From: Candidatus Nealsonbacteria bacterium
GTDB taxonomy: Bacteria > Patescibacteriota > Minisyncoccia > Minisyncoccales > CAZKCU01
Assembly (NCBI GenBank): GCA_047456305.1
Contig: CP179888.1
Span: 573,307-637,306, forward strand
DNA length: 64,000 bases
Reading direction: 5' to 3'
Shown: positions 1 to 64,000 of the stretch, piece by piece
How the letters are laid out: every line of letters begins with the position of its first letter
Numbering within the stretch: the stretch's first letter is position 1
Position numbers and translations under genes: made by a program
Notes under the pieces: generated by a model
Database searches by the model: none
Seen by the model: only the letters and a program-made list of their open reading frames with translations
Told to the model about the DNA's origin: nothing

Positions 1-1
1 T

Positions 2-256
2 GAACTCTTTCTTCAAAAACTAAAGAAAAATCTTGAAGAAAAAAATATTGAATTTATTATTACCCAACCCCTGAAAAAGAAAATAATTGAATTGGGCTAT
101 AATCCAACTTTTGGAGCAAGAGAAATGAGAAGGGTTATTCAAGATAAAGTGGAGAACATTTTAGCCACTGCTCTTTTGTCAGGTCAATTAAAAAAAGGAG
201 ATAAAGTTGAAATTGTGCCAAAAGCTAAGCAATTTAAATTAATATTAAAATCTTAA
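2..256 (+). CDS. Clp/Hsp100-family AAA+ ATPase, C-terminal fragment (5' end outside window)
   Basis: Open frame from window edge to TAA at 254-256. Translation ...GYNPTFGAREMRRVIQDKVENILATALLSG... resembles the conserved ClpA/B/C C-terminal small domain. Confidence 0.7.
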   Translation, partial: ELFLQKLKKNLEEKNIEFIITQPLKKKIIELGYNPTFGAREMRRVIQDKVENILATALLSGQLKKGDKVEIVPKAKQFKLILKS

Positions 257-290
257 TATAGTCAACAATTCATTACCAAGGATAATTGAG

Positions 291-342
291 AGCAATTTGT
301 TCGCCTTTGGCGAAGAAATCTTCAGTAAAGCTGAACATTTTA
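291..342. repeat. Dispersed 52-nt repeat (AGCAATTTGTTCGCCYTTGGCGAAGAAATCT...AGCTGAACATTTTA), intergenic copy
   Basis: About 88% identical to 4688-4739 inside rsmH. Contains hairpin TTCGCC-ytt-GGCGAA. Confidence 0.8.
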
Positions 343-349
343 ATAAAAT

Positions 350-371
350 AGAGGTTTAAAAACCTCTTTTT
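350..371 (+). terminator. Rho-independent terminator after clp-like gene
   Basis: AGAGGTT-taaa-AACCTCT stem-loop followed by TTTT. Confidence 0.6.
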
Positions 372-472
372 AATTGTTGACTTTTTCTAAAAATTGTGAT
401 ATGGTCTAAAGAGGTAAGTCGATGAAAAAATTTCATCTCTATCTTCGTTTTTACTGTGTAAAAACTCGATAA

Positions 473-1471
473 ATGACTAAAAGAATAATGTTAAAACTTA
501 AATTAATATTTATTCCCTGTCTAGAGAATAGTTATAGACCGAAGTTTTTAGAAAGTAAATTTTTATTTTACTATCTCTTATTTTTACTTATTTTAAAGTT
601 CATTACTGTTTCTTATTTAATCTACCTTCCCAAAACCATTTTTTTTGCTGACCTCAGCAGCACTTCTTTGATTAAATTGACCAATCAAAAAAGAGAGGCA
701 TTAGGTTTTGGCCCTTTAACAGAAAATTCCCAATTAAATAACGCCGCTTTTCTAAAGGCTCAAGATATGATAGCTCAGGATTATTTTGCTCATCAAAGTC
801 CAGAGGGAAAGTCACCTTGGTATTGGATAAAATCAGCAAATTACGATTATCAATATGCCGGAGAGAATTTAGCTATAGGATTTTTAGACTCAGAAGAAGT
901 TTATCAGGCCTGGAATAATTCTCCTTCTCACAAAGCTAATCTTTTTAATCCAAATTATCAAGATACTGGAATTACAGTGCTTAAAGGAGATTTTCAGGGC
1001 AATGAAACCTATGTTGTGGTTCAATTGTTTGGTTCTCCTAAAATAAAACCGACCCCAAAAGAACAAGCGACTGAGATTGAGAAAAAAATAATTCAAGAAA
1101 AACCAACAATAGAGATTGAACAGGAAATTGCTTCTGAGGAGGCAGTTGATAAGTTAGAGGAGCCTTTAGCTGAAGGCTATGTTTCTTCCGCTGAAAACAT
1201 AGAAACAGAAAATGAATTTAAAAATAGTTTTAGGTTTAATTTTTTTCAATTCTTATCTTCAGATTATAACAATATAGTTCAAAAGATTATATTTTATTCA
1301 TTACTCTTCATTACCCTTTCTCTAATTTTGAATATTTTTGTTGAATTTAATATTCAACACAAAGACCTGATTCTAAAAACACTTTTCTTTGTTACTTTGT
1401 TAACTTTATTTATCATTTTTGATAAAGAATTAATAATTCGAATTTTGCCCCATAATTTCAATATTTATTGA
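473..1471 (+). CDS. CAP/SCP (YkwD-like) domain membrane-anchored protein
   Basis: ORF track. NNAAFLKAQDMIAQDYFAHQSPEG...YAGENLA...WNNSPSHKANL matches CAP-domain signatures. Hydrophobic N- and C-terminal segments. Confidence 0.7.
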   Translation: MTKRIMLKLKLIFIPCLENSYRPKFLESKFLFYYLLFLLILKFITVSYLIYLPKTIFFADLSSTSLIKLTNQKREALGFGPLTENSQLNNAAFLKAQDMIAQDYFAHQSPEGKSPWYWIKSANYDYQYAGENLAIGFLDSEEVYQAWNNSPSHKANLFNPNYQDTGITVLKGDFQGNETYVVVQLFGSPKIKPTPKEQATEIEKKIIQEKPTIEIEQEIASEEAVDKLEEPLAEGYVSSAENIETENEFKNSFRFNFFQFLSSDYNNIVQKIIFYSLLFITLSLILNIFVEFNIQHKDLILKTLFFVTLLTLFIIFDKELIIRILPHNFNIY

Positions 1472-2175
1472 GGCATTTTGATTTCCTTATGTTAGAAGTT
1501 AAAAACAAAAAATTAAAGATGTTTTTAAAAGAAATAAAGGAAAAAAGTAAGAAGCTTTGGAAGTTTTTTATTTTATTGTTTTTAGTGAACTTCATAATTA
1601 TAAATTGGTCAGATATTTCTTGGATTTTTAATTATAAGGTTGTTTATCGAGGATTATCTAATTTTTTTGAAACGGTAGAAACACGAAAGGAAACAAAAAA
1701 CTCTAATTATTTTGATAGAGAAGATAGTATTGAGATTCCCAAAATTGGAATAGAAGCTCCTATTATTTTTGCTAAAAATAATAGCGAAAAAGAATTTGAA
1801 AAAGCTTTAAAAAAAGGAGTTTTGCATTATCCCCAATCTGGTTTACCAGGAGAAGAAGGGACAACAATCATTCTGGGCCATAGCGCTCCTCCTAACTGGC
1901 CAAAAATAGATTATGATTGGATTTTTAATAATTTAAACGAATTAAATACTGGAGATGAGATTTATATCTATTTTAATCAAAGTCGATATATTTATAGGGT
2001 TACTGAAGAATTTTTTCTCAATCCCGGCCAAGATATTCCTTCCGTCCAAGGCGAGGCTCGCTTGGACGGACAGCAAGGTTTGACAAATTCTAAATACGTG
2101 TTAAACTTAGTAAGTTGTTGGCCTCCAGGGAAAGATCAAAAAAGAATTGCCGTGAGGGCAGAATTAGCGAACTAA
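1468..2175 (+). CDS. Sortase-family transpeptidase
   Basis: N-terminal TM, then TIILGHS (His), LVSCWPPG (Cys) and RIAVRAEL (Arg) in sortase order. Start uncertain (TTG 1468, ATG 1489 or 1516). Confidence 0.7.
   Translation: MRHFDFLMLEVKNKKLKMFLKEIKEKSKKLWKFFILLFLVNFIIINWSDISWIFNYKVVYRGLSNFFETVETRKETKNSNYFDREDSIEIPKIGIEAPIIFAKNNSEKEFEKALKKGVLHYPQSGLPGEEGTTIILGHSAPPNWPKIDYDWIFNNLNELNTGDEIYIYFNQSRYIYRVTEEFFLNPGQDIPSVQGEARLDGQQGLTNSKYVLNLVSCWPPGKDQKRIAVRAELAN
2041..2070. repeat. GC-rich palindromic insert, in-frame in sortase
   Basis: TCCGTCCAAG-gcgaggctcg-CTTGGACGGA, a 10-bp perfect stem. Encodes part of PSVQGEARLDGQ in an otherwise AT-rich gene. Confidence 0.7.
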
Positions 2176-2191
2176 CAATTTCTAAAAAACT

Positions 2192-3838
2192 ATGTTTTTA
2201 AGCTTACCTAAACTTAAGATCTTAAAAAAAACCAATATTTTTTGGATAATTTTTTTATCGATTATTTTTTTATTTGCTATTGGATATCAAATTAAAGCAG
2301 TTTCAGGAATGACTCATCTTCGTCATGATGGCAGAGAAGTTCATATTGGCGCAGGCGATAATATTCAAAGTTATAGCTGGACTCGGCCCTCTGACGCAAC
2401 CTATGTGGTTGTTAATGTCTACTGGAAATGGAAGGGCAGAAAATGTCAGTTTCAGAGCAATGAAACTCACAGAGTAGAAACTCCTCTTGGTTCAGTTGAC
2501 TGTCGTGATTTTGGTAATGAGGAACTGTTATTTGGCAGTATTTCTTGTCCGACAAGCGATAAAGCGATTTATAGTGGACCGGAAAGATTATGCGGTACTC
2601 TTCAGGGAAATTTCTCTGGCAGTAGTTTTAATGTAACCGTCAGGGCTGTCGGTGGTGGTTCTCATTTCTCGGTAGTTAGAGCCGATTGGTATAAACCTGC
2701 TCCTACAATTACCTGCTGGTCTTGTAATACAAGCAGCTATACCTGTTCTTTCCACACCTATACTGGCACCAGCTGTCCTTCAGGAACCTATTCAAGCCTT
2801 TCTTCTTGCCAGAATGTTTGCCAACAACCTACAATTACCTGCTGGTCTTGTAATACATATAATCATACCTGTTCTTCCCAGAGTTATACTGGCACTTACT
2901 GTCCTTCAGGAACCTATTCAAGCTCTTCTTCCTGCCAGAATGCCTGTCAACAATCTACAATTACCTGCTGGTCTTGTAATACATATAATCATACCTGTTC
3001 TTCCCAGAGTTATTCTGGCTATTACTGCCCTTCAGGAACCTATTCAAGCCGTTCCTCTTGCGAGGATGTCTGTGAAGAGCCTCAAATTAAATGTTGGTAT
3101 TGTAGCAACGATAACTGTTACTCCCGGACCTATTCTGGCTATTACTGCCCTTCAGGAACCTATTCAAGCCGTTCCTCTTGCGAGGATGTCTGTGAAATCC
3201 CGCCTTCTCCGGTATTAAATGTTTCAAAAACTGTCCGAAATATTACTGATAATACTACTTTTCAGAATTCAGTATCAGCTGATCCTTTAGAGAGATTAGA
3301 ATTTAAGATAAGAGTTAGCTCTACTGGAAGCACCAGGGTTCAAAGTGTAACAGTAAAAGACAGTTTGCCTTTACATATAACATATCAGAATAATTTAAAG
3401 ATTAATGGGATATCTTCTAGCGGCAATATTTTGACAGGATTAAATTTAGGAACAGTATATCCTGGTCAGTCAAAGATAATCATTTTTGAGGCCAAAGTTG
3501 CTTCAGAAAACCAATTTATTTATGGAACAACTACTTTAACAAATACAGCTATAGCTTATAGTGCAAATAGCGAGGATACCGATACAGCCAAAGTTATTGT
3601 TACTAGAAAAGCTGTAGCCGGGGCTGTTACCGAGGTAAAAACAGGTATTGTTAGTCGGGCTTTAGATTATGTTCTGTTTCCTTTGATAATGACTTTTATA
3701 ATAATCTTGGTTTTCAAAAATTACCTCATCTTTTTAAATGAATGGTTAGAAAAAGGAAAAAATAGAATGATTGAGCATCGAGCAAATAGAAGCTTAAGAA
3801 AAATTATTTCTCGTATTAAAACCAGAGAGAGATTTTAA
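2192..3838 (+). CDS. Secreted Cys-rich-repeat surface protein with C-terminal TM anchor (possible sortase substrate)
   Basis: N-terminal signal/TM, four CWSCN...CPSGTYSS...C repeats, a beta-rich DUF11-like region, then EVKTG + hydrophobic helix + basic tail. Confidence 0.75.
   Translation: MFLSLPKLKILKKTNIFWIIFLSIIFLFAIGYQIKAVSGMTHLRHDGREVHIGAGDNIQSYSWTRPSDATYVVVNVYWKWKGRKCQFQSNETHRVETPLGSVDCRDFGNEELLFGSISCPTSDKAIYSGPERLCGTLQGNFSGSSFNVTVRAVGGGSHFSVVRADWYKPAPTITCWSCNTSSYTCSFHTYTGTSCPSGTYSSLSSCQNVCQQPTITCWSCNTYNHTCSSQSYTGTYCPSGTYSSSSSCQNACQQSTITCWSCNTYNHTCSSQSYSGYYCPSGTYSSRSSCEDVCEEPQIKCWYCSNDNCYSRTYSGYYCPSGTYSSRSSCEDVCEIPPSPVLNVSKTVRNITDNTTFQNSVSADPLERLEFKIRVSSTGSTRVQSVTVKDSLPLHITYQNNLKINGISSSGNILTGLNLGTVYPGQSKIIIFEAKVASENQFIYGTTTLTNTAIAYSANSEDTDTAKVIVTRKAVAGAVTEVKTGIVSRALDYVLFPLIMTFIIILVFKNYLIFLNEWLEKGKNRMIEHRANRSLRKIISRIKTRERF
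2702..3199 (+). repeat. Tandem coding repeat, 4 units (126,126,126,120 nt)
   Basis: Units start at 2702, 2828, 2954 and 3080. 3010-3076 and 3130-3196 are an identical 67-nt stretch. Confidence 0.9.
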
Positions 3839-3872
3839 AAAGAGAGGGCTTTAAAAATTTAAGAAATTAAAA

Positions 3873-3915
3873 AACCTAAAATCGCCTTTTATAAGGCGAT
3901 TTTAGGTTTTCTTTT
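3873..3915 (+). terminator. Rho-independent terminator
   Basis: AACCTAAAATCGCC-ttttataa-GGCGATTTTAGGTT followed by T-rich tract. Confidence 0.8.
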
Positions 3916-3923
3916 AAGCTACC

Positions 3924-4105
3924 TGTGGACGTCACTCACCCGCTACCCTTCAATATTGTGGATATCCTGTGGAAAAAAATGGTTTTCTATCTTATTTTTA
4001 AGGTATTTTAATTTAGGTTGACTTAGGACTATGAAGTGGAATATAGTAAAGGTGAAAGGGTAGATTGTGGATAAAGGTGGGATAAAGGCCTGAATCTGTG
4101 GATAA
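3924..4105 (+). promoter_or_regulatory. Array of seven same-orientation TGTGGA(T/C)A-type boxes upstream of mraZ (MraZ operator or DnaA-box cluster)
   Basis: Boxes at 3924, 3957, 3968, 4035, 4066, 4077 and 4097. Those at 4066-4074 and 4097-4105 are exactly TGTGGATAA. Spacings are multiples of about 10.5-11 nt. Confidence 0.5.
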
Positions 4106-4144
4106 CTTTAAGTATTTAGAAAATAATACTTTTAATAAATTAGC

Positions 4145-4576
4145 ATGTTCATAGGAGAATATAGACATACCATTGATATTAAAAAAAGACTGGCTCTTCC
4201 TGCCAAATTCCGAAAGGAACTGGGCAAGACTATAATAATTACCCGCGGCTTGGATAATTGTTTAGTTGTTTATACTTTAAAAGAATGGAAGGTGATGTCT
4301 GATAAGTTAGGGAAGTTGCCAGCCAGTCAGCTTGAGGCTCGAGGTTTCGCTAGAATTATGTTGGCCGGAGCTATGGCAGTAGAACTCGATAGACTGGGCC
4401 GAATTCTTATTCCGGAGTATTTAAAAATTTATGCTAATTTAAAAAAGAATGTAGTAATTTGCGGTCTTTATAATCGATTGGAAATTTGGGATGGTCGAAA
4501 TTGGGAAATCTATAAGAAAAAGGTGGAAAAAGAAGTAGGTGATTTCGCAGCTAAATTGGGAGAGCTCGGAATCTAA
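4145..4576 (+). CDS. mraZ: Transcriptional regulator MraZ
   Basis: MFIGEYRHTIDIKKRLALPAKFR... and second half-repeat DRLGRILIP; first gene of the dcw order. Confidence 0.9.
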   Translation: MFIGEYRHTIDIKKRLALPAKFRKELGKTIIITRGLDNCLVVYTLKEWKVMSDKLGKLPASQLEARGFARIMLAGAMAVELDRLGRILIPEYLKIYANLKKNVVICGLYNRLEIWDGRNWEIYKKKVEKEVGDFAAKLGELGI

Positions 4577-4583
4577 TTTGAGA

Positions 4584-5603
4584 ATGATTCATATCCCGGT
4601 TTTACAAAAAGAAGTGCTCAAATATCTTGATCCTAAACCTAATCAGAATTTTATTGATTGTACAATTGGTGAAGCCGGCCATACTTTAGCAATTTGTTCG
4701 CCCTTGGCGAAGAAATCTCTAGCTGAGCTGAACATTTTAGAAAAAATACTGCCTCATGGAAAAGTACTTGGTATTGATTGGAGTTCCGAACTAATAAAAA
4801 GTTTAGAGTTTAAAGTTAAAAGTTTAAAGTTGAGTCGGAGACTCATCCTTGTTTGTGATAATTTTGCCAATTTAAAAGAGATTGTTGAAAGAGAGAAATT
4901 TAGGCCGATTCAAGGAATTCTATTTGACTTAGGAATGTCAAGCTGGCATTTAGAAAAGTCAGGCAGAGGATTCAGTTTTTTGAGAAAAGAGCCTCTAGAT
5001 ATGAGATACAATTCTCAGAATGCTTTAACGGCAGAAAAAATAGTGAATTATTGGTCAGAGTCAGAGATAGAAAAAATTCTAAGAGAATACGGAGAAGAGA
5101 GGTTTTCCGGGAAAATTGCCAAGGAAATTGTTAAGGAGAGAAAAGCAAAGCCAATCAAAAACACATCTCAGTTGATAGAACTTTTGAAAAGAGCAATTCC
5201 TTTCAGATATCAGCATCGGAAAATCCATTTTGCAACTAAAACCTTTCAGGCCCTAAGGATTGCCGTAAATGAAGAATTGAAAAATCTAAAAGAAGTTTTA
5301 CCTCAAGCTTTAGAGATTTTAAAGCCAGGGGGGAGAATAGTTGTAATCTCTTTCCATTCTTTAGAAGACAGAATCGTCAAAAATTTCTTTAGAAACCGAG
5401 CTTCCGGAGGAAGCGAATCGAAGAACATTCGTTCTTCTCTACCCTTCGCTGCGGCTCGGGTAGATGAAGAAGAGGACAAAGTCCTCTTCGCCAATCAAAG
5501 ATTTAAAATTTTAACTAAAAAACCAATCAGACCAAAAGAAGAAGAAATTAAAATTAATCCTCGTTCAAGGTCGGCAAAGTTAAGAGCAATATTAAAAACA
5601 TAG
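4584..5603 (+). CDS. rsmH: 16S rRNA (cytosine1402-N4)-methyltransferase RsmH, with in-frame repeat insertions
   Basis: MIHIPVLQKEVL, DCTIGEAGH, FDLGMSS, FHSLEDRIVK. ATG 4584 is preferred over the 4539 ORF-track start. Confidence 0.9.
   Translation: MIHIPVLQKEVLKYLDPKPNQNFIDCTIGEAGHTLAICSPLAKKSLAELNILEKILPHGKVLGIDWSSELIKSLEFKVKSLKLSRRLILVCDNFANLKEIVEREKFRPIQGILFDLGMSSWHLEKSGRGFSFLRKEPLDMRYNSQNALTAEKIVNYWSESEIEKILREYGEERFSGKIAKEIVKERKAKPIKNTSQLIELLKRAIPFRYQHRKIHFATKTFQALRIAVNEELKNLKEVLPQALEILKPGGRIVVISFHSLEDRIVKNFFRNRASGGSESKNIRSSLPFAAARVDEEEDKVLFANQRFKILTKKPIRPKEEEIKINPRSRSAKLRAILKT
4688..4739. repeat. Dispersed 52-nt repeat, in-frame copy inside rsmH
   Basis: Matches 291-342. Encodes ...AICSPLAKKSLAELNIL..., inserted after the GH motif. 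Confidence 0.8.
5396..5492 (-). repeat. Two tandem GC-rich palindromic elements (GGCGAAGAGGAC...CGGCTCGG family), in-frame in rsmH
   Basis: The reverse complement matches 55195-55243 and 56641-56690. Encodes RASGGSESKNIRSSLPFAAARVDEEEDKVLFA. Confidence 0.8.
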
Positions 5604-5608
5604 ATACA

Positions 5609-5956
5609 ATGAACAGTTATTCTTTAACTCAATCTATTTCACAAAGGTTAATAGTTTTACCAAAATTACCAAAAATTGGTTTAAAAGCTTTTTGGATTTT
5701 GAGTTTCATTTCAATAATATCGCTTTTAATATTTTATATTTTTCAGGTTAATGCGATGATTGGAGAGACTTATCTGATTCAAAATTATCAAAGAAAAATA
5801 AAGGAGTTGTCTCAAGAAAATAAAACCCTGGAGATTAATTTTTCTCAGGCAAATTCCTTATCTACTATTGAGACTTTAGTAAAAAATCTAAATTTTGAAA
5901 AAGTAGAACGAATTCATTATATTCAGGTTTTGGAAAGCCAGGTTGTTACAAAGTAG
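5609..5956 (+). CDS. FtsL/DivIC-like cell-division protein
   Basis: Single TM followed by a coiled-coil segment (QRKIKELSQENKTLE). Occupies the position between rsmH and ftsI. Confidence 0.5.
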   Translation: MNSYSLTQSISQRLIVLPKLPKIGLKAFWILSFISIISLLIFYIFQVNAMIGETYLIQNYQRKIKELSQENKTLEINFSQANSLSTIETLVKNLNFEKVERIHYIQVLESQVVTK

Positions 5957-5984
5957 ATAGAGAAACCTTAATCTCTTTTGTTTA

Positions 5985-7679
5985 ATGAAAAGGGGAAGGA
6001 TAAATCTAATTTTAATTTTAATAATATTATTTGGAGTAGCTATTATAGGGAGGCTTTTTTTTATTCAGATACTCCATTGTGAATATTGGAAGGCTTTAGC
6101 TCAAGGTCAGCAAAAATTTTTTGCCCAAATTCAAGGAAATAGAGGAGAAATTTTTTTACAGAATAAAGAAGGAAATTTATACACCTTAGCCTTAAATAAA
6201 AATTGGGAATTGGTTTATATTTCTCCAGAAGAAATTACTACCAAAGGAGAGGATTCAATAGAAACAGCCAAAGCCCTGAGCCGCATATTGAATTTAGATG
6301 AAGACTTAATTTTAGAAAAAATTAAAAAATCAGGCAGTCTCTATGAATTAATAAAAAATAAATTAACTCAGGAAGAGATAGACCTCTTAAAAAAATTAAA
6401 TTTACCAGGAGTTTATTTAGGCTCAGAGACCTTAAGATATTATCCTCAAGAAACTCTGGCTTCTCATTTAGTTGGATTTTTAGGGGGAGATAACATTGGA
6501 CAATACGGGGTAGAAGGGTATTACAATGATATTCTTAAGGGATCAGAAGGATTTCAAGAGGGAGAAAAGGGTGCTCAAGGGTATTTAGTCAAAATGACCT
6601 CAGGCGTTGTTAAAGGAGGTACTGACCTTATTTTAACTTTTGATTACAATATCCAATTTATGGCTGAAAAGCTATTAAGAGAAGCTAAAGAAAATTTAGA
6701 TATTGAGGGGGGTCAAATTATAGTCGGAGACCCTAATTCAGGAAAAATTTTGGCTCTGGCTAATTTTCCGAATTTTAATCCCAATCAGTATTGGAAAGAA
6801 TCTAATTTAGAAATTTTCCAAAATGGGGCAAGCCAAAAGCTTTTTGAACCGGGTTCGGTGTTTAAACCCATTACCATGGCTGCAGCTTTAGACCAGGGAG
6901 TAATAACTCCTCAGACTACCTATATTGATCCGGGGATAATCGAAATCGGAGGTTGGTCTATTTATAATTATGACGAAAGAGTCTGGGGCGAAAGAACTAT
7001 GACTGAAGTTTTGGAAAAATCAATTAACACCGGGGCAGTCTTTGCCGGGAGGCAAATTGCTCACCAGACTTTCTTAGATTATATTGAAAAATTCGGGTTT
7101 TTTGAGCCAACCGGAATTGATTTACAAGGGGAGGTCTTTTCTACGAATTCAAATTTAAAAAAGGGCTATGAAGTAAATTTCGCCACAGCTTCTTTTGGAC
7201 AAGGGATTGAGATGACTCCGCTACAATTATTCAGAGCAATTTGTGCTATTGCTAATGGAGGAAAATTAATTAAACCTTATGTCTTAGAAAATCCTGGTCC
7301 TAATTTAGATGAAATAAAAGGAAAGCAGATAATTTCGCAAAAAACAGCCACTCAATTAACAGCGATGTTGGTTTCAGTGATAGAGAATGGTTTTGGGAAA
7401 TCGGCTAAGATTCCCGGATATTATATTGCTGGTAAAACCGGAACTGCCCAGATATCTTTTTCAGCTTTAGAAATTGATAAATCGGGTTATTCTGAAAAAA
7501 CTATTCAAACTTTTGCTGGATTTGTTCCGGCTTTTAATCCCCGGTTTTTGATTTTGATAAAATTAGATAATCCAAAGGCCAGGACAGCTGAATATTCGGC
7601 TACCCCAATATTTCGAGAACTTGCTAAATACATTATAGATTACTATCAGATTCCCCCTGATTATGATTATGAAGAATAA
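5985..7679 (+). CDS. ftsI: Class B penicillin-binding protein (FtsI/PBP2-type transpeptidase)
   Basis: N-terminal TM; SVFKP (SxxK), SIN (SxN), KTGTA (KTG); dcw context. Confidence 0.85.
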   Translation: MKRGRINLILILIILFGVAIIGRLFFIQILHCEYWKALAQGQQKFFAQIQGNRGEIFLQNKEGNLYTLALNKNWELVYISPEEITTKGEDSIETAKALSRILNLDEDLILEKIKKSGSLYELIKNKLTQEEIDLLKKLNLPGVYLGSETLRYYPQETLASHLVGFLGGDNIGQYGVEGYYNDILKGSEGFQEGEKGAQGYLVKMTSGVVKGGTDLILTFDYNIQFMAEKLLREAKENLDIEGGQIIVGDPNSGKILALANFPNFNPNQYWKESNLEIFQNGASQKLFEPGSVFKPITMAAALDQGVITPQTTYIDPGIIEIGGWSIYNYDERVWGERTMTEVLEKSINTGAVFAGRQIAHQTFLDYIEKFGFFEPTGIDLQGEVFSTNSNLKKGYEVNFATASFGQGIEMTPLQLFRAICAIANGGKLIKPYVLENPGPNLDEIKGKQIISQKTATQLTAMLVSVIENGFGKSAKIPGYYIAGKTGTAQISFSALEIDKSGYSEKTIQTFAGFVPAFNPRFLILIKLDNPKARTAEYSATPIFRELAKYIIDYYQIPPDYDYEE

Positions 7680-7716
7680 ATTGTGAAAAGTTCAAAGATG
7701 GACTTTTAACTAAATT

Positions 7717-8436
7717 ATGTTTAATTTTTTATCTAAACTTATCTTTTTCTGGAAAAAGCCAAAAATTATAATTATTACTGGTCAAGGAAAAGATTGTGCC
7801 GCTAAAGCTATTTTTCAGGTTTTAAGACAGCATTTTAAAATCGGGAGATTAACGAATTTTCCCCATTCCTTGAATTTTGGGCAAATTTTAAGTAAAGAAA
7901 TTCTAATTTTTGAGCCAAAAATAGAAAAGGCAGAAAATTTTAAATTTTTGATTAAGACATCTCAGCTGCCAATTTTGCTTGTGACCCATATTGGAGATAT
8001 TCCTTTTGATAAAGATTTCTTTGCCGGTGATAAGGAAAAAACCAAAGAAATTCGAAAATTAGCAAGAATTTTACCTTCCCAAGGTTATTTAATTTTAAAT
8101 TTTGATGACGAAACAGTCAGAGAAATCAAAGACGAGACTAATTTAAAAGACTACAACCCGCCTACCATCCTCCCGCCAAGGCGGGCCCCTATAACCTTTG
8201 GCTTTCAAGAAAGAGCTGATTTTAGAGCCTCAGATATAAGGTTAAACAATGGAACGAATTTTAAAATAAACTATAAAGGAAATATTGTTCCAATTTGGCT
8301 AGAGAAACTTTTTGGCAAAGAGCAAATTTACGCCAGTCTATCTGCTATAAGTATAGGAGTAATATTCGATTTAAATTTGGTTGAAATTTCCCAGTTATTA
8401 AAAAATTATCAGGGAATTGCTGGCAATAAGGAATGA
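7717..8436 (+). CDS. Degenerate Mur-ligase-like protein (MurF-type central domain only)
   Basis: 239 aa. ITGQGKDCA replaces the TGxNGKT P-loop. LVTHIGD and LILNFDDE resemble MurF motifs. No N- or C-terminal domains. Confidence 0.5.
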   Translation: MFNFLSKLIFFWKKPKIIIITGQGKDCAAKAIFQVLRQHFKIGRLTNFPHSLNFGQILSKEILIFEPKIEKAENFKFLIKTSQLPILLVTHIGDIPFDKDFFAGDKEKTKEIRKLARILPSQGYLILNFDDETVREIKDETNLKDYNPPTILPPRRAPITFGFQERADFRASDIRLNNGTNFKINYKGNIVPIWLEKLFGKEQIYASLSAISIGVIFDLNLVEISQLLKNYQGIAGNKE

Positions 8437-8517
8437 TGCTTGCCCGCCCAAATTTTCGGAAGGAAAACTTAGGAGGGCTTGAAAATATTTTTCAATTTGA
8501 TACAATTAATAAAGCAG

Positions 8518-8542
8518 AGAAAGGAGGTAAATAGTTCTTTTT
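8518..8542 (+). repeat. 25-bp perfect direct repeat, copy 1 (AGAAAGGAGGTAAATAGTTCTTTTT)
   Basis: Identical to 8804-8828. Confidence 0.9.
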
Positions 8543-8593
8543 CAATTTCAATTCTTTGAATCTTTTTAGAATCAACGAAAGGAGAAAGGAGAA

Positions 8594-8836
8594 GTGGGTA
8601 AGAAAAGAAAGCGCAAGATTTCAAATTGTGGTGGATTGAATTATGTATCCAAACAACCAGAAAAATGTCCCTTTTGTGGCGAAGATTTACCACCAAGCTT
8701 AGGAAAAATTTGGGTGAAGTGTCGTTTCTGTAAGGGACTAGTTCACCGCAAGATTAACAAAACTGGCCGCTGTAAAAAAATTGTTCCCCACCGAAATGAT
8801 CCAAGAAAGGAGGTAAATAGTTCTTTTTTTCACTAA
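8594..8836 (+). CDS. Small zinc-ribbon protein
   Basis: GTG start after AAAGGAGAAAGGAG. CPFC...CRFC cysteine pairs. Higher GC than neighbours. Confidence 0.45.
   Translation: MGKKRKRKISNCGGLNYVSKQPEKCPFCGEDLPPSLGKIWVKCRFCKGLVHRKINKTGRCKKIVPHRNDPRKEVNSSFFH
8804..8828 (+). repeat. 25-bp perfect direct repeat, copy 2
   Basis: Identical to 8518-8542. Lies in the 3' end of the zinc-ribbon ORF. Confidence 0.9.
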
Positions 8837-8977
8837 AGATAGTTACTACCAAGCTTACTACCAAGTCGCCTCACAGCCAGTCGAGGCGACTCTTTATTTT
8901 ACAAAATTTAAATTCTGTGATAGATTTGATAATAGTTCTTACTAAAAAAAGGTGGTGATCCAGAAAGGAGGCGAAGA

Positions 8978-9370
8978 ATGGCAAAAAAGAAAAAGATAAC
9001 AAAGCTAATGCGAAGTGGTCGGAAACGCTTCCCGGCTAAATTTCGGGACGATTTTCCTCAGGAAACCGTTCAAAAAATGGATGAGATAATACAGGGAATA
9101 TTAACCAATAACCGAGTTTTAGATGAAAAGGAGTTATGGTTAATAAAGTATATTGAGACATTTCTTGAATTTCGGGCAGCTATTTGGGATAAAAAAGTGA
9201 AAGTTATTAGAAAGATTAACAAGGCTGTAGCTGTAGCTGTAGAAAAAAAATATCTCAACGACGAAGAAGACGAAGAAATTGGTGGAATTAACCGAGCATT
9301 GCTTAAGAAAGAAGAGGAGGCGAATTTTGAAACTTTCAAAAAAAGACTTAAAGAAAGAAGTAAAAAATAA
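8978..9370 (+). CDS. Hypothetical charged protein
   Basis: ORF with strong SD GAAAGGAGG 7 nt upstream. No recognisable motifs. Confidence 0.45.
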   Translation: MAKKKKITKLMRSGRKRFPAKFRDDFPQETVQKMDEIIQGILTNNRVLDEKELWLIKYIETFLEFRAAIWDKKVKVIRKINKAVAVAVEKKYLNDEEDEEIGGINRALLKKEEEANFETFKKRLKERSKK

Positions 9371-9395
9371 CGGATCATCACCTTCTCACTTCTTT

Positions 9396-9471
9396 GGCCC
9401 CATCGTCTAGTGGCTTAGGACGCATGGTTCTCATCCATGTAACTCGGGTTCAAATCCCGATGGGGCCGCCA
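9396..9471 (+). tRNA. tRNA-Glu (anticodon CTC), CCA encoded
   Basis: Manual cloverleaf: acceptor GGCCCCA/TGGGGCC, anticodon stem CATGG/CCATG with loop TTCTCAT, T-arm TCGGG-TTCAAAT-CCCGA. Confidence 0.85.
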
Positions 9472-9479
9472 ATTTTTTT

Positions 9480-9507
9480 GAGAGACTTTTAATCAGTCTC
9501 TTTTTTG
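9480..9507 (+). terminator. Terminator after tRNA-Glu
   Basis: AGAGACT-tttaatc-AGTCTCT followed by TTTTTT. Confidence 0.6.
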
Positions 9508-9521
9508 GATATAATAAGTTA

Positions 9522-12098
9522 ATGGGAAAAATCTCCTGGCATAATCTTACTTGGAAAGAAGTAACAAAATTATTATATTCTGACTCTAAAAAGGGTTTAT
9601 CTGAGAAAGAAGTAAAATTTCGACAAAGAAAATCAGGCAAAAACTTACTTCCAGAAGAGGAGCCTTTATCTCGATTAAGAATATTTTTAGAGCAATTTAG
9701 AAGCCCCCTAATTTATATTTTAGTAATAGCGGGAATTATTACTTTGATTTTGAGAGATTATAGCGACGCCATTGTTATTTTTGGCGCTGTTTTTTTAAAT
9801 ACAATTGTTGGATTTTTTCAGGAAAACAAAGCATCTCAAGCTTTAAGAGAGTTAAAAAAAGTGGTTAAACATACAGCTGAAGTTTTAAGAGAAGGAAATT
9901 TAAAAATTGTTGATTCAGAAGAACTTGTTCCCGGCGATATTATTATTTTGAATCCAGGAGATAAAGTCCCGGCTGATGGCAGAATCATTGAATGTCATGA
10001 TTTAAAAATTAATGAAATGGCTTTGACAGGGGAGTGGTTATCAGCAAAAAAATTGTCAGAGGTTTTACCAAAAGAGAAACCTTTAGCTGATAGAGATAAT
10101 ATGGTCTATATGGGTTGTGTAGTTGAAGATGGAACGGGAAAAGTGATAGTTTCTGAAACAGGGGTTCAAACTGAAATTGGAAAAGTAGCTAAAATAATTA
10201 AGGAGACTAAAGAAGAAAAAACTCCCTATCAAAAAAAATTAGCCAATTTTTCTAGAATTATTGGAATAGTTATTAGTATAATTTGTATTGGAATTTTTAT
10301 TGAAGGGATGATAACTGGCGGAAAGTTTATAGAGATGTTTACAACAGCCGTGGCAGTGGCAGTAGCAGCTATCCCTGAGGGATTACCAGTAGCAATGACA
10401 GTGATTTTAGCTCTTGGAATGCAAAGGATATTAAGAAAGAAGGGATTGGTGAGAAAATTAGCTTCAGCAGAGACACTGGGGAGCACTTCGGTGATTTGTA
10501 GCGATAAGACCGCCACCTTAACCGAGGGAAAAATGAAAGTTGGAGAAGTAATAGGGGATAAATTTTTAGCTCTAAAAGCGGCTACTTTAACTTCAGCGGC
10601 TTTTATTGAAAACCCTGCAGAGCCAAAAGAAAAATGGATTTTCAGAGGGAGACCAACTGATAGGGCTTTACTTGAAGCTGGAATTGAAGCTGGAATTGAT
10701 AGAAAAAAAGAATTCGAAAAAAAGAAAATAGCTGAAATTCCCTTTAACCCAATAAATAAATTTGCCGCCACTTTGTATAAGGAAAATGGCAAGAATTTCC
10801 TATATGTTTGCGGAGCTCCAGAAAAAATTTTAGACCTTTCAAACTTAAAAAAAGAAGCTAAAGAAAATTTGGAAAAAAAATTAGAAGAACTGGCTCAAAA
10901 AGGTTTAAGAGTCGTTGCCTCTGCTTACCGAAAAGTTGCGGAGAACCGTTCTCCGTCTATTGAGGAATTATGTAAGAATTTTACCTTTGTTGGTTTCATC
11001 ACCTTAAAGGACCCGGTTAGAAAAGAAGTAAAAGAAGCAATGAAAGTTTGTAGGCAGGCAGGAATGAGTCCAATTATTATTACCGGTGACCATAAATTAA
11101 CAGCTAAAGCTGTAGCTGAGGAGTTGGGTTTTAAAGTAAAAGAAGGAAATATTATGGAAGGAAGAGAGCTTGATCAACTTTCAGATGAAGAGTTTCTAAA
11201 AAAAGTAAAAGACATTCAAATTTATGCCAGGGTTGAACCAAAACATAAAATGCGAATTATTGAAGCATGGCAAGGAAAAGGAAAAGTGGTGGCAATGACT
11301 GGCGATGGAATTAATGACGCTCCGGCGCTCAAGAAAGCCGACATTGGAGTAGCTTTGGGTTCTGGAACCGAAGTGGCAAAAGAAACTTCAGATTTGATTT
11401 TATTAAATGATAGTTTTTCTATTATTGTGGCGGCAGTTGAAGAAGGGAGGGCAATTATTGATAATATTAGAAAGGTTATTACTTATTTATTATCTGATAG
11501 TTTTACCGAAATAATTTTAATTGGAGTTAGTCTTCTTTTAGGCTGGCCTCTTCCAGTTTTAGCTGCTCAAATTTTGTGGGTGAATCTTATTGAAGATGGG
11601 CCCCTCGGCCTCTGTTTGGCTTTTGAACCAAAAGCAAAAGACCTAATGAAACAGAAACCCCGAGGCCATGATATTCCTCTTTTAACCCGGGAGATGAAGG
11701 CCTTAATTTTTATTATCGGATTAGTGACCGATCTTTTACTTTTAGGGCTTCTTTTCTGGCTAATAAAATATTCTGGTTATGAAATTCCTCATATTAGATC
11801 AATAATCTTTGCCGGACTTACCGTTGATTCGATTTTTTATGTTTTCTCTTGTAAAAGCTTAAGAAAAAATCTCTGGCAGATAAATCCTTTCTCCAATAAA
11901 TTTTTAGTTTTTGCCTGGATTCTCGGTGTTATAATGTTGATATCCGCTCTTTATCTTTCTCCATTACAAACACTTTTAAAAACAGTTCCCCTAAATCTTT
12001 TTGACTGGCAAGTAATTTTAGGTTTAGGATTAATAAATATAATTTTAATTGAAACAACTAAATGGTATTTTATTGCCAGACACCAAACTGAAAGTTAA
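9522..12098 (+). CDS. P2-type cation (Ca2+-like) transporting P-type ATPase
   Basis: TGEW, CSDKTATLT phosphorylation loop, PEGLPVA, TGDGINDAPALKKADIG; about 10 TM. TATAAT lies 6 nt before the ATG. Confidence 0.9.
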   Translation: MGKISWHNLTWKEVTKLLYSDSKKGLSEKEVKFRQRKSGKNLLPEEEPLSRLRIFLEQFRSPLIYILVIAGIITLILRDYSDAIVIFGAVFLNTIVGFFQENKASQALRELKKVVKHTAEVLREGNLKIVDSEELVPGDIIILNPGDKVPADGRIIECHDLKINEMALTGEWLSAKKLSEVLPKEKPLADRDNMVYMGCVVEDGTGKVIVSETGVQTEIGKVAKIIKETKEEKTPYQKKLANFSRIIGIVISIICIGIFIEGMITGGKFIEMFTTAVAVAVAAIPEGLPVAMTVILALGMQRILRKKGLVRKLASAETLGSTSVICSDKTATLTEGKMKVGEVIGDKFLALKAATLTSAAFIENPAEPKEKWIFRGRPTDRALLEAGIEAGIDRKKEFEKKKIAEIPFNPINKFAATLYKENGKNFLYVCGAPEKILDLSNLKKEAKENLEKKLEELAQKGLRVVASAYRKVAENRSPSIEELCKNFTFVGFITLKDPVRKEVKEAMKVCRQAGMSPIIITGDHKLTAKAVAEELGFKVKEGNIMEGRELDQLSDEEFLKKVKDIQIYARVEPKHKMRIIEAWQGKGKVVAMTGDGINDAPALKKADIGVALGSGTEVAKETSDLILLNDSFSIIVAAVEEGRAIIDNIRKVITYLLSDSFTEIILIGVSLLLGWPLPVLAAQILWVNLIEDGPLGLCLAFEPKAKDLMKQKPRGHDIPLLTREMKALIFIIGLVTDLLLLGLLFWLIKYSGYEIPHIRSIIFAGLTVDSIFYVFSCKSLRKNLWQINPFSNKFLVFAWILGVIMLISALYLSPLQTLLKTVPLNLFDWQVILGLGLINIILIETTKWYFIARHQTES

Positions 12099-12104
12099 AG
12101 TTTT

Positions 12105-13217
12105 ATGTCTCAGACCAAAAAAATCATTTATGCAATAGCTATTCTTTCTGGAACCATTATTGGCGTTGGGCTTTTTTCTTTGCCTTATATTACCTCAAAG
12201 GTTGGCTTTTGGGTAATAACAGGTTTCTTTTTAGTTTTGGGAAGTTTAGTGATTTTAATTCATCTGTTTTTTGGAGAATTATCTTTGCGAACCCCTGATT
12301 TTAAGAGATTGCCTGGGTTTGCCAAATTTCATTTGGGAAACTGGGCCGAAAAAATAGCTTATTTTTCAACAACTTTGGGATTATTTGGAGCGATTTTAGC
12401 ATACTTAATTGTCGGCGGTGAATTTTTAACAGAATTATTTTCACCAATTTTCGGCGGCAATTATTTAATTTATACACTTTTTTATTTTGCGATGGGTGCT
12501 ATTTTAATTTTCTTTGGAATGAAAGCCATTGCTAAAGTTGAATTTTGGGGATTAATTTTATTTTTTATAATTTTGTTTGCCATATTTTTTCGGGGAGAAT
12601 CATTTATAGCAATTGAATCCCTTTTTCCTTCTCCAGATATTTCTTATTTTTTCTTACCTTACGGCATTATTCTTTTTTCTTTGTGGGGAGCAGCTTTAAT
12701 TCCGGAAGTTGAAGAAATATTAGGAAGGCAAAAAAAATTAATTTCAAAAATTATTCCCATTGCCATTTTAATTCCGATAGTTGTTTATCTCTTTTTTATC
12801 TATCTAATTTTAGGGATTACGGGGACCGAAACCACAGAATCGGCCTTAACCGGATTGAAAGATGTTTTGGGCGACGGAATAGTTTCTTTGGCTCTCATTT
12901 TCGGGGTTTTAACAACTTTTACATCTTTTATTGCCTTAGGGCTAACTTTAAAGAAAGTTTTTTGGTATGATTTAAAAATTGGAAAAAATTTGGCCTGGGT
13001 AATTACTTGTTTTTTACCCCTAATTCTTTTTTTGATCGGTATTAAAAGTTTTATTCCGGTGATAGCCCTTGTTGGGGGAATAATGCTGGGAATTGATGGA
13101 ATTTTGATTTTGCTAATGTACCAGAAAATCAGACCTAAAAGAAAATTCTTAATCTATCCTTTAGTTTTAATATTTTTAGGAGGGATTATTTATGAAATAA
13201 TATACTTTGTAAAATAA
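12105..13217 (+). CDS. Amino-acid permease-like transporter (Aa_trans / Trp-Tyr permease-like)
   Basis: Polytopic. N-terminal GTIIGVGLFSLPY signature typical of this family. Confidence 0.6.
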   Translation: MSQTKKIIYAIAILSGTIIGVGLFSLPYITSKVGFWVITGFFLVLGSLVILIHLFFGELSLRTPDFKRLPGFAKFHLGNWAEKIAYFSTTLGLFGAILAYLIVGGEFLTELFSPIFGGNYLIYTLFYFAMGAILIFFGMKAIAKVEFWGLILFFIILFAIFFRGESFIAIESLFPSPDISYFFLPYGIILFSLWGAALIPEVEEILGRQKKLISKIIPIAILIPIVVYLFFIYLILGITGTETTESALTGLKDVLGDGIVSLALIFGVLTTFTSFIALGLTLKKVFWYDLKIGKNLAWVITCFLPLILFLIGIKSFIPVIALVGGIMLGIDGILILLMYQKIRPKRKFLIYPLVLIFLGGIIYEIIYFVK

Positions 13218-13218
13218 T

Positions 13219-14175
13219 ATGATTTTATTTTATATTTTCATTTTTTTAGCTTCTTTTGCCCTACTTTTTTGGTCGGGGAAATGGTTAGTTGATACCTTAA
13301 CTAGAGTGGCTCGATTTTTGGAATGGAGGGAATTTGTGGTAGCTTTTTTTGTTATGGCAATAGCGGGCTCTTTACCTAATCTTTTTGTTGGCATTTCTTC
13401 AGCCCTTCATAAAATTCCTCAACTTTCTTTTGGTGATGTAGTTGGTGGAAACCTCGTTGACCTAACAATAGTTGTAGCTTTGGCGGCTTTAATCGCTAAA
13501 GGGCTTCCAGCTAAAAGCAGGATGGTTCAAACTTCTTCAATTTTTACTATCTGCATTGCCATTTTACCCTTACTTTTAATTTTAGATGGGGTTCTGGGCA
13601 GGGGAGACGGAATTTTCTTAATTTTAGTTTTCGCTTTTTACGTCTTTTGGCTTTTTTCCAGAGAAGAAAGATTTAAAAAAGTTTATGAAGAAAACAAAAT
13701 TTCTATCACTAAAGAATTTAAAGTTTTTATAAAAGACCTCGGAAAAGTAATTTTTGGAATAATTTTTTTATTAGCAGCTGCCGAAGGAATTGTTAAATCA
13801 GTTCAGTTTTTTGCCGGAAGCTTTAATTTACCAATAGCCCTAATTGGAATTTTAATTGTTGGCTTAGGAAATGCTCTACCTGAAGCCTATTTTGCAATTG
13901 CCTCTGCCAGAAAGGGTCAAACCTGGATGATTCTCGGCAATTTGATGGGTGCAATTATGATTCCAGCCACTCTGGTACTCGGGATTGTCGCTCTAATTTG
14001 CCCAATTGAGATTGTTGATTTTTCACCATTTGCCATAGGCCGGCTCTTTCTGGTAATTTCAGCTATATTTTTCCTATGGGTAGTCCGAAGCGGTCAAAAA
14101 ATTACCAAAAAAGAAGCTTTATTTTTATTAGGAATTTATGTTCTCTTTGTCATAATTGAAATTTTAATGAAGTAA
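13219..14175 (+). CDS. Ca2+/cation antiporter (CaCA / YrbG-like)
   Basis: Two alpha-repeat-like signatures (AGSLPNL, GNALPEAY) in a roughly 10-TM protein. Confidence 0.7.
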   Translation: MILFYIFIFLASFALLFWSGKWLVDTLTRVARFLEWREFVVAFFVMAIAGSLPNLFVGISSALHKIPQLSFGDVVGGNLVDLTIVVALAALIAKGLPAKSRMVQTSSIFTICIAILPLLLILDGVLGRGDGIFLILVFAFYVFWLFSREERFKKVYEENKISITKEFKVFIKDLGKVIFGIIFLLAAAEGIVKSVQFFAGSFNLPIALIGILIVGLGNALPEAYFAIASARKGQTWMILGNLMGAIMIPATLVLGIVALICPIEIVDFSPFAIGRLFLVISAIFFLWVVRSGQKITKKEALFLLGIYVLFVIIEILMK

Positions 14176-14186
14176 TTCTTTATTAA

Positions 14187-14220
14187 TAGAACGAGAAATA
14201 TTCTCGTTCTATTTGTTTTT
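14187..14220 (+). terminator. Rho-independent terminator
   Basis: TAGAACGAGAA-ata-TTCTCGTTCTA followed by TTTGTTTTT. Confidence 0.75.
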
Positions 14221-14309
14221 GACGAGATTTATGAAAAATGCTAATATATTTTAATATTCAATGAATCTTCGATTTATTTCAATCTTCAATAAATTTTCAA
14301 TTTATTTCG

Positions 14310-15314
14310 ATGAATAATTTTCTTTTTATTTTAATCATATTTTTAGTTGTGGCAGGGGGGGTGGTAATCTTGATTTTTGGGCAGAGAAAATCAAAAACTG
14401 ATGAGAAACAATCAGAAGCTATAAGGGATTTGGAAAGACGGCTCACTGATTTAATGATAAATCAATTAAAAGAAATTAGGGGAAGCGTGGATGGTACCTC
14501 TAAAGCAATGCATGAACAAATTTCTTCTTTTACAAAAGAAACAGTTCAAATTCGTCAAGAATTAAAACAAGTTCAGGAGACAATGAAAAATATATCTTCT
14601 TTTCAAGAAATTTTTAAATCCCCGAAACTTAGAGGGCAATGGGGCGAAGCTTCTTTAGAGCATATCTTGAGCCAGCATTTTCCCAAAGAACTTTATCAAA
14701 CTCAGCATCTTTTTTCTTCTGGAGAACAAGTTGATGCAGTATTAAAACTTCCTGATGGCAAATTGTTGCCAATTGATGCTAAATTTTCCTCTGTCAATTT
14801 TGAAAAAATGAAAGAAGCTGAATCTGATAAAGAAATAGCTCTTTTCCGCAAAAAATTTATCGGAGACGTGAAATTTAATATAGATAAAATTGCTTCAAAA
14901 TATATTTTACCCTCAGAAGGTACTCTTGATTACGCTTTAATGTATATTCCGGCGGAAGCTATTTATTATGAAATAATGGCAAAAGAAATAGATTTAGTAA
15001 AATATGCTCAAGAAAAAAAGGTTACTTTAGCTTCACCTAATACTTTTTATTCAGCTTTGCGAACAATCGAACATTGGTTTCGAAGTATGCAGATTTCTCG
15101 TCAAACTCAGCAAATTCTAAAAAGACTTGACCGTGTTTATCAAGATGCTCAAAAATTAAAGAACGATTTTAGAAAACTGGGAAACCATTTAAGAGATGCC
15201 ACTTCTGCTTATGATACCTCAGGAAAACGACTTTCTTTACTTGGAGAAAGAGTAGAAAGATTAGCCGAGGTTGACGAAACTAAAAAATTAAAAAAAGCAA
15301 AACAAAACTCCTAG
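14310..15314 (+). CDS. rmuC: DNA recombination protein RmuC
   Basis: N-terminal TM and coiled coil, then RGQWGEASLEHIL...YALMYIPAEAIYYE typical of RmuC. Confidence 0.8.
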   Translation: MNNFLFILIIFLVVAGGVVILIFGQRKSKTDEKQSEAIRDLERRLTDLMINQLKEIRGSVDGTSKAMHEQISSFTKETVQIRQELKQVQETMKNISSFQEIFKSPKLRGQWGEASLEHILSQHFPKELYQTQHLFSSGEQVDAVLKLPDGKLLPIDAKFSSVNFEKMKEAESDKEIALFRKKFIGDVKFNIDKIASKYILPSEGTLDYALMYIPAEAIYYEIMAKEIDLVKYAQEKKVTLASPNTFYSALRTIEHWFRSMQISRQTQQILKRLDRVYQDAQKLKNDFRKLGNHLRDATSAYDTSGKRLSLLGERVERLAEVDETKKLKKAKQNS

Positions 15315-15317
15315 AAT

Positions 15318-15626
15318 ATGTTAGCTGTAATTAAAACTGGAGGTAAGCAATATATTGTGACTCCAGGAGATAAAATAAAGATTGAAAAGTTGGATACTAA
15401 AGAAGGAAAAGAAGTTACCTTCAAAGAAGTTTTATTGTTGGAAAAAAACAAAAAATTAGAAATTGGAAACCCGTTAGTTAAAGGGGCCAAGGTTATTGGT
15501 AAAGTATTATCTCAAGGTAAAGGTAAAAAAATAATCATTTTTAAATACAAACCAAAAACCCGCTACAAAGTAAAAAAGGGCCATCGTCAGCCCTTTACAG
15601 AAGTAGAGATTAAAACTATAGTTTGA
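15318..15626 (+). CDS. rplU: 50S ribosomal protein L21
   Basis: MLAVIKTGGKQYIV...KKGHRQPFTEV. Confidence 0.9.
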   Translation: MLAVIKTGGKQYIVTPGDKIKIEKLDTKEGKEVTFKEVLLLEKNKKLEIGNPLVKGAKVIGKVLSQGKGKKIIIFKYKPKTRYKVKKGHRQPFTEVEIKTIV

Positions 15627-15628
15627 AG

Positions 15629-15658
15629 TTATCTTCGGCTCTCGAGAGCCGAAGATAA
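15629..15658. terminator. 30-nt perfect palindrome between convergent rplU and recR (bidirectional terminator candidate)
   Basis: TTATCTTCGGCTCTCGAGAGCCGAAGATAA. Also encodes the last 9 codons plus stop of recR. Confidence 0.6.
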
Positions 15659-16315
15659 AGTTTCTTCGTCAGCGTATTCTAATTCCCCGCCAACTGGCAA
15701 GCCCCGGCCAAGCCGGGTAATTTTTTTATTTAAGGGCTTTAAAAAACGTTCAAGATATAAAGCCGTGGCCTCGCCCTCTTCAGTAGGATTGATGGCAATA
15801 ATGATTTCTTTAAAATCAGTTTTTGGAAGCCCAAAAGTTCTAGGATTTTTTATTCTTTCTTCTAATTCTTTTATTCTTCTGTATGGAACGAAGTGAGAGA
15901 CTCCTTGAAGGGTTGCTTTTTTAATATCTTCCTTCCTAAGTTTTGAAACCATCCCTCCCAAAATAAAATAAAGACCTTTATATTTTTTTATTTTTTCAAT
16001 TGAAATTAAATCAGTTTCTTTCTCAATCACACAAACCAGCGTTCTATCTCTTGAGGCATCTTGGCAGATGGGGCAGAGGACTGTTGCAGCTTCAGCTGGC
16101 GGTGAAATTTCTCTAGTGCCTATCTCGAAAGAATTAAAACAAAAAGAGCAAATCTTTACTGATTCTTTGAGGTTAGAAATTGATTTTATTAAATCATTAA
16201 TTTCTTTTTCTGGTTTTTTAATTAAATAAAAAACAAAACGGGCAGCAGTTCGCGGCCCAACCGTTGGAAATTTGGAGAAGATATCAATGAGTTTTTGGAT
16301 AGATTTAGGATACAT
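15629..16315 (-). CDS. recR: Recombination protein RecR
   Basis: HhH (GPRTAARFVFYL), C4 zinc finger CSFC...CPIC with an unusually long spacer, Toprim VCVIEKETD. Confidence 0.9.
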   Translation of the reverse strand: MYPKSIQKLIDIFSKFPTVGPRTAARFVFYLIKKPEKEINDLIKSISNLKESVKICSFCFNSFEIGTREISPPAEAATVLCPICQDASRDRTLVCVIEKETDLISIEKIKKYKGLYFILGGMVSKLRKEDIKKATLQGVSHFVPYRRIKELEERIKNPRTFGLPKTDFKEIIIAINPTEEGEATALYLERFLKPLNKKITRLGRGLPVGGELEYADEETLSSALESRR

Positions 16316-17678
16316 CGTATTCTTTTTCTAAATTTCTAAAACTGACTCGTCTTTCATCGAAATATAATTCAATTTTTCCCACCGGACCATTGCGATGCTT
16401 AGCGATTATAATATCTGCAATATTTTTTCTTGAAGTATCCGGGCGATAACGATCCTCCCTATGAATAAATAAAACCACATCGCTATCCTGTTCCAGCGCG
16501 CCAGTTTCTCTCAAGTCAGATAATCTCGGAATTTGGGGAGAACGCTGCTCTACTGCCCTTGATAATTGCGATAAAGCCAAAACTGGAACATTAATTTCTC
16601 TGGCTAAAGCTTTTAAAGAACGAGAAATCTCAGTCATTTGTTGAACCATATTGACTGCAGGATTTCTCGGTTCCATCAATTGTAAATAATCAACAATAAT
16701 TAGCCCTAGTCCTTTTTCTGCCTGCAATCTACGGGCCATTGCCCTCATTTGTAAAATGTTTGAAATAGCGGCATCATCAATATAAATTGGGGCCTCAGAT
16801 AAAATACCCAGAGCCTGTTGAATTCTTGAAAAATCATTATCTTCGCCCTCATCAGAAAGTCTGCCCGTCCTCAGTCTCCATAAGTCAACATTAGCCAGCC
16901 CGGCAATTAATCTATCTACCACCTGGTCTTTTGACATTTCAAGCGAAAATATACCGACCGGCACCTTATCGTTCGTAGTAACATTGGCTGCGATATTTAA
17001 AGCCATGGCGCTCTTTCCCAAACTTGGTCGCGAAGCCAAAATAATAAGGTCAGATTTTTGAAGACCAGCCAGAATGTTATCTAAATTAACAAAACCAGTA
17101 GGAAGGCCCCGGGGAGCTCCCTGGTGCTTGGATAATCTGTCAATCCTTTCAAAGGCTTCTTCCAAGGCCGCTTTAACGGGTAAAAAATTTTGAGTTAAAC
17201 TTCCTTGAGCAATGCTGAAAATTCTTTTTTCAGCTTTATCTAATAAAATATCAACATCTTCTGACTCATTATAACCCATAGTCCCGATTTCTTGACTGGC
17301 TTCAATCAAATCTCGGAGGATTCTTTTTCTCTGAACAATCTTGGCGTAGTTTAGAACATGGCTGGCAGTGGGAACGCAATTTATGAGCTCTGTCAAATAA
17401 CTTGCTTCACCAATTTCTTCAAGGAGATTTTTTTCTTTTAAGCGGGTGGAAGTTGATAGCAGATCAATGGGCTCTCCTTTTTCAAAAAGTTCAATTATTG
17501 CTTGATAAATTTGCTGATGAATTTTTTTATAAAAATCTCGAGTTTGCAAAAAATCAGCCACTCGAATTATGGCATTTTTATCAAGAAGTAAGCAGCCGAG
17601 TAGCGATTTCTCAGCCTCAATACTTTGAGGAGGAAGTTTTTCTGGTAAAGCATTTTGAGGAAAGTCGTTAACCATCAT
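16305..17678 (-). CDS. dnaB: Replicative DNA helicase DnaB
   Basis: PPQSIEAEKSLLGCLL N-domain; Walker A SRPSLGKSAMAL. Confidence 0.9.
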   Translation of the reverse strand: MMVNDFPQNALPEKLPPQSIEAEKSLLGCLLLDKNAIIRVADFLQTRDFYKKIHQQIYQAIIELFEKGEPIDLLSTSTRLKEKNLLEEIGEASYLTELINCVPTASHVLNYAKIVQRKRILRDLIEASQEIGTMGYNESEDVDILLDKAEKRIFSIAQGSLTQNFLPVKAALEEAFERIDRLSKHQGAPRGLPTGFVNLDNILAGLQKSDLIILASRPSLGKSAMALNIAANVTTNDKVPVGIFSLEMSKDQVVDRLIAGLANVDLWRLRTGRLSDEGEDNDFSRIQQALGILSEAPIYIDDAAISNILQMRAMARRLQAEKGLGLIIVDYLQLMEPRNPAVNMVQQMTEISRSLKALAREINVPVLALSQLSRAVEQRSPQIPRLSDLRETGALEQDSDVVLFIHREDRYRPDTSRKNIADIIIAKHRNGPVGKIELYFDERRVSFRNLEKEYDVS

Positions 17679-17786
17679 TTTTATATTACACTATCTAAAA
17701 ACTCTTGGCAAGGATTGGACAATTTTCGAATATATGTCAAACTTAAATAACTGATCTTTACCAACATTATAGGAAGGAGGTAATAG

Positions 17787-18377
17787 GTGCGAGTTTTAAA
17801 AGGTTTTTTGAAAGTTTTATGGTATAAAATAAAAAGTATGGCTTATCCTTACACGCCAAAATTAGAGTTTCCTCTAGAAAAATGGAGGCTGAATAATTGC
17901 CGATTTAAACAAAGAAATGAGTATGATGGAAAGGACTGGGGTTTGCATTTAGGAGAGGACTGTAATATTAAAGCAGGAACCTTAGTTAGAGCTATCGGCA
18001 GAGGAAAAGTGGTTTATTCTGCTCTTCATGCCACAAAAAAAAGCCCAAAGCGCGGCGGCTATCGGAATTGGGGGAATATTATCATTATTGCCCATAAAAA
18101 TCCTGAGACCAAAAGAGTATTCTTTTCTCTTTATGGACATATCGGAAAAAGGTTAGTAGAAAAAGGAGATAAAGTAGAGAGAGGTCAAAAAATAGGAACG
18201 GTGGCTTTAGCTTGGTCCCAGGCAAATGGCTGGTGGGAAGAAAGTCATCTTCATTTGGCTATCTATGTTGGTCTTTGGAGAGGAGTAGTCCTTCCCGGCT
18301 ATTTCAGCAAAAAAACAGAAAAAAGGACAAAATTAAAATACTGGAGGGGACCAACAAAATTTATTAAGAATTACTAG
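17787..18377 (+). CDS. M23/LytM-family peptidase
   Basis: HLGEDC (HxxxD), GDKVERGQKIG, HLHLAIY (HxH). GTG start after AGGAAGGAGG. Confidence 0.7.
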   Translation: MRVLKGFLKVLWYKIKSMAYPYTPKLEFPLEKWRLNNCRFKQRNEYDGKDWGLHLGEDCNIKAGTLVRAIGRGKVVYSALHATKKSPKRGGYRNWGNIIIIAHKNPETKRVFFSLYGHIGKRLVEKGDKVERGQKIGTVALAWSQANGWWEESHLHLAIYVGLWRGVVLPGYFSKKTEKRTKLKYWRGPTKFIKNY

Positions 18378-18438
18378 ATTTAAGAAAAAGTACAATAAAA
18401 GCCTGTTGCTCGGTCAAGTAATGGGCTTTTTTATTTTA

Positions 18439-19848
18439 TCAAATTTTTTTGATTTTTGGTTTCCCTTTAGTATCTTCAACCCAATAGCCCATCTGCTTTA
18501 TTTTTTTCCTTATTTGATCAGCTTTTTGCCACTGTTTTTTTTGGCGGTATTCCTTTCTTATTTTTACTAATCTTAAAATATTTTCAGGGATTTTCTTTTT
18601 TTTCGGTCTTCCCCAAAAAATAAAATTCAAAACTTTATCAAATTTTCTTAAAAGGTTTAATATATCTCTAGCCTCAATTGAAGTCAGCTTACCTCTATCA
18701 AAAAGATAATTTCCCTTGTTAATTAAATGAAAAACTGAAGCTAAGGCTTTTGAAGTATTGAAATCATTATCCATGGCTTTTTCAAATTCCTTTTCGGTTC
18801 TCGAAATTAAATTTTTAACTATTTTTGATTTTTGATATTTGTTTTTACCTCTTGCCTTTTGGCTTTTAGCTTTATCTATGAATTCATCAATTTTTTCTAA
18901 TTCTCTTTTAGTTTGTAAAATTGCTCTTTCTTGATAATCAATAGGGGATTGATAAAGAGTTTTAATTACAAAAAATCTTAAGATTCGAGGAGAATTCTTC
19001 TTTAAAAAGTCTCTTATGGTAATAAAATTACCTAAAGATTTTGCCATCTTTTGACCGCTCACAGTTAAAAAACCTGAATGAATCCAATATCTAACCATAG
19101 GTTTTCTTCCAGATATAGCTTCCATCTGAGCTATTTCAGCTTCGTGGTGAGGGAAAATTAAATCTTTGGCTCCACCGTGAATATCGTATTGAAAACCGAA
19201 ATATTTTTCAGTAATGGCAGTATCCTCAATGTGCCAGCCGGGTCGGCCAAAAAACCAATGGCTTTTCCATTTCGGTTCCCCGGGTTTAGACCTTTTCCAT
19301 AAACAAAAGTCACCCCGGTTCCTTTTCTCTTTTGCCTCATCAATCCTCGATACAGCGTCTTCGGCCTGCAAAACCGTCCTTCTTGACAACTTTCCGTAAT
19401 CTTTGAATTTCGAAATGTCATAGTAAATTCCATCTTTTGTTTGATAGGCGTAACCTTTTTTCAAAAGTCTTTCAACCTGGCTTATAATTTCTTTAATGTG
19501 TTCAGTGGCTCTGGCATATTTTGTTACACTGTCAATTTTTAGACTTTTCATATCCTTCAAATATTCCTTCTCAAAGTCTCGAGCTAATTTCTGAGGAGAA
19601 ATTTTTTTCTCTTTTGCTCTTTTTATAATCTTATCATCAATATCAGTAATATTTTGAAGATAAAAAACATCAAACTTTTTCTCTCTCAGATATTTTGCAA
19701 TCACGTCAAAAACAATATAGGTCCTGGCATGTCCAATATGGGAAAGAGCGTAAACCGTCGGTCCACAGACAAACATATTTATCTTTTTTGCTCTTTTTGG
19801 TCTGAAATTTTCTTTTTTTCTGGTTAAGGTATTGTATAATTTAAGCAT
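18439..19848 (-). CDS. cysS: Cysteine--tRNA ligase
   Basis: MLKLYNTLTRKKE start, HIGHARTY (HIGH), KMAKSLGN (KMSKS). ATG 19848 is preferred to the TTG at 19893. Confidence 0.9.
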   Translation of the reverse strand: MLKLYNTLTRKKENFRPKRAKKINMFVCGPTVYALSHIGHARTYIVFDVIAKYLREKKFDVFYLQNITDIDDKIIKRAKEKKISPQKLARDFEKEYLKDMKSLKIDSVTKYARATEHIKEIISQVERLLKKGYAYQTKDGIYYDISKFKDYGKLSRRTVLQAEDAVSRIDEAKEKRNRGDFCLWKRSKPGEPKWKSHWFFGRPGWHIEDTAITEKYFGFQYDIHGGAKDLIFPHHEAEIAQMEAISGRKPMVRYWIHSGFLTVSGQKMAKSLGNFITIRDFLKKNSPRILRFFVIKTLYQSPIDYQERAILQTKRELEKIDEFIDKAKSQKARGKNKYQKSKIVKNLISRTEKEFEKAMDNDFNTSKALASVFHLINKGNYLFDRGKLTSIEARDILNLLRKFDKVLNFIFWGRPKKKKIPENILRLVKIRKEYRQKKQWQKADQIRKKIKQMGYWVEDTKGKPKIKKI

Positions 19849-19896
19849 ATTGTTTGATTTTAGCATAAAATTTACACTTTTCAAAAACTCCAATTT

Positions 19897-20508
19897 ATGT
19901 TAATCTTAAAGAAGATGAAAAAAGTAGACGCGATAATCAGTATTATAATTGGTTTTTTAATAGGAGTTTTTTTCTTTATTGGGTTGAAAAACATCGGGAA
20001 AAGCTTTCCTTATAGCTGGTTGCTTTTGATTATTTTCCCTCCTCTTGCCTTGCTTGGAATGTTTATTGCTTCCTACATTGGTAAAAAGCTTTTAATTATT
20101 TACCAGGCAGCAAAATGGGTTTTGGTAGGAGCTCTTAATACTTTTATTGATTTGGGACTACTAAATGGATTAATCTGGATTTCAGGTATTGCCACCGGGC
20201 TCTTCTTTTCGGTCTTTAAAGGAATCTCTTTTTTAGTTGCAACCCTAAATAGTTATTTTTGGAATAAACACTGGACTTTTCGCAAAAGAGAGAAAGTTTT
20301 TGCTCCCAGGGAATTTTCTAAGTTTTTGGTAGTAACTACCATTGGTCTTTTTATTAACGTGGGGATTGCTTCTTTTGTGGTGAATATTATTGGACCTCAA
20401 TATGGCATAGCAGAGAAAATGTGGGCAAATGTTGGAGCGTTGGCTGCCGTTTTAGTTGCCTGGGTCTGGAATTTTTTAGCATCCAAATTTATTGTATTTA
20501 AAAAGTGA
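19897..20508 (+). CDS. GtrA-family membrane protein
   Basis: Four TM helices with GALNTFIDLGLLNGL and a C-terminal WNFLASKFIVF pattern. Confidence 0.65.
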   Translation: MLILKKMKKVDAIISIIIGFLIGVFFFIGLKNIGKSFPYSWLLLIIFPPLALLGMFIASYIGKKLLIIYQAAKWVLVGALNTFIDLGLLNGLIWISGIATGLFFSVFKGISFLVATLNSYFWNKHWTFRKREKVFAPREFSKFLVVTTIGLFINVGIASFVVNIIGPQYGIAEKMWANVGALAAVLVAWVWNFLASKFIVFKK

Positions 20509-21629
20509 TGACAAATTTGGTCCTTTATCGCAAATACAGACCGCAAACTTTTGCTGAAATTATCGGTCAAGAACATATTGTTCAGACTTTAACCAATGCC
20601 ATCTCAACAGGGATGACTTCCCATGCCTATTTGTTTTCCGGGCCTAAAGGATCAGGAAAAACGACAATTGCCAGGCTTTTAGCAAAAGCAGTTAATTGCG
20701 AAAATCGAAAAGATGACCAATATGAGCCCTGTAATAAATGCTCGTCATGCCTTGAGATTATGGAAGGAAGGTCTATGGATTTAATTGAAATTGATGCTGC
20801 TTCCCATCGGGGAATTGATGAAATGAGAGAATTAAAAGATGGAATTCGATTCGTACCTACAAAGTCAAAATATAAGGTATTTATAATTGATGAAAGTCAT
20901 CAGCTTACGAAAGAAGCTGCCAATGCCCTCTTAAAAACTTTAGAAGAACCGCCTTCTCATGCTATTTTTGTTTTAGCCACCACTGAAATCCATAAAATGA
21001 TTCCAACCATTATCTCTCGCTGCCAAAGATTTGATTTCAGAAAACTAACTTTGCCAGAAATCATCAAAAGATTAGAAATTATTTCCCAGAAAGAAAAAGC
21101 TAAAATCGAAAAAGCGGCCTTAGAATTAATTGCCTTGAATTCTGGAGGTTCAATCAGAGATGGTGAGAGCTTATTAGACCAGATTCTAACTTTCGCCGGA
21201 ACTTCTGGGGAAGGGAAAGAAATAAAAGCTGAAGACATTAAAGATTTACTGGGATTGGTTGAAATAAATTTAGTGAGCAATTTTTGTGATTTTATTGCCG
21301 AAAAAAAAGTTTCAAAAGCTATTAATTTTTTAAACGATATAATCGATAAAGGATTAGACCTTCAAAACTTTACCAAAGCTCTGATTAATTATTTAAGACA
21401 AACTTTAATTTTAAAAATGACCGGCGGAGGAGAAGGAAATTCAATAATTACTGGATTAACCAAAGAGGAATTTCAAAAACTTGAAAAGCAAGCAACTTTC
21501 TTTAAAGAAGATGAGCTTCGAAATATTTTGGAGCTCTTCCTCGAAGCCGAAAATAAAATGAAATATTCCTCAATACCCCAATTACCCTTGGAATTAGCAA
21601 TAATTGAAGCAATCGGAGCAGGGGAGTAA
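20505..21629 (+). CDS. dnaX: DNA polymerase III gamma/tau subunit (short form)
   Basis: RPQTFAEIIGQEH, GPKGSGKTT, CNKCSSC, IIDESHQL, ISRCQRF. Confidence 0.85.
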   Translation: MMTNLVLYRKYRPQTFAEIIGQEHIVQTLTNAISTGMTSHAYLFSGPKGSGKTTIARLLAKAVNCENRKDDQYEPCNKCSSCLEIMEGRSMDLIEIDAASHRGIDEMRELKDGIRFVPTKSKYKVFIIDESHQLTKEAANALLKTLEEPPSHAIFVLATTEIHKMIPTIISRCQRFDFRKLTLPEIIKRLEIISQKEKAKIEKAALELIALNSGGSIRDGESLLDQILTFAGTSGEGKEIKAEDIKDLLGLVEINLVSNFCDFIAEKKVSKAINFLNDIIDKGLDLQNFTKALINYLRQTLILKMTGGGEGNSIITGLTKEEFQKLEKQATFFKEDELRNILELFLEAENKMKYSSIPQLPLELAIIEAIGAGE

Positions 21630-21633
21630 TTAT

Positions 21634-21704
21634 TCCGGGGTCGTCTAATGGTAGGACAGTTGGTTTTGGTCCAACCAATCTTGGTTCGAATCCAAGCCCC
21701 GGAG
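21634..21704 (+). tRNA. tRNA-Gln (anticodon TTG)
   Basis: Manual cloverleaf: acceptor TCCGGGG/CCCCGGA (U1-A72), anticodon stem GTTGG/CCAAC with loop TTTTGGT, T-arm CTTGG-TTCGAAT-CCAAG. Confidence 0.8.
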
Positions 21705-21877
21705 CCCACATTTTCATTGTTGTTTCTATTCTCTCTTTAATTGGCTCGGTCGCTCGCTACGGCTCGCTCCCTCGCCCTTATTTTATATTCAAAAATGGGT
21801 TTAAAAAAGTCAAAAAAAATTCTACTAAGCAAAACCTTTCGGTTTCGCTTTTTTATTTTCGCCAAAATTAGACAAAA

Positions 21878-21906
21878 TTGACAAAGAGAAAATAAAAATA
21901 TAAGAT
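21878..21906 (+). promoter_or_regulatory. Sigma70-type promoter of the helicase/nuclease operon
   Basis: TTGACA, 17 nt, TAAGAT. ATG of the HTH gene lies 10 nt downstream. Confidence 0.5.
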
Positions 21907-21916
21907 AAAGAATAAT

Positions 21917-22096
21917 ATGGACAAACTTTTAACTATTAAAGAAATAGCAAAAATTCTCCGTGTCAGTGAACGGTCAGTAAACCGCTATATTGAATCTGGG
22001 AAGCTCAAAGCTTCCAAAATCGGCCAATGGCGAATATCCCAAAAAGATTTAGAAGGGTTTTTGCAAAAAACTAAAAATATTAAAAAGAGAAAGTGA
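21917..22096 (+). CDS. Excisionase/MerR-type helix-turn-helix DNA-binding protein (59 aa, below ORF-track cutoff)
   Basis: Own translation: MDKLLTIKEIAKILRVSERSVNRYIESGKLKASKIGQWRISQKDLEGFL... matches the excisionase-family HTH pattern. Confidence 0.6.
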   Translation: MDKLLTIKEIAKILRVSERSVNRYIESGKLKASKIGQWRISQKDLEGFLQKTKNIKKRK

Positions 22097-22100
22097 GATC

Positions 22101-25100
22101 ATGGATCAAGTTTCATTATTAAATTTCATAAAGTATTGTTTTGGGTATATAAAATTGACTCGACAACGTTCCTTTATGCTCCAAAGTAAGCTCGCAATTA
22201 AATTGCCCGAGCATTTTTTTAATCTTGCAGAACTACTAGAAAGTGATATAGATGACAATACCGGCAAGCTGATAAATTTGGAAACTTTTTATTCTCTTGA
22301 CCCGAAAAGGATAACAAAAGAGACCCAAAAACAATATAACGAAGAGCAGTCTGTAGCAAAAAAGATAGAAGAAATTTATAACAAAGGTAGGAACGATCCT
22401 TATACTAAGCAGATTGTCTTTAGTTTCGGGTATTACGAAATTGAAATTCCTTTGGAAGAAGAAGAAATTGAATTAAGATCAGATTATTTGAGAGAGGAAG
22501 ATGAGAGTGAAAAGCCAGCGACGAAGATTGACCGTTATCCTTTATTTTCTCTTCCAATTAGTATCGAAAAAGTATTTGAAAAGGGAGCCGGTAAATATTT
22601 CATTAAGCCAATCGATACCGGGGTTCAAGTAAATATTGGTGTTCTCGCAGATATTTTAGGTGAAGATCTTTACTATAAACTGATAGAAGAATTTGGCAGA
22701 TACGAGGTGAAGGGCGATTTATCTTTGCCAATAACAAACTCGGTAATTTTTAACGAAATATGGGACAAGATCAGAGCTCAATTGAAATTAACGGATGTTA
22801 AATTTGGTGAAGACTCTTTTGTCTTTAATGAAATACGAGTAGGTATTAGTCCAAGGGCAAATTATTTTATAGCAGATGATTTACAAAAACTTTCTAAATA
22901 CGAAGAAGATGATTTTAAAAATACATCACTAATCAGTTGGATCGAGAATGAAGACCTTTCCTCAAAAGATGAGATACCAGAAGAAGGAGAACTATATTTT
23001 CCGTTCCTTTACGATGAATATCAATTAAGGGTTCTCTCAAATATCAATAATAATGCAAGCATTGTTCAGGGTCCTCCCGGAACAGGAAAATCCCAAACTA
23101 TCGCAAATCTTCTTTGTCATCTTGCCGCAAAAGGGAAAAAGATTCTCTTTGTGAGCCAGAAAGAGCAAGCTTTAAAAGTGGTAAAAGATATGTTGAAAAA
23201 ATTAGACACCCGGTATTTATTTGGATATATGCCAGATGTTGGCTCCATCCAATTAAATGAAGAAGATAGGTTAGATGGAATTGCTCCCCAGCTAGCTGCC
23301 TTAGAGTCTCACATAGATGAATTAGGTTATAAAATTTATCCGAGAAGAAAATATCCTCTTATTGTATATAAAGAGAAAAAAGGAGACACAATAACAACTC
23401 AAAGTATTAAAAATATTACCGAAAAGAAGACAGAATTAAAACAATTGTTTAGTCAATCAATCGAAGCACAAAGATTATTCTATAAGCTTTACCAAGAATT
23501 AGAGGATTTAAAGGAATATGATTTTGAGATTTCTAATTTGAGACGGTTTCAAAAAACATTTTCTGATGAGTTGCAGAAAAAAATTATAGAACTAAAGGAT
23601 GCTATAGAAAAGTTAGTTAAAGAAATTAAAAACTATGGAAGAAATAAAAAGAAGACCGGGTTTGATAAACTATTTTCTATTCTTGATCTAAAAAATAATC
23701 ACTACTCAGAGCTTATCCGAGAAATTGTTAACGATATCACTCAAGCTGGTTACGATGGGCATAATAAACTTTTGCGTAGTTTAAAAAATACTTTACAAAG
23801 GTGGCGCTTAAAGAATATTCGTTCTGCTTTACCCAGAGAATTACTTGATTATATCGATGAGCAAATTGGACAAGATATTTCAAGAACTCAAGCCATTAAG
23901 ACAATGGAAGAATTATTGAATTATTGTCGTTACCACGAACAACAAAAAGAGTTAAAAGAAATGGAAAAGGATTTAGAAGATTCGTTAAATAGTTGTGGGT
24001 CATCTAATAAAGAATTTCTTCGGATAGAAAAACTTATATCTAAGGCTAACTTCAATGAAGTTAAAGAAAAAATTCTCAGAACCTCGGAAATCCATAGACA
24101 ATTAGATGAGATTGAAACTAAAAACCCAAATGATATTAGTTTGTCTCTTGAGAAGACAGAAAAAACTCGACAGCAACGTATAGCAAAATATCTTCAAAAC
24201 ATTATTAATAAAAAAATCTTAGATAAATATAAAGAAGGAGCTTCGGTGAGAGCGATAATTAGAAAACTTGCCAAGGCCTTTGGTAAATCTAAAAAAGCAT
24301 ACAAGACTTTTGATCGGCTTAGAGATGACCCTAACAATTTTCTGGCTATTATGGATTTCATTCCAGTTTGGATAATGGAACTTGACGATGCGAGTCGGGT
24401 TATTCCTCTAGGGCCCGGAATTTTCGATTATGTTATTTTTGACGAATCTTCTCAATGCAATATCGCCTATGGAATTCCAGCAATGTACCGGGCTAAAAAA
24501 GCTCTTTTCGTAGGAGATAGTGAACAGATGCGAGATAATACGATTATCTTTAAATCAAATCGCTCTTTCGATGAATTGGCTAAAAAATATCAAATTTCTG
24601 AAGATCTTCAAATCAAGGCTACTGGAGAGGCAGTGCAGTCAATTTTAGACATAGCTCGATTAACAGGTTTTGAAGAAGTGCCGTTAAGGAATCATTATCG
24701 TTCACCGAGAGAATTAATTGGTTTTAGTAATAAATACTTCTATAAACCAAAAGGCAAAGAATTGATAATCCAAAATACTAACTATTTATCGTATAAAAAC
24801 ACTGATCAGATAATGGTCATTCATCCGATTGAAGTTGATTGGAATAAAGAAATTTCAGAAAGGATAAATGTCTCCGAGGCGGAAAAAATATTAAAGTTTT
24901 TCCGTGAACTAAAATCTGATAAACGCTACCAAGACAAATCTATTGGAATTCTTTCGTTTTTTAACGCTCAAGCAGCTTATCTCCGTGAGCTATTTGAAAA
25001 AGAAGGATATAAAGAAGAAGTTGATAATTACAAAATCGGGATTATTGAAGGAATTCAGGGCGATGAAAAAGATATTATTATCTATTCCTTTGTTATTCGG

Positions 25101-25676
25101 ACTCCAGATCAAAAAAATAAATATATTCCTCTTACAGGTGAAGGTGGAGACATTAGAGCCGGCATAAACAAAGGCAGAGTAAATGTTGCTTTCTCCCGAG
25201 CGCGATTACAAACTCACTGTTTTGTAAGTATGCCTATTGAAGAAATCCCGGACGGAATTTGGATTAAGAAATATCTTGAGTATGTAAAGGATAATTGCAA
25301 AATTGATTTTTTCTCAGTAGAGTTAAAACCTTTTGATTCTGAATTTGAAAAGAAGTTTTATAATTTTGTCTATTCAAACTTACCTAAAAAAGGGTATCGC
25401 ATCCAGAACCAAGTTAGGAGTTGCGGATTTAAAATTGACTTTGTTATCACTAATACTAAGACTGGAGAGAAGGTTGCCATTGAGTGTGATGGCCCAACTC
25501 ATTTTCAAAATGAAGCTGATGAAGAAATTGGAATCTATGCTGAAGATGATGAAGAAAGACGACAAATATTAGAAGCTGCCGGCTGGGAGTTTTGTAGAAT
25601 AAAATACTCTGATTGGATTGATGAAAAATTCGATCGTAAACTAATATTAAATGACATTATAAAGATACTCTCATAG
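22101..25676 (+). CDS. Upf1-like SF1B helicase fused to C-terminal DUF559/Vsr-fold endonuclease (DUF4011-type architecture)
   Basis: GPPGTGKSQT, FDESSQC, VGDSEQM, HYRSPRELI, IQGDEKDIIIYSFV, NVAFSRAR. C-terminus FKIDFVI...VAIECDGPTHF...AGWEFCRIKYSDW. Confidence 0.8.
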   Translation: MDQVSLLNFIKYCFGYIKLTRQRSFMLQSKLAIKLPEHFFNLAELLESDIDDNTGKLINLETFYSLDPKRITKETQKQYNEEQSVAKKIEEIYNKGRNDPYTKQIVFSFGYYEIEIPLEEEEIELRSDYLREEDESEKPATKIDRYPLFSLPISIEKVFEKGAGKYFIKPIDTGVQVNIGVLADILGEDLYYKLIEEFGRYEVKGDLSLPITNSVIFNEIWDKIRAQLKLTDVKFGEDSFVFNEIRVGISPRANYFIADDLQKLSKYEEDDFKNTSLISWIENEDLSSKDEIPEEGELYFPFLYDEYQLRVLSNINNNASIVQGPPGTGKSQTIANLLCHLAAKGKKILFVSQKEQALKVVKDMLKKLDTRYLFGYMPDVGSIQLNEEDRLDGIAPQLAALESHIDELGYKIYPRRKYPLIVYKEKKGDTITTQSIKNITEKKTELKQLFSQSIEAQRLFYKLYQELEDLKEYDFEISNLRRFQKTFSDELQKKIIELKDAIEKLVKEIKNYGRNKKKTGFDKLFSILDLKNNHYSELIREIVNDITQAGYDGHNKLLRSLKNTLQRWRLKNIRSALPRELLDYIDEQIGQDISRTQAIKTMEELLNYCRYHEQQKELKEMEKDLEDSLNSCGSSNKEFLRIEKLISKANFNEVKEKILRTSEIHRQLDEIETKNPNDISLSLEKTEKTRQQRIAKYLQNIINKKILDKYKEGASVRAIIRKLAKAFGKSKKAYKTFDRLRDDPNNFLAIMDFIPVWIMELDDASRVIPLGPGIFDYVIFDESSQCNIAYGIPAMYRAKKALFVGDSEQMRDNTIIFKSNRSFDELAKKYQISEDLQIKATGEAVQSILDIARLTGFEEVPLRNHYRSPRELIGFSNKYFYKPKGKELIIQNTNYLSYKNTDQIMVIHPIEVDWNKEISERINVSEAEKILKFFRELKSDKRYQDKSIGILSFFNAQAAYLRELFEKEGYKEEVDNYKIGIIEGIQGDEKDIIIYSFVIRTPDQKNKYIPLTGEGGDIRAGINKGRVNVAFSRARLQTHCFVSMPIEEIPDGIWIKKYLEYVKDNCKIDFFSVELKPFDSEFEKKFYNFVYSNLPKKGYRIQNQVRSCGFKIDFVITNTKTGEKVAIECDGPTHFQNEADEEIGIYAEDDEERRQILEAAGWEFCRIKYSDWIDEKFDRKLILNDIIKILS

Positions 25677-25700
25677 AAAATTAAATGAAAAATTAATTAT

Positions 25701-27188
25701 ATGAAAAAAATTACAGCTACTAATTTTTACGATTATACTAAATGCAAATATTGTGTATATTTAGAAAAAAACGGAGACCCAAAATTAAAAGATAAGATCT
25801 CCAATTTTGTGAAATTATTATGGTATAGAGGTATCCAGCATGAAGAGGCGGTTATTAAAGATTTTATTAAAAGCAAAAATAAATCTTTTGCAGAGGTTGC
25901 AAGAGATAAGCCAGCTGGTAAAGCAACTTTTATAGAAACAATTAACCTTATGAAAAGAGGAGTTGACTATATATATCAAGGAGTATTGATGGCTGATAAC
26001 TTTGTGGGCAGACCTGATTTACTTGAAAAAATAAAAGGTAATTCATCTTTTGGAGAGTACTGTTATATACCTGTTGATATTAAATCAGGAAGGGGTTATG
26101 AAGGAGAGGATTTTGATAATGGGAAAGTTAAAGAATCATATTGGCTCCAAATTAATTTCTACAGTCTTTTATTGGGCAAGATTCAAGGGTACCTTCCTAA
26201 ATTCGGTAAAATTATCAATATAGATTATCAAGAATTAGAATATAAGATCGATTTAGACAACAAAAATTTTATTAAGATTAAAGAAGATATATCATTGATG
26301 GCAAAAGGCCGTGAGTTATATCAGCCGACAATTAGTAGCAAGTGCGATTTATGTAGATGGAAAACTTATTGTAAAAAATGGGCAAACAAAAGAAAGGATT
26401 TATCTTTATTGTTTTATGTTGGTGAGATTAAATATGGATTACAGGATTGTGGAATTAATAAAATTGAGGAAATACTTAAATTGCCGTTAGAAGAATGGCT
26501 TAAAAAACTACCGGAAATAAAAAAAGAAGGACACTTTAAGGGTATTGCAGAAAAAACTTTTACCAACCTTTATAGAAGAGCGGAGGTTTACAAACAAGGC
26601 AAAGAAGTCTTTTATTCTCGGATAGAGTTTCCTGATTCAGATATAGAAATACATTTTGACATAGAAGATGACCCGACACAGGATATTACTTATTTATTTG
26701 GTTTCTGGATAAGAGAATTTTCAAAAAACAAAAGCTATTATAAATACTTCATGGCACAAGATATTAATGAAGAAGAAAAAACCGTAAAGGAGTTGTGGAG
26801 ATTTTTGCAAGAATGCTACGGAATACCAATATACCATTATTCTATGCATGAAATATCTACATTAAGAAGATTACAGCAAAAATATAAATTGACTCCAAGC
26901 CCCTTGGAACAACTTGAAGAGAAATCTATCGACTTATACAAAATAATACAAAAGTATTCTGATTGGCCTTTGACTAGTTATGGTTTGAAACCAATTTGCA
27001 AATTTATAGGTTTTCAGTGGTCTTCTGATGATGCTGGTGGAGCGAATTCAATTGAATGGTTCTCTAAATTTCTTTCTGGCGATAAGGAAATGAGAGAGAA
27101 GATATTAGAATATAATAAAGAAGACTGCGAAGCGACAGCCCACTTAAAAGATTATATACAAAAAAATGATAAATTTATCTCCAAGTAA
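25701..27188 (+). CDS. TM0106-type RecB/Cas4-like Fe-S nuclease fused to RNase-H-like (DEDD) exonuclease
   Basis: CKYC, GRPDLL, PVDIKSG, QINFYSLLL, CDLCRWKTYC; then IHFDIEDDP and YNKEDCEAT. Confidence 0.75.
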   Translation: MKKITATNFYDYTKCKYCVYLEKNGDPKLKDKISNFVKLLWYRGIQHEEAVIKDFIKSKNKSFAEVARDKPAGKATFIETINLMKRGVDYIYQGVLMADNFVGRPDLLEKIKGNSSFGEYCYIPVDIKSGRGYEGEDFDNGKVKESYWLQINFYSLLLGKIQGYLPKFGKIINIDYQELEYKIDLDNKNFIKIKEDISLMAKGRELYQPTISSKCDLCRWKTYCKKWANKRKDLSLLFYVGEIKYGLQDCGINKIEEILKLPLEEWLKKLPEIKKEGHFKGIAEKTFTNLYRRAEVYKQGKEVFYSRIEFPDSDIEIHFDIEDDPTQDITYLFGFWIREFSKNKSYYKYFMAQDINEEEKTVKELWRFLQECYGIPIYHYSMHEISTLRRLQQKYKLTPSPLEQLEEKSIDLYKIIQKYSDWPLTSYGLKPICKFIGFQWSSDDAGGANSIEWFSKFLSGDKEMREKILEYNKEDCEATAHLKDYIQKNDKFISK

Positions 27189-27903
27189 AATCAATATCTA
27201 CAAGCAGTGTCCGTTTAAATATAAATGCGAGATAGATACCGAATTAAGAAAAAAATATAAGAGAGAAACTCCTCCGCTTGTTTTCGGTAATTTGGTACAT
27301 ACTTGTTTAAATGACCTGTATAAGAGAACTCAAAAAGAAGATAGAAGTTTACAGAGACTCAGAGATTTGTTTGAACAAAAATTTAAAGCCAATCTGGCAA
27401 AACATATCAATATTTTTGGTTCGCAAGAGAATATAATAAGTTATGTAGAAAAGGCAAAGAAGATGTTTAAAAATTATACAGAAAGCGAATTTTTTGAACC
27501 GGAGCCAATGCTTACAGAAGAATTCCCTAAGTCTTTAATAAATGAAAATATTGAACTTAGAGGAAAGTTTGATAGGGTCGATCTTAATAAGAATAAATTG
27601 ACCTTAATAGATTATAAGACAGGAAAATTTAAAGAGGATGAAGCAGATAAATTTCAAGTAAGCCTTTACGAGCTTCTTTTATCAAGATACTTACCCGAAT
27701 ATACCGTAGAGGAAAAGATACTATATTATCTTGATGATAATAAAACAATCAGATTTCCATCTGAGAAAGATAGTCTTTCTGAAATAGAGAAAAAATTAAT
27801 GTCTATTGCTAATAAAATAGATAATGACAAAGAACTACTTCCGACACAAAATAATCTATGCAGATATTGCGATTATAAAGTTATATGTCCTGTTTTTAAA
27901 TAA
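27166..27903 (+). CDS. Cas4/AddB-type PD-(D/E)xK nuclease with Fe-S cysteines
   Basis: QCPFKYKC, GKFDRVD, LIDYKTGK, QVSLYELLL, CRYCDYKVIC. Overlaps the upstream gene by 23 nt. Confidence 0.75.
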   Translation: MINLSPSKINIYKQCPFKYKCEIDTELRKKYKRETPPLVFGNLVHTCLNDLYKRTQKEDRSLQRLRDLFEQKFKANLAKHINIFGSQENIISYVEKAKKMFKNYTESEFFEPEPMLTEEFPKSLINENIELRGKFDRVDLNKNKLTLIDYKTGKFKEDEADKFQVSLYELLLSRYLPEYTVEEKILYYLDDNKTIRFPSEKDSLSEIEKKLMSIANKIDNDKELLPTQNNLCRYCDYKVICPVFK

Positions 27904-27918
27904 AAGAATTACAATTTG

Positions 27919-29322
27919 ATGACCCAGCGAGAAGCATTAGATATATTGAAGCTTGGCCACAATGTTTTTTTGACTGGCCCTGCCGGAAGCGGTAAGACTT
28001 TTTTGTTAAACAAGTATATAGAGTATTTAAAAGACAAAAAAGTTAAAGTTGGAATTACTGCTTCTACAGGAATTGCGGCTACCCATATTAACGGAAGAAC
28101 AATTCATTCTTGGTCCGGTTTTGGTATTAAAGACAAGTTGATAGAAAAAGAAATGAGAAAATTGTTAAATAGCAGGCATCTTAATTTAAGAATTTCAGCA
28201 ACAAAAGTTCTTATTATAGACGAGATTTCAATGCTTCATGCTCATCAATTAGATTTGGTAAATAGAATCTGCAAAAAAATTAGAAATAACTATTTGCCAT
28301 TTGGGGGATTACAGGTTGTATTGTGTGGAGATTTTTTCCAACTGTCTCCTGTAGAAAGAAGCGGTAAAAAACCTCACTTTGTTAATGAATCCAAGGCTTG
28401 GCTTGAAATGGGTATTAAGGTTTGTTATTTGGATAAATGTCAGCATAGGCACAAAGATGAGAATTTCATTAAGCTTTTAAACGAAATAAGAAAAAATAAT
28501 GTCAGTGTTTCAAGTAAAAAATTATTACTTGAAAGGTTATATAAATCAGTAAATACCCCTATTAAACCTGTGAAGCTTCATACTCATAATGCTAATGTAG
28601 ATGCTATTAATAGTTTTGAGTTAAAAAAGATAAAAACTAAAGAAAGGGTTTATGAAATGACTTCTGATGGTCCTAAGAATTTAGTCGATTCTTTGAAAAA
28701 ATGGTGTTTAGCTCCAGAAGGACTAACTGTGAAAAAAGGAGCTGCTGTAATATTTGTTAAGAATAATTTTGATAGAGGATATATAAATGGAACCCTTGGA
28801 AAGATTGTAGGATTTAATAAAGAAGATGGTTATCCGGTAGTAAAAGTTGTTTCTGGTAAAAGAATTCCAGCATATCCTGAATCATGGAAAATAGAGGAAG
28901 ATGATGAAGTTAAAGCCCAGATTAGTCAAATTCCACTCCGTTTGGCTTGGGCTATTACAGTTCATAAAAGTCAAGGTATGACTTTAGATATAGCGGAAAT
29001 GGATTTAAGTAAGTCATTTGATTATGGTATGGGTTATGTAGCTCTTTCTAGGGTAAGGTCTTTTAATGGAATAAAGTTAATAGGGGTAAATCGTTTAGCC
29101 CTTCAGGTTAGCAAGGAAGTCATAGAATTAGACAAATACCTGCAAAAAATGTCAGAGAAAGTAGAAAAGAGTTTAGGAGATATAAGTGTCAAAGAAATTA
29201 GGAAAAGGCAAAAGAGCTTTGTAGAATTGAATACAGATGAAGATGAGAGCGAAGAAGACGAAGCAATACCAACAGTAGATATTGCTGAAGATGAAATACC
29301 AATAGTAGATATTCCTTTTTAA
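27919..29322 (+). CDS. Pif1/RecD-type SF1B helicase with acidic C-terminal tail
   Basis: GPAGSGKTF, IIDEISML, LCGDFFQLSPV, ITVHKSQGMT, YVALSRVRS. Confidence 0.8.
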   Translation: MTQREALDILKLGHNVFLTGPAGSGKTFLLNKYIEYLKDKKVKVGITASTGIAATHINGRTIHSWSGFGIKDKLIEKEMRKLLNSRHLNLRISATKVLIIDEISMLHAHQLDLVNRICKKIRNNYLPFGGLQVVLCGDFFQLSPVERSGKKPHFVNESKAWLEMGIKVCYLDKCQHRHKDENFIKLLNEIRKNNVSVSSKKLLLERLYKSVNTPIKPVKLHTHNANVDAINSFELKKIKTKERVYEMTSDGPKNLVDSLKKWCLAPEGLTVKKGAAVIFVKNNFDRGYINGTLGKIVGFNKEDGYPVVKVVSGKRIPAYPESWKIEEDDEVKAQISQIPLRLAWAITVHKSQGMTLDIAEMDLSKSFDYGMGYVALSRVRSFNGIKLIGVNRLALQVSKEVIELDKYLQKMSEKVEKSLGDISVKEIRKRQKSFVELNTDEDESEEDEAIPTVDIAEDEIPIVDIPF

Positions 29323-29457
29323 TTTTTATTTGACTGGTGATTATCGGCAGTGCTTTTTTGCGATGGTAGGGTAGAGGAGAAGAAAAAGAAATAAATTTAT
29401 GAAGGCAAAAATATAATAATCATTTTGGCGTTGATAGTTATTATTTTATAATTACTT

Positions 29458-30225
29458 ATGAAAATATATTCTGATTTTGAACTTAGAACAGAAATAAAAA
29501 AACTCAAAAAAGAAAAAAAATACACAGAGGCTAAGAAGTTACTATTATCAAGAATAGATGAGAAATTTTTTAAAAAATCCGGTGCTTATAAGGATTATTG
29601 TTCGCAAACATTTACTACTTACTTTATCGAAGAACTTATAAAATTGTTAATTCAACTAGGCGAAAAAGAAAAGGCTCTCCATGTCTTTAAGAAAGGGCTA
29701 AAATTACCACATTTAAAAAGAGAAAATGAAATTGCCTTTTCTCTATCAATACAAAGTATCTATCCTCAAATAGCAAAACAGTATATTCCAAGATATAAAA
29801 TAAAAACAATCGAAAGAAGGGTAGTTTTCAAGAAAGGCAAACAAAAATTTTTAGAAAAAAATAGAAAGGAATTATTTGTTGAAGAGATAGCTTTGGAATA
29901 TTACCGTTATAATGGTAATTGGCGCGGTGTATGGCTCACTCCCACAACAGAAGTTTTATATTTTAAACGCTTAAGACAAACAATTGGTTTAAGTAATTAC
30001 AAAAAATTAACAAGCAATGCAATGGATAGCATGGGGCATATTTGCAATTTGTGCTATGGAGCACCAGATTTAATTTTGTATAAAGGGTTTATCAAGAAGA
30101 TTGGGAAGTCTGTTGAAGTAAAAGGCTTAAAAGACAAACTCTCTACAGCACAGTTAGTATGGATTGAACAATTTAATAAACTACATTTAGATTTTGAGGT
30201 GTTACAAGTTAAAGAAAAAAAATAA
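29458..30225 (+). CDS. FAN1-like nuclease (helical/TPR-like N-domain + VRR-NUC)
   Basis: VEEIALEYYRYNGNWRGVW and GAPDLILYK...SVEVKGLKDKLSTAQLVWIEQF (PD...ExK VRR-NUC pattern). Confidence 0.6.
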   Translation: MKIYSDFELRTEIKKLKKEKKYTEAKKLLLSRIDEKFFKKSGAYKDYCSQTFTTYFIEELIKLLIQLGEKEKALHVFKKGLKLPHLKRENEIAFSLSIQSIYPQIAKQYIPRYKIKTIERRVVFKKGKQKFLEKNRKELFVEEIALEYYRYNGNWRGVWLTPTTEVLYFKRLRQTIGLSNYKKLTSNAMDSMGHICNLCYGAPDLILYKGFIKKIGKSVEVKGLKDKLSTAQLVWIEQFNKLHLDFEVLQVKEKK

Positions 30226-30436
30226 TATTTTTGTGAGAGGTTAACTCTAACTCGAAAAAATTAAAGAAATTAGAATTTGGAGAGTGAATAAAATTTTTAA
30301 ATAAAAATGTGAATTTTTTAGTAGAAAATCTTTTAAAAGTTAGGGCAACTGACCATCGAAAAATTCAAGAGGAAATTAGAAGAATTATTAAAAGAAGCCA
30401 AACAAAAAGTCGAGGAATTAATTGAGAAATAAAATT

Positions 30437-30730
30437 ATGGATTATATAAAAACGTATATATTTAAAGATAAAGATGGTAAATTTTGGCCAAAAGTAAAAT
30501 TTAATACTGAGAAAGGAGATTGGCAACCTAAGGCGGAACAAATTAAAGATATTGTTAGGGTATATTCTTATTGTCTAGAAAAATCTCGTTATTCTGAAGC
30601 TTTTGGTGGTGCAGAAAAATTTGCAGAACAAATCAACCTCGCCATTTTATACAATAAAGATGGTTCCCCTAGGTCGTATGAATACGGAGATGAAATATAT
30701 GATATAGAAGAGGAAGTAAAAGAACATTGA
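30437..30730 (+). CDS. Hypothetical protein
   Basis: ORF track; ATG 30437 preferred. No recognisable motifs. Confidence 0.4.
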   Translation: MDYIKTYIFKDKDGKFWPKVKFNTEKGDWQPKAEQIKDIVRVYSYCLEKSRYSEAFGGAEKFAEQINLAILYNKDGSPRSYEYGDEIYDIEEEVKEH

Positions 30731-30751
30731 GAGAAAAATAAAAGATCAATC

Positions 30752-30770
30752 AAAATTTAGCCCGAAATTA
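30752..30770 (+). repeat. Junction repeat family 1 (AAAATTTAGGCYGAARTTGAG), short copy
   Basis: AAAATTTAGCCCGAAATTA immediately before ATG 30773. Confidence 0.6.
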
Positions 30771-30772
30771 AT

Positions 30773-31477
30773 ATGAAACAATGGGATAAAATATTTAAAA
30801 AATATGGTAAAGTTTTTACAAAAATCGAAAGGGATTTGCCAAAAATTGTAAAAATATTTAAAAAACATAATGTTAAAAAAGTCCTTGATTTAGGTTCAGG
30901 CACGGGACGACATGTAATTTATTTAGCTAAAAATGGATTTGAAGTATATGGAATTGATATTTCCGAGGAAGGAATAAAAATTACCAAAAATTGGTTAAGA
31001 GAGAACGAATTAAAGGCGGGCCTTAAAGTTGGCTCCATCTACAAAAAGTTGCAATACAAAGATAACTTTTTTGATGCGGTTATATCTACAAGCACGATTC
31101 ATCATGCCAGAATTAAAACCATCAGAAAAGCAATCAAAGAAATAGAAAGGATATTAAAGCCAGGCGGATTAATTTTTATAACTGTCCGTAAAAGAAAGCT
31201 TAAGAAGTTCTGGCCAAAATCTACAATAATTGAGAAATACGGAAAACAAAAATCAAGCTATAAAGTAATTGGACCAAGGACTTATATACCGATAGAAGGA
31301 GGCGAAAAAGGATTAATACATTATCTTTTTAATAAAGAATTGATAAAAAAAGAATTTAAGAACTTTAAAATTAATAATATTTGGATTGATTCTAAAAGAA
31401 GGCATTATTGTTTCTTAGGGGAATTAAAAAACTTACCAAAATTTAGGCCGAAGTTGAGGGAAATCAATAAAATATGA
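30773..31477 (+). CDS. Class I SAM-dependent methyltransferase
   Basis: [11 protein letters not shown] motif I, GIDIS acidic loop, [10 protein letters not shown]. Confidence 0.75.
31438..31465 (+). repeat. Junction repeat family 1, copy inside 3' end of methyltransferase ORF
   Basis: AAAATTTAGGCCGAAGTTGAGGGAAATC, 9 nt before ATG 31474. Confidence 0.7.
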
Positions 31478-32016
31478 AATATCCTGATTTGAAGATAAAA
31501 TTTCAAAATAAAACATTAACTTTTCAATTTTTGGGGCAATTTGAGATCGAGCGAGACGAAAAAGGAACCCCAATTACTTATGAGAGGAAAAATCAAGAAG
31601 AAACGAGTTATTTATTAAGTGTTCGGACAGAACTAACAAAAAGTGGTAAACCTGAGGTAATTACAATTCTTCCAAATCATTTACGTACAAAATTAAAACG
31701 AAAATATTACGATACAAAAAATCTTGGTGATATCTGGCGATTACCCGGAATTTATGCATTTATATTGACAAAAGATAATAACGTAAAATACAAATATATA
31801 GGTCGAGCAAGTATCAGAATTGCAAACCGTTTACGACAATACCTTGCACCGAGCTCTAAAAGAATGACGACTTTTTATGTAAATCGATTGTTGTTTAAAA
31901 CACTTAAAGAGGGAGACACAGTGCTAATCTATTTTTATCCCGAGCCTGACACAGAAAAGGAATTGCAAATTCTTCTTCGTCCAGATTGGAACCGTGAGAT
32001 TCCTAGAAATAATTAA
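31474..32016 (+). CDS. GIY-YIG-like nuclease-domain protein (tentative)
   Basis: [22 protein letters not shown]...ANRLRQY resembles GIY-(x13)-YIG plus a conserved Arg. ATGA overlap with the upstream gene. Confidence 0.4.
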
Positions 32017-32042
32017 AATTTAGGCCAAAGTTGAGAGAAATT
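32015..32042 (+). repeat. Junction repeat family 1, intergenic copy
   Basis: AAAATTTAGGCCAAAGTTGAGAGAAATT, 10 nt before ATG 32053. Confidence 0.7.
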
Positions 32043-32052
32043 CAAAAAGAAT

Positions 32053-32628
32053 ATGAATGATATTGAAATCGAGATTCAAGTTAATATTGAAGATAATAAG
32101 CCGCTAATAGATTTTTTAGAAAAGAGCGGTCAGTTTATGTCAGAGAACCATCAGATAGACGAGTATTTTTCTCCGGTTCACCGAAATTTTATTGGAGTTC
32201 GTCCAGTTAAAGAATGGTTAAGGTTACGAAACTCAGACGGGAAATTCTCTATAAATTATAAAAACTGGTATTTTGATGAAAAAGGAAAAAGCCACCATTG
32301 TGATGAATACGAAACTAAAATAGAAGATTTAACCCAAATTAAAAAGATATTAGATGTCCTTAATTTTAAATCTATTATTAAGGTTGATAAACTAAGAAAA
32401 ACCTGGATATACAAAGATTATGAAATTGATGTAGATTCAGTAAAAGGGCTGAGAGATTTTGTGGAGATTGAATACATCGGAAAAGAAGAAAAAATAGACC
32501 CAAAAAAGATTACAGAAGAAATGATGAGCTTTCTTAAAAGTCTTGGGTGCGGAAAAATAAAAAGGAATTATGTAGGTTATCCGTTTCAATTACTATTTCC
32601 AGATGAAGTAAAATATGAAGAGCAATAA
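32053..32628 (+). CDS. CYTH-domain protein (CyaB-like class IV adenylyl cyclase / triphosphatase fold)
   Basis: N-terminal IEIEIQ (ExExK-like), WLRLR, DEYETKI, LRKTW, DFVEIEY in CyaB-like order. Confidence 0.7.
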   Translation: MNDIEIEIQVNIEDNKPLIDFLEKSGQFMSENHQIDEYFSPVHRNFIGVRPVKEWLRLRNSDGKFSINYKNWYFDEKGKSHHCDEYETKIEDLTQIKKILDVLNFKSIIKVDKLRKTWIYKDYEIDVDSVKGLRDFVEIEYIGKEEKIDPKKITEEMMSFLKSLGCGKIKRNYVGYPFQLLFPDEVKYEEQ

Positions 32629-32629
32629 A

Positions 32630-32658
32630 TCGCCAAGATGGCGGTTTTTTGATAGAAT
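32630..32658 (+). promoter_or_regulatory. Junction element family 2: hairpin + T-run + TGnTAGAAT (-10) cassette
   Basis: TCGCCAAGATGGCGGTTTTTTGATAGAAT; ATG 32666 lies 7 nt after the -10. Confidence 0.6.
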
Positions 32659-32665
32659 AAATAAA

Positions 32666-32956
32666 ATGAAATATAGTAAAAAACCAATTGATAATAATTT
32701 AGAGAAATATTACAAAAAATGGATTTCAGCAATTGCTAATGACGAAACCGGCCGAACAATCAAACGGCATATCATTAGACATGCCAAAGAAATTTATTCA
32801 AAAGAATCAAAAGTATGGTCGGCGAGCATGAGAAATTTGATAGAAGTTTTTGATGAGGTCTATAAATCGACTCCGTCAATAAAATTAAAAATAAAAAGAC
32901 TCCAACATAAGTACAAACTGAATCCAAAAAGATATACCCCTCCACCGTCCAAGTAA
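32666..32956 (+). CDS. Hypothetical basic protein
   Basis: ORF-track frame trimmed to the ATG that follows the junction element (MKYSKKPID...). Confidence 0.4.
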   Translation: MKYSKKPIDNNLEKYYKKWISAIANDETGRTIKRHIIRHAKEIYSKESKVWSASMRNLIEVFDEVYKSTPSIKLKIKRLQHKYKLNPKRYTPPPSK

Positions 32957-32973
32957 GGTTTAAATTTTCGTAA

Positions 32974-33002
32974 TCGCCAAGATAGCGGTTTTTTGGTAGA
33001 AT
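32974..33002 (+). promoter_or_regulatory. Junction element family 2
   Basis: TCGCCAAGATAGCGGTTTTTTGGTAGAAT; ATG 33010 lies 7 nt after the -10. Confidence 0.6.
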
Positions 33003-33009
33003 AGAAAAT

Positions 33010-33552
33010 ATGAAGAAAGAGGAATATTTAGATATAGTTGACGAAAATGACAAGGTAATTGATAGAGATACTAGAAAAAATATATATAGAAAAAGAATAG
33101 ATTCCCAAGTTAGAGTTGTAAATGTTTTTATTTTAAACTCGGAAGGAAAATTACTCCTACCTAAAAGGTCGATGAATAGACAGATTTTTCCTGGATGCTA
33201 TGATTTTTCTTGTGGAGAACATGTTTTATCTGGAGAAAAGTATTATGAAACAGCCTTGAGAGGCGTGAGAGAAGAATTGGGCCTTGAAGGAGTAGAATTA
33301 ATTGAGTTAGGGAAACTTACTCCTCGGGATGGTGTTAGTTGTTTTATGAAAATCTATAAAGTGATCTATGATGCAGAAATAAATAATTATGACACGGATG
33401 GAATTGATAGATTGTTTTGGTATAGCTTGGATAAAGTGAGAAAAATGATCATGGAGGACAAGAAAAAATTTAAGGATGATTTTTCAATTGTACTAGAAAA
33501 ATTTGCTAATCAACTTGAAAACATAAGTAGCAAAAAACAGAATTTAGGCTGA
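33010..33552 (+). CDS. Nudix hydrolase (IDI/YfcD-like)
   Basis: Nudix box GEHVLSGEKYYETALRGVREELGL, with RG in place of the canonical RE. Confidence 0.8.
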   Translation: MKKEEYLDIVDENDKVIDRDTRKNIYRKRIDSQVRVVNVFILNSEGKLLLPKRSMNRQIFPGCYDFSCGEHVLSGEKYYETALRGVREELGLEGVELIELGKLTPRDGVSCFMKIYKVIYDAEINNYDTDGIDRLFWYSLDKVRKMIMEDKKKFKDDFSIVLEKFANQLENISSKKQNLG

Positions 33553-33559
33553 AATTGAG
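33541..33559 (+). repeat. Junction repeat family 1, copy at 3' end of Nudix ORF
   Basis: AATTTAGGCTGAAATTGAG. Confidence 0.6.
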
Positions 33560-33582
33560 CCCTTCGCCAAGCTCAGGGTAAA
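33560..33582. repeat. 23-nt GC-rich motif CCCTTCGCCAAGCTCAGGGTAAA
   Basis: One mismatch to 54426-54448 inside murC. Confidence 0.7.
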
Positions 33583-33609
33583 GGAAAATTTAATAACTAT
33601 ATAAAGATT

Positions 33610-34173
33610 ATGGCATTAAAAGTAGGTATAATTGGACCCGCTAATATTCCGAAAATAAGTAAAATTGTTGGGAAACCAGCAGGTTTTTTTCTTGAGAGGG
33701 GTGATAAGATTGGAGAAATTTTAGTCGAAACTGGTTGTGAATTGTGGGTAAATAGTGATAAAGGTATGCTGGCTAAAATTGCCAGAGCTTATAAGAAAAA
33801 TAATGGTAAAAAATTAGTTATTCTATACCCTGGTAAAGGCGAGCCATGGCCTAAAGATCATGCCGAATTATACAGAAAATACGGAGATGAAATTAGAAAA
33901 GAACCTAACTGGTTTTGGTCAAATTATAATGTAGTTTCATTACCAGATGTTTGTATTTGTGTAGGATTAAGCGCTGGTGGTTTGAGTGAGTTGGCATATA
34001 TTAAATGGAATTATTCATTGAAATGTGGGAATTTAAAAAAATTAATTGCAATAAAAGAATTGTTAAGAGGTGGTAAGTTGCCACCAGAAATTGAATTTGA
34101 TATCCAAAAAATATTAATATACATCAATAAAACTGAGGAATTAAAGGAACTTTTAGAAAAACTTTCTAAATAA
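33610..34173 (+). CDS. LOG/SLOG-like Rossmann-fold protein (TIGR00725-like, tentative)
   Basis: VGIIGPAN N-terminal strand, GCELWVNSDKGMLAKIARAY, CVGLSAGGLSELAY resembling the LOG GGxGTxxE region. Confidence 0.45.
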   Translation: MALKVGIIGPANIPKISKIVGKPAGFFLERGDKIGEILVETGCELWVNSDKGMLAKIARAYKKNNGKKLVILYPGKGEPWPKDHAELYRKYGDEIRKEPNWFWSNYNVVSLPDVCICVGLSAGGLSELAYIKWNYSLKCGNLKKLIAIKELLRGGKLPPEIEFDIQKILIYINKTEELKELLEKLSK

Positions 34174-34231
34174 ATCTTTTTAGTTAAAAAAAGCCTATTG
34201 CTGGGCAATTTTTATTTATACTCTCTCGGCC

Positions 34232-34261
34232 TTGACTTTTTTATTTATAAATGCTAAAAAT
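34232..34261 (+). promoter_or_regulatory. Sigma70-type promoter of SD-led small-gene operon
   Basis: TTGACT, 17 nt, TGCTAAAAAT. Confidence 0.5.
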
Positions 34262-34323
34262 AAAATGTCCTAAAATATAACTTTAGGATATTGTTCATTA
34301 TCATTCAGGAAAGGAGGGGAAGA

Positions 34324-34506
34324 GTGAAAGTAACCAATATAAAATTAAAGCGACCCGGTGAATATCTAATCGTAGAGGTAAGGTGTCCTGACTGCAACCA
34401 CCTCAACATAGTAAGGATAAAACACCAAGGCCAAAAGAGGGGAGCAGATGCAGAGGTGGAGTGTAAAGCTTGTGGAGCAACTATAAGATACGACTGGGAG
34501 AGGTAG
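34324..34506 (+). CDS. Small zinc-ribbon protein
   Basis: GTG start after AAAGGAGGGG. CPDC...CKAC pairs. Confidence 0.45.
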   Translation: MKVTNIKLKRPGEYLIVEVRCPDCNHLNIVRIKHQGQKRGADAEVECKACGATIRYDWER

Positions 34507-34522
34507 AACAAAGGAGGGCGTT

Positions 34523-34864
34523 ATGCTTAATAGAACAGAATTGGAAGTACCAAAAGAAGTGAGGACGAAGGTAAGGGCTTTAAGAAAAGGATTTAATAAG
34601 CTGATGACTGAACAACGAAAGATGGATCAGGTTGCGAGAGATAGGTATTTTCCTCAGGAAGAGTCTTGCAAAATAGCAAGAGCGACCAGAGAAAAGGCTA
34701 AATCCCTTTTAAAAAAGTCAGGAATTGATTCTGAGACATTCCGTAAGGCTTTGCTTCTATATGAGTCCATTGAGCAGGAGAAAACAGGTAAGGACTATAC
34801 TTCCAGCACCTGGGTACTATTTTGGGCAGGTGGTCTTGAACTCTTTGGTTATTCAGGCGAGTAA
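34523..34864 (+). CDS. Hypothetical protein
   Basis: ORF with SD AAAGGAGGG 6 nt upstream. Confidence 0.45.
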   Translation: MLNRTELEVPKEVRTKVRALRKGFNKLMTEQRKMDQVARDRYFPQEESCKIARATREKAKSLLKKSGIDSETFRKALLLYESIEQEKTGKDYTSSTWVLFWAGGLELFGYSGE

Positions 34865-34881
34865 AAAAAAGGAGTTAGAAA

Positions 34882-35100
34882 ATGATTGAGGAAATAGAGA
34901 GTGCAATAAAAGAAGGGAAGATAGTTGCTCTGGAAGAAGACAGAAGAACTGGCGAATTAAGTATACACACATTTGACGATGATCGTTCATTGCTGTTAGC
35001 TTATTTTGCTGGCGCTGATACATCAGAAAAATTTGAGTATACACCAAGAGTCCTGTTCATTAAGGAGATTTATGAGCCAGAGCCTATTCATCAAATATGA
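34882..35100 (+). CDS. Hypothetical acidic protein
   Basis: ORF with SD AAGGAG upstream. Confidence 0.45.
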   Translation: MIEEIESAIKEGKIVALEEDRRTGELSIHTFDDDRSLLLAYFAGADTSEKFEYTPRVLFIKEIYEPEPIHQI

Positions 35101-35120
35101 CGATAATTGGTCGTCATATT

Positions 35121-35163
35121 AAAGAGGTACGTCCTGTTCAGGAAACGGCCTCTTTCTATTTTG
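35121..35163 (+). terminator. Terminator of small-gene operon
   Basis: AAAGAGG...(inner CCTG-tt-CAGG)...CCTCTTT followed by CTATTTTG. Confidence 0.45.
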
Positions 35164-35297
35164 TAAAACTCACAAAATCGATAGCTCAAAATACTTTTTA
35201 GACAACTGCCAGTAGGTTCTAATAGTGTTCAATCCTTGCAGTTAATGAATTTCAAAAAAAGTTGCCGAGAAGAAATTTTTTTGGTAAGATAGAATAT

Positions 35298-36011
35298 ATG
35301 AAATTAGTCAATAAAACAGCTTTAATAACTGGTGGCTCAAAAGGAATTGGAAGGGCTATTGCTCAAATGTTTATTAAAGAAGGAGCAAAAGTTATAGTTT
35401 TTGACATTGAAAAACCAGATTACGAAGTGGAATTTTATCAAGTTGATACAGGCAAAGAAGAACAAATAGGAAAGGCGTTTGGTCAGATTAAACAATTAGA
35501 TATCCTTGTAAATAATGCTGGAGTATATTTTCAGGCATCTGTAGAAGAAACCTCAAAAGAGCAATTGGATAAAATTGTGGATATAAATTTAAAAGGAACA
35601 TATCTAATGTCAAAATACGCAATTCCCATAATCAGGAAAACCAAGGGCAATATTATCAATATTTCATCAGGATTAGGGGTTGTTCCTGAGCCAGAATCTC
35701 CTGCCTATTGTTCAACAAAAGCAGCGATAATAATGCTTACAAAATGTATGGCTCAAGAATACGCGTCAGAGGGATTAAGGATAAATGCGATATTACCAGG
35801 ACCAATAGATACTCCATTATTAAGAAATGCTTTTTCTTCAGAAAAGGAAATTGAAGAATATGCAAAATTAAATCCTATGAAGAGGATTGGGAGACCGGAA
35901 GATGTTGCAAGTATAGCAGTTTTTTTAGCTTCAGATGAAGCAAGCTACGTCACTGGTGGACTATATTCAGTCGATGGTGGAGAGTCTACTTCCAGTGTTT
36001 ATTCAAAATAA
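35298..36011 (+). CDS. Short-chain dehydrogenase/reductase (FabG-like)
   Basis: TGGSKGIGRAIA, NNAG, YCSTKAA. ATG 35298 follows a TGGTAAGAT box. Confidence 0.85.
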   Translation: MKLVNKTALITGGSKGIGRAIAQMFIKEGAKVIVFDIEKPDYEVEFYQVDTGKEEQIGKAFGQIKQLDILVNNAGVYFQASVEETSKEQLDKIVDINLKGTYLMSKYAIPIIRKTKGNIINISSGLGVVPEPESPAYCSTKAAIIMLTKCMAQEYASEGLRINAILPGPIDTPLLRNAFSSEKEIEEYAKLNPMKRIGRPEDVASIAVFLASDEASYVTGGLYSVDGGESTSSVYSK

Positions 36012-36027
36012 GTCGCCGTAAGGAAAA

Positions 36028-36056
36028 TCGCCAATCAGGCGTTTTTTTGGTAGAAT
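36028..36056 (+). promoter_or_regulatory. Junction element family 2
   Basis: TCGCCAATCAGGCGTTTTTTTGGTAGAAT; ATG 36063 lies 6 nt after the -10. Confidence 0.6.
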
Positions 36057-36062
36057 AGGAAT

Positions 36063-36704
36063 ATGAATAATAATTTTAACTCAGAAAATTTAGGTAAAAT
36101 TTTTGATTTTTTACATAAAGTAGGAAAGTTAAAATTAACTTTCAGATTTAGTGAGGTAAAAAACATGCCTAAAGATTTAAAAGACTCAAGTGCTGCGCAT
36201 TCGTGGAGATTGGTCTTAATGGTATTTATAATAGCTGATGAATTAAATTTGGATATAAATATAGAGCACGCCTTAGAGATTGCTATTATTCACGATATTG
36301 TAGAAGCAATTACAGGAGATATAGACCAAGTTTTAATTTTTGATGGTAAGGTATCAAAAGAAGAAAAACAAAGAAATGAAAAAGAAGCGATGAAAAAACT
36401 TAAAGAAAGCCTACCTTTAAAACTCGGAAATAAAGTATCTAATTTATGGAATGAATATGAGGGAAGCTCTACAAAAGAAGCGAAATTTGTAAAAGCGCTT
36501 GATAAATTAGAAACATTAACTCATTTAATTGAAACTGGTTATAAAACCTATGATAGACCAGAATTTATAGTCAAATATGCCGATAAAACAGTTAAAAATT
36601 TCCCCGAATTAACGGGTGTGTTAAAAATAATCAAAAAGAAGCTAAAAGCAGAATTTGATAAGGGCAATATTCCATGGAAAGAAGAATATGATTGTTTAGA
36701 TTAA
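36063..36704 (+). CDS. HD-domain phosphohydrolase (YfbR-like 5'-nucleotidase type)
   Basis: AAHSWRL...AIIHDIVEAITGDI (H...HD...D). Confidence 0.75.
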   Translation: MNNNFNSENLGKIFDFLHKVGKLKLTFRFSEVKNMPKDLKDSSAAHSWRLVLMVFIIADELNLDINIEHALEIAIIHDIVEAITGDIDQVLIFDGKVSKEEKQRNEKEAMKKLKESLPLKLGNKVSNLWNEYEGSSTKEAKFVKALDKLETLTHLIETGYKTYDRPEFIVKYADKTVKNFPELTGVLKIIKKKLKAEFDKGNIPWKEEYDCLD

Positions 36705-36718
36705 TAAACTGCCAAAAA

Positions 36719-36747
36719 TCGCCAAAAAGGCGGTTTTTTGATAGAAT
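36719..36747 (+). promoter_or_regulatory. Junction element family 2
   Basis: TCGCCAAAAAGGCGGTTTTTTGATAGAAT; ATG 36754 lies 6 nt after the -10. Confidence 0.6.
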
Positions 36748-36753
36748 AGAATA

Positions 36754-38931
36754 ATGAATCTAAAAGACCAACGAACTAATTGGAAATATATTTTAATTGT
36801 AGTTATTTTAACTTTTCTTGGAATAACAGTTTTAGCTCAAGAAGCCGAACTTCCATCACCAGGACTTACCCCCGATAGTCCATTTTATTTCTTAGATACT
36901 TTAGCAGAGAAAATAGGGATGTTCTTTACTTTGGGTGCTGAGAAGAAAGCCGAGAAAGCTGTACGATATGCCGAAGAGAAATTAGCTGAGCTTAAGGCAA
37001 TGGCGGAGAAGAATAAAATTCAAGCCCTAGAGAGAGCTAACCAGAAATATCAAGAATTTCTGAGATTGGCTAATATGAAAACCCAGGAAGCCAAAGAGAA
37101 AGGAAAAGACGTAGAAGAGTTAGCAGTTTTAATTACTGAAAAAACTCTAAAACATCAAGAAGTATTAATAGAAATATTTGAGAAGGTTCCAGAAGAAGCT
37201 AAAGAGGGAATCCAAAAAGCAATTGAAGTTTCAAGAAGTGGTTCAGAAGAAGCTGTCCAGGCAGTAACTGGAGTAAAGAAAGAAGAATTACTACAAAAAA
37301 TAGAAGAAGTAAAAATAAAGGCAGAGGAAAGGATAAAGCTCGAACAATTACTTGCAGAAACTGCTGATTGGAATATATACAATAACCATATTTTTGGATA
37401 TAAAATTAAATATCCAGACGATATATTTGCTATAATTCCGACCTCATTTTCAGATAATAAAAACACCCTCTTTGAAATCGTTCCTCAAGCAGCCGTGACT
37501 ATCCAGATTGGTCAAAATCCGGAAAGATTATCTGTAATAGATTGGATTGAACAAACCCCCGATGATATTTCATTTTTTATCAGAAAATATAAGGATACCA
37601 TAGAAACGATAAACATTAATGAGAAAGAGTGTGCCCGGGTCATTTCTGTTACTCAATCACAAGGACGCCCAATGGAGCAATGGGTACACACTGTAATACC
37701 GTTTGAAACAAGAATGGTTGTTATTTCAAAAGTTGAGGAAGATAAAAGCTATAACCTTGAACAAGTTTACCAGAAGATGTTGCCTACCTTTGAATTTGTA
37801 GAATTAGAAGAAGCTGAGGAAGCTCCAAAGGTTGAAGAGAAGCCATATATTAAGGTAATTTCTCCCAATGGAGGCGAAGAATGGAAAGTAGGGAGTACTT
37901 ACAATATCACTTGGGCATCAGAAGACGTAGAAAAAGTTAATATTTTTCTTCTGGGATGCAAAACAAAAGAGTGCCCTGTGGAGTCAGGAATTTCTTCGTA
38001 TAAAATTTATCCTCATTCGCTAGACGCTGAAGCAGGAAAACATTCTTGGACTATTTATTCAAAAGACATTGGATTTGGATTCGGGTTTGGTATTTCTGAA
38101 TATGTCTGCTTTAAAATAAAAATCGAAGAAGCTTCCTCGGAGTCAGTAGGAATTTTAGACAATTTTCTTTCAATGTTAGCTTATATTGCTAATAAGCTGG
38201 GAATTCAAACTTCTGATTTAGTTAAAGATGTAAGCGACGAGTGTTTTAGAATTATTGAAGTAGCATTACCCGAGGAAGAGAAGGAAAAAGAAGAAGCTTG
38301 TCCTTTGCCTGAGACTCCTGTTTTAACAGGTCCGGGAATTTCTGTTAATAATAATGAACCTTATACCTTGAATTGGACAAGTGTTGAGGGTGCAACGGGG
38401 TATTGGTATCAAAGTGGATATGGTGCTCCAGTTTTCGACGCGCCTGCTGTGTATACTAACTTAAATAGTATTACACACACTCAACACCTCGGGACTTCTG
38501 TTACTTTTTATTATCGAGTAAAAGCCTGTAATGATTGTGGATGTAGTGTTTGGAGTAATATAGTAGATATCCAAGTTATTGTTGCTCCATTCATTAGGAT
38601 TACTTCTCCTAACGGAGGTGAGAGGTGGGTAGTGGGTCAGACTTACAATATCGAGTGGCAATCTTACAGGCTTGAAAAAGTTACCATTGACTTATTTGCT
38701 TATAACGCCGAGGGTCAGGTAATAAAAGGATTCCAGTATTTTATTGCTGAGTCTATTGATGCAACAAGGGGTTATTACAATTGGACTATTCCAGAAATTG
38801 CAGATTACCCTAATTATAAATTAAGGATATACAATAAGTTATGCATAGGAGGAGATGCAGATTTATTAGCAGAATGTTTGAAAGATCGATATTTCGATGA
38901 AAGCGATGGTTATTTTAGTATTGTAGAATAA
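36754..38931 (+). CDS. Large secreted/surface protein (DUF5667-like N-domain, repeated beta-domains)
   Basis: Signal/TM, PGLTPDSPFYFLDTLAEKI, ETADWNIYNN..GYKIKYP, two ISPNGGE.W.VG.TYNI.W modules, FN3-like segment. Confidence 0.7.
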   Translation: MNLKDQRTNWKYILIVVILTFLGITVLAQEAELPSPGLTPDSPFYFLDTLAEKIGMFFTLGAEKKAEKAVRYAEEKLAELKAMAEKNKIQALERANQKYQEFLRLANMKTQEAKEKGKDVEELAVLITEKTLKHQEVLIEIFEKVPEEAKEGIQKAIEVSRSGSEEAVQAVTGVKKEELLQKIEEVKIKAEERIKLEQLLAETADWNIYNNHIFGYKIKYPDDIFAIIPTSFSDNKNTLFEIVPQAAVTIQIGQNPERLSVIDWIEQTPDDISFFIRKYKDTIETININEKECARVISVTQSQGRPMEQWVHTVIPFETRMVVISKVEEDKSYNLEQVYQKMLPTFEFVELEEAEEAPKVEEKPYIKVISPNGGEEWKVGSTYNITWASEDVEKVNIFLLGCKTKECPVESGISSYKIYPHSLDAEAGKHSWTIYSKDIGFGFGFGISEYVCFKIKIEEASSESVGILDNFLSMLAYIANKLGIQTSDLVKDVSDECFRIIEVALPEEEKEKEEACPLPETPVLTGPGISVNNNEPYTLNWTSVEGATGYWYQSGYGAPVFDAPAVYTNLNSITHTQHLGTSVTFYYRVKACNDCGCSVWSNIVDIQVIVAPFIRITSPNGGERWVVGQTYNIEWQSYRLEKVTIDLFAYNAEGQVIKGFQYFIAESIDATRGYYNWTIPEIADYPNYKLRIYNKLCIGGDADLLAECLKDRYFDESDGYFSIVE

Positions 38932-38945
38932 AAGGGATTAAAAAA

Positions 38946-40532
38946 ATGATTATATCCAAAAAACCCCGAACAATCCTACGGATTTTACGGGGCAAGCAAT
39001 TAGGCTTTGCTTTACCTCTGGTTATTTTAATAGTGGTAATTTTAATCGCTGCTGGGGGAGGGGGGTATTATTTTTACAAAACTTTGCAGGAACAGAAAGA
39101 AGCTGAAATAGTTGAGCCCGAGCAAGTAATTGATGAAACTGCGGATTGGCAGATTTATAAGAATGAAAAATATGGGTTTATTTTGAAGTTCCCTGAATCT
39201 TGGACAGATTTTGAGGTACATGAATGGAGGGTGGACCAAGATCCGGGGAGGATGCCGCCATATTTTGATACGATAGAATTTAAGATAGATCGAATCCAAG
39301 ACAACGGCAAAGAATATTATTTTTCGGTCCGGATTTATCCTTATTCTCATGATAACTGGGCAGTAAGACGATTAGGTCAACAAACGAAAAAATATTTTTT
39401 CATCAGCGCCTCACACCTCCTTTATCCTTATCTTGGAGAAAATAAGGATTATGTTTTTTCTTGGGATACGAGTAGAGGCATTCTTTCTCCGGAAGTGCTC
39501 GGAGAAGATTTAACCGAAGATGTTCTTCAATTAAGAACCCAGGAAGCAGAAAGTATTATTTCTACTTTTAAAATAATTAATCCTCTTGAAAAAACTGCTG
39601 AATGGGAAAATTATTTTAATCCCGAGAGATGCAAAGATATCGAAGAAAATGATTACACTAATGAATGCTATTTAGAATCTCTTAGAGATCTCAGAGAAGT
39701 GGAAATGTGCAAGAAAGCGAGGCCGGATTACCAAGATTTTTGTTATTTTCAAGTTGCCCAAAATTTGAAAAATTCTTTTATTTGTGAAAATCTTTCGACT
39801 TTGATTAATCAAGAATCGTGTTACTTAAATATTGCTATATCTTTAAAAAAAGCTTCAATATGCCAGAGTATCCAAACCGAAGAGCGAAGAAATATTTGCT
39901 ATATGGATGTTGCCGAGCTCTTAAAAGACCCTTCAATATGTGAAGAAATTGAGAACCAAAAAGCAAAAGGATATTGTCTTAGGGGTAGCAGCCCAGAACA
40001 GCCAGAACTGCCAATCCCTCCAATTTCTGAATGGAAAACCTATACCAATGAAAAACATAAATATTCTTTCAAGCATCCGCCGAAATGGAATTTTCAAGTG
40101 GAGTTGACTAACCCGGAAATTAGTGAACTTTATGTAATCAGAGAAAAAATTAGCAATGAAACTAGAACAGCTGAATGGCTCTGGTTTGTCACAATAGATG
40201 TCTGGGATAACCCTTCAGAATTATCTCTTATTGATTGGCTTAAATTTCGAAGAGAGCCCGGCGTACTTATTCCCAAAGATATGCCTTTTGTGGCTAATAC
40301 TTCTGTCGGAGAAGAAAAAATAGAAGCACTTCGGCTATGGAAGGATGGTACCAGCACCTGGGACAAACCCGGTAAATGTTTCCAAGCCTGTCCATCCTTA
40401 GCCGTTTATTTTGTTTATAAAGGCAAGGCCTATCTAGCTGGATTGGAATATCGAGGAGAAGTTGATGATGTTGACCAAGGAAGCCAGGAAGTTTTTGAAC
40501 AAATCCTTTCTACTTTTCGCTTTTTAGAGTAA
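38946..40532 (+). CDS. Membrane-anchored secreted protein
   Basis: N-terminal TM; two copies of the (ETAD)W.IY.NEK.G/K..K.P module; Cys-rich helical-repeat middle region. Confidence 0.65.
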   Translation: MIISKKPRTILRILRGKQLGFALPLVILIVVILIAAGGGGYYFYKTLQEQKEAEIVEPEQVIDETADWQIYKNEKYGFILKFPESWTDFEVHEWRVDQDPGRMPPYFDTIEFKIDRIQDNGKEYYFSVRIYPYSHDNWAVRRLGQQTKKYFFISASHLLYPYLGENKDYVFSWDTSRGILSPEVLGEDLTEDVLQLRTQEAESIISTFKIINPLEKTAEWENYFNPERCKDIEENDYTNECYLESLRDLREVEMCKKARPDYQDFCYFQVAQNLKNSFICENLSTLINQESCYLNIAISLKKASICQSIQTEERRNICYMDVAELLKDPSICEEIENQKAKGYCLRGSSPEQPELPIPPISEWKTYTNEKHKYSFKHPPKWNFQVELTNPEISELYVIREKISNETRTAEWLWFVTIDVWDNPSELSLIDWLKFRREPGVLIPKDMPFVANTSVGEEKIEALRLWKDGTSTWDKPGKCFQACPSLAVYFVYKGKAYLAGLEYRGEVDDVDQGSQEVFEQILSTFRFLE

Positions 40533-40606
40533 AGTATCCTGCCAGACAGGTTCTAACATCCCTCCTTCGCCGAAGCTACGGAGGGCGCAGCCGAAGTTTA
40601 AGAATT

Positions 40607-41890
40607 ATGGAAGAAGAAAACCAACAAAAAGATGAGAAAATTTTTTCAATTTCGGATTATATTAAAATTGTAAATCAGGGATTAAAAGCTTTTAGATCAA
40701 AAATCATAGGAGAAGTCAGCGAGGTTAGTTTTGGGCCCACTGGTCATGTCTATTTTACTCTGAAAGATGAAAAAGATGAGAGTATAATAAAGTGTGTAAT
40801 CTGGAAATCCAGATACGATATTTATGGCATTGAGTTAAAAGAAGGGATTAAAATTATTGCCACTGGATATCCTGAAATATACGCGCCGTGGGGAAAGCTA
40901 TCTTTTAAATCTGAAGTTATTGAACATGCCGGAGAGGGAACCTTGAAAAAAGAGTATGAAAAATTAAAAGAGAAATTAACCAAAGAGGGGCTTTTTGAGG
41001 AAGTTAGAAAACGACCAATCCCAAAATATCCGCAGAAAGTCGGAATAATTACCTCAAAACAGGGCGCGGTTCTCGCCGATTTTTTAAATAACCTGGGAAG
41101 GTTTGGACTCAAAATTAAAATGATTGATTCTCGCGTAGAGGGACAGGCCGCTATTGCCGATTTATTGCTTTCGATTAAAACGCTGAAGAAAGAAAATATA
41201 GAAGTGCTGGTAATTATGCGTGGGGGAGGTTCTTTGGAATCAATGTTGGCTTTTAATAATGAATCGCTGGTTAGAGAAATAACCAATTTTTCGGTTCCGG
41301 TAATTGCGGCAATCGGTCATCATAAAGATGTTCCTCTTGTAGCGTTAGCAGCCGATCGTTCGGTTTCAACGCCAAGCATTGCTGCAACCGTTCTTAGCGA
41401 ATCTTGGGAGCAAGCCACCTCATTATTAGAAGAATACGAAAGAGACACTATTAGTTCTTATGAGAATCTATTAGAAAATGCCAATTTATTAATAAACCAG
41501 TCAGTAGATACAATTTGCGGGATAAAGGACTTAATTTTTGATAAATATAAAGAAGTTGAAACTGCGCTAAAAATTTCTTTCCAGGCATTCAAGAATACTC
41601 TCCAAAACAGTAAAAATAACCTAAAGAATTCGTGGAAGAAATCCATATTTGGCTTTAATTCATTATTATCAATAATCAAGCAACAATTAGAGCATTCAGA
41701 AAAAATCGTTTATCTTCGCAATCCGGAAACCCAACTTAAGCTTGGTTATAGTATCGCACGATGCGGTGGCAGATTGATTAGAAGTATAAGAGATACTAAA
41801 ATAGGAGAAGATGTGGATATTCGGGTGGTAGATGGAACAATTATTTCTAAAGTAAAAAACATAAATAAAATTAACAAAAAACATGCCTAA
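40607..41890 (+). CDS. xseA: Exodeoxyribonuclease VII large subunit
   Basis: N-terminal OB region, VGIITSKQGAVLADF, IMRGGGSLES, long helical C-terminus. Confidence 0.85.
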   Translation: MEEENQQKDEKIFSISDYIKIVNQGLKAFRSKIIGEVSEVSFGPTGHVYFTLKDEKDESIIKCVIWKSRYDIYGIELKEGIKIIATGYPEIYAPWGKLSFKSEVIEHAGEGTLKKEYEKLKEKLTKEGLFEEVRKRPIPKYPQKVGIITSKQGAVLADFLNNLGRFGLKIKMIDSRVEGQAAIADLLLSIKTLKKENIEVLVIMRGGGSLESMLAFNNESLVREITNFSVPVIAAIGHHKDVPLVALAADRSVSTPSIAATVLSESWEQATSLLEEYERDTISSYENLLENANLLINQSVDTICGIKDLIFDKYKEVETALKISFQAFKNTLQNSKNNLKNSWKKSIFGFNSLLSIIKQQLEHSEKIVYLRNPETQLKLGYSIARCGGRLIRSIRDTKIGEDVDIRVVDGTIISKVKNINKINKKHA

Positions 41891-42161
41891 AGAAAAACCA
41901 GATGTTAAAAATTTAAGCGACAATCTTAAGAAGCTTTCTGAAATTACCGAATGGTTTGAGAGTCAAAAAGAGGTTGATATTGAGGAGGGTTTGAAAAAAG
42001 TAAAAGAGGCGGTAGCTCTTATTAAGGCTAGCAAAGAACGACTCAAGGCGGTGGAAAATGAGTTTGAAGAAATTAAGAAAGAGGTAGATATTGAGGGGGA
42101 TAACGATGACGAAGAAGGGCCAGAAGGGGACGAAGAAGATGCCAAAGATATACCACTTTGA
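41883..42161 (+). CDS. xseB: Exodeoxyribonuclease VII small subunit with acidic tail
   Basis: 8-nt overlap with xseA. LKKLSEITEWFESQ..DIEEGLKKVKEAVALIK helical-hairpin pattern. Confidence 0.7.
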   Translation: MPKEKPDVKNLSDNLKKLSEITEWFESQKEVDIEEGLKKVKEAVALIKASKERLKAVENEFEEIKKEVDIEGDNDDEEGPEGDEEDAKDIPL

Positions 42162-42191
42162 GACACCCCTTAAGGTCCCCAAATTTGTTCC

Positions 42192-42237
42192 TAAAATCCA
42201 GGTTCGAGACCAGGGATGCCAGCACCAGTCAGCGCAG
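42192..42237 (+). repeat. Direct repeat with tRNA T-arm-like core (left copy)
   Basis: TAAAATCCAGGTTCGAGACCAGGGATGCCAGCACC...AGCGCAG, about 85-90% identical to 42796-42841. Confidence 0.75.
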
Positions 42238-42387
42238 TATCGAGGCCGACCGAGACGTCCTCTTTTGACCAGGGAGCGTTTTTCGATAGAATAAAAACAT
42301 GAACGACAATAAACTAGTTCGGTTTTCACCATCGGATTTATTGGAGCATAACGATGCGCTTGAGATTCTAATAATGTTTTGAAAAAT

Positions 42388-42711
42388 ATGAGCCTTATAC
42401 CAAAAACTATTTTAGGTAAGTGGTCTATTGTATTAATTGTTGCGATACCGGTATTTTTTTATATCGGTATGTCATTTGTAGGTTTTTATGAATCTGTTCC
42501 AGCTGGAAAAACAATACCACATGATATTGTTGTGAGGCCTAGAGTAGCGTTACCGATGTTAGCCGGATTTATTTCCGGAATTGCGGCTTTTTTCGTCGGC
42601 ATCATTAGTATTACAAGGAAAAAAGATCATTCTGTTTTTGTATTTTTATCTACGGCGATTGGGTTTTTGGTGCTGCTTTGGTGTTTGGCTGAAATTTTAT
42701 TTCCGCATTAA
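42388..42711 (+). CDS. Small membrane protein (4 TM)
   Basis: ORF track; hydrophobic segments. ATG 42388 preferred. Confidence 0.5.
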   Translation: MSLIPKTILGKWSIVLIVAIPVFFYIGMSFVGFYESVPAGKTIPHDIVVRPRVALPMLAGFISGIAAFFVGIISITRKKDHSVFVFLSTAIGFLVLLWCLAEILFPH

Positions 42712-42795
42712 TTAAAATTTTATCTCATTTTAGCTTAAAAATGCCCCGACCGAGGCGGGTCGATGGAATACTGCCAAAAGCCCCGAAATCCCTCT

Positions 42796-42841
42796 TAAAA
42801 TCCAGGTTCGAGACCGGGGATGCCAGCAACCCTGAGCGCAG
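42796..42841 (+). repeat. Direct repeat with tRNA T-arm-like core (right copy)
   Basis: TAAAATCCAGGTTCGAGACCGGGGATGCCAGCAACC...AGCGCAG. Confidence 0.75.
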
Positions 42842-42887
42842 CTCCAAGTAAACAGGTTCTAACAGCGTCCAGTTAGCGGAGCAAGGC

Positions 42888-42936
42888 TTGACAAAGATGT
42901 ATGGCATGCTAATGTGATGTAATACAAATTATTACA
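42888..42936 (+). promoter_or_regulatory. Promoter plus palindromic operator of the TA module
   Basis: TTGACA, 16 nt, TGCTAATGT; then TGTAATA-caaat-TATTACA (42918-42936) 5 nt before the ATG. Confidence 0.5.
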
Positions 42937-42941
42937 ATTTT

Positions 42942-43157
42942 ATGCGTGAAATAATTAATATTTCATTACCAAAAGAGTTAAATAAGAAAGTCGAAGAGTT
43001 AATGAAAAAGGGTAGATATGCCACCAAGAGCGAATTTTTTCGTGATTTAATTAGAATGTGTATAGAAGGAAGAATTGTCCGAGAATTAGCTGAGAGTCGA
43101 AAAGAATTATCCTCTAGTAAAGGAAAACTTCTAAAATCATTAAAGGATTTAAAATAA
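42942..43157 (+). CDS. Ribbon-helix-helix (CopG/RelB-like) antitoxin
   Basis: MREIINISLPKELNKKVEELMKKGRYATKSEFFRDLIR, a typical RHH N-terminus. Confidence 0.7.
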   Translation: MREIINISLPKELNKKVEELMKKGRYATKSEFFRDLIRMCIEGRIVRELAESRKELSSSKGKLLKSLKDLK

Positions 43158-43167
43158 ATCCTTGTGT

Positions 43168-43434
43168 ATGAAGATTTACTATTCGAGTAAGTTTGCTCGA
43201 GAGTATCGAAAATTACCTTTAAAAGTGAAGAAGTGTGCCGAGAGGAAAGAACAAATCTTCCGGAAAAATCCTTTCGATCCAAAACTTAAAACTCATAAAT
43301 TAAAAGGGAGTCTTAAAGGATTTCTTTCTTTCTCTATAAGTCAAAAATATCGAATTATTTTTGAATTTGTTAATTCTCACACAGTTTGGTTCCACTCTGT
43401 CGGGGAACATTCCATTTATAAATTGTGGGACTGA
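43168..43434 (+). CDS. RelE/ParE-superfamily type II toxin
   Basis: FAREYRKL, KTHKLKGSLKGFLSFSIS.KYRIIFEF...HSVGEHSIY pattern; 10 nt after the antitoxin. Confidence 0.7.
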   Translation: MKIYYSSKFAREYRKLPLKVKKCAERKEQIFRKNPFDPKLKTHKLKGSLKGFLSFSISQKYRIIFEFVNSHTVWFHSVGEHSIYKLWD

Positions 43435-43460
43435 GAATTGCTGAATTGCTGTTACCGGAA

Positions 43461-43489
43461 TCGCCAAGATGGCGGTTTTTTGATAGAAT
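43461..43489 (+). promoter_or_regulatory. Junction element family 2
   Basis: TCGCCAAGATGGCGGTTTTTTGATAGAAT, identical to the 32630 copy. ATG 43496 lies 6 nt after the -10. Confidence 0.6.
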
Positions 43490-43495
43490 GAAATA

Positions 43496-43636
43496 ATGAA
43501 AGAAGAAATTATGAAAAAAAAGCCGCCGAGAAAAATTAAAAATATAAAATCAACGAAAAAGTCAAAATCTATTTGTCGGTTTTGGAATTTGGCAGCTCGG
43601 TTGGAACACAGAAGAATTAAGAGTAAGAAAAGATAA
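43496..43636 (+). CDS. Possible 46-aa highly basic peptide
   Basis: Own translation MKEEIMKKKPPRKIKNIKSTKKSKSICRFWNLAARLEHRRIKSKKR. Supported only by its position after the junction promoter. Confidence 0.25.
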   Translation: MKEEIMKKKPPRKIKNIKSTKKSKSICRFWNLAARLEHRRIKSKKR

Positions 43637-43696
43637 AAATTAGTATCTTGATATACTCTAAATTAGAGACGAAGTAGGTTTTAACATCAAAATAGG

Positions 43697-43756
43697 CAAA
43701 AAAATAACCCCTTGGTTTGTTTTAGACAGAGTTTCTGCTAAAACGTCCAAGGGGTT
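43697..43756 (-). terminator. Terminator of cassette A
   Basis: AACCCCTTGG / CCAAGGGGTT 10-bp stem with inner GTTTTAG/CTAAAAC stem, followed by a T-run on the minus strand. Confidence 0.65.
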
Positions 43757-43789
43757 CTGCTTTAAATACAGCAACTAGTCCTCTTTTTT

Positions 43790-44008
43790 CTAATCTTTCC
43801 TTTTCCTTTCCCTGATATCTCTTATCAATAGAATTACACACGCGATAAAACCCACTCCACCAACCAGCAAACAAAGAGAAGAAGGTATAAGGTTATTATA
43901 AATATCAACACTTGTTCCTTTTATAAGTGAATAGGTTGAGAAACCTATCATTAAAGGAAAGACTGTAAATGCAGAAATCAACCAAAAAATAAATACTGAC
44001 CTTTTCAT
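43790..44008 (-). CDS. Small 2-TM protein with RERKRKD tail (cassette A, gene 2)
   Basis: ORF track; ATGA overlap with the upstream gene. Confidence 0.55.
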   Translation of the reverse strand: MKRSVFIFWLISAFTVFPLMIGFSTYSLIKGTSVDIYNNLIPSSLCLLVGGVGFIACVILLIRDIRERKRKD

Positions 44009-44229
44009 CTTTCCCTATCCTTTCCTTTCTTATTTTTACTACACTCAAAAAGGAAGACAATTCTTTCCTTTATCAGCCCCATTTTCTTTAGATGCTTTAA
44101 CAGTTCTTCTACTACTTTTTCATATGTGTCGTAACCTATATTACACGCCTCATTTATTAAACCCTGAATATCTTTTGCTATTGTTTGAGCACTTCTAATT
44201 TTGTAGGATTTAAGTTCTTTCCCACTCAT
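44005..44229 (-). CDS. Small soluble protein (cassette A, gene 1)
   Basis: ORF track; SD GGAGG 7 nt upstream. Confidence 0.5.
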   Translation of the reverse strand: MSGKELKSYKIRSAQTIAKDIQGLINEACNIGYDTYEKVVEELLKHLKKMGLIKERIVFLFECSKNKKGKDRER

Positions 44230-44318
44230 TACATACCTCCATCTTTCATTATATTAAAATTTATATTAAAAATTGTCTTAAAGAGCAATTAGTTTTTTTA
44301 AAAGAGCAATTATTCTGA

Positions 44319-44347
44319 ATCATAGCATAACAAGGAAGTAAAGTCAA
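44319..44347 (-). promoter_or_regulatory. Cassette A promoter
   Basis: Minus strand TTGACT, 17 nt, TGCTATGAT. Confidence 0.6.
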
Positions 44348-44563
44348 ATTATAAGGCAATTCGCGCCTTAAAACCTTTGCCTTTACTAACATCGGGTGTT
44401 GGTGAAAAATAAAGACCGAAAAATCGGCAAAAAAAGACCTTGGTTAGAAGAGTTAAGAATTTAAAAAAGAAAATTTTCACTAAAGAAACTTGATAAATTC
44501 TTAACTTAACAAAATAACCTTGGTCTCTTTTTGCACTTTAAAATTTTTTGCCTTTTTGCCCTT

Positions 44564-44818
44564 TTAATGATTTTTATCTTCATTTTTCGATTCCTTCTCC
44601 TTATCGGTAATTTTTCTTTTATAAAAGTAACAACCTGTTAGAATTTCAACGCCTAAAGCGATAATAGCAAAAATTCCTCCAGTCCATATATATTCACGAG
44701 ATTCCTTGGCGATGCCGTAAAAAATTCCACCGATACTACAAAATAAAATTAGAGCAAAAAAAACAATAAAGAAGATACATGCATCAGAATATAATGATTT
44801 ATCATCCATTGAAACCAC
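44564..44818 (-). CDS. Small 2-TM protein with Lys/Glu-rich tail (cassette B, gene 2)
   Basis: ORF track; SD GAGGTGG upstream. Confidence 0.55.
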   Translation of the reverse strand: MVSMDDKSLYSDACIFFIVFFALILFCSIGGIFYGIAKESREYIWTGGIFAIIALGVEILTGCYFYKRKITDKEKESKNEDKNH

Positions 44819-44917
44819 CTCTTTTCATTGAAAATTCTTAGGCAATTGGCCAAATTTCAAAGCGCTTTTATATTTAAGAAGATAAGATAGGAAACCGCTT
44901 CGTTAATAAAAATTTTC

Positions 44918-45331
44918 CTATAAGAAAAAGGCTTTAACTTTACGGTAAAACTCTTCTTCAGAAAAATTTTGCAGAGACATAAACTCTACTTTTGGTTCTT
45001 CTCTGTTTACTCCTTCAGTGTAAATTATATATGGGGGGATATCTTTACTTCCCTTACAAAGCTCTAATGATATTATTTTCACTTTAACCCCACCATCTTT
45101 TTTAATAAGAAAAGAGACACCATTTTTAGACTGATTAAGCCCTTTTGGTTTAATTAAATTCTCGCCCTCGTTTTTTAAGCGACTATAAACCGAAAGAATT
45201 ATTTCATTAATCTCACCGAATTTTTTATTTAATTTATTCTCTTCCAAGCCCTTTTTTCTCGTCTTAGTCTTATTAGTTTTTTTCTTTTTCTTTTCCTTGC
45301 ACTTATTTCTAATATAGTTAAGTCCCCTCAT
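44918..45331 (-). CDS. Hypothetical protein with poly-Lys N-terminus (cassette B, gene 1)
   Basis: ORF track; SD GAGGAGG 6 nt upstream. Confidence 0.5.
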   Translation of the reverse strand: MRGLNYIRNKCKEKKKKKTNKTKTRKKGLEENKLNKKFGEINEIILSVYSRLKNEGENLIKPKGLNQSKNGVSFLIKKDGGVKVKIISLELCKGSKDIPPYIIYTEGVNREEPKVEFMSLQNFSEEEFYRKVKAFFL

Positions 45332-45361
45332 TATACCTCCTCTTTTTAGAATAAAGCGGTT

Positions 45362-45405
45362 CTTGCCTATCTTATCTTTTAAACTTGCCTATCTTATCTT
45401 TTAAA
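45362..45405. repeat. Tandem 22-nt repeat x2 in the cassette B leader
   Basis: CTTGCCTATCTTATCTTTTAAA twice. An inverted partial copy GATAAGATAGG lies at 44881-44891. Confidence 0.85.
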
Positions 45406-45444
45406 ATTTTAAAAGAACAGCAACAACAATAGTAGGTAGTCTAA

Positions 45445-45473
45445 ATAATAGCAAAAGAGGGTAGAGAAGTCAA
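45445..45473 (-). promoter_or_regulatory. Cassette B promoter
   Basis: Minus strand TTGACT, 17 nt, TGCTATTAT. Confidence 0.6.
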
Positions 45474-45490
45474 ATTATGCATTAATAGGT

Positions 45491-45541
45491 AAAAAAGAAC
45501 CCTGTCGGTTAATAAACTTTTGGTTTACCACCAACAGGGTA
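45491..45541 (-). terminator. Terminator of cassette C
   Basis: ACCCTGT...ACAGGGT stem followed by a T-run on the minus strand. Confidence 0.55.
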
Positions 45542-45570
45542 AGGCTTTTGGCTTAAAGTTTGTATTCCTT

Positions 45571-45723
45571 TCAAGATAACTTCTCCGATCTTTCTCGTTT
45601 ATCCTTTCTTTTTTTATTATCACGCTTACTACGAAAATAGACGATTAGAATAGATATTATGGCTATCACATAAACTATTCCTCCTAACAACCATGTTCCT
45701 AAAAGAGATTCATCAGGCAACAT
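45571..45723 (-). CDS. 50-aa single-TM peptide with RSKRDNKKRKDKRERSEKLS tail (cassette C, gene 2)
   Basis: Own translation MLPDESLLGTWLLGGIVYVIAIISILIVYF... Below the ORF-track cutoff. Confidence 0.4.
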   Translation of the reverse strand: MLPDESLLGTWLLGGIVYVIAIISILIVYFRSKRDNKKRKDKRERSEKLS

Positions 45724-45727
45724 TTTT

Positions 45728-46045
45728 TTACTCACCCCTCTTAATCATTTTCATTCTCGACTCATAACAAATAGAATCTCCCAAGGCAAAAATTATCGCA
45801 TAAATCCCCGACAGAACTACAAAGGGACCTATGCCCAGAAGTATTTTTAGATGTCCCTGACCAATAACTCCCTTCCAAATAAGCGCTGCACCAAAAACAA
45901 TAAAAGTCAAAGCAACAAACCATGATATAAAGACACCTACTAATCTCTCCTTCATATTATTCAAAAACACTAAACCAACAAGATACATAAGACCCCATAA
46001 GACAACAAGGCCAATAACGCAACCAATAAGAATATCCCAAACCAT
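45728..46045 (-). CDS. Small polytopic membrane protein (cassette C, gene 1)
   Basis: ORF track; 3-4 hydrophobic helices; SD AAGGAAG upstream. Confidence 0.55.
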   Translation of the reverse strand: MVWDILIGCVIGLVVLWGLMYLVGLVFLNNMKERLVGVFISWFVALTFIVFGAALIWKGVIGQGHLKILLGIGPFVVLSGIYAIIFALGDSICYESRMKMIKRGE

Positions 46046-46155
46046 CTTACTTCCTTTCTCTCAAAGTTTTTAATAAAAATTTATATTAAAAATTGTCTCT
46101 TCAAAGTCTTTTTAAAGAGCAATTAGTTTTTAAAGAACAACACCACCTAATTTGA

Positions 46156-46184
46156 ATAATAGCATAATAGGGGAGAGAAGTCAA
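46156..46184 (-). promoter_or_regulatory. Cassette C promoter
   Basis: Minus strand TTGACT, 17 nt, TGCTATTAT. Confidence 0.6.
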
Positions 46185-46196
46185 ATAAAAGCTTTT

Positions 46197-46760
46197 TCAC
46201 TCAATTCTTCTTACATATTCGCCACTCTGGGTATTTACCTCAATAATATCTCCTTCTTTAATGAATATGGGAACGCTTATTTTGACTCCGGTTTCCAGGG
46301 TTACTTGTTTGGTGCCAGCTTCTGCCCTGCCAGCCCTGACTCCTGGTGGAGCTTCAACAACTTTTAAATGAACCTTAATTGGCAAAGAAATATTAACAAT
46401 TTTCTCTTTGTAAATCAGAGTTTCAACGATTTGCCTTGGCTTCAAAAATTGAGCCTGATACCCAATTTGCTCTTGGGTCAAATTAAATCTCTTAGCTGGC
46501 TGGTCAATTTCTGAGAAGAAATATTGACTGCGATGAGCATACAAAAACTTTGTTTGAAGCTTCTTTAGTTCTGCCTCTTCAAAAACATCTGAGGGGTGAA
46601 AGGTCTGGGAAATTATATTTCCAGTAATCAAGTTTTTAATTTTTGCTTGTAAAACTGAATGACCCCTTCCTTTGAAGAGAGGCCGAGCTTCCAAAATTTC
46701 GTGGGGTTCTTTATTTAAAATAATCCTTAATCCTTTTTTGAGTTCGCTGTAAGAAATCAT
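46197..46760 (-). CDS. efp: Elongation factor P
   Basis: MISYSELKKGLRI...FKGRGHSVLQAKIKNLITG and three-domain length. Confidence 0.9.
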   Translation of the reverse strand: MISYSELKKGLRIILNKEPHEILEARPLFKGRGHSVLQAKIKNLITGNIISQTFHPSDVFEEAELKKLQTKFLYAHRSQYFFSEIDQPAKRFNLTQEQIGYQAQFLKPRQIVETLIYKEKIVNISLPIKVHLKVVEAPPGVRAGRAEAGTKQVTLETGVKISVPIFIKEGDIIEVNTQSGEYVRRIE

Positions 46761-46766
46761 TATGAG

Positions 46767-47717
46767 TTATTTGAGCACTAAACCGATGAATTTTAAGTGG
46801 CCCCTTAAAAATTCTTCAGAACTCATTGTTTTTTTCCCCTCGAGTTGGAGTTTTTCAATTACAAGAAAATCTTTTCCAGTCTGAACAGCAATTTTATCAT
46901 TGGGAGCTAAAAAAGTCTTTCCAGGAACACCGAAAGGACCATTTTTTGTTTGTTTTAAAATATCAGCTTTTAATATCTTTAATTTTTGAGACTTTTGATT
47001 CGAAATTTGGAACTCAGAGAAACTTCCCGGCCAGGGCTGAAAAGCTCTAATTTGCCGCTCAATAGATTCTGCTGGTTTTTTCCAATCAATTTTCCCATCT
47101 TCTTTCTTAAGAATTTTTGTATAGGTTGCCCTTGAGTCATCTTGGGGTTTTGGCTCAATTTCACCATTTATCCATTTTGGAATAGTTTCTAGAAGGAGTT
47201 TAGCTCCTAACTCTGCTAATTTTTGAGAAAGTTCTGGATAAGTAATTTTCTCATTGGAAATTGGAAATTGGAAATTGGAAATTACCTTACCCTGGTCCAG
47301 TTTCTCTGTCATTAAAATTATCGTTACTCCGGTTTCTTTATCACCATTTAAAATAGTATATTGGATTGGAGAGCTGCCGCGATATTCTGGCAATAATGAA
47401 GGATGAATATTCAAGCAACCGTACTGAGGAATATCTAATATATCATTAGGTATTATTTGACCATAGGCGCATACAATTATTAAGTCAGGTTTTAGATTTA
47501 AGATTTCAGATTTAAGATTAAAGATTGCTTCTGGTTGTAGCACGGGAATATTATATTTTTTAGCTGAATTTTTGACGGGTGGGGGAGTGATAATTTGTTT
47601 ACGACCAACCGGTTTGTCAGGCACAGTTACAATTAAAACTGGCTTAAAATTTGCTTTAATAAGCTCTTCTAAAATAATTACTCCAAATTCTGGAGTACCA
47701 ATAAATATTATCTTCAT
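46767..47717 (-). CDS. fmt: Methionyl-tRNA formyltransferase
   Basis: MKIIFIGTPEF, NIHPSLLPEYRGSSPIQ. Contains a heptamer repeat and AAGATT-type low-complexity inserts. Confidence 0.9.
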   Translation of the reverse strand: MKIIFIGTPEFGVIILEELIKANFKPVLIVTVPDKPVGRKQIITPPPVKNSAKKYNIPVLQPEAIFNLKSEILNLKPDLIIVCAYGQIIPNDILDIPQYGCLNIHPSLLPEYRGSSPIQYTILNGDKETGVTIILMTEKLDQGKVISNFQFPISNEKITYPELSQKLAELGAKLLLETIPKWINGEIEPKPQDDSRATYTKILKKEDGKIDWKKPAESIERQIRAFQPWPGSFSEFQISNQKSQKLKILKADILKQTKNGPFGVPGKTFLAPNDKIAVQTGKDFLVIEKLQLEGKKTMSSEEFLRGHLKFIGLVLK

Positions 47718-47729
47718 AAGAAATTTAAT

Positions 47730-48407
47730 CTATTTAATAGTTCTCCATTCTATTTCTTCTTTTTTTCCTGCAAACTCCAACCAATCGCCTTCTGGGCTAA
47801 TTACATACCATTTTCTCTTAGTTTCTGACCAGACCATTAGATTATTTTGATAGTAAGGTTTCTTAACAATTTCTTTTGGCTTTAATCTATCTAACTCTAA
47901 CCATTTTTTAAAGACGGTCTCAATGGCATAGTCTAAGTCTCTTGATTTTGCCCATTCAGCCACTTTATCTATTGCTTTTTTGGCTTTTTTTATCGAACCA
48001 GCCAGTTCGAGCAGCTGTTTTGCCGGCCTGGTAAATCTCGAATAAATTATTCTTCTTTTTTTAGCGTTTCTTTTTAATTCATATAAGCTCAACCCTTTAG
48101 TTTTAAAATAATGAGTAATAATTTGACGGATGGCTGTTTCTTTTTTTAGCTCTTCGTAATACTTAATTTTTCCTTTTTTTAAATACTCCTCAATTTTCTT
48201 GGCAATACTTTTGCCTATTCCTGGGATTTTTTCAATTCCCTTAATACCTTCTTCTTTATAAATTAAAGAAGCATCTTTTTTTAAACTTTCCAAAGCTCCA
48301 GCTGCCCTTCGGTAAGCTCTGGGTTTAAAAGCCACCCCTTTTATTTCCAGAAGTTCGGCTATTTTATAAAATATCTTTGCAATTTTTTTATTATTCATAT
48401 TTTTCAA
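47730..48407 (-). CDS. Helix-hairpin-helix protein (Pol X N-terminal-like domain + unknown C-domain)
   Basis: IAKIFYKIAELLEIKGVAFKPRAYRRAAGALE...IPGIGKSIAKKIEEYL. Confidence 0.5.
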   Translation of the reverse strand: MKNMNNKKIAKIFYKIAELLEIKGVAFKPRAYRRAAGALESLKKDASLIYKEEGIKGIEKIPGIGKSIAKKIEEYLKKGKIKYYEELKKETAIRQIITHYFKTKGLSLYELKRNAKKRRIIYSRFTRPAKQLLELAGSIKKAKKAIDKVAEWAKSRDLDYAIETVFKKWLELDRLKPKEIVKKPYYQNNLMVWSETKRKWYVISPEGDWLEFAGKKEEIEWRTIK

Positions 48408-48969
48408 CTGTAAATTTATAAATAATAATTTTTTCTTTTTTAGGGTCTATTCCTCCTTTCTGACAGGCAATAGAAATTTGTTTCTCAATTGTATCTATTC
48501 CTTCCAAATCCGGCAGCAAGAGAGCGGATTTTGCTACAGCGTGACCGTTAAAGACCACGTCTGTCCTATTGGGTGAGAGAATAGGGGTTGTTTTGACAAT
48601 AATACCATATTTTTTAGGATTTAATTCTTTGATATCCTGTACTAACTCTGGCTCACTTAAAATATAAACAGTATAAGAAAGATAGGGGAGCTCAGTTTTT
48701 TGAATTGGCCCGAAACGGTAATCCTCGGTGGCAGCGGCAATGGCATTGAAAACAATTTCTTTGGCAATATTTTCTTTTGTCGGCAGGTAAGTCCCAATAC
48801 ACCCCCGCAATTGGCCATTTTTCTCAATAGTAACAAAAGTGCCGGCTTTTCGGTCTTGTATCTCTTTTACTAAATCATTTGGTACCTCAATAATTTCTCC
48901 TTTTTCAACATAACTTTCTACTACCCTTTTGGCTAACCCAACATAAGGGTTCATTATTTTATTTATCAT
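48391..48969 (-). CDS. AMMECR1-domain protein
   Basis: LRGCIGTY motif and family-typical length. Confidence 0.8.
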   Translation of the reverse strand: MINKIMNPYVGLAKRVVESYVEKGEIIEVPNDLVKEIQDRKAGTFVTIEKNGQLRGCIGTYLPTKENIAKEIVFNAIAAATEDYRFGPIQKTELPYLSYTVYILSEPELVQDIKELNPKKYGIIVKTTPILSPNRTDVVFNGHAVAKSALLLPDLEGIDTIEKQISIACQKGGIDPKKEKIIIYKFTVEKYE

Positions 48970-48974
48970 TTACT

Positions 48975-49274
48975 TTATGCATTTTTAATTCTTTCTGCTT
49001 CGGTTTCGACTATTTTACCATCATATTCGCCGCTATGAGCTGGAGCCCCTTTATAAATGGGCTTTTTCTGGTCAAGGTGCAAGTTAATAAATATCTCTCC
49101 GGTCTTTTTATTTTCTTTGAGATAAATATGGAATCGGGGATAGTTATTTGGCCCAAGGGAGTGGGTGAAAGCTAATTCCTCTTTTTCCTTGTCTGTTCCT
49201 TGGAAATGATAGCCAATTTCTCTCATTAAATTTACAACATTCTTCCCCGATACATTTTTGACAACAAATTTCAT
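48975..49274 (-). CDS. Hypothetical protein
   Basis: ORF track only. Confidence 0.4.
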   Translation of the reverse strand: MKFVVKNVSGKNVVNLMREIGYHFQGTDKEKEELAFTHSLGPNNYPRFHIYLKENKKTGEIFINLHLDQKKPIYKGAPAHSGEYDGKIVETEAERIKNA

Positions 49275-50251
49275 AATCTAATTTCTTTTTCGAGCCAGGG
49301 GATTTTTTGGGTTTTTCTTTTCCAAAAAATATCTTCCCAAATGTAATGTACTGCAAGCTGTTTATATTTTCCATATCTTTCAAAATACTTCAATAATTTT
49401 TTAACCGGCACAGGATTTTTAGGGTTTCTGTTAAAGAAAAGTTTTGAATAAATTTTTTGCTCCCAAGGTGAAATATGGTTGAAAAAATTCCAATGATGGA
49501 AAACATCAAAAAGCAGATACCAAACGGTTGCAGGACCGACACCATACATTTTCAACAATTCTTTCATCTGTGTTTCTCTGTCTTTCTTTCTTAATTCCTG
49601 TTCATTAATTATTTCTTGAACAAAATAATCATCAATTTTTTTAATTGATTTTGCCCGGTAACCAATTTTTAGTACCCGTAACTCTCTCTCACTAATTTTT
49701 TGAAGTTTTCCCGGTATCCAAAAATTCCATAGTTTTTTGTTATCAAATTCAAGTAATGTTCCATAGTTCTCTAAAAGTACTTTAAACATTTGAACCGACC
49801 GCTTCACCGAAGCATTTTGTAAAACTATCCCGATTATCAAATACTCATACAAAGAGCTTGGGTGTCCTGGACGCATGCCGCGCCATTTTTTCAGAATAGG
49901 ATAGAGAAAATTATCTTTCTTAAAAATTTTATAAAAATCATTTAATTTAAGATTAAAATTGTAACGATATTTAATTTCCTCAATCAAAGAATTAAGAAAA
50001 TCATCTGAAAGTTTATCTTTCGCGTAAATCTTTATTGCGACTAAAGGATTATTAATTGTTCCTTTATCGGAAAATTTAATGCCCAACGGTTTATTTTTCC
50101 AATTCCAAGTTTGCCAACGAACGCCTTTTTTCCAATAATTATCTCCCGAGGTGAAGTGGTCTGGTTTATGAAAGGTTGGGTCAAAGGCAAATGGTTTTAT
50201 TGGTTTAACTCTAATTGTCTTTTGTAGTTTCAACTTAATAGGTTTCTTCAT
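49271..50251 (-). CDS. HhH-GPD-like DNA glycosylase (AlkA/Ogg-like, tentative)
   Basis: LLKMYGVGPATVWYLLF helix-hairpin-helix element in a helical protein. Catalytic residues not verified. Confidence 0.45.
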   Translation of the reverse strand: MKKPIKLKLQKTIRVKPIKPFAFDPTFHKPDHFTSGDNYWKKGVRWQTWNWKNKPLGIKFSDKGTINNPLVAIKIYAKDKLSDDFLNSLIEEIKYRYNFNLKLNDFYKIFKKDNFLYPILKKWRGMRPGHPSSLYEYLIIGIVLQNASVKRSVQMFKVLLENYGTLLEFDNKKLWNFWIPGKLQKISERELRVLKIGYRAKSIKKIDDYFVQEIINEQELRKKDRETQMKELLKMYGVGPATVWYLLFDVFHHWNFFNHISPWEQKIYSKLFFNRNPKNPVPVKKLLKYFERYGKYKQLAVHYIWEDIFWKRKTQKIPWLEKEIRL

Positions 50252-50322
50252 ATATCAGCTTTATTTTTTTGCTTTAATTTCCCTTTTAAGTATAAATAAT
50301 TTCCAATATTTTTTATTATTTT

Positions 50323-50937
50323 TCATTTTAAATTAATAATTCCGTATATTGCAACTTTTCTTTTTTTTCGTCTTGCCCACCAATAATCACCGTATGACCA
50401 ATGCCAAAATTCTTTCGGATAATTAGAGAAGCCAGCTTTTGCCATTGCCTTAATTAAAATTTCCCGATTTTTCCTCAAATAGTTAGGTAATCTCTTGCTA
50501 TAGGTTCTTGCTGATTCTTGATAAGATAATTTTTTACTAACCATTGGTAATTTTTTTCCATTCTTACCTATAATTCGGATATCTACTGCCGCTCCTGTCA
50601 TATGCCCCGAGGCATATTTTCCTTTCCAAGGGGCAACATATTTATTGACTTCTCTAATGATTCTCTTTTCATTCCATTTTGGATATTGTGTAGATAGTTT
50701 CTTAATAAGACTATGATAAATTTGTTTCTGATACCAGGCTGGCCTCCAACCCTCTCCTATTAAAATTCTCATTCCTTTTGGAAGACTCCTTTGAGCTTGA
50801 TTTAACATTTTGGCAATTGTTTTTCTAATATAAGGGCCGTGTCTTTTTAATATTTTTTTAGGAATTTCAATTGAAACCTTAGGACAGGTCTTCCGAAGAT
50901 TAACTAATGGTTCTTGATTATCTTTGATAATAATCAT
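50323..50937 (-). CDS. M15-family D-Ala-D-Ala peptidase (VanX/VanY-like)
   Basis: SGHMTGAAVDI (HxxGxAxD) and EFWHWSY. Confidence 0.65.
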   Translation of the reverse strand: MIIIKDNQEPLVNLRKTCPKVSIEIPKKILKRHGPYIRKTIAKMLNQAQRSLPKGMRILIGEGWRPAWYQKQIYHSLIKKLSTQYPKWNEKRIIREVNKYVAPWKGKYASGHMTGAAVDIRIIGKNGKKLPMVSKKLSYQESARTYSKRLPNYLRKNREILIKAMAKAGFSNYPKEFWHWSYGDYWWARRKKRKVAIYGIINLK

Positions 50938-50948
50938 AATTTTTAATT

Positions 50949-51557
50949 TTAAAGTTTAAAATTTGCTACTAAATATCCCACCCCAAAAGGGCCTTCGTAA
51001 GATAAAATTTCTGGCTGATAATTTATTCCTGAGGCTTCTAAAATTCCCAAAAGAAAACAAAATGACCTCAAGCCACATTCACCAGCTTCTGGAAACATCT
51101 CATCTAATTTTAAAATTGTTTCAATGTCTTTTTTCTTTAATGCTTCAATTAATGCTTTATCAAATTTTGGGCCATCGGGATGAAATCCGTAGGGTCCATC
51201 TTCTTTTAAGCAGTGGGACATATCGCCGGAGGCAATTAAAGCATATTTTTTATTTTTGTCTAATTCTTGATAAACTTTTTTTCCTTTTTCAAAATAAAAT
51301 TCAGGCGTTTCCAATCCCATTAAATAAGTTTCAATTCCTCCTTTAAAATCTTTTGCTAGAAAATATAAAGGGACATTAAAGCCCCAATCAGGATGGGGAG
51401 AAGAAATAATTATTGAATCCGGATTTGATTCTTTTAATTTCTCGCCCAAACTATTTAAACTTTCAATAGTTTTTTTAACCTGCTTTCTGTCTTTTTCAGA
51501 ACCAACCGAAGGAAATAATATGGGTGGATGGGGAGAAATGGCTGCAAAATTTAACAT
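50949..51557 (-). CDS. LigB/Memo-superfamily (class III extradiol dioxygenase-like) protein
   Basis: MLNFAAISPHPPILFP N-terminus and SGDMSH. Shorter than typical Memo. Confidence 0.5.
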   Translation of the reverse strand: MLNFAAISPHPPILFPSVGSEKDRKQVKKTIESLNSLGEKLKESNPDSIIISSPHPDWGFNVPLYFLAKDFKGGIETYLMGLETPEFYFEKGKKVYQELDKNKKYALIASGDMSHCLKEDGPYGFHPDGPKFDKALIEALKKKDIETILKLDEMFPEAGECGLRSFCFLLGILEASGINYQPEILSYEGPFGVGYLVANFKL

Positions 51558-51603
51558 ATTATCTCAAGGCGATGAAAACATTGTTTTCATCTTCACGCTT
51601 CGC

Positions 51604-52623
51604 TTACGCTCGCGTAATTAAATTTAAATCTTCCCCGCATTTGGGGCATAGACCCTGTTTATCGTAGCGCGAAATTGTATAGCCAGTTCTGTCAATTACC
51701 AAAGCATTACATTTGGGACAGAAAGTGTCTTCAGACGGTAATCCTGGAATATTACCTGTATAAACATATTTTAAGCCAGCTTTTTTTCCAATATTATAAG
51801 CTTTTTCTAAAGTTTCAACTGACGTATCAGAGAGATATTGGAGCTTCCAGGAAATTGCTCCACAAAATTGACTGATATGCCAAGGAGTTTCGGGGCCCAA
51901 TTCTTCTTTTATAAACTTGGCGATTTTTTTAAAGTTTTCTTCGGAATCATTTAAGGTTGGGATAATTAAAGTTGTTATTTCCAACCAAATTTTTTTCTGC
52001 TTTACTCTTTTCAAGGTATCTAAAACAGGTTGGAGCCGACCGCCAGAATATTTAATATAAAATTCATCAGTAAAACCTTTTAAATCAATATTAGCTGCAT
52101 CCAAATAAGAAGAAATTAAATCGAAAAGTTCTTTTGACCAAAACCCGTTGCTCACCCAGTTATTTTTTAAGCCTGCTTTTTTGGCTAATTTCATAGTATC
52201 AAAAGCATATTCGGAAAAGACACCAGGTTCGGTATAGGTATAAGAAATACTAGGTAATTTGTTTTTCAAAGCCATTTGGACAATTTCTCTTGGTGGCAAA
52301 TCTTCACCTAAAACTGGTCTGTCTGGCTTTGGCGCTTGAGAGATATCCCAATTTTGGCATGACTTGCAAGTGAAATTACAGCCGACAGTGGCAATAGAAA
52401 GAGATTGGCTTCCGGGTAAAAAATGGAAAAATGGCTTCTTTTCAATCGGATCAATATTTAAAGCAACAGCTTTACCATAGACTAAAGAATAAAGTTTACC
52501 TGCTTTGTTTCCCCTTACTCCGCAAATCCCTCTTTTACCATTTTCAATAATACAGAAATGAGCACAATTTCGGCACTGGACTTTTTTCTCAGAAAGTTTT
52601 TTATATAAATAAGCTTCTTTCAT
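51604..52623 (-). CDS. AmmeMemoRadiSam-type radical SAM enzyme
   Basis: GCNFTCKSCQNW (CxxxCxxC), N-terminal CRNCAHFC cluster, C-terminal CPKC...CPKC. Confidence 0.8.
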   Translation of the reverse strand: MKEAYLYKKLSEKKVQCRNCAHFCIIENGKRGICGVRGNKAGKLYSLVYGKAVALNIDPIEKKPFFHFLPGSQSLSIATVGCNFTCKSCQNWDISQAPKPDRPVLGEDLPPREIVQMALKNKLPSISYTYTEPGVFSEYAFDTMKLAKKAGLKNNWVSNGFWSKELFDLISSYLDAANIDLKGFTDEFYIKYSGGRLQPVLDTLKRVKQKKIWLEITTLIIPTLNDSEENFKKIAKFIKEELGPETPWHISQFCGAISWKLQYLSDTSVETLEKAYNIGKKAGLKYVYTGNIPGLPSEDTFCPKCNALVIDRTGYTISRYDKQGLCPKCGEDLNLITRA

Positions 52624-52663
52624 ACTTCAATTTTAAATCTTTTTATGATAAAATTCAATTGAT

Positions 52664-53341
52664 ATGAGACATCGGACTTTTATTGCCATAAATCTGCCGG
52701 AAGAAATAAAAAAGAAACTTTCAGAATATGAGGGAAAATGGCCAGAGCTTCCTATAAGATGGACAAAGGAAGAGAATCTCCATATTACTTTAATTTTTCT
52801 TGGTTATCTTTCAGACGAAGAACTTTTGGAAATTTGTAAAATTACCAAAGAAGTGGCCTCAAGAAATCAATCTTTTTCAATAAATTTAAATAAAATTTGT
52901 TATGGCCCTAGGACGGGGCCTCCCGCTACGCGGGAAGGCCTCGCGTCCCGACCCAAAAAGATGTTGCCACGGTCAATGAGCCCTTCGGGCTCATTTCCCC
53001 GTTCGTCCCACTTCTCAATTGAGAGTAGGACTCCGAGGATGATTTGGGTTAATGGAGAAAAATCTCGAGAATTTACTGCTTTAAAAGATGATATAGAAAA
53101 ATCTTTAGGTACTTCAGAAAGAGTAAGTTTTTCTCCGGAAAAGCGAGTTTTCTCGCCTCATATCACTCTGGGGAGAATCAGAGCCTGGGAATTTCGCCAA
53201 ATTGAACCTGAAGAAAGGCCAGAAGTTGATGAAGATATTGACTTAAGTTTTGAAGTAAGTTCAATTGAAGCTATGGAAAGCCAACTAAAAAGAGGAGGAC
53301 CTAATTACACGGTGCTGGAATCAGCACCGTTAAAATCCTAG
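52664..53341 (+). CDS. thpR: RNA 2',3'-cyclic phosphodiesterase / 2'-5' RNA ligase family (2H), carrying a ~45-aa insert
   Basis: Two HxT motifs: HITLIFLG and HITLGRI. Confidence 0.75.
   Translation: MRHRTFIAINLPEEIKKKLSEYEGKWPELPIRWTKEENLHITLIFLGYLSDEELLEICKITKEVASRNQSFSINLNKICYGPRTGPPATREGLASRPKKMLPRSMSPSGSFPRSSHFSIESRTPRMIWVNGEKSREFTALKDDIEKSLGTSERVSFSPEKRVFSPHITLGRIRAWEFRQIEPEERPEVDEDIDLSFEVSSIEAMESQLKRGGPNYTVLESAPLKS
52906..53036. repeat. ~131-nt GC-rich composite palindromic element, in-frame in thpR
   Basis: GGACGGGGCCTCCCGC-tac-GCGGGAAGGCCTCGCGTCC and GAGCCC-ttc-GGGCTC hairpins. Encodes RTGPPATREGLASRPKKMLPRSMSPSGSFPRSSHFSIESRTPR. Confidence 0.75.
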
Positions 53342-53353
53342 TTTCTAAACAAA

Positions 53354-54766
53354 ATGAAGATACATTTTATTGGCATTGGGGGAATTGGTGTTTCCGCCCT
53401 TGCCAAATATTACCTAGAAAAGGGGCACAAAATTAGTGGTTCTGATTTAGTTTCTTCTGAAATTACTGAAGCCCTTAAAAAATTAGGAGCTAAAATTTAT
53501 ATTGGCAAACATAAAGCCAAAAATTTACCAAAAGATACTGATTTGGTAATTCATAGTCTGGCAGTACAACCAAACAACCCCGAACTTATTGGTGGACATC
53601 GGATGTCCACCATATTGAGTTATCCTCAGGCTTTGGGAGAACTGACAAAACAATACTTTACTATCGCTGTTTCTGGAACTCATGGGAAAAGCACAACGAC
53701 AGCGATGATTGGTTTAATTTTAATTAAAGCCGGATTAGACCCTACGGTAATTGTTGGAACAAAACTTAAGGAATTCGGGAATTCCAATTGCAGAGTAGGG
53801 AAGGGTAAATATTTAGTGATTGAGGCTGATGAGTGGCAAGCCTCCTTTTTAAATTATTGGCCCAAAATTATTGTCTTAACTAATATTGAAAAAGAACACT
53901 TAGATTTTTATAAAAATCTAAATCATATTTTAAAAACTTATAAAAAATACATTGGACATTTGCCCAAAGACGGAGTAGTGGTGGCAAATAGTGACGACTT
54001 CAACACCCGAAAAATTATTAAAGATCGCATCTCCAAAGGAGATCCAATTTCCTTATATTGGTTAAATCAAAGAGGAACAAAAAAACTCAAGAAAATTTTG
54101 AAAATTCTTGGAGAGTATAATGTTTATAATGCTTTGGCAGCCTTGACTATTGCTAGAGTTTTAAAAATTCCAGATAAAATCTCTCTCAATGCCCTTTCAA
54201 AATATAAGGGTTCCTGGCGTCGCTTCGAAGAAAAAACTATTAAGCTAAAAGCTAAAAGCTGTAAGCTGATAAGCGATTATGCTCATCACCCGACCGAGAT
54301 AAAAAAGACATTAGAAGCAGCCCGGGAGAAATTCCCGCGAAAAAAAATCTGGTGCATTTTTCAGCCCCATCAATATCAAAGAACTTTTTATTTATTTGAT
54401 GATTTCGTTAAAGTATTCTCAAAAACCCTTCGACAAGCTCAGGGTAAACCTCTTATTGACAAACTAATAATCACTGATATTTATGATGTAGTTGGTAGAG
54501 AAAATAAAAAAATAAAGAAAAAAATAAGCGCAAGAAAACTAATTAAAGCAATTAACAAACCTCAGGCAATTTATGTTTCCACAATTAAAAAAGCAGCTGA
54601 TTATTTAAAGAAAAATCTTCAGGGTAGGGAAGTGGTAATAATTATGGGAGCAGGAGATATTTATAAATTGGGTGAACAATTGAACAATTTTAAATACCCG
54701 AGCCGCAGGCGAAGGGTGAAGAAGAGGACGAAGTCCTCTTCGCCTAGCTTTTATCTATCCACTTGA
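53354..54766 (+). CDS. murC: UDP-N-acetylmuramate--L-alanine ligase
   Basis: IGIGGIGVSALA, GTHGKSTT P-loop. The C-terminal ~25 aa are read from a repeat element. Confidence 0.85.
   Translation: MKIHFIGIGGIGVSALAKYYLEKGHKISGSDLVSSEITEALKKLGAKIYIGKHKAKNLPKDTDLVIHSLAVQPNNPELIGGHRMSTILSYPQALGELTKQYFTIAVSGTHGKSTTTAMIGLILIKAGLDPTVIVGTKLKEFGNSNCRVGKGKYLVIEADEWQASFLNYWPKIIVLTNIEKEHLDFYKNLNHILKTYKKYIGHLPKDGVVVANSDDFNTRKIIKDRISKGDPISLYWLNQRGTKKLKKILKILGEYNVYNALAALTIARVLKIPDKISLNALSKYKGSWRRFEEKTIKLKAKSCKLISDYAHHPTEIKKTLEAAREKFPRKKIWCIFQPHQYQRTFYLFDDFVKVFSKTLRQAQGKPLIDKLIITDIYDVVGRENKKIKKKISARKLIKAINKPQAIYVSTIKKAADYLKKNLQGREVVIIMGAGDIYKLGEQLNNFKYPSRRRRVKKRTKSSSPSFYLST
54697..54744 (-). repeat. GGCGAAGAGGAC...CGGCTCGG palindromic element forming the murC 3' end
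   Basis: The reverse complement GGCGAAGAGGACTTCGTCCTCTTCTTCACCCTTCGCCTGCGGCTCGGG matches 55195-55243. Confidence 0.8.
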
Positions 54767-54936
54767 CAAAGGAAAGGTAAAAAGAGAAAATAAAATAAGA
54801 AGTTTTCTTCTTTAAAAGGTCGCAACAATTAAGACCAAATAGCCAATTCCCAATAACCAATAAAAATAGTACTTAGAGTTTAGAGAATTGGGATTCGATT
54901 AAAAATTGGTGCTTGGGATTGGAATTTTTAACTATT

Positions 54937-55056
54937 ATGACTCTTTTTTGGATAATCGTAGCTATCGTGGTAGTAGGATTAATAATCTGGTTTTTAAAAG
55001 GGAAAAAGAAAAAAGGACCCGGAATTTCAGCACCATCGGGAGGCCCGACAGTTTAA
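54937..55056 (+). CDS. Possible 39-aa single-TM peptide
   Basis: Own translation MTLFWIIVAIVVVGLIIWFLKGKKKKGPGISAPSGGPTV, followed by a terminator. Confidence 0.3.
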   Translation: MTLFWIIVAIVVVGLIIWFLKGKKKKGPGISAPSGGPTV

Positions 55057-55091
55057 ATTCTCAATTCAGAAAGAAAAATTAAAATAAAAAG

Positions 55092-55126
55092 CAGGGGCTG
55101 TTTTAATAGTCCCTGTTTTATTTTTG
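55092..55126 (+). terminator. Rho-independent terminator
   Basis: CAGGGG-ctgttttaatag-TCCCTG followed by TTTTATTTTT. Confidence 0.5.
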
Positions 55127-55194
55127 TAACCAATTGATTCCGGGCGTCTTTTCAAATAATAGAAAATTTACTATAATTAATATAACATAACTTA

Positions 55195-55243
55195 GGCGAA
55201 GAGAACTTTGTTCTCTTCTTCACCCTTCACCTGCGGCTCGGGT
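55195..55243 (+). repeat. GGCGAAGAG...CGGCTCGGG palindromic element abutting the aspS start
   Basis: GAAGAGAAC-ttt-GTTCTCTTC hairpin then TTCACCCTTCACCTGCGGCTCGGGT; the ATG follows immediately. Confidence 0.8.
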
Positions 55244-56644
55244 ATGAAAAGAATTTTAAACAAGCAAACACCTAATTATCTCGGGAAATCAGTCAAGGTC
55301 TGCGGTTGGGTTAAAACTATAAGGTCTCATGGTAAGATTATTTTTATTGATCTTCGCGACAGAAGCGGGATTTTGCAATTAGTCTTTACTCCAGGGACTT
55401 CTTCTTTGTATGCAAGGGCTCAACAATTGAGGCCAGAGTGGGTGATTGCCGCTGTTGGTAAAATCAAAGAAAGACCAAAAGAAATGATAAATCCTAAATT
55501 GGAAACTGGCAAAATAGAACTTCAGCCAGAAAAATTAGAAATTTTTTCTGAGGCAAAAACTCTGCCTTTTTCTATTGATACTCCAGGCTATGAAATAACA
55601 GAAGAAAAGAGGCTAAAATACAGGTATCTTGATTTGAGAAGAGAAAGGATGAGAAAAAATTTACAATGGCGCCAGAAAGTTATTCAGTTTATGAGAGATT
55701 TTCTCCAGAAAGAAGGATTTATAGAAGTGGAAACGCCAATTTTAACCAAATCAACGCCAGAGGGAGCCAGGGATTTCTTGGTTCCATCAAGATTGCAACC
55801 TGGTAAATTTTACGCTCTTCCCCAATCGCCCCAGCAATATAAACAATTATTAATGGTTGCTGGAATAGAAAAATACTTTCAAATAGCCAGATGTTTAAGA
55901 GACGAGGACCCGAGGGCAGATAGACAGGCAGAGCATACCCAATTAGATATTGAAATGGCATTTACTTACCAGGAAGAGATTTTAGATTTAGTTGAGAGAT
56001 TATATGTAGCTTTAACTAAGAAATTATTTCCCGAAAAGAAAATTACTAAAATTCCCTTCCCCAGAATTTCTTATAAAGAGGCGATTAAAAAATACAATTC
56101 TGATAAACCCGATCTACGAAAAAATAAAAAAATTTCAGATGAACTTGCCTTTTGCTTTATTGTTGATTTCCCAATGTTTGAATGGCATAAAAAGGAAAAA
56201 AGGTGGGGAGCAATGCATCATCCTTTTACCAAACCCCAAACCGAGAATATCTCTGAGATTAAAAAGCATCCAGAAAGAATTTTGGCCTACCAATATGACT
56301 TTGTTTTAAACGGCTGTGAAATTGGCGGCGGCAGTCTAAGAACCACTAATTTAGATGTATTAACCGCCGTCTTTGAGGTTTTGGGTCATAAAAAGCAGGA
56401 GATTAGAAAACTGTTTAGTAATTATTTTGAAGCATTTAGTTATGGAGTTCCGCCTCATGGCGGGATTGCTCCAGGTATTGATAGATTTTTGGCCGTTCTC
56501 TTGAAAGAACCCAATATTCGAGAAGTAATGGCTTTCCCTAAAACCGGAGACAACCGAGACCTAATGATGGGTGTTCCGGCCAAAGTAACTGAGAAACAAC
56601 TAAAAGAATTGCATATTAAGATAATAAAACCTAAAGGGCGATGA
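55244..56644 (+). CDS. aspS: Aspartate--tRNA ligase, bacterial-type core lacking the GAD insertion domain
   Basis: OB N-domain; motif 2 CLRDEDPRADRQAEHTQLD; SDKPDLR directly followed by VDFPMFEW...AMHHPFT; motif 3 GGIAPGIDRF. Confidence 0.9.
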   Translation: MKRILNKQTPNYLGKSVKVCGWVKTIRSHGKIIFIDLRDRSGILQLVFTPGTSSLYARAQQLRPEWVIAAVGKIKERPKEMINPKLETGKIELQPEKLEIFSEAKTLPFSIDTPGYEITEEKRLKYRYLDLRRERMRKNLQWRQKVIQFMRDFLQKEGFIEVETPILTKSTPEGARDFLVPSRLQPGKFYALPQSPQQYKQLLMVAGIEKYFQIARCLRDEDPRADRQAEHTQLDIEMAFTYQEEILDLVERLYVALTKKLFPEKKITKIPFPRISYKEAIKKYNSDKPDLRKNKKISDELAFCFIVDFPMFEWHKKEKRWGAMHHPFTKPQTENISEIKKHPERILAYQYDFVLNGCEIGGGSLRTTNLDVLTAVFEVLGHKKQEIRKLFSNYFEAFSYGVPPHGGIAPGIDRFLAVLLKEPNIREVMAFPKTGDNRDLMMGVPAKVTEKQLKELHIKIIKPKGR

Positions 56645-56690
56645 GGACTTTATCCTCATCTTCACCTTCGCTTCCTTCGGAAGCTCGGTA
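56641..56690 (+). repeat. Palindromic element (TTCGCTTCCTTCGGAAGCTCGG subfamily) between aspS and the carboxypeptidase gene
   Basis: ATGAGGAC-ttt-ATCCTCAT hairpin overlaps the aspS stop. Matches the reverse complement of 5396-5440. Confidence 0.75.
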
Positions 56691-56691
56691 A

Positions 56692-57657
56692 ATGAGTAGG
56701 AATCTTAAATTTTTTTTAGTAACTCTTATTTTAAGCTTGCCTTTTTGGTGGGGGATAAATGTTTTAGAAGAAAGATTGGAAAATTTTTTTTATTGGCGAG
56801 AATTAAGTCAAAATGCTCAAATTTTCACTGCTCAAATAAGACTTGAAGAGAAATTAAACGAATTAAAACCTATTCGTCATAGAAATGTGAAAGATTTAGA
56901 GTTAAAAGCAACATCAGTAATTTCAGTTTTCTTAGATAATAAGGGTAAAGAAAAAATTCTTTTTGAAAAAGAAAGTGACAAAATTTTACCGATTGCAAGT
57001 TTAACTAAATTGATGACAGCAAATGTTGTTTTAGAAAACTACGACCTTTCAAAAAAAATTAAAATTTCTGAAAAAGCAGTGGAACAACCAGAAGATCTCG
57101 GAAAATTAGTAGCTGAAAGAATCTTCCCGGTGGAATATCTTCTTTATCCATTACTAATGGAATCAAGTAATGATGCGGCTTTTTCCCTGGCTAATGATTA
57201 TGATGGCATGACAATAGAAAAATTCGTTGCATTGATGAATTCCACGGCTCAAAAGTTAAATCTTAACGATACTTTTTTTGTAAATTCTAGCGGCCTCGAC
57301 CCGGAAGAAAATAAACCTAAAACTAAGATAAATTATTCAACTACAAGCGACTTAGCAAAACTCACTAAAGAATTATTAAAAAAACCCTTAATTTGGGAAA
57401 TTCTCTCTACTCCAAAATATGACTCCTATGGCCCAAAGCTTGTAAATACTAATGAACTTTTAGGAGAAATTCCGGGAATAGTTGGAGGGAAAACCGGCTA
57501 TACCTATGCGGCCGAGGGCTGCATAATTTTGGTGACAATCGCTCCAAAAGACAGTGGTTATTTAGTAAATGTAATTTTAGGAGCAGACGGACAAAACGGC
57601 AGATTTGGCGAAATGGAAAAATTAGTAAATTGGGTTAATATAGCTTATAAGTGGTAA
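56692..57657 (+). CDS. D-alanyl-D-alanine carboxypeptidase (S11, PBP5/6-like)
   Basis: SLTK (SxxK), SSN (SxN), KTGYT (KTG); N-terminal TM. Confidence 0.75.
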   Translation: MSRNLKFFLVTLILSLPFWWGINVLEERLENFFYWRELSQNAQIFTAQIRLEEKLNELKPIRHRNVKDLELKATSVISVFLDNKGKEKILFEKESDKILPIASLTKLMTANVVLENYDLSKKIKISEKAVEQPEDLGKLVAERIFPVEYLLYPLLMESSNDAAFSLANDYDGMTIEKFVALMNSTAQKLNLNDTFFVNSSGLDPEENKPKTKINYSTTSDLAKLTKELLKKPLIWEILSTPKYDSYGPKLVNTNELLGEIPGIVGGKTGYTYAAEGCIILVTIAPKDSGYLVNVILGADGQNGRFGEMEKLVNWVNIAYKW

Positions 57658-57669
57658 TTAAAAAGTGGT

Positions 57670-57695
57670 CTCCAAATTGCTATCGCAATTTGGAG
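57670..57695 (+). promoter_or_regulatory. 11-bp hairpin whose 3' arm contains the mraY Shine-Dalgarno
   Basis: CTCCAAATTGC-tatc-GCAATTTGGAG. GGAG sits 9 nt before ATG 57705; no T-run follows. Confidence 0.4.
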
Positions 57696-57704
57696 TAAGA
57701 AATT

Positions 57705-58778
57705 ATGTCTTTTTACGAAAATCCAGATTTGGCAATAAGCGTTATTAAAATTTTTACCTTAGGTTTTCTGGGATTCATCGTGGCCTTTTTATTGACCCCT
57801 TCCTTAACCCATTTTTTGTACAAACATAAGCTCTGGCGAAAAAAAGTAAGGGATAAATCCTTAGACGGAAGAAAACTTCCTTTTTTTCAAAAATTTCATA
57901 CCGAAGGCGAAACCCAAACTCCCAGATTCGGGGGAATATTAATTTGGGTAACGACCTTAATACTGGCAATTCTATTTTTTGTTCTTTCTAAAACTGACAT
58001 CTGGTGGTTTGAAAAATTAAACTTTTTAAGCCGTTCTCAAACCTGGCTACCTCTTTTGACTTTAGTTGTCGCTTCTTTGTTGGGATTGGCCGATGATATT
58101 TTACAAGTTTTTAGCAAAGGTAAACATATTGATGGAGGCTTATCTCTCAGGTACCGCCTAATTTTAGTCGGATTTATTGGTCTTATTGGCGCCTGGTGGT
58201 TTTTCGCAAAATTGGGCTGGCAAACTATTCATATTCCAGGAATAGGAGATTTTCTAATTGGAGCTTGGTATATTCCTTTTTTTGTCTTCTGTATGATGGC
58301 AACTTACAGTGGGGGAGTAATTGATGGCCTTGATGGCCTATCTGGGGGAACTTTTGCCACAATTTTTGGGGCTTTTGCCATAATTTCACTTTGGCGAGGG
58401 CAAATTGATTTGGCTGCTTTTTGTGCTGTAATTTCAGGAACAATTTTAGCCTTTTTATGGTTTAACATTCCTCCAGCCAGATTTTATATGGGAGAAACTG
58501 GGATGTTGGGTCTTTGCACCTCTTTAACTGTTGTCGCCTTTTTAACTGATTCAGTTTTAGTTTTGCCAATAATTGGATTTTTATTAGTGATTGAATCGGG
58601 ATCAGTGATTTTGCAACTTCTTTCCAAAAAATTTCGCCATAAAAAACTGTTTTTAGCTGCTCCCCTTCATCACCATTTCGAAGCAAAAGGCTGGCCTTCT
58701 TATAAAGTAACAATGAGATTTTGGGTAATTGGAGTGGTTATGGCATTTATCGGGGTAGCTATTCGCCTGTTAGGGTAA
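57705..58778 (+). CDS. mraY: Phospho-N-acetylmuramoyl-pentapeptide transferase
   Basis: Polytopic; GLADDILQV, NIPPARFYMGETG, APLHHHFE. Confidence 0.9.
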   Translation: MSFYENPDLAISVIKIFTLGFLGFIVAFLLTPSLTHFLYKHKLWRKKVRDKSLDGRKLPFFQKFHTEGETQTPRFGGILIWVTTLILAILFFVLSKTDIWWFEKLNFLSRSQTWLPLLTLVVASLLGLADDILQVFSKGKHIDGGLSLRYRLILVGFIGLIGAWWFFAKLGWQTIHIPGIGDFLIGAWYIPFFVFCMMATYSGGVIDGLDGLSGGTFATIFGAFAIISLWRGQIDLAAFCAVISGTILAFLWFNIPPARFYMGETGMLGLCTSLTVVAFLTDSVLVLPIIGFLLVIESGSVILQLLSKKFRHKKLFLAAPLHHHFEAKGWPSYKVTMRFWVIGVVMAFIGVAIRLLG

Positions 58779-58784
58779 AAAAAT

Positions 58785-59651
58785 ATGACAAATCAACGCC
58801 TACCCGGTAAGACAACCGAAGTTGCTCTACCGGGCATAGGTATTTTTGATTCCGGTTTTGGGGGTTTGGATATTCTTAGAGAAATAGTCAGGGTTCTGCC
58901 GGAATATGACTATATTTATCTGGGAGATACAGCCAGAGCGCCTTATGGCAGCCGCTCGCAAGAATTGATTTACAAATTCACCGAGCAAGCGGTTAATTTT
59001 TTATTCAAGCAAAATTGTGGATTGATAGTTTTGGCTTGTAATACTGCTTCAAGCGAGGCGCTGCGGAGAATTCAACAAGAATACCTGCCAAATCATTATC
59101 CGAAAAGAAAAGTTTTAGGTGTTATTATCCCAACAGCCGAGACGGCGGTTAAGCTAACGAAAAACAACCGCATTGGCGTCATTGCCACCGAAGGAACAGT
59201 TGCCTCAGGTGTATTTGAACAAGAACTCAAGAAACTAAATCCAACTATAACTGTTTTTCAAAAGAGCTGTCCTTTGTTGGTGCCGATTGTTGAGACAGGG
59301 CAATATAACTCTGAAATAGCGAAGAACGTCATTAAAAATTATCTCAATCCTTTAATTAAACAAGGCATTGATACTTTAATTTTAGGCTGCACTCACTATG
59401 GTTTACTGGAGGATAAAATTAGAGCAGTTGCCGGAAAGAACATAAATCTTATTTCCGAGGGCAGGATAGTTGCCGATAAATTAAAAGATTATTTAGCGAG
59501 ACATCCCGAGATAGAGAATAAATTTCATAAAAGTTCGGGAATTAAATTTTTAACAACGGATTTAACCAATAAGTTCCAAATTTTAGGCAGCCAGTTCTTC
59601 AGCAAACCAATTAACCCAGAAAAAGTAATTATCGAGGTCAAACCTCAATAA
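58785..59651 (+). CDS. murI: Glutamate racemase
   Basis: GIFDSGFGGL, LACNTAS, LGCTHY. N-terminal 14 aa overlap a GC-rich hairpin (58803-58834). Confidence 0.9.
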   Translation: MTNQRLPGKTTEVALPGIGIFDSGFGGLDILREIVRVLPEYDYIYLGDTARAPYGSRSQELIYKFTEQAVNFLFKQNCGLIVLACNTASSEALRRIQQEYLPNHYPKRKVLGVIIPTAETAVKLTKNNRIGVIATEGTVASGVFEQELKKLNPTITVFQKSCPLLVPIVETGQYNSEIAKNVIKNYLNPLIKQGIDTLILGCTHYGLLEDKIRAVAGKNINLISEGRIVADKLKDYLARHPEIENKFHKSSGIKFLTTDLTNKFQILGSQFFSKPINPEKVIIEVKPQ

Positions 59652-59697
59652 TCCTCTTAGGAAGAGTTCTTACTAAGGAGAGTTGAGAGGAAAAAAT

Positions 59698-59731
59698 AAG
59701 GTCTAACGTCGGGTTTTAGACCTTTACTTTT
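59698..59731 (+). terminator. Terminator after murI
   Basis: AAGGTCTAA-cgtcgggtt-TTAGACCTT followed by a T-rich tract. Confidence 0.5.
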
Positions 59732-59861
59732 GAGATATTTTGAAAAGAAAATATTACCAAGGCATCCTAATTTAGAAAAAGAATCCATTAAAATTTTAAA
59801 TTCCTGGAATAAACAGAATAATTTACCAAAAGAGTTTGAAAAAATATTAAAAGCCTTACTA

Positions 59862-59890
59862 TTGACAAAAATAGAATAATGTGCTATTGT
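59862..59890 (+). promoter_or_regulatory. Sigma70-type promoter of the small gene / RNA unit
   Basis: TTGACA, 17 nt, TGCTATTGT. Confidence 0.45.
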
Positions 59891-59922
59891 TATAGTATAA
59901 GGAATGAAAGGAGGTAAGAAGA

Positions 59923-60135
59923 ATGGACGAGAAAAGGAAAGGCGAGATTGCATACCAGGTTATGAAACTCAATCTCCGAAAAAACGCTTCTTTCAAAGAC
60001 ATTGTCAATGCAACAAGAAATATTGGCAATATAATGAAAGAGCCGGAAATGAAAGGTTTCTCGAAAGATGAGCTTCTGCAGTTCGGGAAGCACATCACAC
60101 AAGAAGTCTTTAAAGAGCTAATGGCGAGGGTATAA
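59923..60135 (+). CDS. Hypothetical 70-aa protein
   Basis: Strong SD AAAGGAGG 8 nt upstream; plausible helical sequence. Confidence 0.4.
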   Translation: MDEKRKGEIAYQVMKLNLRKNASFKDIVNATRNIGNIMKEPEMKGFSKDELLQFGKHITQEVFKELMARV

Positions 60136-60139
60136 TCTC

Positions 60140-60410
60140 ACATCAGGGAGAAGGCAAGGTTGAACCGTAAGGTTCCTAAAAGGGTAATTATACTTCTTTT
60201 GTGGAGTACCACAAAACAAAGACAGAACAAGAACCTTTCCTCCCTTCTTCCCACATTCAAATTAAATCGTAGCTTTATCGAGCTTCGGCTCGAGACAGCT
60301 CGATCCGCTTGGAGAGGTAAGGAAGAATCTTTCCAGATGACGTGAACCATTTTAAAAGTTCACTCTCTGAAATCGAAAGATTTTCTCCTTCCTCTCCCCT
60401 TTTTTTTGGT
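60140..60410 (+). ncRNA. Candidate structured RNA / structured 3' UTR ending in a long terminator helix
   Basis: Hairpins GAACC-GTAA-GGTTC, GTGG-agta-CCAC, CGAGC-TTCG-GCTCG, GTGAAC-cattttaaaa-GTTCAC. Outer helix GGAGAGGTAAGGAAGAATCTTTC / GAAAGATTTTCTCCTTCCTCTCC then T8. Confidence 0.35.
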
Positions 60411-60437
60411 TTAAATTTGTGATATCCTATAATTAGA

Positions 60438-61763
60438 ATGATTTTAGAAGACCTTAAAAACAAAAATTTTTTAGTTTTAGGAATAGGCAGAGAAGGGATA
60501 AACAGTCTTAAATTTTTGAGAAAACTTTTTCCGAAAAAGATTTTAGGGATAGCAGACAGATTAAAGATTAAAGATTTAAGATTAAGGATAAAAGATAAAA
60601 GGACAAGGTTACATTTGGGTAAGAATTACCTTAAGGCGTTAAAAGATTATGATGTTATAATAAAGTCGCCGGGGATTCCGATTCATCTTCCAGAAATCGA
60701 AAAGGCGTTCAAGGAAGGAAAGGTAACTTCCCAAACCGAAATTTTCTTTGAAAATTGTCCTGGAAAAATTATCGGCGTCACCGGTACCAAGGGAAAAGGC
60801 ACCACTGCCTCTTTAATCTACAGAATTTTAAAGGAAGGGGGATTCAAGGTTCATTTAATTGGAAATATTGGGAAACCGGTTTTATCGACGCTCTTTTTTA
60901 AGGTAAAAGCTAATGATATTTTTGTCTATGAACTATCCAGTCATCAACTATACAATCTCAAAAAGAGTCCCCAGGTTGCTGTTTTTTTAAACCTTTTTGC
61001 AGCTCATTTAGATTATTACAAAAATTTTAGAGAATATGTTAATGCCAAGGCAAATATAACCCGCTATCAGACAAATCGAGACTATTTAATTTTTAATTCT
61101 CAAGATAAGCTTGTTAAAGAAATTGCCAAAAGTTCCCGAGCTAAAAAAATTCCTATCCCTACGAATTTGGGGGTTATTAAGAATATACGAACTCCTCTGA
61201 TAGGTAAATTTAACTTAAAAAATGTAATGGCGGCAGTGGTGGTGGGAAAGTTGTTTAATATTCCCAAGAAAAAAATAAGAGAGGCAATAAAATCTTTCAA
61301 ACCTTTGTCTCATCGCTTAGAATTTGTTGGAAAATACAAGGGAATAGAATTTTATAATGATTCTTTAGCAACCGTTCCTCAGGCAGTTGAGGCAGCATTG
61401 GAGGCCTTAGAAAATAATAAAGTAAAAACCCTGATTTTGGGCGGCTGTGACCAGGAAAGTATTGATTTTACTTCTTTGGCAAAAAAGATTTTAGAAAGCA
61501 GAATAAGGACTCTTATTTTTCTCTCGCCCGGCACTGCTGAAATAATCTGGCAGAAAATTTTATCTTTAAAAACAAAAAGGAGAAGTTCGCCTGAAGCATT
61601 TTTTGTCTCCTCAATGAAAGAAGCAGTTAAGATAGCTTATCAAAAAACAAAAAAGGGAGAGATTTGTCTGCTTTCACCGGCCAGCCCGAGTTTTAATCTT
61701 TTCCGAGATTATAAAGAAAGGGGTAATTTATTTAAAAAATACGTAAAAAAGTATGCCCGGTAG
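60438..61763 (+). CDS. murD: UDP-N-acetylmuramoylalanine--D-glutamate ligase
   Basis: LGIGREG, GTKGKGTT P-loop, dcw context. Carries a low-complexity LKIKDLRLRIKDK insert. Confidence 0.9.
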   Translation: MILEDLKNKNFLVLGIGREGINSLKFLRKLFPKKILGIADRLKIKDLRLRIKDKRTRLHLGKNYLKALKDYDVIIKSPGIPIHLPEIEKAFKEGKVTSQTEIFFENCPGKIIGVTGTKGKGTTASLIYRILKEGGFKVHLIGNIGKPVLSTLFFKVKANDIFVYELSSHQLYNLKKSPQVAVFLNLFAAHLDYYKNFREYVNAKANITRYQTNRDYLIFNSQDKLVKEIAKSSRAKKIPIPTNLGVIKNIRTPLIGKFNLKNVMAAVVVGKLFNIPKKKIREAIKSFKPLSHRLEFVGKYKGIEFYNDSLATVPQAVEAALEALENNKVKTLILGGCDQESIDFTSLAKKILESRIRTLIFLSPGTAEIIWQKILSLKTKRRSSPEAFFVSSMKEAVKIAYQKTKKGEICLLSPASPSFNLFRDYKERGNLFKKYVKKYAR

Positions 61764-62874
61764 AAATCCTCATCGTCCTGATTATATTTTAGCTGGAGTT
61801 ATAATGATTTTGTTGATTTTGGGAATTTTAATCCTATCCAGTGTTTCAGCTACCCTTTCTCAGGAAAGATTTGGCACTACTTTTTACTTTCTAAATCACC
61901 AAATCTTTTTCGGATTAATTCCGGGGATAATCTTAGCTTTTCTATTTTTTAAGATTAAATTGGATTTTTTAAAAAAATGGTCTCCGGTCTTACTTTTAAT
62001 AAATTTAGGGCTGGTAGGAATGGTTTTTTTACCTAAGATTGGAACTGGAGCTGGAGGGGCAGTGAGATGGATTTCAGTAGGTCCAATTTCTTTTCAGCCT
62101 TCAGAATTTTTAAAACTTACCTTTATCTTATATTTAGCAAGTTGGTTAACCAGCAAGGCTAAAAAAGCTATACCAAGTAAAAAACAAAAGATATTCAGTG
62201 AAGCCTTAATTGCTTTCTTAATAATAATCGGAGTAATAAGTTTGTTTTTAATTTTTCAGCCAGATATTAGCACCCTGGGAATAATTGTTTTAGTGGCAGC
62301 TTTAATGTATTTCATATCTAATACTCCTTTGTGGCACAGTATCTTAATATTTTTAGTTACTTCAGGAAGTCTATTGGCTCTAATAAGAATTGCTCCTTAT
62401 AGAGCCAACCGTCTTTTAGTTTTTTTAAACCCTTTGCTCGATCCAATGGGAAAAGGTTATCAGATAAAACAGGCTCTGATTACTGTGGGGTCGGGAGGAA
62501 TATCTGGTTTAGGTCTTGGAATGAGTCTCCAAAAATTTGGGTTTTTACCCCAATCAATGTCAGATACAATTTTTGCCATATTTGCTGAAGAAACAGGATT
62601 TATTGGATGTTTAATTTTAATTTTTCTATTTTTAATTTTTTTCTGGCGGGGATTTAAAATTGGAAAATCCACTCAAGATAAATTTTCTCAATTAACCGCC
62701 CTGGGAATTAGCTCCTGGATTGTTCTTCAAGGATTTATTAATATCGGAGCTATGATTGGAATTTTACCTCTAACTGGCGTTCCCTTGCCTTTTATCAGCT
62801 ATGGGGGGTCACATTTAATTGTTGAACTTATTGGAATTGGAATTTTACTTAATATTTCAAAATACAAAGCATGA
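61753..62874 (+). CDS. ftsW: SEDS-family peptidoglycan glycosyltransferase/lipid II flippase FtsW
   Basis: Polytopic; FQPSEFLKL, QPDISTL, PFISYGGS. Confidence 0.85.
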   Translation: MPGRNPHRPDYILAGVIMILLILGILILSSVSATLSQERFGTTFYFLNHQIFFGLIPGIILAFLFFKIKLDFLKKWSPVLLLINLGLVGMVFLPKIGTGAGGAVRWISVGPISFQPSEFLKLTFILYLASWLTSKAKKAIPSKKQKIFSEALIAFLIIIGVISLFLIFQPDISTLGIIVLVAALMYFISNTPLWHSILIFLVTSGSLLALIRIAPYRANRLLVFLNPLLDPMGKGYQIKQALITVGSGGISGLGLGMSLQKFGFLPQSMSDTIFAIFAEETGFIGCLILIFLFLIFFWRGFKIGKSTQDKFSQLTALGISSWIVLQGFINIGAMIGILPLTGVPLPFISYGGSHLIVELIGIGILLNISKYKA

Positions 62875-64000
62875 AGATTTTATTTACCGGTGGAGGCACC
62901 GGAGGCCATATTTTTCCAATAATTGCCATTGTGAGAGAGATAAGAAGAGTTTTTCCTTTAATTGCGAAGCAATTACAGGAAGCGGAGCGACTGGTTCGCA
63001 ACTCAGAAAAACTGGAGTTTTACTATATGGGCCCGAAAGATGAAATTTCCTCGATTTTACTTTCTCAGGAGGAAATTAAGGTTAAAAGAGTTTTAACCGG
63101 AAAAATTCGGCGGTATTTCGGATTTCTTGCCATCTTGCAAAACTTTATAGATGTTTTATTTAAAATCCCAATAGGTATAATTCAAGCTCTCCTTTATATT
63201 TTCTTTTTGGCTCCTGACCTTATTTTTAGCAAAGGAGGATATGGTTCAATTCCAGCCGTAATCTCTGGCCGGCTTTTGGCAGTCCCGATTTTTTTACATG
63301 AATCAGATATTGCTCCAGGTCTTGCTAATAGATTTTTAAGTCGATTTTCTTTGGAAATTTTTGTTTCCTTTCCAGTTCGAAAAACTGAATTTTTTTCACC
63401 AAAAAAAATGATTTCAGTTGGCAACCCAATTAGGAGAGAAGTATTGGAGGGTTCAAAAGAAGAAGCTAAAGGAACATTTAAATTGACAGGAGAAAAACCG
63501 ATAATTTTAATTTTAGGTGGTTCTCAGGGAGCCCAAAGAATTAATGATATGTTGCTTCAGGTTTTACCTCAAATTTTGCTAAATTTTGAAATAATTCATC
63601 AAACAGGTCTAAAAAATTTTAAAGAGGTAAAAGCCGAAGCGGGAATTGTAATAACCAGAGAATTAAAAAAGTATTATCATCCTTTTCCATTTTTAGAGGA
63701 AACAAATCTCAGCCAGGCCTACCAGGCTGCAGATTTAGTTGTAGCAAGAGCGGGATCGGGAACTATTTTTGAGATTTCAGCTCTAGGAATACCAAGTATT
63801 TTAATTCCCTTACCTGAATCTGCCCAAAACCATCAAGTAAAAAATGCCTATTTATATGCTGAAGCGGGAGCTGCTTTAGTACTTGAGGAGGAAAATTTAA
63901 CTCCCCATTTTTTCTTTGAAAGACTAAAATATTTATTTTCTCATCCAGAAGAGCTGGAAAAAATGAGAAGAGAAGCCAAAGAATTTTCCAAACCCCGAGC
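62871..64000 (+). CDS. murG: UDP-GlcNAc:lipid I N-acetylglucosaminyltransferase MurG (3' end outside window)
   Basis: Own translation: MKILFTGGGTGGHIFP..., GGSQGAQ, ARAGSGTIFE. ATGA overlap with ftsW; open to the window end. Confidence 0.85.
   Translation, partial: MKILFTGGGTGGHIFPIIAIVREIRRVFPLIAKQLQEAERLVRNSEKLEFYYMGPKDEISSILLSQEEIKVKRVLTGKIRRYFGFLAILQNFIDVLFKIPIGIIQALLYIFFLAPDLIFSKGGYGSIPAVISGRLLAVPIFLHESDIAPGLANRFLSRFSLEIFVSFPVRKTEFFSPKKMISVGNPIRREVLEGSKEEAKGTFKLTGEKPIILILGGSQGAQRINDMLLQVLPQILLNFEIIHQTGLKNFKEVKAEAGIVITRELKKYYHPFPFLEETNLSQAYQAADLVVARAGSGTIFEISALGIPSILIPLPESAQNHQVKNAYLYAEAGAALVLEEENLTPHFFFERLKYLFSHPEELEKMRREAKEFSKPR

Follow-up and report, generated by a model that had tools for sequence, protein, structure and literature searches.

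What is the short repeat that occurs at consecutive gene boundaries in this Candidatus Nealsonbacteria chromosome, and what keeps it there? The genomes of Patescibacteria (CPR) are tiny, and these bacteria, which live on other cells, presumably rely on DNA uptake. Little is understood of the routes by which accessory and defence genes enter their genomes and are reshuffled there, and to our knowledge integrons are no described trait of the group. Here we analyse the repeat in a stretch of 64,000 nt (the window) and in related sequences. Our reading, still a tentative one, is that it belongs to a lineage-specific, portable intercistronic junction element, named M1, of accessory-gene arrays in Nealsonbacteria-type Patescibacteria.

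Four same-direction copies of the motif lie on the + strand of the window, at 30752-30772 (3 mismatches), 31438-31458 (0 mismatches), 32015-32035 (1 mismatch) and 33539-33559 (1 mismatch). Both strands were scanned; none was found on the opposite strand, and the remaining ~61 kb held no additional M1 copy on either strand. At up to 3 mismatches, shuffled sequences gave an expectation of 0.04 matches and four were reached in 0 of 100 shuffles, which bears out the initial annotation, where four copies at consecutive gene boundaries had been reported. Its first three start positions agree with ours and the fourth, given as 33541, is in fact 33539, while its distance of 2-50 nt to the next start codon holds at the upper bound only: 0, 15, 17 and 50 nt separate the end of the motif from the following ATG in copies 1 to 4. 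The repeat, described there as 19-28 nt long, is real but its extent was underestimated, as it is the core of the ~37-nt element M1. The M1 copies and their surroundings are listed below with family-profile scores in bits, copy 1 being the weakest; L003 is a close relative.

21708..33581, + strand: variable island from tRNA-Gln to M1 copy 4, 11.9 kb, GC 0.30-0.33
29458..34173, + strand: cassette run of eight ORFs with these elements between the genes
30395..30436, + strand: related junction element M1b (AAGCCAAACAAAAAGTCGAGGAATTAATTGAGAAATAAAATT), directly 5' of ATG 30437
30744..30772, + strand: M1 copy 1, degenerate (GATCAATCAA-AATTTAGCCCGAAATTAAT), 13.6 bits
31430..31466, + strand: M1 copy 2, the best copy, 40.3 bits
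32007..32043, + strand: M1 copy 3, head AAATAATTAA, core with G10->A, 36.0 bits
32625..32673, + strand: family-2 junction module, terminator and leaderless promoter (hairpin CGCCAAGATGGCG, T-run, TGATAGAAT, then ATG 32666)
32969..33017, + strand: second family-2 module, 5' of the Nudix gene (context)
33531..33559, + strand: M1 copy 4, head and core (C9->T, G13->A), 25.3 bits
33560..33581, + strand: hairpin insert of 22 nt (cccttcgccaagctcagggtaa), which separates TTGAG of M1 copy 4 from its GGAAA tail
33582..33609, + strand: tail of M1 copy 4 (AGGAAAATTTAAT...) up to ATG 33610; homology to L003 (97%) restarts here

The cassette run comprises, in order, VRR-NUC, a small ORF (30437-30730), a SAM methyltransferase, a GIY-YIG-like ORF, CYTH, a small ORF, Nudix and a 187-aa ORF. 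The genes between the copies (SAM methyltransferase, weak GIY-YIG-like, CYTH, Nudix and unknowns) are unrelated, as had been noted from the start. Copies 1-3 lie within one predicted operon, with a promoter-like site at 29425-29452, the first terminator-like site at 32631-32643 and neither terminator nor promoter between the copies; the family-2 module at 32625..32673 is the end of this operon. The methyltransferase ATG (30773) directly follows copy 1, whose upstream ORF stops 26 nt before position 0. Copy 2 contains an internal TAG (31444-31446) and TGA (31455-31457) and is followed by an ATG at 31474; because TTA (31433-31435) stands in place of the TAA normally found at -7, the methyltransferase ORF stays open as far as a TGA at 31475 and gains 14 residues that are missing from ~120 homologues, most of which end ...GELK(x). 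In copy 3 the GIY-YIG-like ORF ends within the head (TAA 32014-32016), with the CYTH ATG at 32053, and in copy 4 a C->T variant creates a TGA (33550-33552) in the core, so that the Nudix ORF stops there. The initial annotation was therefore right that two copies are read as C-terminal codons of the preceding ORF, the causes being TTA for TAA in the methyltransferase and the variant TGA in the Nudix gene. A duplicated coding 3' end was also considered for copies 2 and 3 and rejected, as homologues of the methyltransferase stop short of the motif and each reading frame of the family contains stops.

Across genomes, M1 has the consensus AAATAATCAA-AATTTAGGCCGAAGTTGAG-GGAAATTT, in which the head AAATAATCAA and the tail GGAAATTT are conserved though they lie outside the search pattern, and the block CAAAATTTAGGCCGAAGTT is 73-97% conserved in 87 secondary copies that were not picked by that pattern. 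The element is asymmetric and non-palindromic and carries TAA, TAG and TGA, one per reading frame. We obtained 171 non-redundant copies from low-GC contigs, Patescibacteria wherever an organism label exists, with scores that grade from 13 to 46 bits; the element was found in 13 low-GC loci with conserved flanks from a species-genome collection and in at least 120 metagenome contigs. The same element is present in contigs of many independent projects (JGI, ENA, NCBI MAGs), which excludes the assembly scar suggested initially. Viral contigs yielded a single match, without conserved flanks and attributable to chance; on this ground, and with no polymerase gene in the window, a phage origin or phage-type promoter was rejected. 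A literature search returned no published description of the M1 sequence or of comparable Patescibacteria elements.

M1 starts at, or a few bases from, the stop codon of the upstream gene, and this stop, not the next start, is its anchor. The upstream ORF ends inside M1 in 99 of 152 cases and uses stops in three different frames: TAA at -7 (43 times), TAG at +4 (15 times) and TGA at +15 (6 times). The TAA at -7 is retained in 52-68% of the copies that do not use it as stop. The upstream gene lies on the strand of M1 in 147 instances and on the opposite strand in 4, and both flanking genes share its strand in 121 copies. Placement is not random: only 9 of 171 copies overlap called ORFs, 7 of which are short antisense ORFs (51-130 aa) that are probably spurious, while the other 2 overlaps are chance matches in contigs labelled Deltaproteobacteria, and no genuine copy lies inside a real gene despite 87% coding sequence. 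Nor is M1 a conserved 5' UTR of one paralogous family, since the flanking genes represent hundreds of unrelated families and neighbours differ in almost every contig. The motif thus sits at cassette boundaries and is no known attC or REP, nor probably a plain ribosome-binding element, in line with the first description.

The next ATG lies anywhere from +19 to beyond +250, most commonly at +25..+30, a workable SD spacing, but the spacing is 15-17 nt past GAGG in copies 2 and 3 and reaches over 200 nt elsewhere. The SD-like GAG(G) is, moreover, the least conserved part of M1 (in unbiased copies, G at +16 56% and G at +18 41%), and this poor conservation together with the variable ATG distance makes it improbable that a ribosome-binding role explains why M1 is conserved. 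About half of the copies are parted from the next gene by a terminator, promoter or hairpin, so any role in downstream expression appears dispensable. The terminator hairpins are separate modules 3' of M1 and not within it.

It is very improbable that M1 is itself a promoter, one that would give each cassette a transcription start and a conserved 5' leader of its own. In favour, M1 is asymmetric, locked in orientation, about promoter-sized and conserved 5' of many genes, and its head AATAAT equals TATAAT at 5 of 6 positions. The ATTTAGG of M1 matches the start of the SP6 promoter, and GGGAAA resembles T7-type initiation sequences. T7/SP6-type and halovirus HF2 intergenic promoters are likewise near-invariant, asymmetric sequences of ~20-30 nt placed before many genes and oriented with transcription. 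The HF2 intergenic repeats are reported to be promoters (PMC8707807). Yet M1 holds no conserved -35 or TGn, only the -10-like AATAAT, which doubles as stop codon, whereas promoters that can be recognised in these genomes have the form TTGACW-N17-TAnnnT or TGnTAGAAT. A terminator directly follows M1 in at least 19 copies and a separate sigma70-type promoter in at least 13, which is also how M1 departs from the phage intergenic promoters, along with its absence from viral contigs and the lack of a cognate single-subunit polymerase gene in the window. The would-be -4..-1 bases of a T7-type promoter are the least conserved, and a simple promoter scan of the region found 27 sites against 22.9 expected, hence no excess. 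The separate versions of a promoter, through the AATAAT at -9..-4, a sigma28-like GCCGA or a single-subunit RNA polymerase (cf. SP6 ATTTAGG...), are equally hard to credit. A sigma28-like promoter (TAAA-N15-GCCGATAA) was rejected, TAAA not being conserved in unbiased copies (-11: A 63%, T 15%) and the spacing being one base short; sigma54 (GG-N10-GC) was rejected by inspection, with spacing off by 2 nt.

M1 does not appear to be structured. The consensus and the four window copies fold no better than shuffles (z = +0.36 to +0.61; element MFE 0 to -3.8 kcal/mol), Rfam gave no M1 match even at E <= 10, the window matches above the gathering threshold being two tRNAs only, and a structured RNA or Rfam family was rejected accordingly. 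These properties set M1 apart from several known repeats. REP/BIME, ERIC, Correia, RUP and BOX elements are also short repeats of co-transcribed intergenic regions, often just past stops, and REP/BIME-type repeats can affect mRNA stability, bind IHF and mediate rearrangements. They are, however, palindromic or bear terminal inverted repeats and occur in both orientations genome-wide, with an associated RAYT transposase in the REP/BIME type, whereas M1 is asymmetric, one-directional and confined to one island in the window. The pdif modules of Acinetobacter plasmids (XerC/D sites) resemble M1 arrays in that discrete gene modules are bounded by a short conserved site in many contexts, but pdif sites have 11-6-11 inverted arms in alternating orientation, while M1 lacks arms of this kind and keeps a single direction.

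A cellular parallel is offered by integron attC sites and Vibrio cholerae repeats (VCR), which are orientation-locked repeats of lineage-specific sequence at the 3' end of each ORF and make up long arrays of small, mostly promoter-less, unrelated cassettes, toxin-antitoxin genes included. That M1 might be the recombination site of an undiscovered site-specific cassette system, an attC/VCR or pdif analogue with its recombinase elsewhere in the genome, is nonetheless unlikely in our judgement. Its arrays do consist of small, mostly promoter-less, co-directional and unrelated ORFs, HicAB among them, with M1 at the ORF 3' end, and neighbour promiscuity is extreme. The island boundary relative to L003 coincides with M1, the core AATTTAGG followed by CCGAAGTT has 6/8 dyad symmetry around GGCC, and small hairpins preferentially insert into M1, at fixed positions. 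The 3' GTTGAGG/GTTGAAA is similar to the attC core, GTTRRRY. When attC ends were tested on M1, this sequence fitted GTTRRR but ended in a purine, and no RYYYAAC was found in the consensus. Moreover, attC is an imperfect palindrome of 57-141 nt, used as a folded single strand (a bulged hairpin of R''-L''...L'-R') and adjacent to the tyrosine recombinase IntI and attI, whereas M1 spans 37 nt, is unfolded, lacks a hairpin or bulged stem and has no integrase nearby. Direct-orientation copies together with an active recombinase would delete the arrays, and the gradual decay from 13 to 46 bits is that of a motif under ordinary selection.

The cognate recombinase for which the initial annotation had advised a search was looked for among proteins encoded within ~5 kb on each side of M1; a distant gene would fall outside these loci. 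When 121 representatives of 230-520 aa were scanned with Pfam, none of the families recurred beyond 2 clusters, and no integrase, other recombinase or Y1 transposase was recurrent. It is unlikely that M1 is the recombination or recognition site of an unrecognised Patescibacteria cassette platform, equivalent to the integron but based on a short unstructured site and a further factor in place of attC/IntI; such a platform would hold promoter-less accessory and defence cassettes in arrays and exchange them between genomes.

Gene-order breaks between related genomes coincide with M1. M1 arrays contain up to 6-7 copies, and the genes they flank are small, unrelated and co-directional (nucleases, MazG, Nudix, NYN, HicAB and others). 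The commonest cassette family beside M1 encodes NYN-domain ribonucleases, with 23 members in 20 of 113 loci and with 14 different downstream and 19 different upstream partners. Three loci have M1 after the CYTH orthologue; in the window a terminator/promoter module takes that place, and in a further locus a sigma70 promoter, and the downstream gene is a different one each time. No two of the 125 testable non-redundant M1 junctions have both flanking genes in common, near-identical contig pairs aside, and no diverged locus pair sharing both flanking genes was found. Linkage does not discriminate between the sides, M1 being linked to the upstream gene in 63 of 177 contexts and to the downstream gene in 50 of 173. 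In the window, the island corresponds to 1.9 kb of other genes in L003 (95-97% identical); homology restarts exactly at M1 copy 4, whose 22-nt hairpin is missing from the same site in L003, and no attR-type repeat of the tRNA-Gln 3' end was found at the far edge of the island.

Recent breakpoints (at least 95% identity) fell at M1 in 21 of the 58 cases located at junctions, against M1 at 182 of 902 junctions, a two-fold enrichment that is inflated because every locus was fetched for holding M1; in absolute numbers, other junction types break as often. Empty and filled site pairs with M1 on both sides gave no clean example, as in the only candidate (L094 vs L088) one side carries an M1 that is degenerate and split by a hairpin, and the opposite side lacks M1. 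The proposal of a recombination site, for which the initial annotation had asked that cassette order be compared in related genomes, thus stands as far as gene order breaks at M1 junctions; it falls short in that no cognate recombinase was found in the loci scanned, the symmetry or folding of known recombination sites is missing, and other junctions break too.

This pattern recalls the mobile regulatory cassettes known in T4-type phages as promoter-early stem-loops (PeSLs; Arbiol et al. 2010, PMC2839356; Comeau et al. 2014, PMC4122927). Like M1, PeSLs are short and conserved and recur between the genes of hyperplastic regions, where the ORFs are small, non-essential and unrelated; the motif delimits the indels and replacements by which close relatives differ, as for M1 in the window versus L003, the CYTH orthologues and the breakpoint counts; and recombination between copies is the proposed mechanism, one demonstrated for PeSL cassettes (PMC2839356, PMC4122927). 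A PeSL, however, combines a strong sigma70-like promoter with a terminator stem-loop in phages, whereas M1 has neither, lies inside operons, is anchored to stop codons and belongs to bacterial chromosomes, not to viral contigs. The junctions of the window that really look like PeSLs are those of family 2 (hairpin and TGnTAGAAT).

We therefore favour, with reserve, a portable post-stop intercistronic linker whose common sequence is the short-homology crossover point for cassette shuffling. M1 would be transcribed within polycistronic mRNAs as a standard post-stop spacer, ending translation in whichever frame the ribosome arrives and leaving an open, purine-containing stretch (GAGG) from which ribosomes could reach the next start codon. 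As the sequence recurs at many junctions within and across genomes, ~25-37 bp of identity are on offer, and homologous or short-homology recombination there, for example after DNA uptake, could insert, delete or swap whole genes cleanly; fusions from such a crossover would be tolerated because M1 supplies the stop codons. M1 may then be an analogue, free of promoter and hairpin, of the PeSLs of phages and the attC arrays of integrons, an analogy we hold as provisionally as the linker itself. Against crossover, 37 bp is at the lower limit for RecA-type exchange. In line with exchange among adjacent copies, the G/C variant at +7 of M1 is clustered by locus (p = 0.0125).

For a mere spacer, ~20 almost invariant bases would be superfluous, and their presence suggests that a protein or RNA recognises M1. 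M1 could act in cis, as RNA or as DNA, as the site that a lineage-specific trans factor recognises, with cassette shuffling as a by-product; we see this as a lesser possibility and rate the same way its conceivable forms, an RNA-binding regulator, an endoribonuclease cutting array transcripts to single-gene mRNAs, or an HU/IHF-type architectural site. The ~20 contiguous bases conserved at 73-97% in unselected copies exceed what stops and ribosome binding would need, the orientation is locked to transcription, and M1 is predicted to be single-stranded and hence accessible in RNA. The frequency of NYN-domain ribonuclease genes beside M1 also speaks for a trans factor, although such genes are frequent in these bacteria anyway and are M1-adjacent in only ~40% of their contexts. 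M1 followed by a terminator (GAG-GGAAATCGCC..GGCGGTTTTTT) would come to lie at the 3' end of the upstream mRNA. The head AATCAAAATTTAG may be likened to the IHF consensus WATCAANNNNTTR, and AAAAUUU would agree with the RNase E preference RN|WUU. On the other hand, no protein family occurs in more than 2 of the 121 large-protein clusters near M1, and no antisense copy is present in the window or loci, on which ground an antisense sRNA partner was also rejected. Small hairpins split the core at three positions with the junction kept, which is hard to square with a strict binding site.

For the window copies alone, the GIY-YIG-like gene might be a free-standing homing endonuclease whose insertion into its target led to a duplication of that target. 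The GIY-YIG-like ORF does lie between copies 2 and 3, which both read KFRPKLREI in one frame with synonymous differences only, and an 83% identical homologue (L149/L150) also lies between M1-like copies in a different gene context. The GIY-YIG match, however, reaches 20.7 bits, under the Pfam cut-off of 22.6, and the gene has only 12 homologues, none in the 146 M1 loci. Distant homologues in L147 and L151 adjoin serine or tyrosine recombinases and have no clear flanking M1 (a 15.9-bit resemblance downstream in L147, nothing in L151). The similarity of copies 2 and 3 stops at the family consensus, and more than 170 other copies flank unrelated genes. This origin is extremely improbable and already largely refuted.

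As a searchable 37-nt seam that delimits single cassettes, M1 offers a handle to catalogue the mobile gene pool from metagenomes, and the predictions that follow from it are indels with M1 at their limits, circular cassette molecules and a partner that binds M1. The element may also serve as a standard linker for gene expression in the few cultivable, transformable members. If a dedicated factor recognises M1, a new cassette-exchange system would be at hand; if none does, the phage principle of the mobile regulatory cassette would extend to cellular chromosomes, with an element that has neither promoter nor terminator. M1b, at the start of the small ORF in the cassette run, has the 3' TTGAGaAAT...ATG part in common with M1, and its exact core is found in 16 of the 146 loci.

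M1 is a post-stop junction element of about 37 nt, portable and specific to one lineage, that bounds cassettes in hypervariable gene arrays. In the window the pattern AAAATTTAGGCYGAARTTGAG matched four times, always on the + strand, against an average of 0.04 matches in shuffled sequences, which never gave four; this confirms the four copies at gene boundaries reported in the initial annotation, with the start of copy 4 corrected to 33539. Copy 1 is a weak match.

Copies of M1 in the window, 5' to 3'
30752, + strand: copy 1, 3 mismatches, 0 nt before the start codon at 30773
31438, + strand: copy 2, 0 mismatches, 15 nt before the start codon at 31474
32015, + strand: copy 3, 1 mismatch, 17 nt before the start codon at 32053
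33539, + strand: copy 4, 1 mismatch, 50 nt before the start codon at 33610

Neither a looser search with the core nor one with a profile found further copies in the other ~61 kb of the window, which is chromosomal (~33% GC) and carries housekeeping genes (P-type ATPase, CysRS, XseA, two tRNAs) plus a run of DNA-handling genes. The genes separated by the motif are, as had been proposed, unrelated: a SAM methyltransferase, a GIY-YIG-like ORF, CYTH, Nudix and unknowns. The methyltransferase shows 100% identity to a protein from a Candidatus Nealsonbacteria MAG. The reading of M1 as a homing-endonuclease footprint is hardly credible: the GIY-YIG match is sub-threshold, the 146 M1 loci contain no homologue of that ORF, and its more distant homologues have no clear M1 at their flanks. 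More distant homologues of this ORF (contigs L147, 1589-3229, and L151, 6038-7075 and 7507-7851) adjoin a large serine recombinase, or a tyrosine integrase with MobC/NikA-like genes, so that in other Patescibacteria this ORF moves with integrative elements. A predicted operon, with a promoter-like site at 29425-29452 and the first terminator-like site at 32631-32643, encloses copies 1-3, so these would be transcribed as intercistronic RNA.

A scan of one genome per species with AATTTAGGCYRAARTTGAG returned 25 stretches, 13 of which lie in low-GC loci and have conserved sequence in common beyond the search pattern; most of the 13 bear the label of a Patescibacteria MAG (Nealsonbacteria, Parcubacteria, Minisyncoccales or 'Saccharibacteria'), and three carry another phylum label or none. 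The remaining stretches were rejected as isolated chance matches. At least 120 stretches in metagenome contigs match AATTTAGGCYRAARTTGAG; viral contigs gave one match only, without the conserved flanks. Across the 876 kb of fetched DNA, a profile built from the first copies produced 201 hits of at least 20 bits; 171 of these hits are non-redundant copies from low-GC loci. With the first A of AATTTAGG set to position 0, the consensus consists of AAATAATCAA (-10 to -1), AATTTAGGCCGAAGTTGAG (0 to +18, where apparent conservation is inflated in copies gathered by the exact-match pattern) and GGAAATTT (+19 to +26). The conservation of head and tail is an independent result, because neither was in the search pattern. 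The 87 secondary copies that do not match this pattern are a less biased sample; their best-kept block is CAAAATTTAGGCCGAAGTT (73-97% per position), and the 3' GAG is variable (+16 is G in 56% of them and +18 in 41%). A literature search found no published description of the M1 sequence or of similar Patescibacteria elements.

M1 is non-palindromic, and its orientation is tied to that of the genes, which were called in the fetched loci with a simple longest-ORF caller. In 121 copies the motif shares its strand with both neighbours; the upstream gene has the strand of the motif in 147 copies and the opposite one in 4, the downstream gene in 132 and 8, respectively. Called ORFs enclose only 9 copies, against a background that is 87% coding, and seven of these ORFs are short antisense ones (51-130 aa); the other two copies were dismissed as chance matches in contigs labelled Deltaproteobacteria. 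The fixed partner of M1 is the upstream stop codon, not the next start. The upstream ORF terminates within the element in 99 of 152 cases, using TAA at -7 (n = 43), TAG at +4 (n = 15) or TGA at +15 (n = 6), each in a different one of the three reading frames. TAA at -7 is kept in 52-68% of the copies with the stop elsewhere, and since it is retained even where unused, the head belongs to the element. The anchoring to the upstream stop, with variant stops in copies 2 and 4, accounts for the two read-throughs noted initially, both of which are genuine: TTA replaces TAA in copy 2, giving the methyltransferase a 14-residue tail absent from its homologues, and a C-to-T change in copy 4 creates the Nudix stop codon.

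The next start codon ranges in position from +19 to beyond +250 and comes within ~30 nt of M1 in 67 copies. A hairpin with a T-run stands between M1 and the next gene in at least 19 copies, a promoter (TTGACW-N17-TAnnnT or TGnTAnnAT) in at least 13, and other inserts in the rest. With terminators and promoters coming after it, and with neither a -35 nor a TGn of its own, M1 is very unlikely to be a promoter itself. Canonical promoters on the opposite strand (TTGACA-N16-17-TGnTATAAT) abut the M1 head in loci L011 (~7620-7660) and L012 (minus strand, ~480-560 and ~870-1010); their predicted transcripts of ~50-110 nt end in terminator hairpins, at least one being predicted as structured, and could be small RNA genes between cassettes.

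M1 separates small ORFs that are unrelated and run in one direction; as many as 6-7 copies occur in a single contig (L117, L033, L141). The array genes mostly encode nucleases and nucleotide-handling or defence-type functions (NYN, SNase, Mrr-like, PD-(D/E)XK, MazG, Nudix, HD, Macro, CYTH, nitroreductase, HicA/HicB and a LexA-methylase fusion). In this fusion, found in L076, L078 and 12 other loci, a LexA DNA-binding and peptidase region is joined to an N6/N4 DNA methyltransferase (~490 aa); among the protein families of M1-bearing contigs it ranks second in frequency, and it is never directly adjacent to M1.

Gene order around M1 is extraordinarily fluid. The 23 members of the commonest family, NYN, adjoin 14 different genes downstream and 19 upstream, and among 125 testable non-redundant M1 junctions no pair has both flanking genes in common, near-identical contig pairs aside. 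What comes after the CYTH orthologues (72-75% identity) varies: M1 in L007, L052 and L077, a terminator-promoter module in the window, a sigma70 promoter in L087, and each time a different downstream gene. Internal alignment ends between contigs (at least 95% identity) fell on M1 in 21 cases, on other junctions in 37 and within genes in 10; M1 makes up 182 of 902 junctions, and this approximately two-fold excess of breakpoints is no more than suggestive, given that all loci had been selected for holding M1. The G/C variant at +7 groups by locus (p = 0.0125), as expected if neighbouring copies exchange sequence.

On both sides of a variable island, the fetched locus L003, from a relative, and the window share 95-98% identity. 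From tRNA-Gln to copy 4 there are 11.9 kb in the window versus 1.9 kb of other genes in L003, and homology restarts at the M1 tail. The island (window 21633-33581, replaced by L003 3480-5450) is low in GC and lies immediately 3' of tRNA-Gln; it holds an excisionase-type HTH gene, a 1191-aa helicase-nuclease, an RNaseH-like/PD-(D/E)XK protein, a Cas4-like protein, Pif1, VRR-NUC and the M1 cassettes. Neither an integrase nor a repeat of the tRNA 3' end was found in it. The 92 nt past tRNA-Gln (21708-21799) are 85-89% conserved in L040, L045 and L051.

Among known systems, M1 is a kind of mobile junction or regulatory cassette, alike in bounding cassettes to the promoter-early stem-loops (PeSLs) of T4-type phages and to the attC/VCR sites of integrons. 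Unlike PeSLs, it has neither promoter nor stem-loop; folding of the consensus and of every window copy was no better than shuffled (z = +0.36 to +0.61), and no Rfam family matches it. The initial annotation, which recognised no known attC, REP or RBS element in the motif, is borne out for attC (no folded palindrome, a length outside 57-141 nt, no nearby IntI) and for REP, M1 being no REP-type palindrome; that M1 is an RBS is doubtful. M1 is quite unlikely to be a genuine target of site-specific recombination by a recombinase encoded far away, and it is improbable that M1 marks a genuinely new cassette-exchange system.

From the sequence evidence we tentatively read M1, at a little less than an even chance, as a standard intercistronic linker whose repetition would allow whole-gene swapping. 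It would end translation in any reading frame, and the unstructured stretch left behind would be open to re-initiation; repeated copies would form short identical tracts, at which recombination could swap whole genes undamaged. Swapping by recombination at such repeats has been demonstrated for the PeSL cassettes of T4-type phages (PMC2839356, PMC4122927). Against the linker, however, the SD-like part is the least conserved, half of the copies have no coupling to the next gene, and with ~20 invariant bases a specific partner would be expected, of which none was found. A rather unlikely alternative to the linker is that M1 is recognised by an RNase or by an RNA- or DNA-binding factor peculiar to the lineage.

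Small hairpins interrupt M1 at three recurrent positions (-1/0, +9/+10 and +18/+19), and the one splitting copy 4 (33560-33581) is without counterpart at the L003 site. These inserts are G+C-rich, CCCTCCTTCGCCGAAGCTACGGAGGG-like and 21-58 nt long, occur also at ~40565-40600 and ~56650-56690 and in L052, L059, L081, L094, L128 and L135, and are apparently accompanied by a short GCC/CAAG duplication; their loops carry GCCGAAG, as does the M1 core. Upstream of xseA (40607), the M1 right half alone is left after such a hairpin.

A second junction family, M1b (AAGCCAAACAAAAAGTCGAGGAATTAATTGAGAAATAAAATT, 30395-30436), directly precedes the ATG at 30437, which it implies to be the real start of the ORF listed as 30422-30730. 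Of 146 fetched loci, 16 contain the exact M1b core; ...AKELLEEAKQKVEELIEK* is the reading in one frame, a long upstream ORF is usually absent, and M1b and M1 have the 3' part TTGAGaAAT..ATG in common. Family 2 modules consist of a hairpin (CGCCAAGAnGGCG), a T-run and TGnTAGAAT, then 7-8 nt before ATG, the same architecture as phage PeSLs, a terminator fused to a promoter for leaderless mRNA; ATG 32666, rather than 32615, is the probable start of the ORF after CYTH. An ORF or leader of ~46 codons (MENLLKFNLNKLQ.EGLDRG...), either a peptide or an RNA leader, recurs after M1 and before NYN-domain genes, and intergenic regions near junction elements repeatedly contain a DnaA-box-like TGTGGATAAC(T/C)TT.

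Other junction elements and repeats (the last three from a repeat finder)
Window 32625-32673, 32969-33017, 35257, 36023, 36714, 43456: family 2 modules
L094 181-321, L141 4852-4992, L021 ~5530, L061 ~5065: MENLLKFNLNKLQ ORF or leader
L019, L073, L077 just upstream of M1, and window ~4095: TGTGGATAAC(T/C)TT
Window 2703-3196: 126-nt tandem coding repeats in ORF 2192-3838
Window 42177-42237 and 42781-42841: 61-nt two-copy repeat with tRNA T-arm-like GGTTCGAGACC inside
Window 291-348 and 4688-4745: 58-nt two-copy repeat, 86% identity

Follow-up and report, generated by a model that had tools for sequence, protein, structure and literature searches.

What are five nearly identical sequences of about 30 nucleotides doing in front of five unrelated genes? 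We analysed a 64,000-nt stretch of contig CP179888.1 of a Candidatus Nealsonbacteria bacterium (the window), in which an initial annotation had described such copies as a hairpin, a T-run and an extended -10 box and had interpreted them as a modular unit that travels with genes, and we compared them with related copies in other genomes and in metagenomes.

Anatomy of the element in the window

The consensus of the element is (A-rich)TCGCC-N5-GGCG-R-T6-G-R-TAGAAT, and its five copies occupy gaps of 37-61 nt between co-oriented genes, all on the + strand and spanning no more than 11 kb:

32630-32658, + strand: canonical copy 1; hairpin TCGCCA-AGA-TGGCGG (32630-32644), T6 (32645-32650), TGA (32650-32652), TAGAAT (32653-32658); starts 1 nt past the stop codon of a CYTH gene (32053-32628); ATG 32666 (96-aa hypothetical protein)
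32974-33002, + strand: copy 2; stem weakened by G-to-A (TAGCGG); ATG 33010 (Nudix, 180 aa)
36028-36056, + strand: copy 3; loop AATCA, T7 run; after an SDR gene (35298-36011); ATG 36063 (HD_3 phosphohydrolase, 213 aa)
36719-36747, + strand: copy 4; loop AAAAA; ATG 36754 (DUF5667 protein, 725 aa)
43461-43489, + strand: copy 5; identical to copy 1; after an RHH/YafQ-like toxin-antitoxin pair; ATG 43496 (46-aa lysine/arginine-rich ORF)

A search with the 29-mer, allowing up to three mismatches, confirmed the near-identity of the copies: those at 32630 and 43461 match perfectly and those at 32974 and 36719 have two mismatches each, with 0 matches expected by chance from shuffles. The copy at 36028 differs from the 29-mer at four positions, including its loop and a G-to-T change before the T-run, and was recovered with the pattern TTTTTTGNTAGAAT (6 matches versus 1.28 expected). 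Three of the five copies have the loop AAGAT in common, and the downstream genes are indeed unrelated, as had been annotated.

The anatomy of hairpin, T-run and extended -10 is likewise supported by the sequence evidence. The 5-bp CGCCA/TGGCG stem attributed to every copy is present at 32630 and 43461 but not at the other three positions; at 36028 and 36719 a CGCC/GGCG core of 4 bp is supplemented by a U-A or U.G pair and by pairing of the upstream A-tract with the T-run, and at 32974 the stem is weakened. The stems are short (4-6 GC-rich pairs), and the predicted hairpin energy is -9 to -12.8 kcal/mol in four of the five copies, the lowest value being that of copy 1 (z -3.8); the weak copy at 32974 reaches -5.7 kcal/mol. 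In a promoter scan all five copies read TCGCCA-17-TAGAAT and had TG upstream of the -10, and the location of the 5' arm TCGCCA at the -35 position, with a 17-bp spacer, is a feature that had previously been missed. The distance from TAGAAT to ATG is 7, 7, 6, 6 and 6 nt in order, and no Shine-Dalgarno sequence precedes these five ATGs; among the window genes as a whole, about 27% look leaderless, Shine-Dalgarno-like sequences occur in 12 of 71, and the majority have neither character.

Related and partial forms were also found in the window:

3869-3912, + strand: stand-alone long hairpin sharing the ATCGCC/GGCGAT core, AAAACCTAAAATCGCC-TTTTATAA-GGCGATTTTAGGTTTT; after gene 2192-3838
9480-9521, + strand: same layout with an unrelated hairpin, after tRNA-Glu; GAGAGACT...AGTCTC, T6, GGA, TATAAT, 6 nt, ATG 9522
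35262-35297, + strand: promoter-only relative; TTGCCG (35262-35267), 17-nt T-rich spacer, TAAGAT (35285-35290), 7 nt, ATG 35298 (SDR)
42265-42292, + strand: degenerate relative; TTGACC and TAGAAT 16 nt apart, with T5 and a remnant of the 3' arm (GAGCG)

The last two had been listed together as degenerate versions. The one placed near 35279 proved to be the promoter-only form, which is devoid of the GC 3' arm and has a separate hairpin 160 nt upstream, directly after the preceding gene; the one at 42265 is degenerate, and ATG 42299 behind it opens only a 27-codon ORF. No -10 follows the stand-alone hairpin at 3869-3912. The GC hairpin was found in the window solely after co-oriented genes, and neither it nor its 3' arm is present in any of the approximately eight promoters at divergent junctions of the window.

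Spread across Patescibacteria

Beyond the window, the census comprised over 270 copies from over 230 loci of many genomes and metagenomes; most of it is biased by the search patterns, the unbiased sample being about 76 copies. With a pattern of 21 specified bases, contigs from one genome per species yielded at least 131 copies in at least 116 loci, and the listed matches are nearly all titled Patescibacteria, Parcubacteria or Nealsonbacteria, with Nealsonbacteria, Staskawiczbacteria, Portnoybacteria and Paceibacteria among the taxa. A pattern that specified, of the two arms, only the 3' one revealed numerous further copies in metagenomes (at least as many as those listed), and among viral contigs the motif occurred in 1 of 2.9 million. 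The core is common to many candidate phyla-level groups, and subfamilies with the conserved loops TTATCAAATA, TATTTATTTG and CCTATACCCTTACRGGTCR recur in unrelated contexts and in metagenomes. These data argue that the element is a lineage-wide family in Patescibacteria and no local duplication. Of the 155 cases in relatives that could be scored, 147 have a co-oriented upstream neighbour, and the downstream proteins are diverse (132 distinct proteins in 99 BLAST clusters).

Pairing of the hairpin and geometry of the putative promoter

In the sample collected with the 3' arm only, TCGCC lies at a 5-nt loop in 87 of 141 listed copies. In 45 of the remaining 54, the 3' arm is nevertheless paired in the minimum-energy fold, via 10-nt loops or inserted inner stems, and CGCC occurs 10-44 nt upstream in 26 of the 54 displaced-arm copies, versus a background of 10.8%. 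Opposite the invariant T stands G (38) or A (37), whereas C does not occur there. Among the non-A bases in the two positions 5' of the stem, 62% are G versus 32% expected (p = 6.6e-5), and this G would be able to pair as G.U with the U-tract. Compensatory changes from C-G to U-A were observed three times; a formal covariation test on these three cells was not significant, 58 of 500 shuffles doing equally well. C>T and G>A substitutions in the stem core are about equally frequent (24 versus 20), and thus the core has no strand asymmetry. Some hairpins carry nested insertions (L190, L223 and L143), and about 10-15 copies in relatives, counted by eye, sit behind another hairpin and T-run (L042, L045, L072 and L206, for example); in these cases the TCGCC hairpin would seem superfluous for termination.

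On the promoter side, T precedes CGCC in 137 of 137 listed copies, and in copies that the search patterns did not select the -10 varies within TAnnnT (TAGAAT, TAAAAT, TAGGAT, TATAAT), with T6 and TG constant. TCGCCA matches TTGACA at four of six positions, the second T being missing. Among the displaced-5'-arm copies, similarity to TTGACA peaks at a 17-bp spacer (a mean of 2.74 matches versus 0.9-1.8 at other offsets), with T at position 1 of the -35-like site in 41 of 54; extended -10 promoters may need no -35. The distance from the -10 to ATG peaks at 6 nt (31, 12, 12 and 6 copies at 6, 7, 8 and 9 nt, among 137 listed copies), and the gene calls on record in related contigs begin at the ATGs following the element. 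The claim that an ATG without a Shine-Dalgarno sequence always falls 6-7 nt after the -10 stands for the window but not for the family, in which an ATG lies 6-9 nt past the -10 in no more than about 45% of copies, the others showing either a leader of 10-80 nt or no ORF close by. As a putative promoter, the element is a general one and not strictly leaderless.

Breakpoints within the element

Structural differences between close relatives were expected to break at the element, and similarity does often stop inside it. Loci L241/L244 and L242/L243, with two assemblies for each form, show 99.9-100% identity over 1.48 kb beginning at the 3' arm/T-run, with unrelated DNA upstream and hairpins that differ by a compensatory pair. 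Locus L245 shares 94.6% identity with the window, confined to an element-HD gene-element segment, and this similarity ends within copy 4 (36719). The relative L237 has an element at the same junction as copy 3 (36028), and there a truncated HD gene is fused to half an element (GCGG-T6-GG-TAGAAT), followed by a different gene. Overall, 28 pairs among the 280 copies listed share one flank only. At such junctions the upstream gene retains the hairpin and the downstream gene the T-run/-10; the proposal that the element travels as one modular unit is thus contradicted, since it splits instead. Breakpoints of this kind are partly unavoidable, because hardly any of the intergenic gap lies outside the element and rearrangements that damage genes are removed by selection.

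Discussion

On balance, we consider it fairly probable that the element is a compact, dual-coded terminator-promoter junction of a large clade of Patescibacteria (Parcubacteria/Paceibacteria). Judging from its bases, the A-tract, UCGCC-loop-GGCGR and U6 in the RNA of the upstream gene would act as an intrinsic (Rho-independent) terminator, and the hairpin may additionally protect the 3' end of the transcript; a sigma-70-type RNA polymerase would read the identical bases as the promoter of the next gene, with TCGCCA at -35, the 3' arm and T6 as a fixed 17-bp spacer, TGn as the extended -10 and TAGAAT as the -10 hexamer. Initiation is predicted about 7 nt downstream, at or beside the A of the ATG, which would give rise to leaderless mRNAs in the window. 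The choice of CGCC/GGCG as the stem sequence is only partly explained by this model.

It is unlikely, in our estimation, that the element is a promoter only, in which a conserved DNA-binding protein would recognise the TCGCC-N5-GGCGA inverted repeat (-35 to -21), either as a global activator or repressor or through an unusual contact with sigma, and in which the likeness to a terminator would be incidental. The hairpin is almost never found without a subsequent TGnTAnnnT, CGCC is invariably preceded by T, most copies adhere strictly to T6 and a 5-nt loop, and half-site centres about 11 bp apart are compatible with a dimer; the separate terminator-like hairpins before some copies and the lack of strand asymmetry in the stem core point the same way. 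A dimeric DNA binder would not, however, tolerate a 5' arm that is displaced in 54 of 141 listed copies and yet pairs with the 3' arm, and the G opposite the invariant T in half of the copies, together with G for A in the 5' A-tract, fits G.U pairing in RNA and not a DNA palindrome. In addition, at recombinant junctions it is the upstream gene, not the gene served by the promoter, that retains the hairpin; the window promoters at divergent junctions are devoid of the 3' arm, and the genes downstream vary widely. The signs of pairing at the RNA level would equally suit a stabiliser or processing site of the RNA 3' end, with read-through and a weak or internal downstream -10, as would the short stems and the tightly packed, strongly co-oriented genes; we regard this as quite unlikely, given that an A-tract, a GC-rich stem and an immediate U6 tract are the defining layout of a terminator and that a fixed -10-to-ATG distance without a Shine-Dalgarno sequence makes little sense unless transcripts begin there.

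A selfish or enzyme-mobilised dispersed repeat (REP/REPIN-like, MITE-like or resembling an integron attC recombination hairpin), whose promoter and terminator likeness is secondary or was co-opted later, seems improbable as well. Near-identical copies in one genome (32630 and 43461), the conserved-loop subfamilies, the nested insertions, the breakpoints inside the element and the recurrence of the core in the stand-alone hairpin are all in accordance with it, and copies are somewhat enriched near metagenome contig ends (13 of 80 within 100 nt versus 5.5 expected). Against it, one core extends across many candidate phyla-level groups, copies are single and do not form inverted doublets, the size of about 35 nt and the missing terminal features are unlike MITEs or attC sites, and no transposase or integrase was found among about 30 window proteins scanned (21.9-45.3 kb); moreover, its distances from the ATG and the preceding stop codon look functional rather than random, and the -10 varies only within the functional consensus. 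Chance, or local duplication of one intergenic region of the window, is hardly conceivable: the five copies do lie close together and three share a loop, but none would be expected from shuffles, their flanks are unrelated, and the copies in more than 230 loci elsewhere refute it.

The component parts of the proposed terminator-promoter junction are already known; a lineage-wide standard junction seems undescribed. Leaderless genes of Actinobacteria and Deinococcus have a -10 hexamer a few nt before the start codon, and gene finders treat them as a 'bacterial leaderless' class. The element resembles their promoters in that TAnnnT lies 6-8 nt before the ATG, a Shine-Dalgarno sequence is lacking and transcription is predicted to begin at the A of the ATG, but here an extended -10 (TGn) is joined, with constant spacing, to T6 and a conserved GC hairpin, and the same 29-35 nt recur clade-wide. 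With intrinsic terminators of the 'bidirectional' type, which have A-tract/U-tract extensions, it shares a GC-rich stem, a short loop, an A-tract before and a U-tract directly after, just past the stop codon. Ordinary intrinsic terminators have no conserved stem sequence, whereas TCGCC/GGCGR is present in most copies here, the U-tract is fixed at 6 and the -10 follows 2 nt later. REP/BIME/REPIN sequences (REPINs are mentioned in PMC8049555), Neisseria Correia elements and DNA-uptake-sequence pairs are short intergenic palindromes at the 3' ends of genes, where they may terminate transcription or contain promoters; the element is likewise a repeat of this kind, but differs from them in the absence of doublet structure and of a linked transposase among the window proteins scanned, and in its rigid spacing to the next start codon. 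In contrast to this element, REP families are not known to be conserved in sequence over so wide a clade. Putative mobile promoters, defined as families of 50-100 nt with at least 80% identity (Matus-Garcia, Nijveen and van Passel 2012, PMC3488235), are also highly similar sequences upstream of unrelated genes within and between genomes; unlike them, the element is about 35 nt long, includes a putative terminator, is found in many groups at the level of candidate phyla and, instead of moving as a whole, comes apart at junctions. Integron gene cassettes (ORF + attC) offer a parallel to the unit of -10, ORF and 3' hairpin with junctions in a hairpin-forming site, but attC features (core sites, extrahelical bases, a length of 57-141 nt) are missing here, no integrase was found among the proteins scanned, and each unit has its own predicted promoter.

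If the terminator-promoter model holds, a rearrangement joining the 3' hairpin of one gene to the T-run/-10 of another would rebuild a working terminator-promoter; any active role of the element in recombination is likewise putative. The uniform layout of junctions, by allowing recombined halves to restore function, would thus explain why differences in gene order among close relatives have their breakpoints within the element.

Five copies of the junction element in the window

All five near-identical copies reported by the initial annotation proved to be real. Exact matches to the 29-mer TCGCCAAGATGGCGGTTTTTTGATAGAAT lie at 32630 and 43461, and matches with two mismatches at 32974 and 36719, no match being expected in dinucleotide-preserving shuffles; the copy at 36028, TCGCCAATCAGGCGTTTTTTTGGTAGAAT, differs from the 29-mer at four positions and is recovered by the pattern TTTTTTGNTAGAAT, with six matches versus 1.28 expected. 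The copies lie in intergenic gaps of 37-61 nt between genes co-oriented on the + strand, 1-26 nt beyond the upstream stop codon in all five cases, and their flanks are mutually unrelated.

Copies of the element in the window (predicted RNA hairpin energies count the base pairs between upstream A-tract and T-run)
32630, + strand: copy 1; TAGAAT to ATG 7 nt; -12.8 kcal/mol; before a 96-aa hypothetical protein
32974, + strand: copy 2; TAGAAT to ATG 7 nt; -5.7 kcal/mol; before a Nudix gene
36028, + strand: copy 3; TAGAAT to ATG 6 nt; -9.0 kcal/mol; before an HD_3 gene
36719, + strand: copy 4; TAGAAT to ATG 6 nt; -11.5 kcal/mol; before a DUF5667 725-aa protein
43461, + strand: copy 5; TAGAAT to ATG 6 nt; -11.0 kcal/mol; before a 46-aa basic peptide
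35262-35297: degenerate copy; TTGCCG-17-TAAGAT-7-ATG; no GC 3' arm; 160 nt downstream of a separate hairpin
42265-42292: degenerate copy; TTGACC-16-TAGAAT; only a 27-codon ORF after it

In each of the five, TAGAAT is a -10 hexamer of the TAnnnT form directly preceded by TGA or TGG, and the ATG follows across an A-rich gap of 6-7 nt without a Shine-Dalgarno sequence, just as the initial annotation had stated; the downstream genes are as unrelated as it had described. The stem consists of a CGCC/GGCG core and a U-A or U.G pair, followed by T6-7, and the hairpin of copy 2 is weak because of a G>A change. The two degenerate copies are of another nature: the one at 35262 lacks the GC 3' arm, and the one at 42265-42292 places TAGAAT before an ATG that opens only the short ORF. 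The window has a G+C content of about 34%, DUF5667 is present and SD-like sequences are few. Directly upstream of copy 5 lies a pair of genes for a ribbon-helix-helix antitoxin and a YafQ/RelE-like toxin (42942-43434), and a stand-alone hairpin with a 16-bp stem, which shares the ATCGCC/GGCGAT core of the element and has no -10 behind it, follows the gene 2192-3838 at 3869-3912.

Distribution across lineages

Scanning one-genome-per-species contigs with CGCC-N5-GGCG-N-T6-G-N-TAGAAT (21 specified bases) revealed at least 131 copies at no fewer than 116 loci, and among the matches listed almost all were titled Patescibacteria, Parcubacteria, Paceibacteria, Nealsonbacteria, Staskawiczbacteria, Portnoybacteria or Minisyncoccales. 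In metagenomes, the 3' arm alone (GGCG-N-T6-G-N-TAGAAT) yielded at least 142 copies at 120 or more loci, and IMG/VR viral contigs gave a single match, on which ground a phage origin was rejected. Chance, or duplication of one local intergenic region with the element absent elsewhere, which the initial annotation had set against its own reading, was likewise rejected, given the zero expectation in shuffles and the presence of copies throughout other genomes and metagenomes. On this spread and the lone viral match, the element is a chromosomal, lineage-wide family. At the gathering threshold, Rfam reported only tRNAs in the window and 18 related loci, and no known RNA family. Some element-bearing contigs are filed under unrelated taxa, one titled Gammaproteobacteria (L013), one Methanosarcinales archaeon (L041) and many 'Candidatus Saccharibacteria'; all of them probably belong to Parcubacteria and were mis-binned or given a loose label.

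Conserved positions and start-codon geometry

The base before CGCC, a position outside the search pattern, is T in 137 of 137 listed copies, and GGCG is followed by G in 74, by A in 58, by T in 4 and by C in 1. At unselected sites in the fetched DNA, mismatches to TCGCC/GGCG are bimodally distributed, with 40, 22 and 14 copies at 0, 1 and 2 mismatches and a background mode at 7-8. In these unselected copies, T6 and TG are fixed while the -10 varies within TAnnnT (TAGAAT, TAAAAT, TAGGAT, TATAAT and TAAGAT), the pattern expected of a working promoter and not of simple copies; in the 76-copy alignment, the invariance of the G of TG and of the T and A of the -10 is by construction, because the selection regex required them. 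At every one of the five window copies, a promoter scan gave TCGCCA-17-TAGAAT together with an upstream TG. TCGCCA matches TTGACA at four of six positions at exactly 17 bp, the second T being missing, and other window promoters have TTGACA, TTGCCA or TTGGCG hexamers. For a promoter with an extended -10, a -35 may be dispensable.

Counted to the first ATG opening an ORF of 40 codons or more, the spacing behind the -10 has a sharp peak at 6 nt, with 31, 12, 12 and 6 of the 137 listed copies at 6, 7, 8 and 9 nt. These 61 copies have leaderless geometry, and recorded gene calls begin at such ATGs in two related loci (L237, at 10001 and 14706; L241, at 5552 and 6216). Leaderless mRNAs are thus predicted at the window copies, all five of which have the geometry of a leaderless gene, with the AUG within 0-2 nt of the predicted transcription start; about half of the family has longer leaders, and the promoter would therefore be general and leaderless initiation confined to a large subset. 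The leaderless geometry proposed in the initial annotation holds in the window but only for that subset of the family. Among the 71 gene starts of the window, TAnnnT lies 4-9 nt upstream of 19 (versus 15% for random ATGs), an SD-like sequence precedes 12, and 40 have neither.

One recurrent class has AAGGTC 6-10 nt past the -10, directly behind the predicted transcription start, followed by an AT-rich leader of 30-45 nt and then the ATG (L013, L051, L052, L061, L065, L067, L085, L092, L105, L108, L111, L113 and L116, and possibly window 54812-54822). The downstream proteins often look small and hydrophobic, the leaders match no Rfam family, and AAGGTC may be a conserved 5'-leader signal.

The hairpin and the -35-like hexamer

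In the sample selected on the 3' arm only, TCGCC stands at a 5-nt loop in 87 of 141 listed copies. In 45 of the remaining 54, the 3' arm is still paired in the minimum-energy fold, with the 5' arm displaced by a 10-nt loop (e.g. CCGCC-TTATCAAATA-GGCGG) or by inserted inner stems (e.g. ATCGCC-TCCGTCAG-CTGACGGAAG-GGCGG), and 26 of the 54 have an exact CGCC at a distance of 10-44 nt upstream against a background of 10.8%. The spacing of the arms is therefore variable while their pairing is kept, which argues for a hairpin and against the alternative of a dimeric DNA operator; that alternative is disfavoured both by loops of 5 nt, 10 nt or inserted stems and by the G opposite T in half of the copies, a G.U pattern that would break a DNA palindrome. 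Opposite the invariant T, A or G is found but never C, and in the two stem-flanking positions on the 5' side, where G would pair with the U-tract, G accounts for 62% of non-A bases versus 32% expected (p = 6.6e-5). Three compensatory C-G to U-A changes were found (L059, L135 and L241). In a formal covariation test, 88% of cells were paired and three were compensatory, which 58 of 500 shuffles matched; with so little variation in the family, the result is not significant. Conservation of the pairing draws support from the displaced 5' arms and the G.U pattern, and pairing seems to matter on the sense-strand RNA. A strand asymmetry of stem-core substitutions, with C>T tolerated and G>A not, was rejected, no clear asymmetry being seen (24 versus 20).

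A terminator role predicts co-oriented upstream neighbours and divergent promoters free of the hairpin. Of the 155 cases in relatives that could be scored, 147 have a co-oriented upstream neighbour, and in the window the GC hairpin occurs at none of about 8 divergent-junction promoters versus 5 of about 12 tandem ones (Fisher p = 0.05), a comparison confined to the window, the all-loci sample being dominated by pattern-selected copies. The divergent promoter on the minus strand at 17679-17720, TTGCCAAGAG-TTTTT-...-TAATAT, has the 5' arm and the T-run and no 3' arm. The element has the layout of a terminator, a GC-rich stem-loop and U-tract behind a co-oriented stop codon, and termination is predicted from it. 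About 10-15 copies in relatives, counted by eye, sit behind a separate hairpin and T-run and are poorly explained by this reading unless the module is kept whole because its 5' arm would also be the -35. Three metagenome loci (L190, L223 and L143) have canonical-looking hairpins with a structured insertion of about 25 nt in the 3' arm, e.g. TCGCCAAGAAGGC[CTCGCCCGTAGGGCTATGGCCGAG]GGCGG.

The displaced-arm copies bear on the double use of the 5' arm. In these copies, similarity to TTGACA peaks at a spacer of exactly 17 bp (mean of 2.74 matches versus 0.9-1.8 at other offsets), and position 1 of the hexamer is T in 41 of 54; TTATCA, CTGACA, CTGACG and TTGCCA are examples. The 17-bp peak therefore suggests a -35-like hexamer that is fixed in place and that, in the common minimal form, would also be the 5' arm of the hairpin. 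That the 5' arm is merely a fixed -35 box was rejected, since it moves with 10-nt loops and inner stems and yet pairs; both roles are kept because the hexamer stays at 17 bp even where the arm is displaced. This double use would account for the invariant T before CGCC, for the A at the first loop position in 102 of 137 listed copies, for the locked geometry of loop 5 and T6, in which a 6-nt hexamer is followed by a spacer of 4 + 5 + 6 + 2 = 17, and in part for the identity of the CGCC stem, as TCGCCA retains T1, G3, C5 and A6 of TTGACA.

Two further motifs recur at junctions. A conserved motif of about 33 nt, GGCTWGTGCTCGGTTCGAGNGACCGAGNNGCAT, with a CTCGGT/ACCGAG hairpin, separates the junction element from tRNA genes or tRNA-3'-end-like sequences at 29 places (e.g. 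L005, L012, L052, L064, L085, L088 three times, L133 three times and L245 at 597-630), with a degenerate form at about 42195-42262 of the window; neither ARAGORN nor Rfam calls it a tRNA. The second, AAAATTTAGGCCGAAGTTGAG, stands just before start codons or before the TCGCC hairpin (window 30745-30772, 31440-31473 and 32017-32052; also L002, L040, L086, L144 and L242) and may be the other junction family of the initial annotation.

Rearrangements between relatives

The exact HD protein of the window is not on record, and relatives were reached through HD homologs. Contig CAYSLI010000002.1 (L237) shares 85-94% identity with window 12953-21647 and 92% with 35297-36506, and its SDR-HD junction has the element in the same place, differing only in the loop and the R position. 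Window 21648-35296, a 13.6-kb segment with copies 1 and 2 inside, is replaced there by 0.8 kb (L237 8420-9234). The segment starts at tRNA-Gln (21633-21708), of which L237 keeps only the first 15 nt or so, and encodes HTH_17, a 1191-aa helicase-nuclease, PD-(D/E)XK nucleases, PIF1, VRR-NUC, a methyltransferase, GIY-YIG, CYTH and Nudix. It has the look of an accessory island, in which no integrase was seen. At the equivalent of window 36506, the L237 HD gene is cut and fused to half an element (...GATAAA joined to GCGGTTTTTTGGTAGAAT), with an acetyltransferase gene after it. At 9159-9238 of the same contig, the SDR ATG comes about 7 nt behind the end of a tRNA gene with no promoter between, which suggests that tRNA processing could make the 5' end of the SDR mRNA.

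A second relative, L245, is 94.6% identical to the window only over 36024-36743 (element-HD-element), both outer flanks being unrelated; at its downstream end the 3' UTR and hairpin are window-like and the -10 is not. Its HD gene is called as two ORFs of 57 and 170 aa (661-1300), which could reflect a frameshift, a pseudogene or an error in sequencing. Among four further relatives, L241/L244 and L242/L243 are 99.9-100% identical for 1.48 kb from the 3' arm/T-run onwards and unrelated upstream, each form occurring in two assemblies that come from different samples. A compensatory pair distinguishes the hairpins of the two forms (TCGTC...GACGA versus TCGCC...GGCGA), which places a crossover between the hairpin and the -10.

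We compared 200-nt flanks of 280 copies: 27 pairs were similar on both sides, nearly all from the same strain, 8 upstream only and 20 downstream only. These 28 one-sided pairs include duplicates and conserved tRNA-like ends, and after clean-up about 13 independent one-sided cases stand against 1-3 diverged two-sided ones; the high-identity protein-coding pairs carry the rearrangement argument. Copies near contig ends numbered 13 of 80 in metagenomes, a weak excess over the 5.5 expected, and 0 of 23 in genome contigs. Structural differences between relatives thus break at the element, as the initial annotation anticipated, with the half element in L237 and the crossover between L241/L244 and L242/L243 as examples. 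The modular unit that it saw travelling with genes needs changing in that the element is not moved whole: the hairpin is left with the upstream gene and the T-run/-10 goes with the downstream one, so the moving unit is T-run/-10, ORF and hairpin. Since hardly any of the intergenic gap lies outside the element, breakpoints in or beside it are unavoidable if genes are spared.

Discussion

The element might instead be a REP-, MITE- or attC-like mobile repeat, and some copying and spreading may play a part, given loop subfamilies that recur in unrelated contexts, nested insertions and the identical copies at 32630 and 43461. We disfavour this explanation for the family, since the copies are single and form no doublets, the core is common to many candidate phyla-level groups and the geometry of the element is functional. 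REP/REPIN sequences mobilized by RAYT form inverted doublets, are specific to a species or genus and are linked to a RAYT gene, in contrast to the single copies and wide core seen here; integron attC sites are imperfect inverted repeats of 57-141 nt that have conserved core sites and adjoin an integrase gene, whereas the inverted repeat of the element is 15 nt, and a GTTRRRY-type attC core was not evident by eye in the element sequences. Among about 30 window proteins scanned (21.9-45.3 kb), there was no transposase or integrase. The nearest concept is that of putative mobile promoters, upstream segments of 50-100 nt with at least 80% identity before non-homologous genes (PMC3488235); the idea is alike, but the conserved segment here is about 29-37 nt, short of their length criterion.

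The terminator-promoter reading leaves room for a bolder proposal, which we consider rather unlikely: that the junction is a universal adaptor and recombination substrate of Parcubacteria genomes, supporting a cassette economy like that of integrons without an integrase. All gene units would begin alike, with T6-TGn-TAnnnT at the 5' end, and finish alike, with the TCGCC...GGCGR hairpin at the 3' end. Crossovers in the shared 20-35 nt, between copies of one genome or between a copy and imported DNA, would exchange gene units, remove them or add new ones, the products always rebuilding a working terminator-promoter. If true, this would be an integron-like cassette economy in a tiny-genome radiation.

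In full-text literature, we found no description of Parcubacteria promoters, terminators or the element motif, nor, for Patescibacteria, CPR and Parcubacteria, of leaderless starts, promoters, terminators or TAGAAT. The parts are known: the intrinsic terminator, the extended -10 promoter and leaderless starts. What appears new is their rigid, sequence-specific fusion, common to a major uncultivated radiation, together with breakpoints inside it. On the sequence evidence, the element is a real feature, to which we ascribe predicted promoter and terminator functions. It could also mark contigs of the clade cheaply in metagenomes, mis-binned ones included.

Much of bacterial diversity belongs to Parcubacteria and their relatives, and almost none of this part is in culture. 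Should the terminator-promoter reading hold, it would give the group a concrete consensus for promoters and terminators and a start-codon rule, with the ATG 6-9 nt past TGnTAnnnT, and would place leaderless initiation alongside SD-dependent and SD-independent initiation. One sequence would carry two signals under strong compaction, the 5' arm being the -35 and the U-tract the spacer, and gene-order change between close relatives without broken expression would have a testable explanation.
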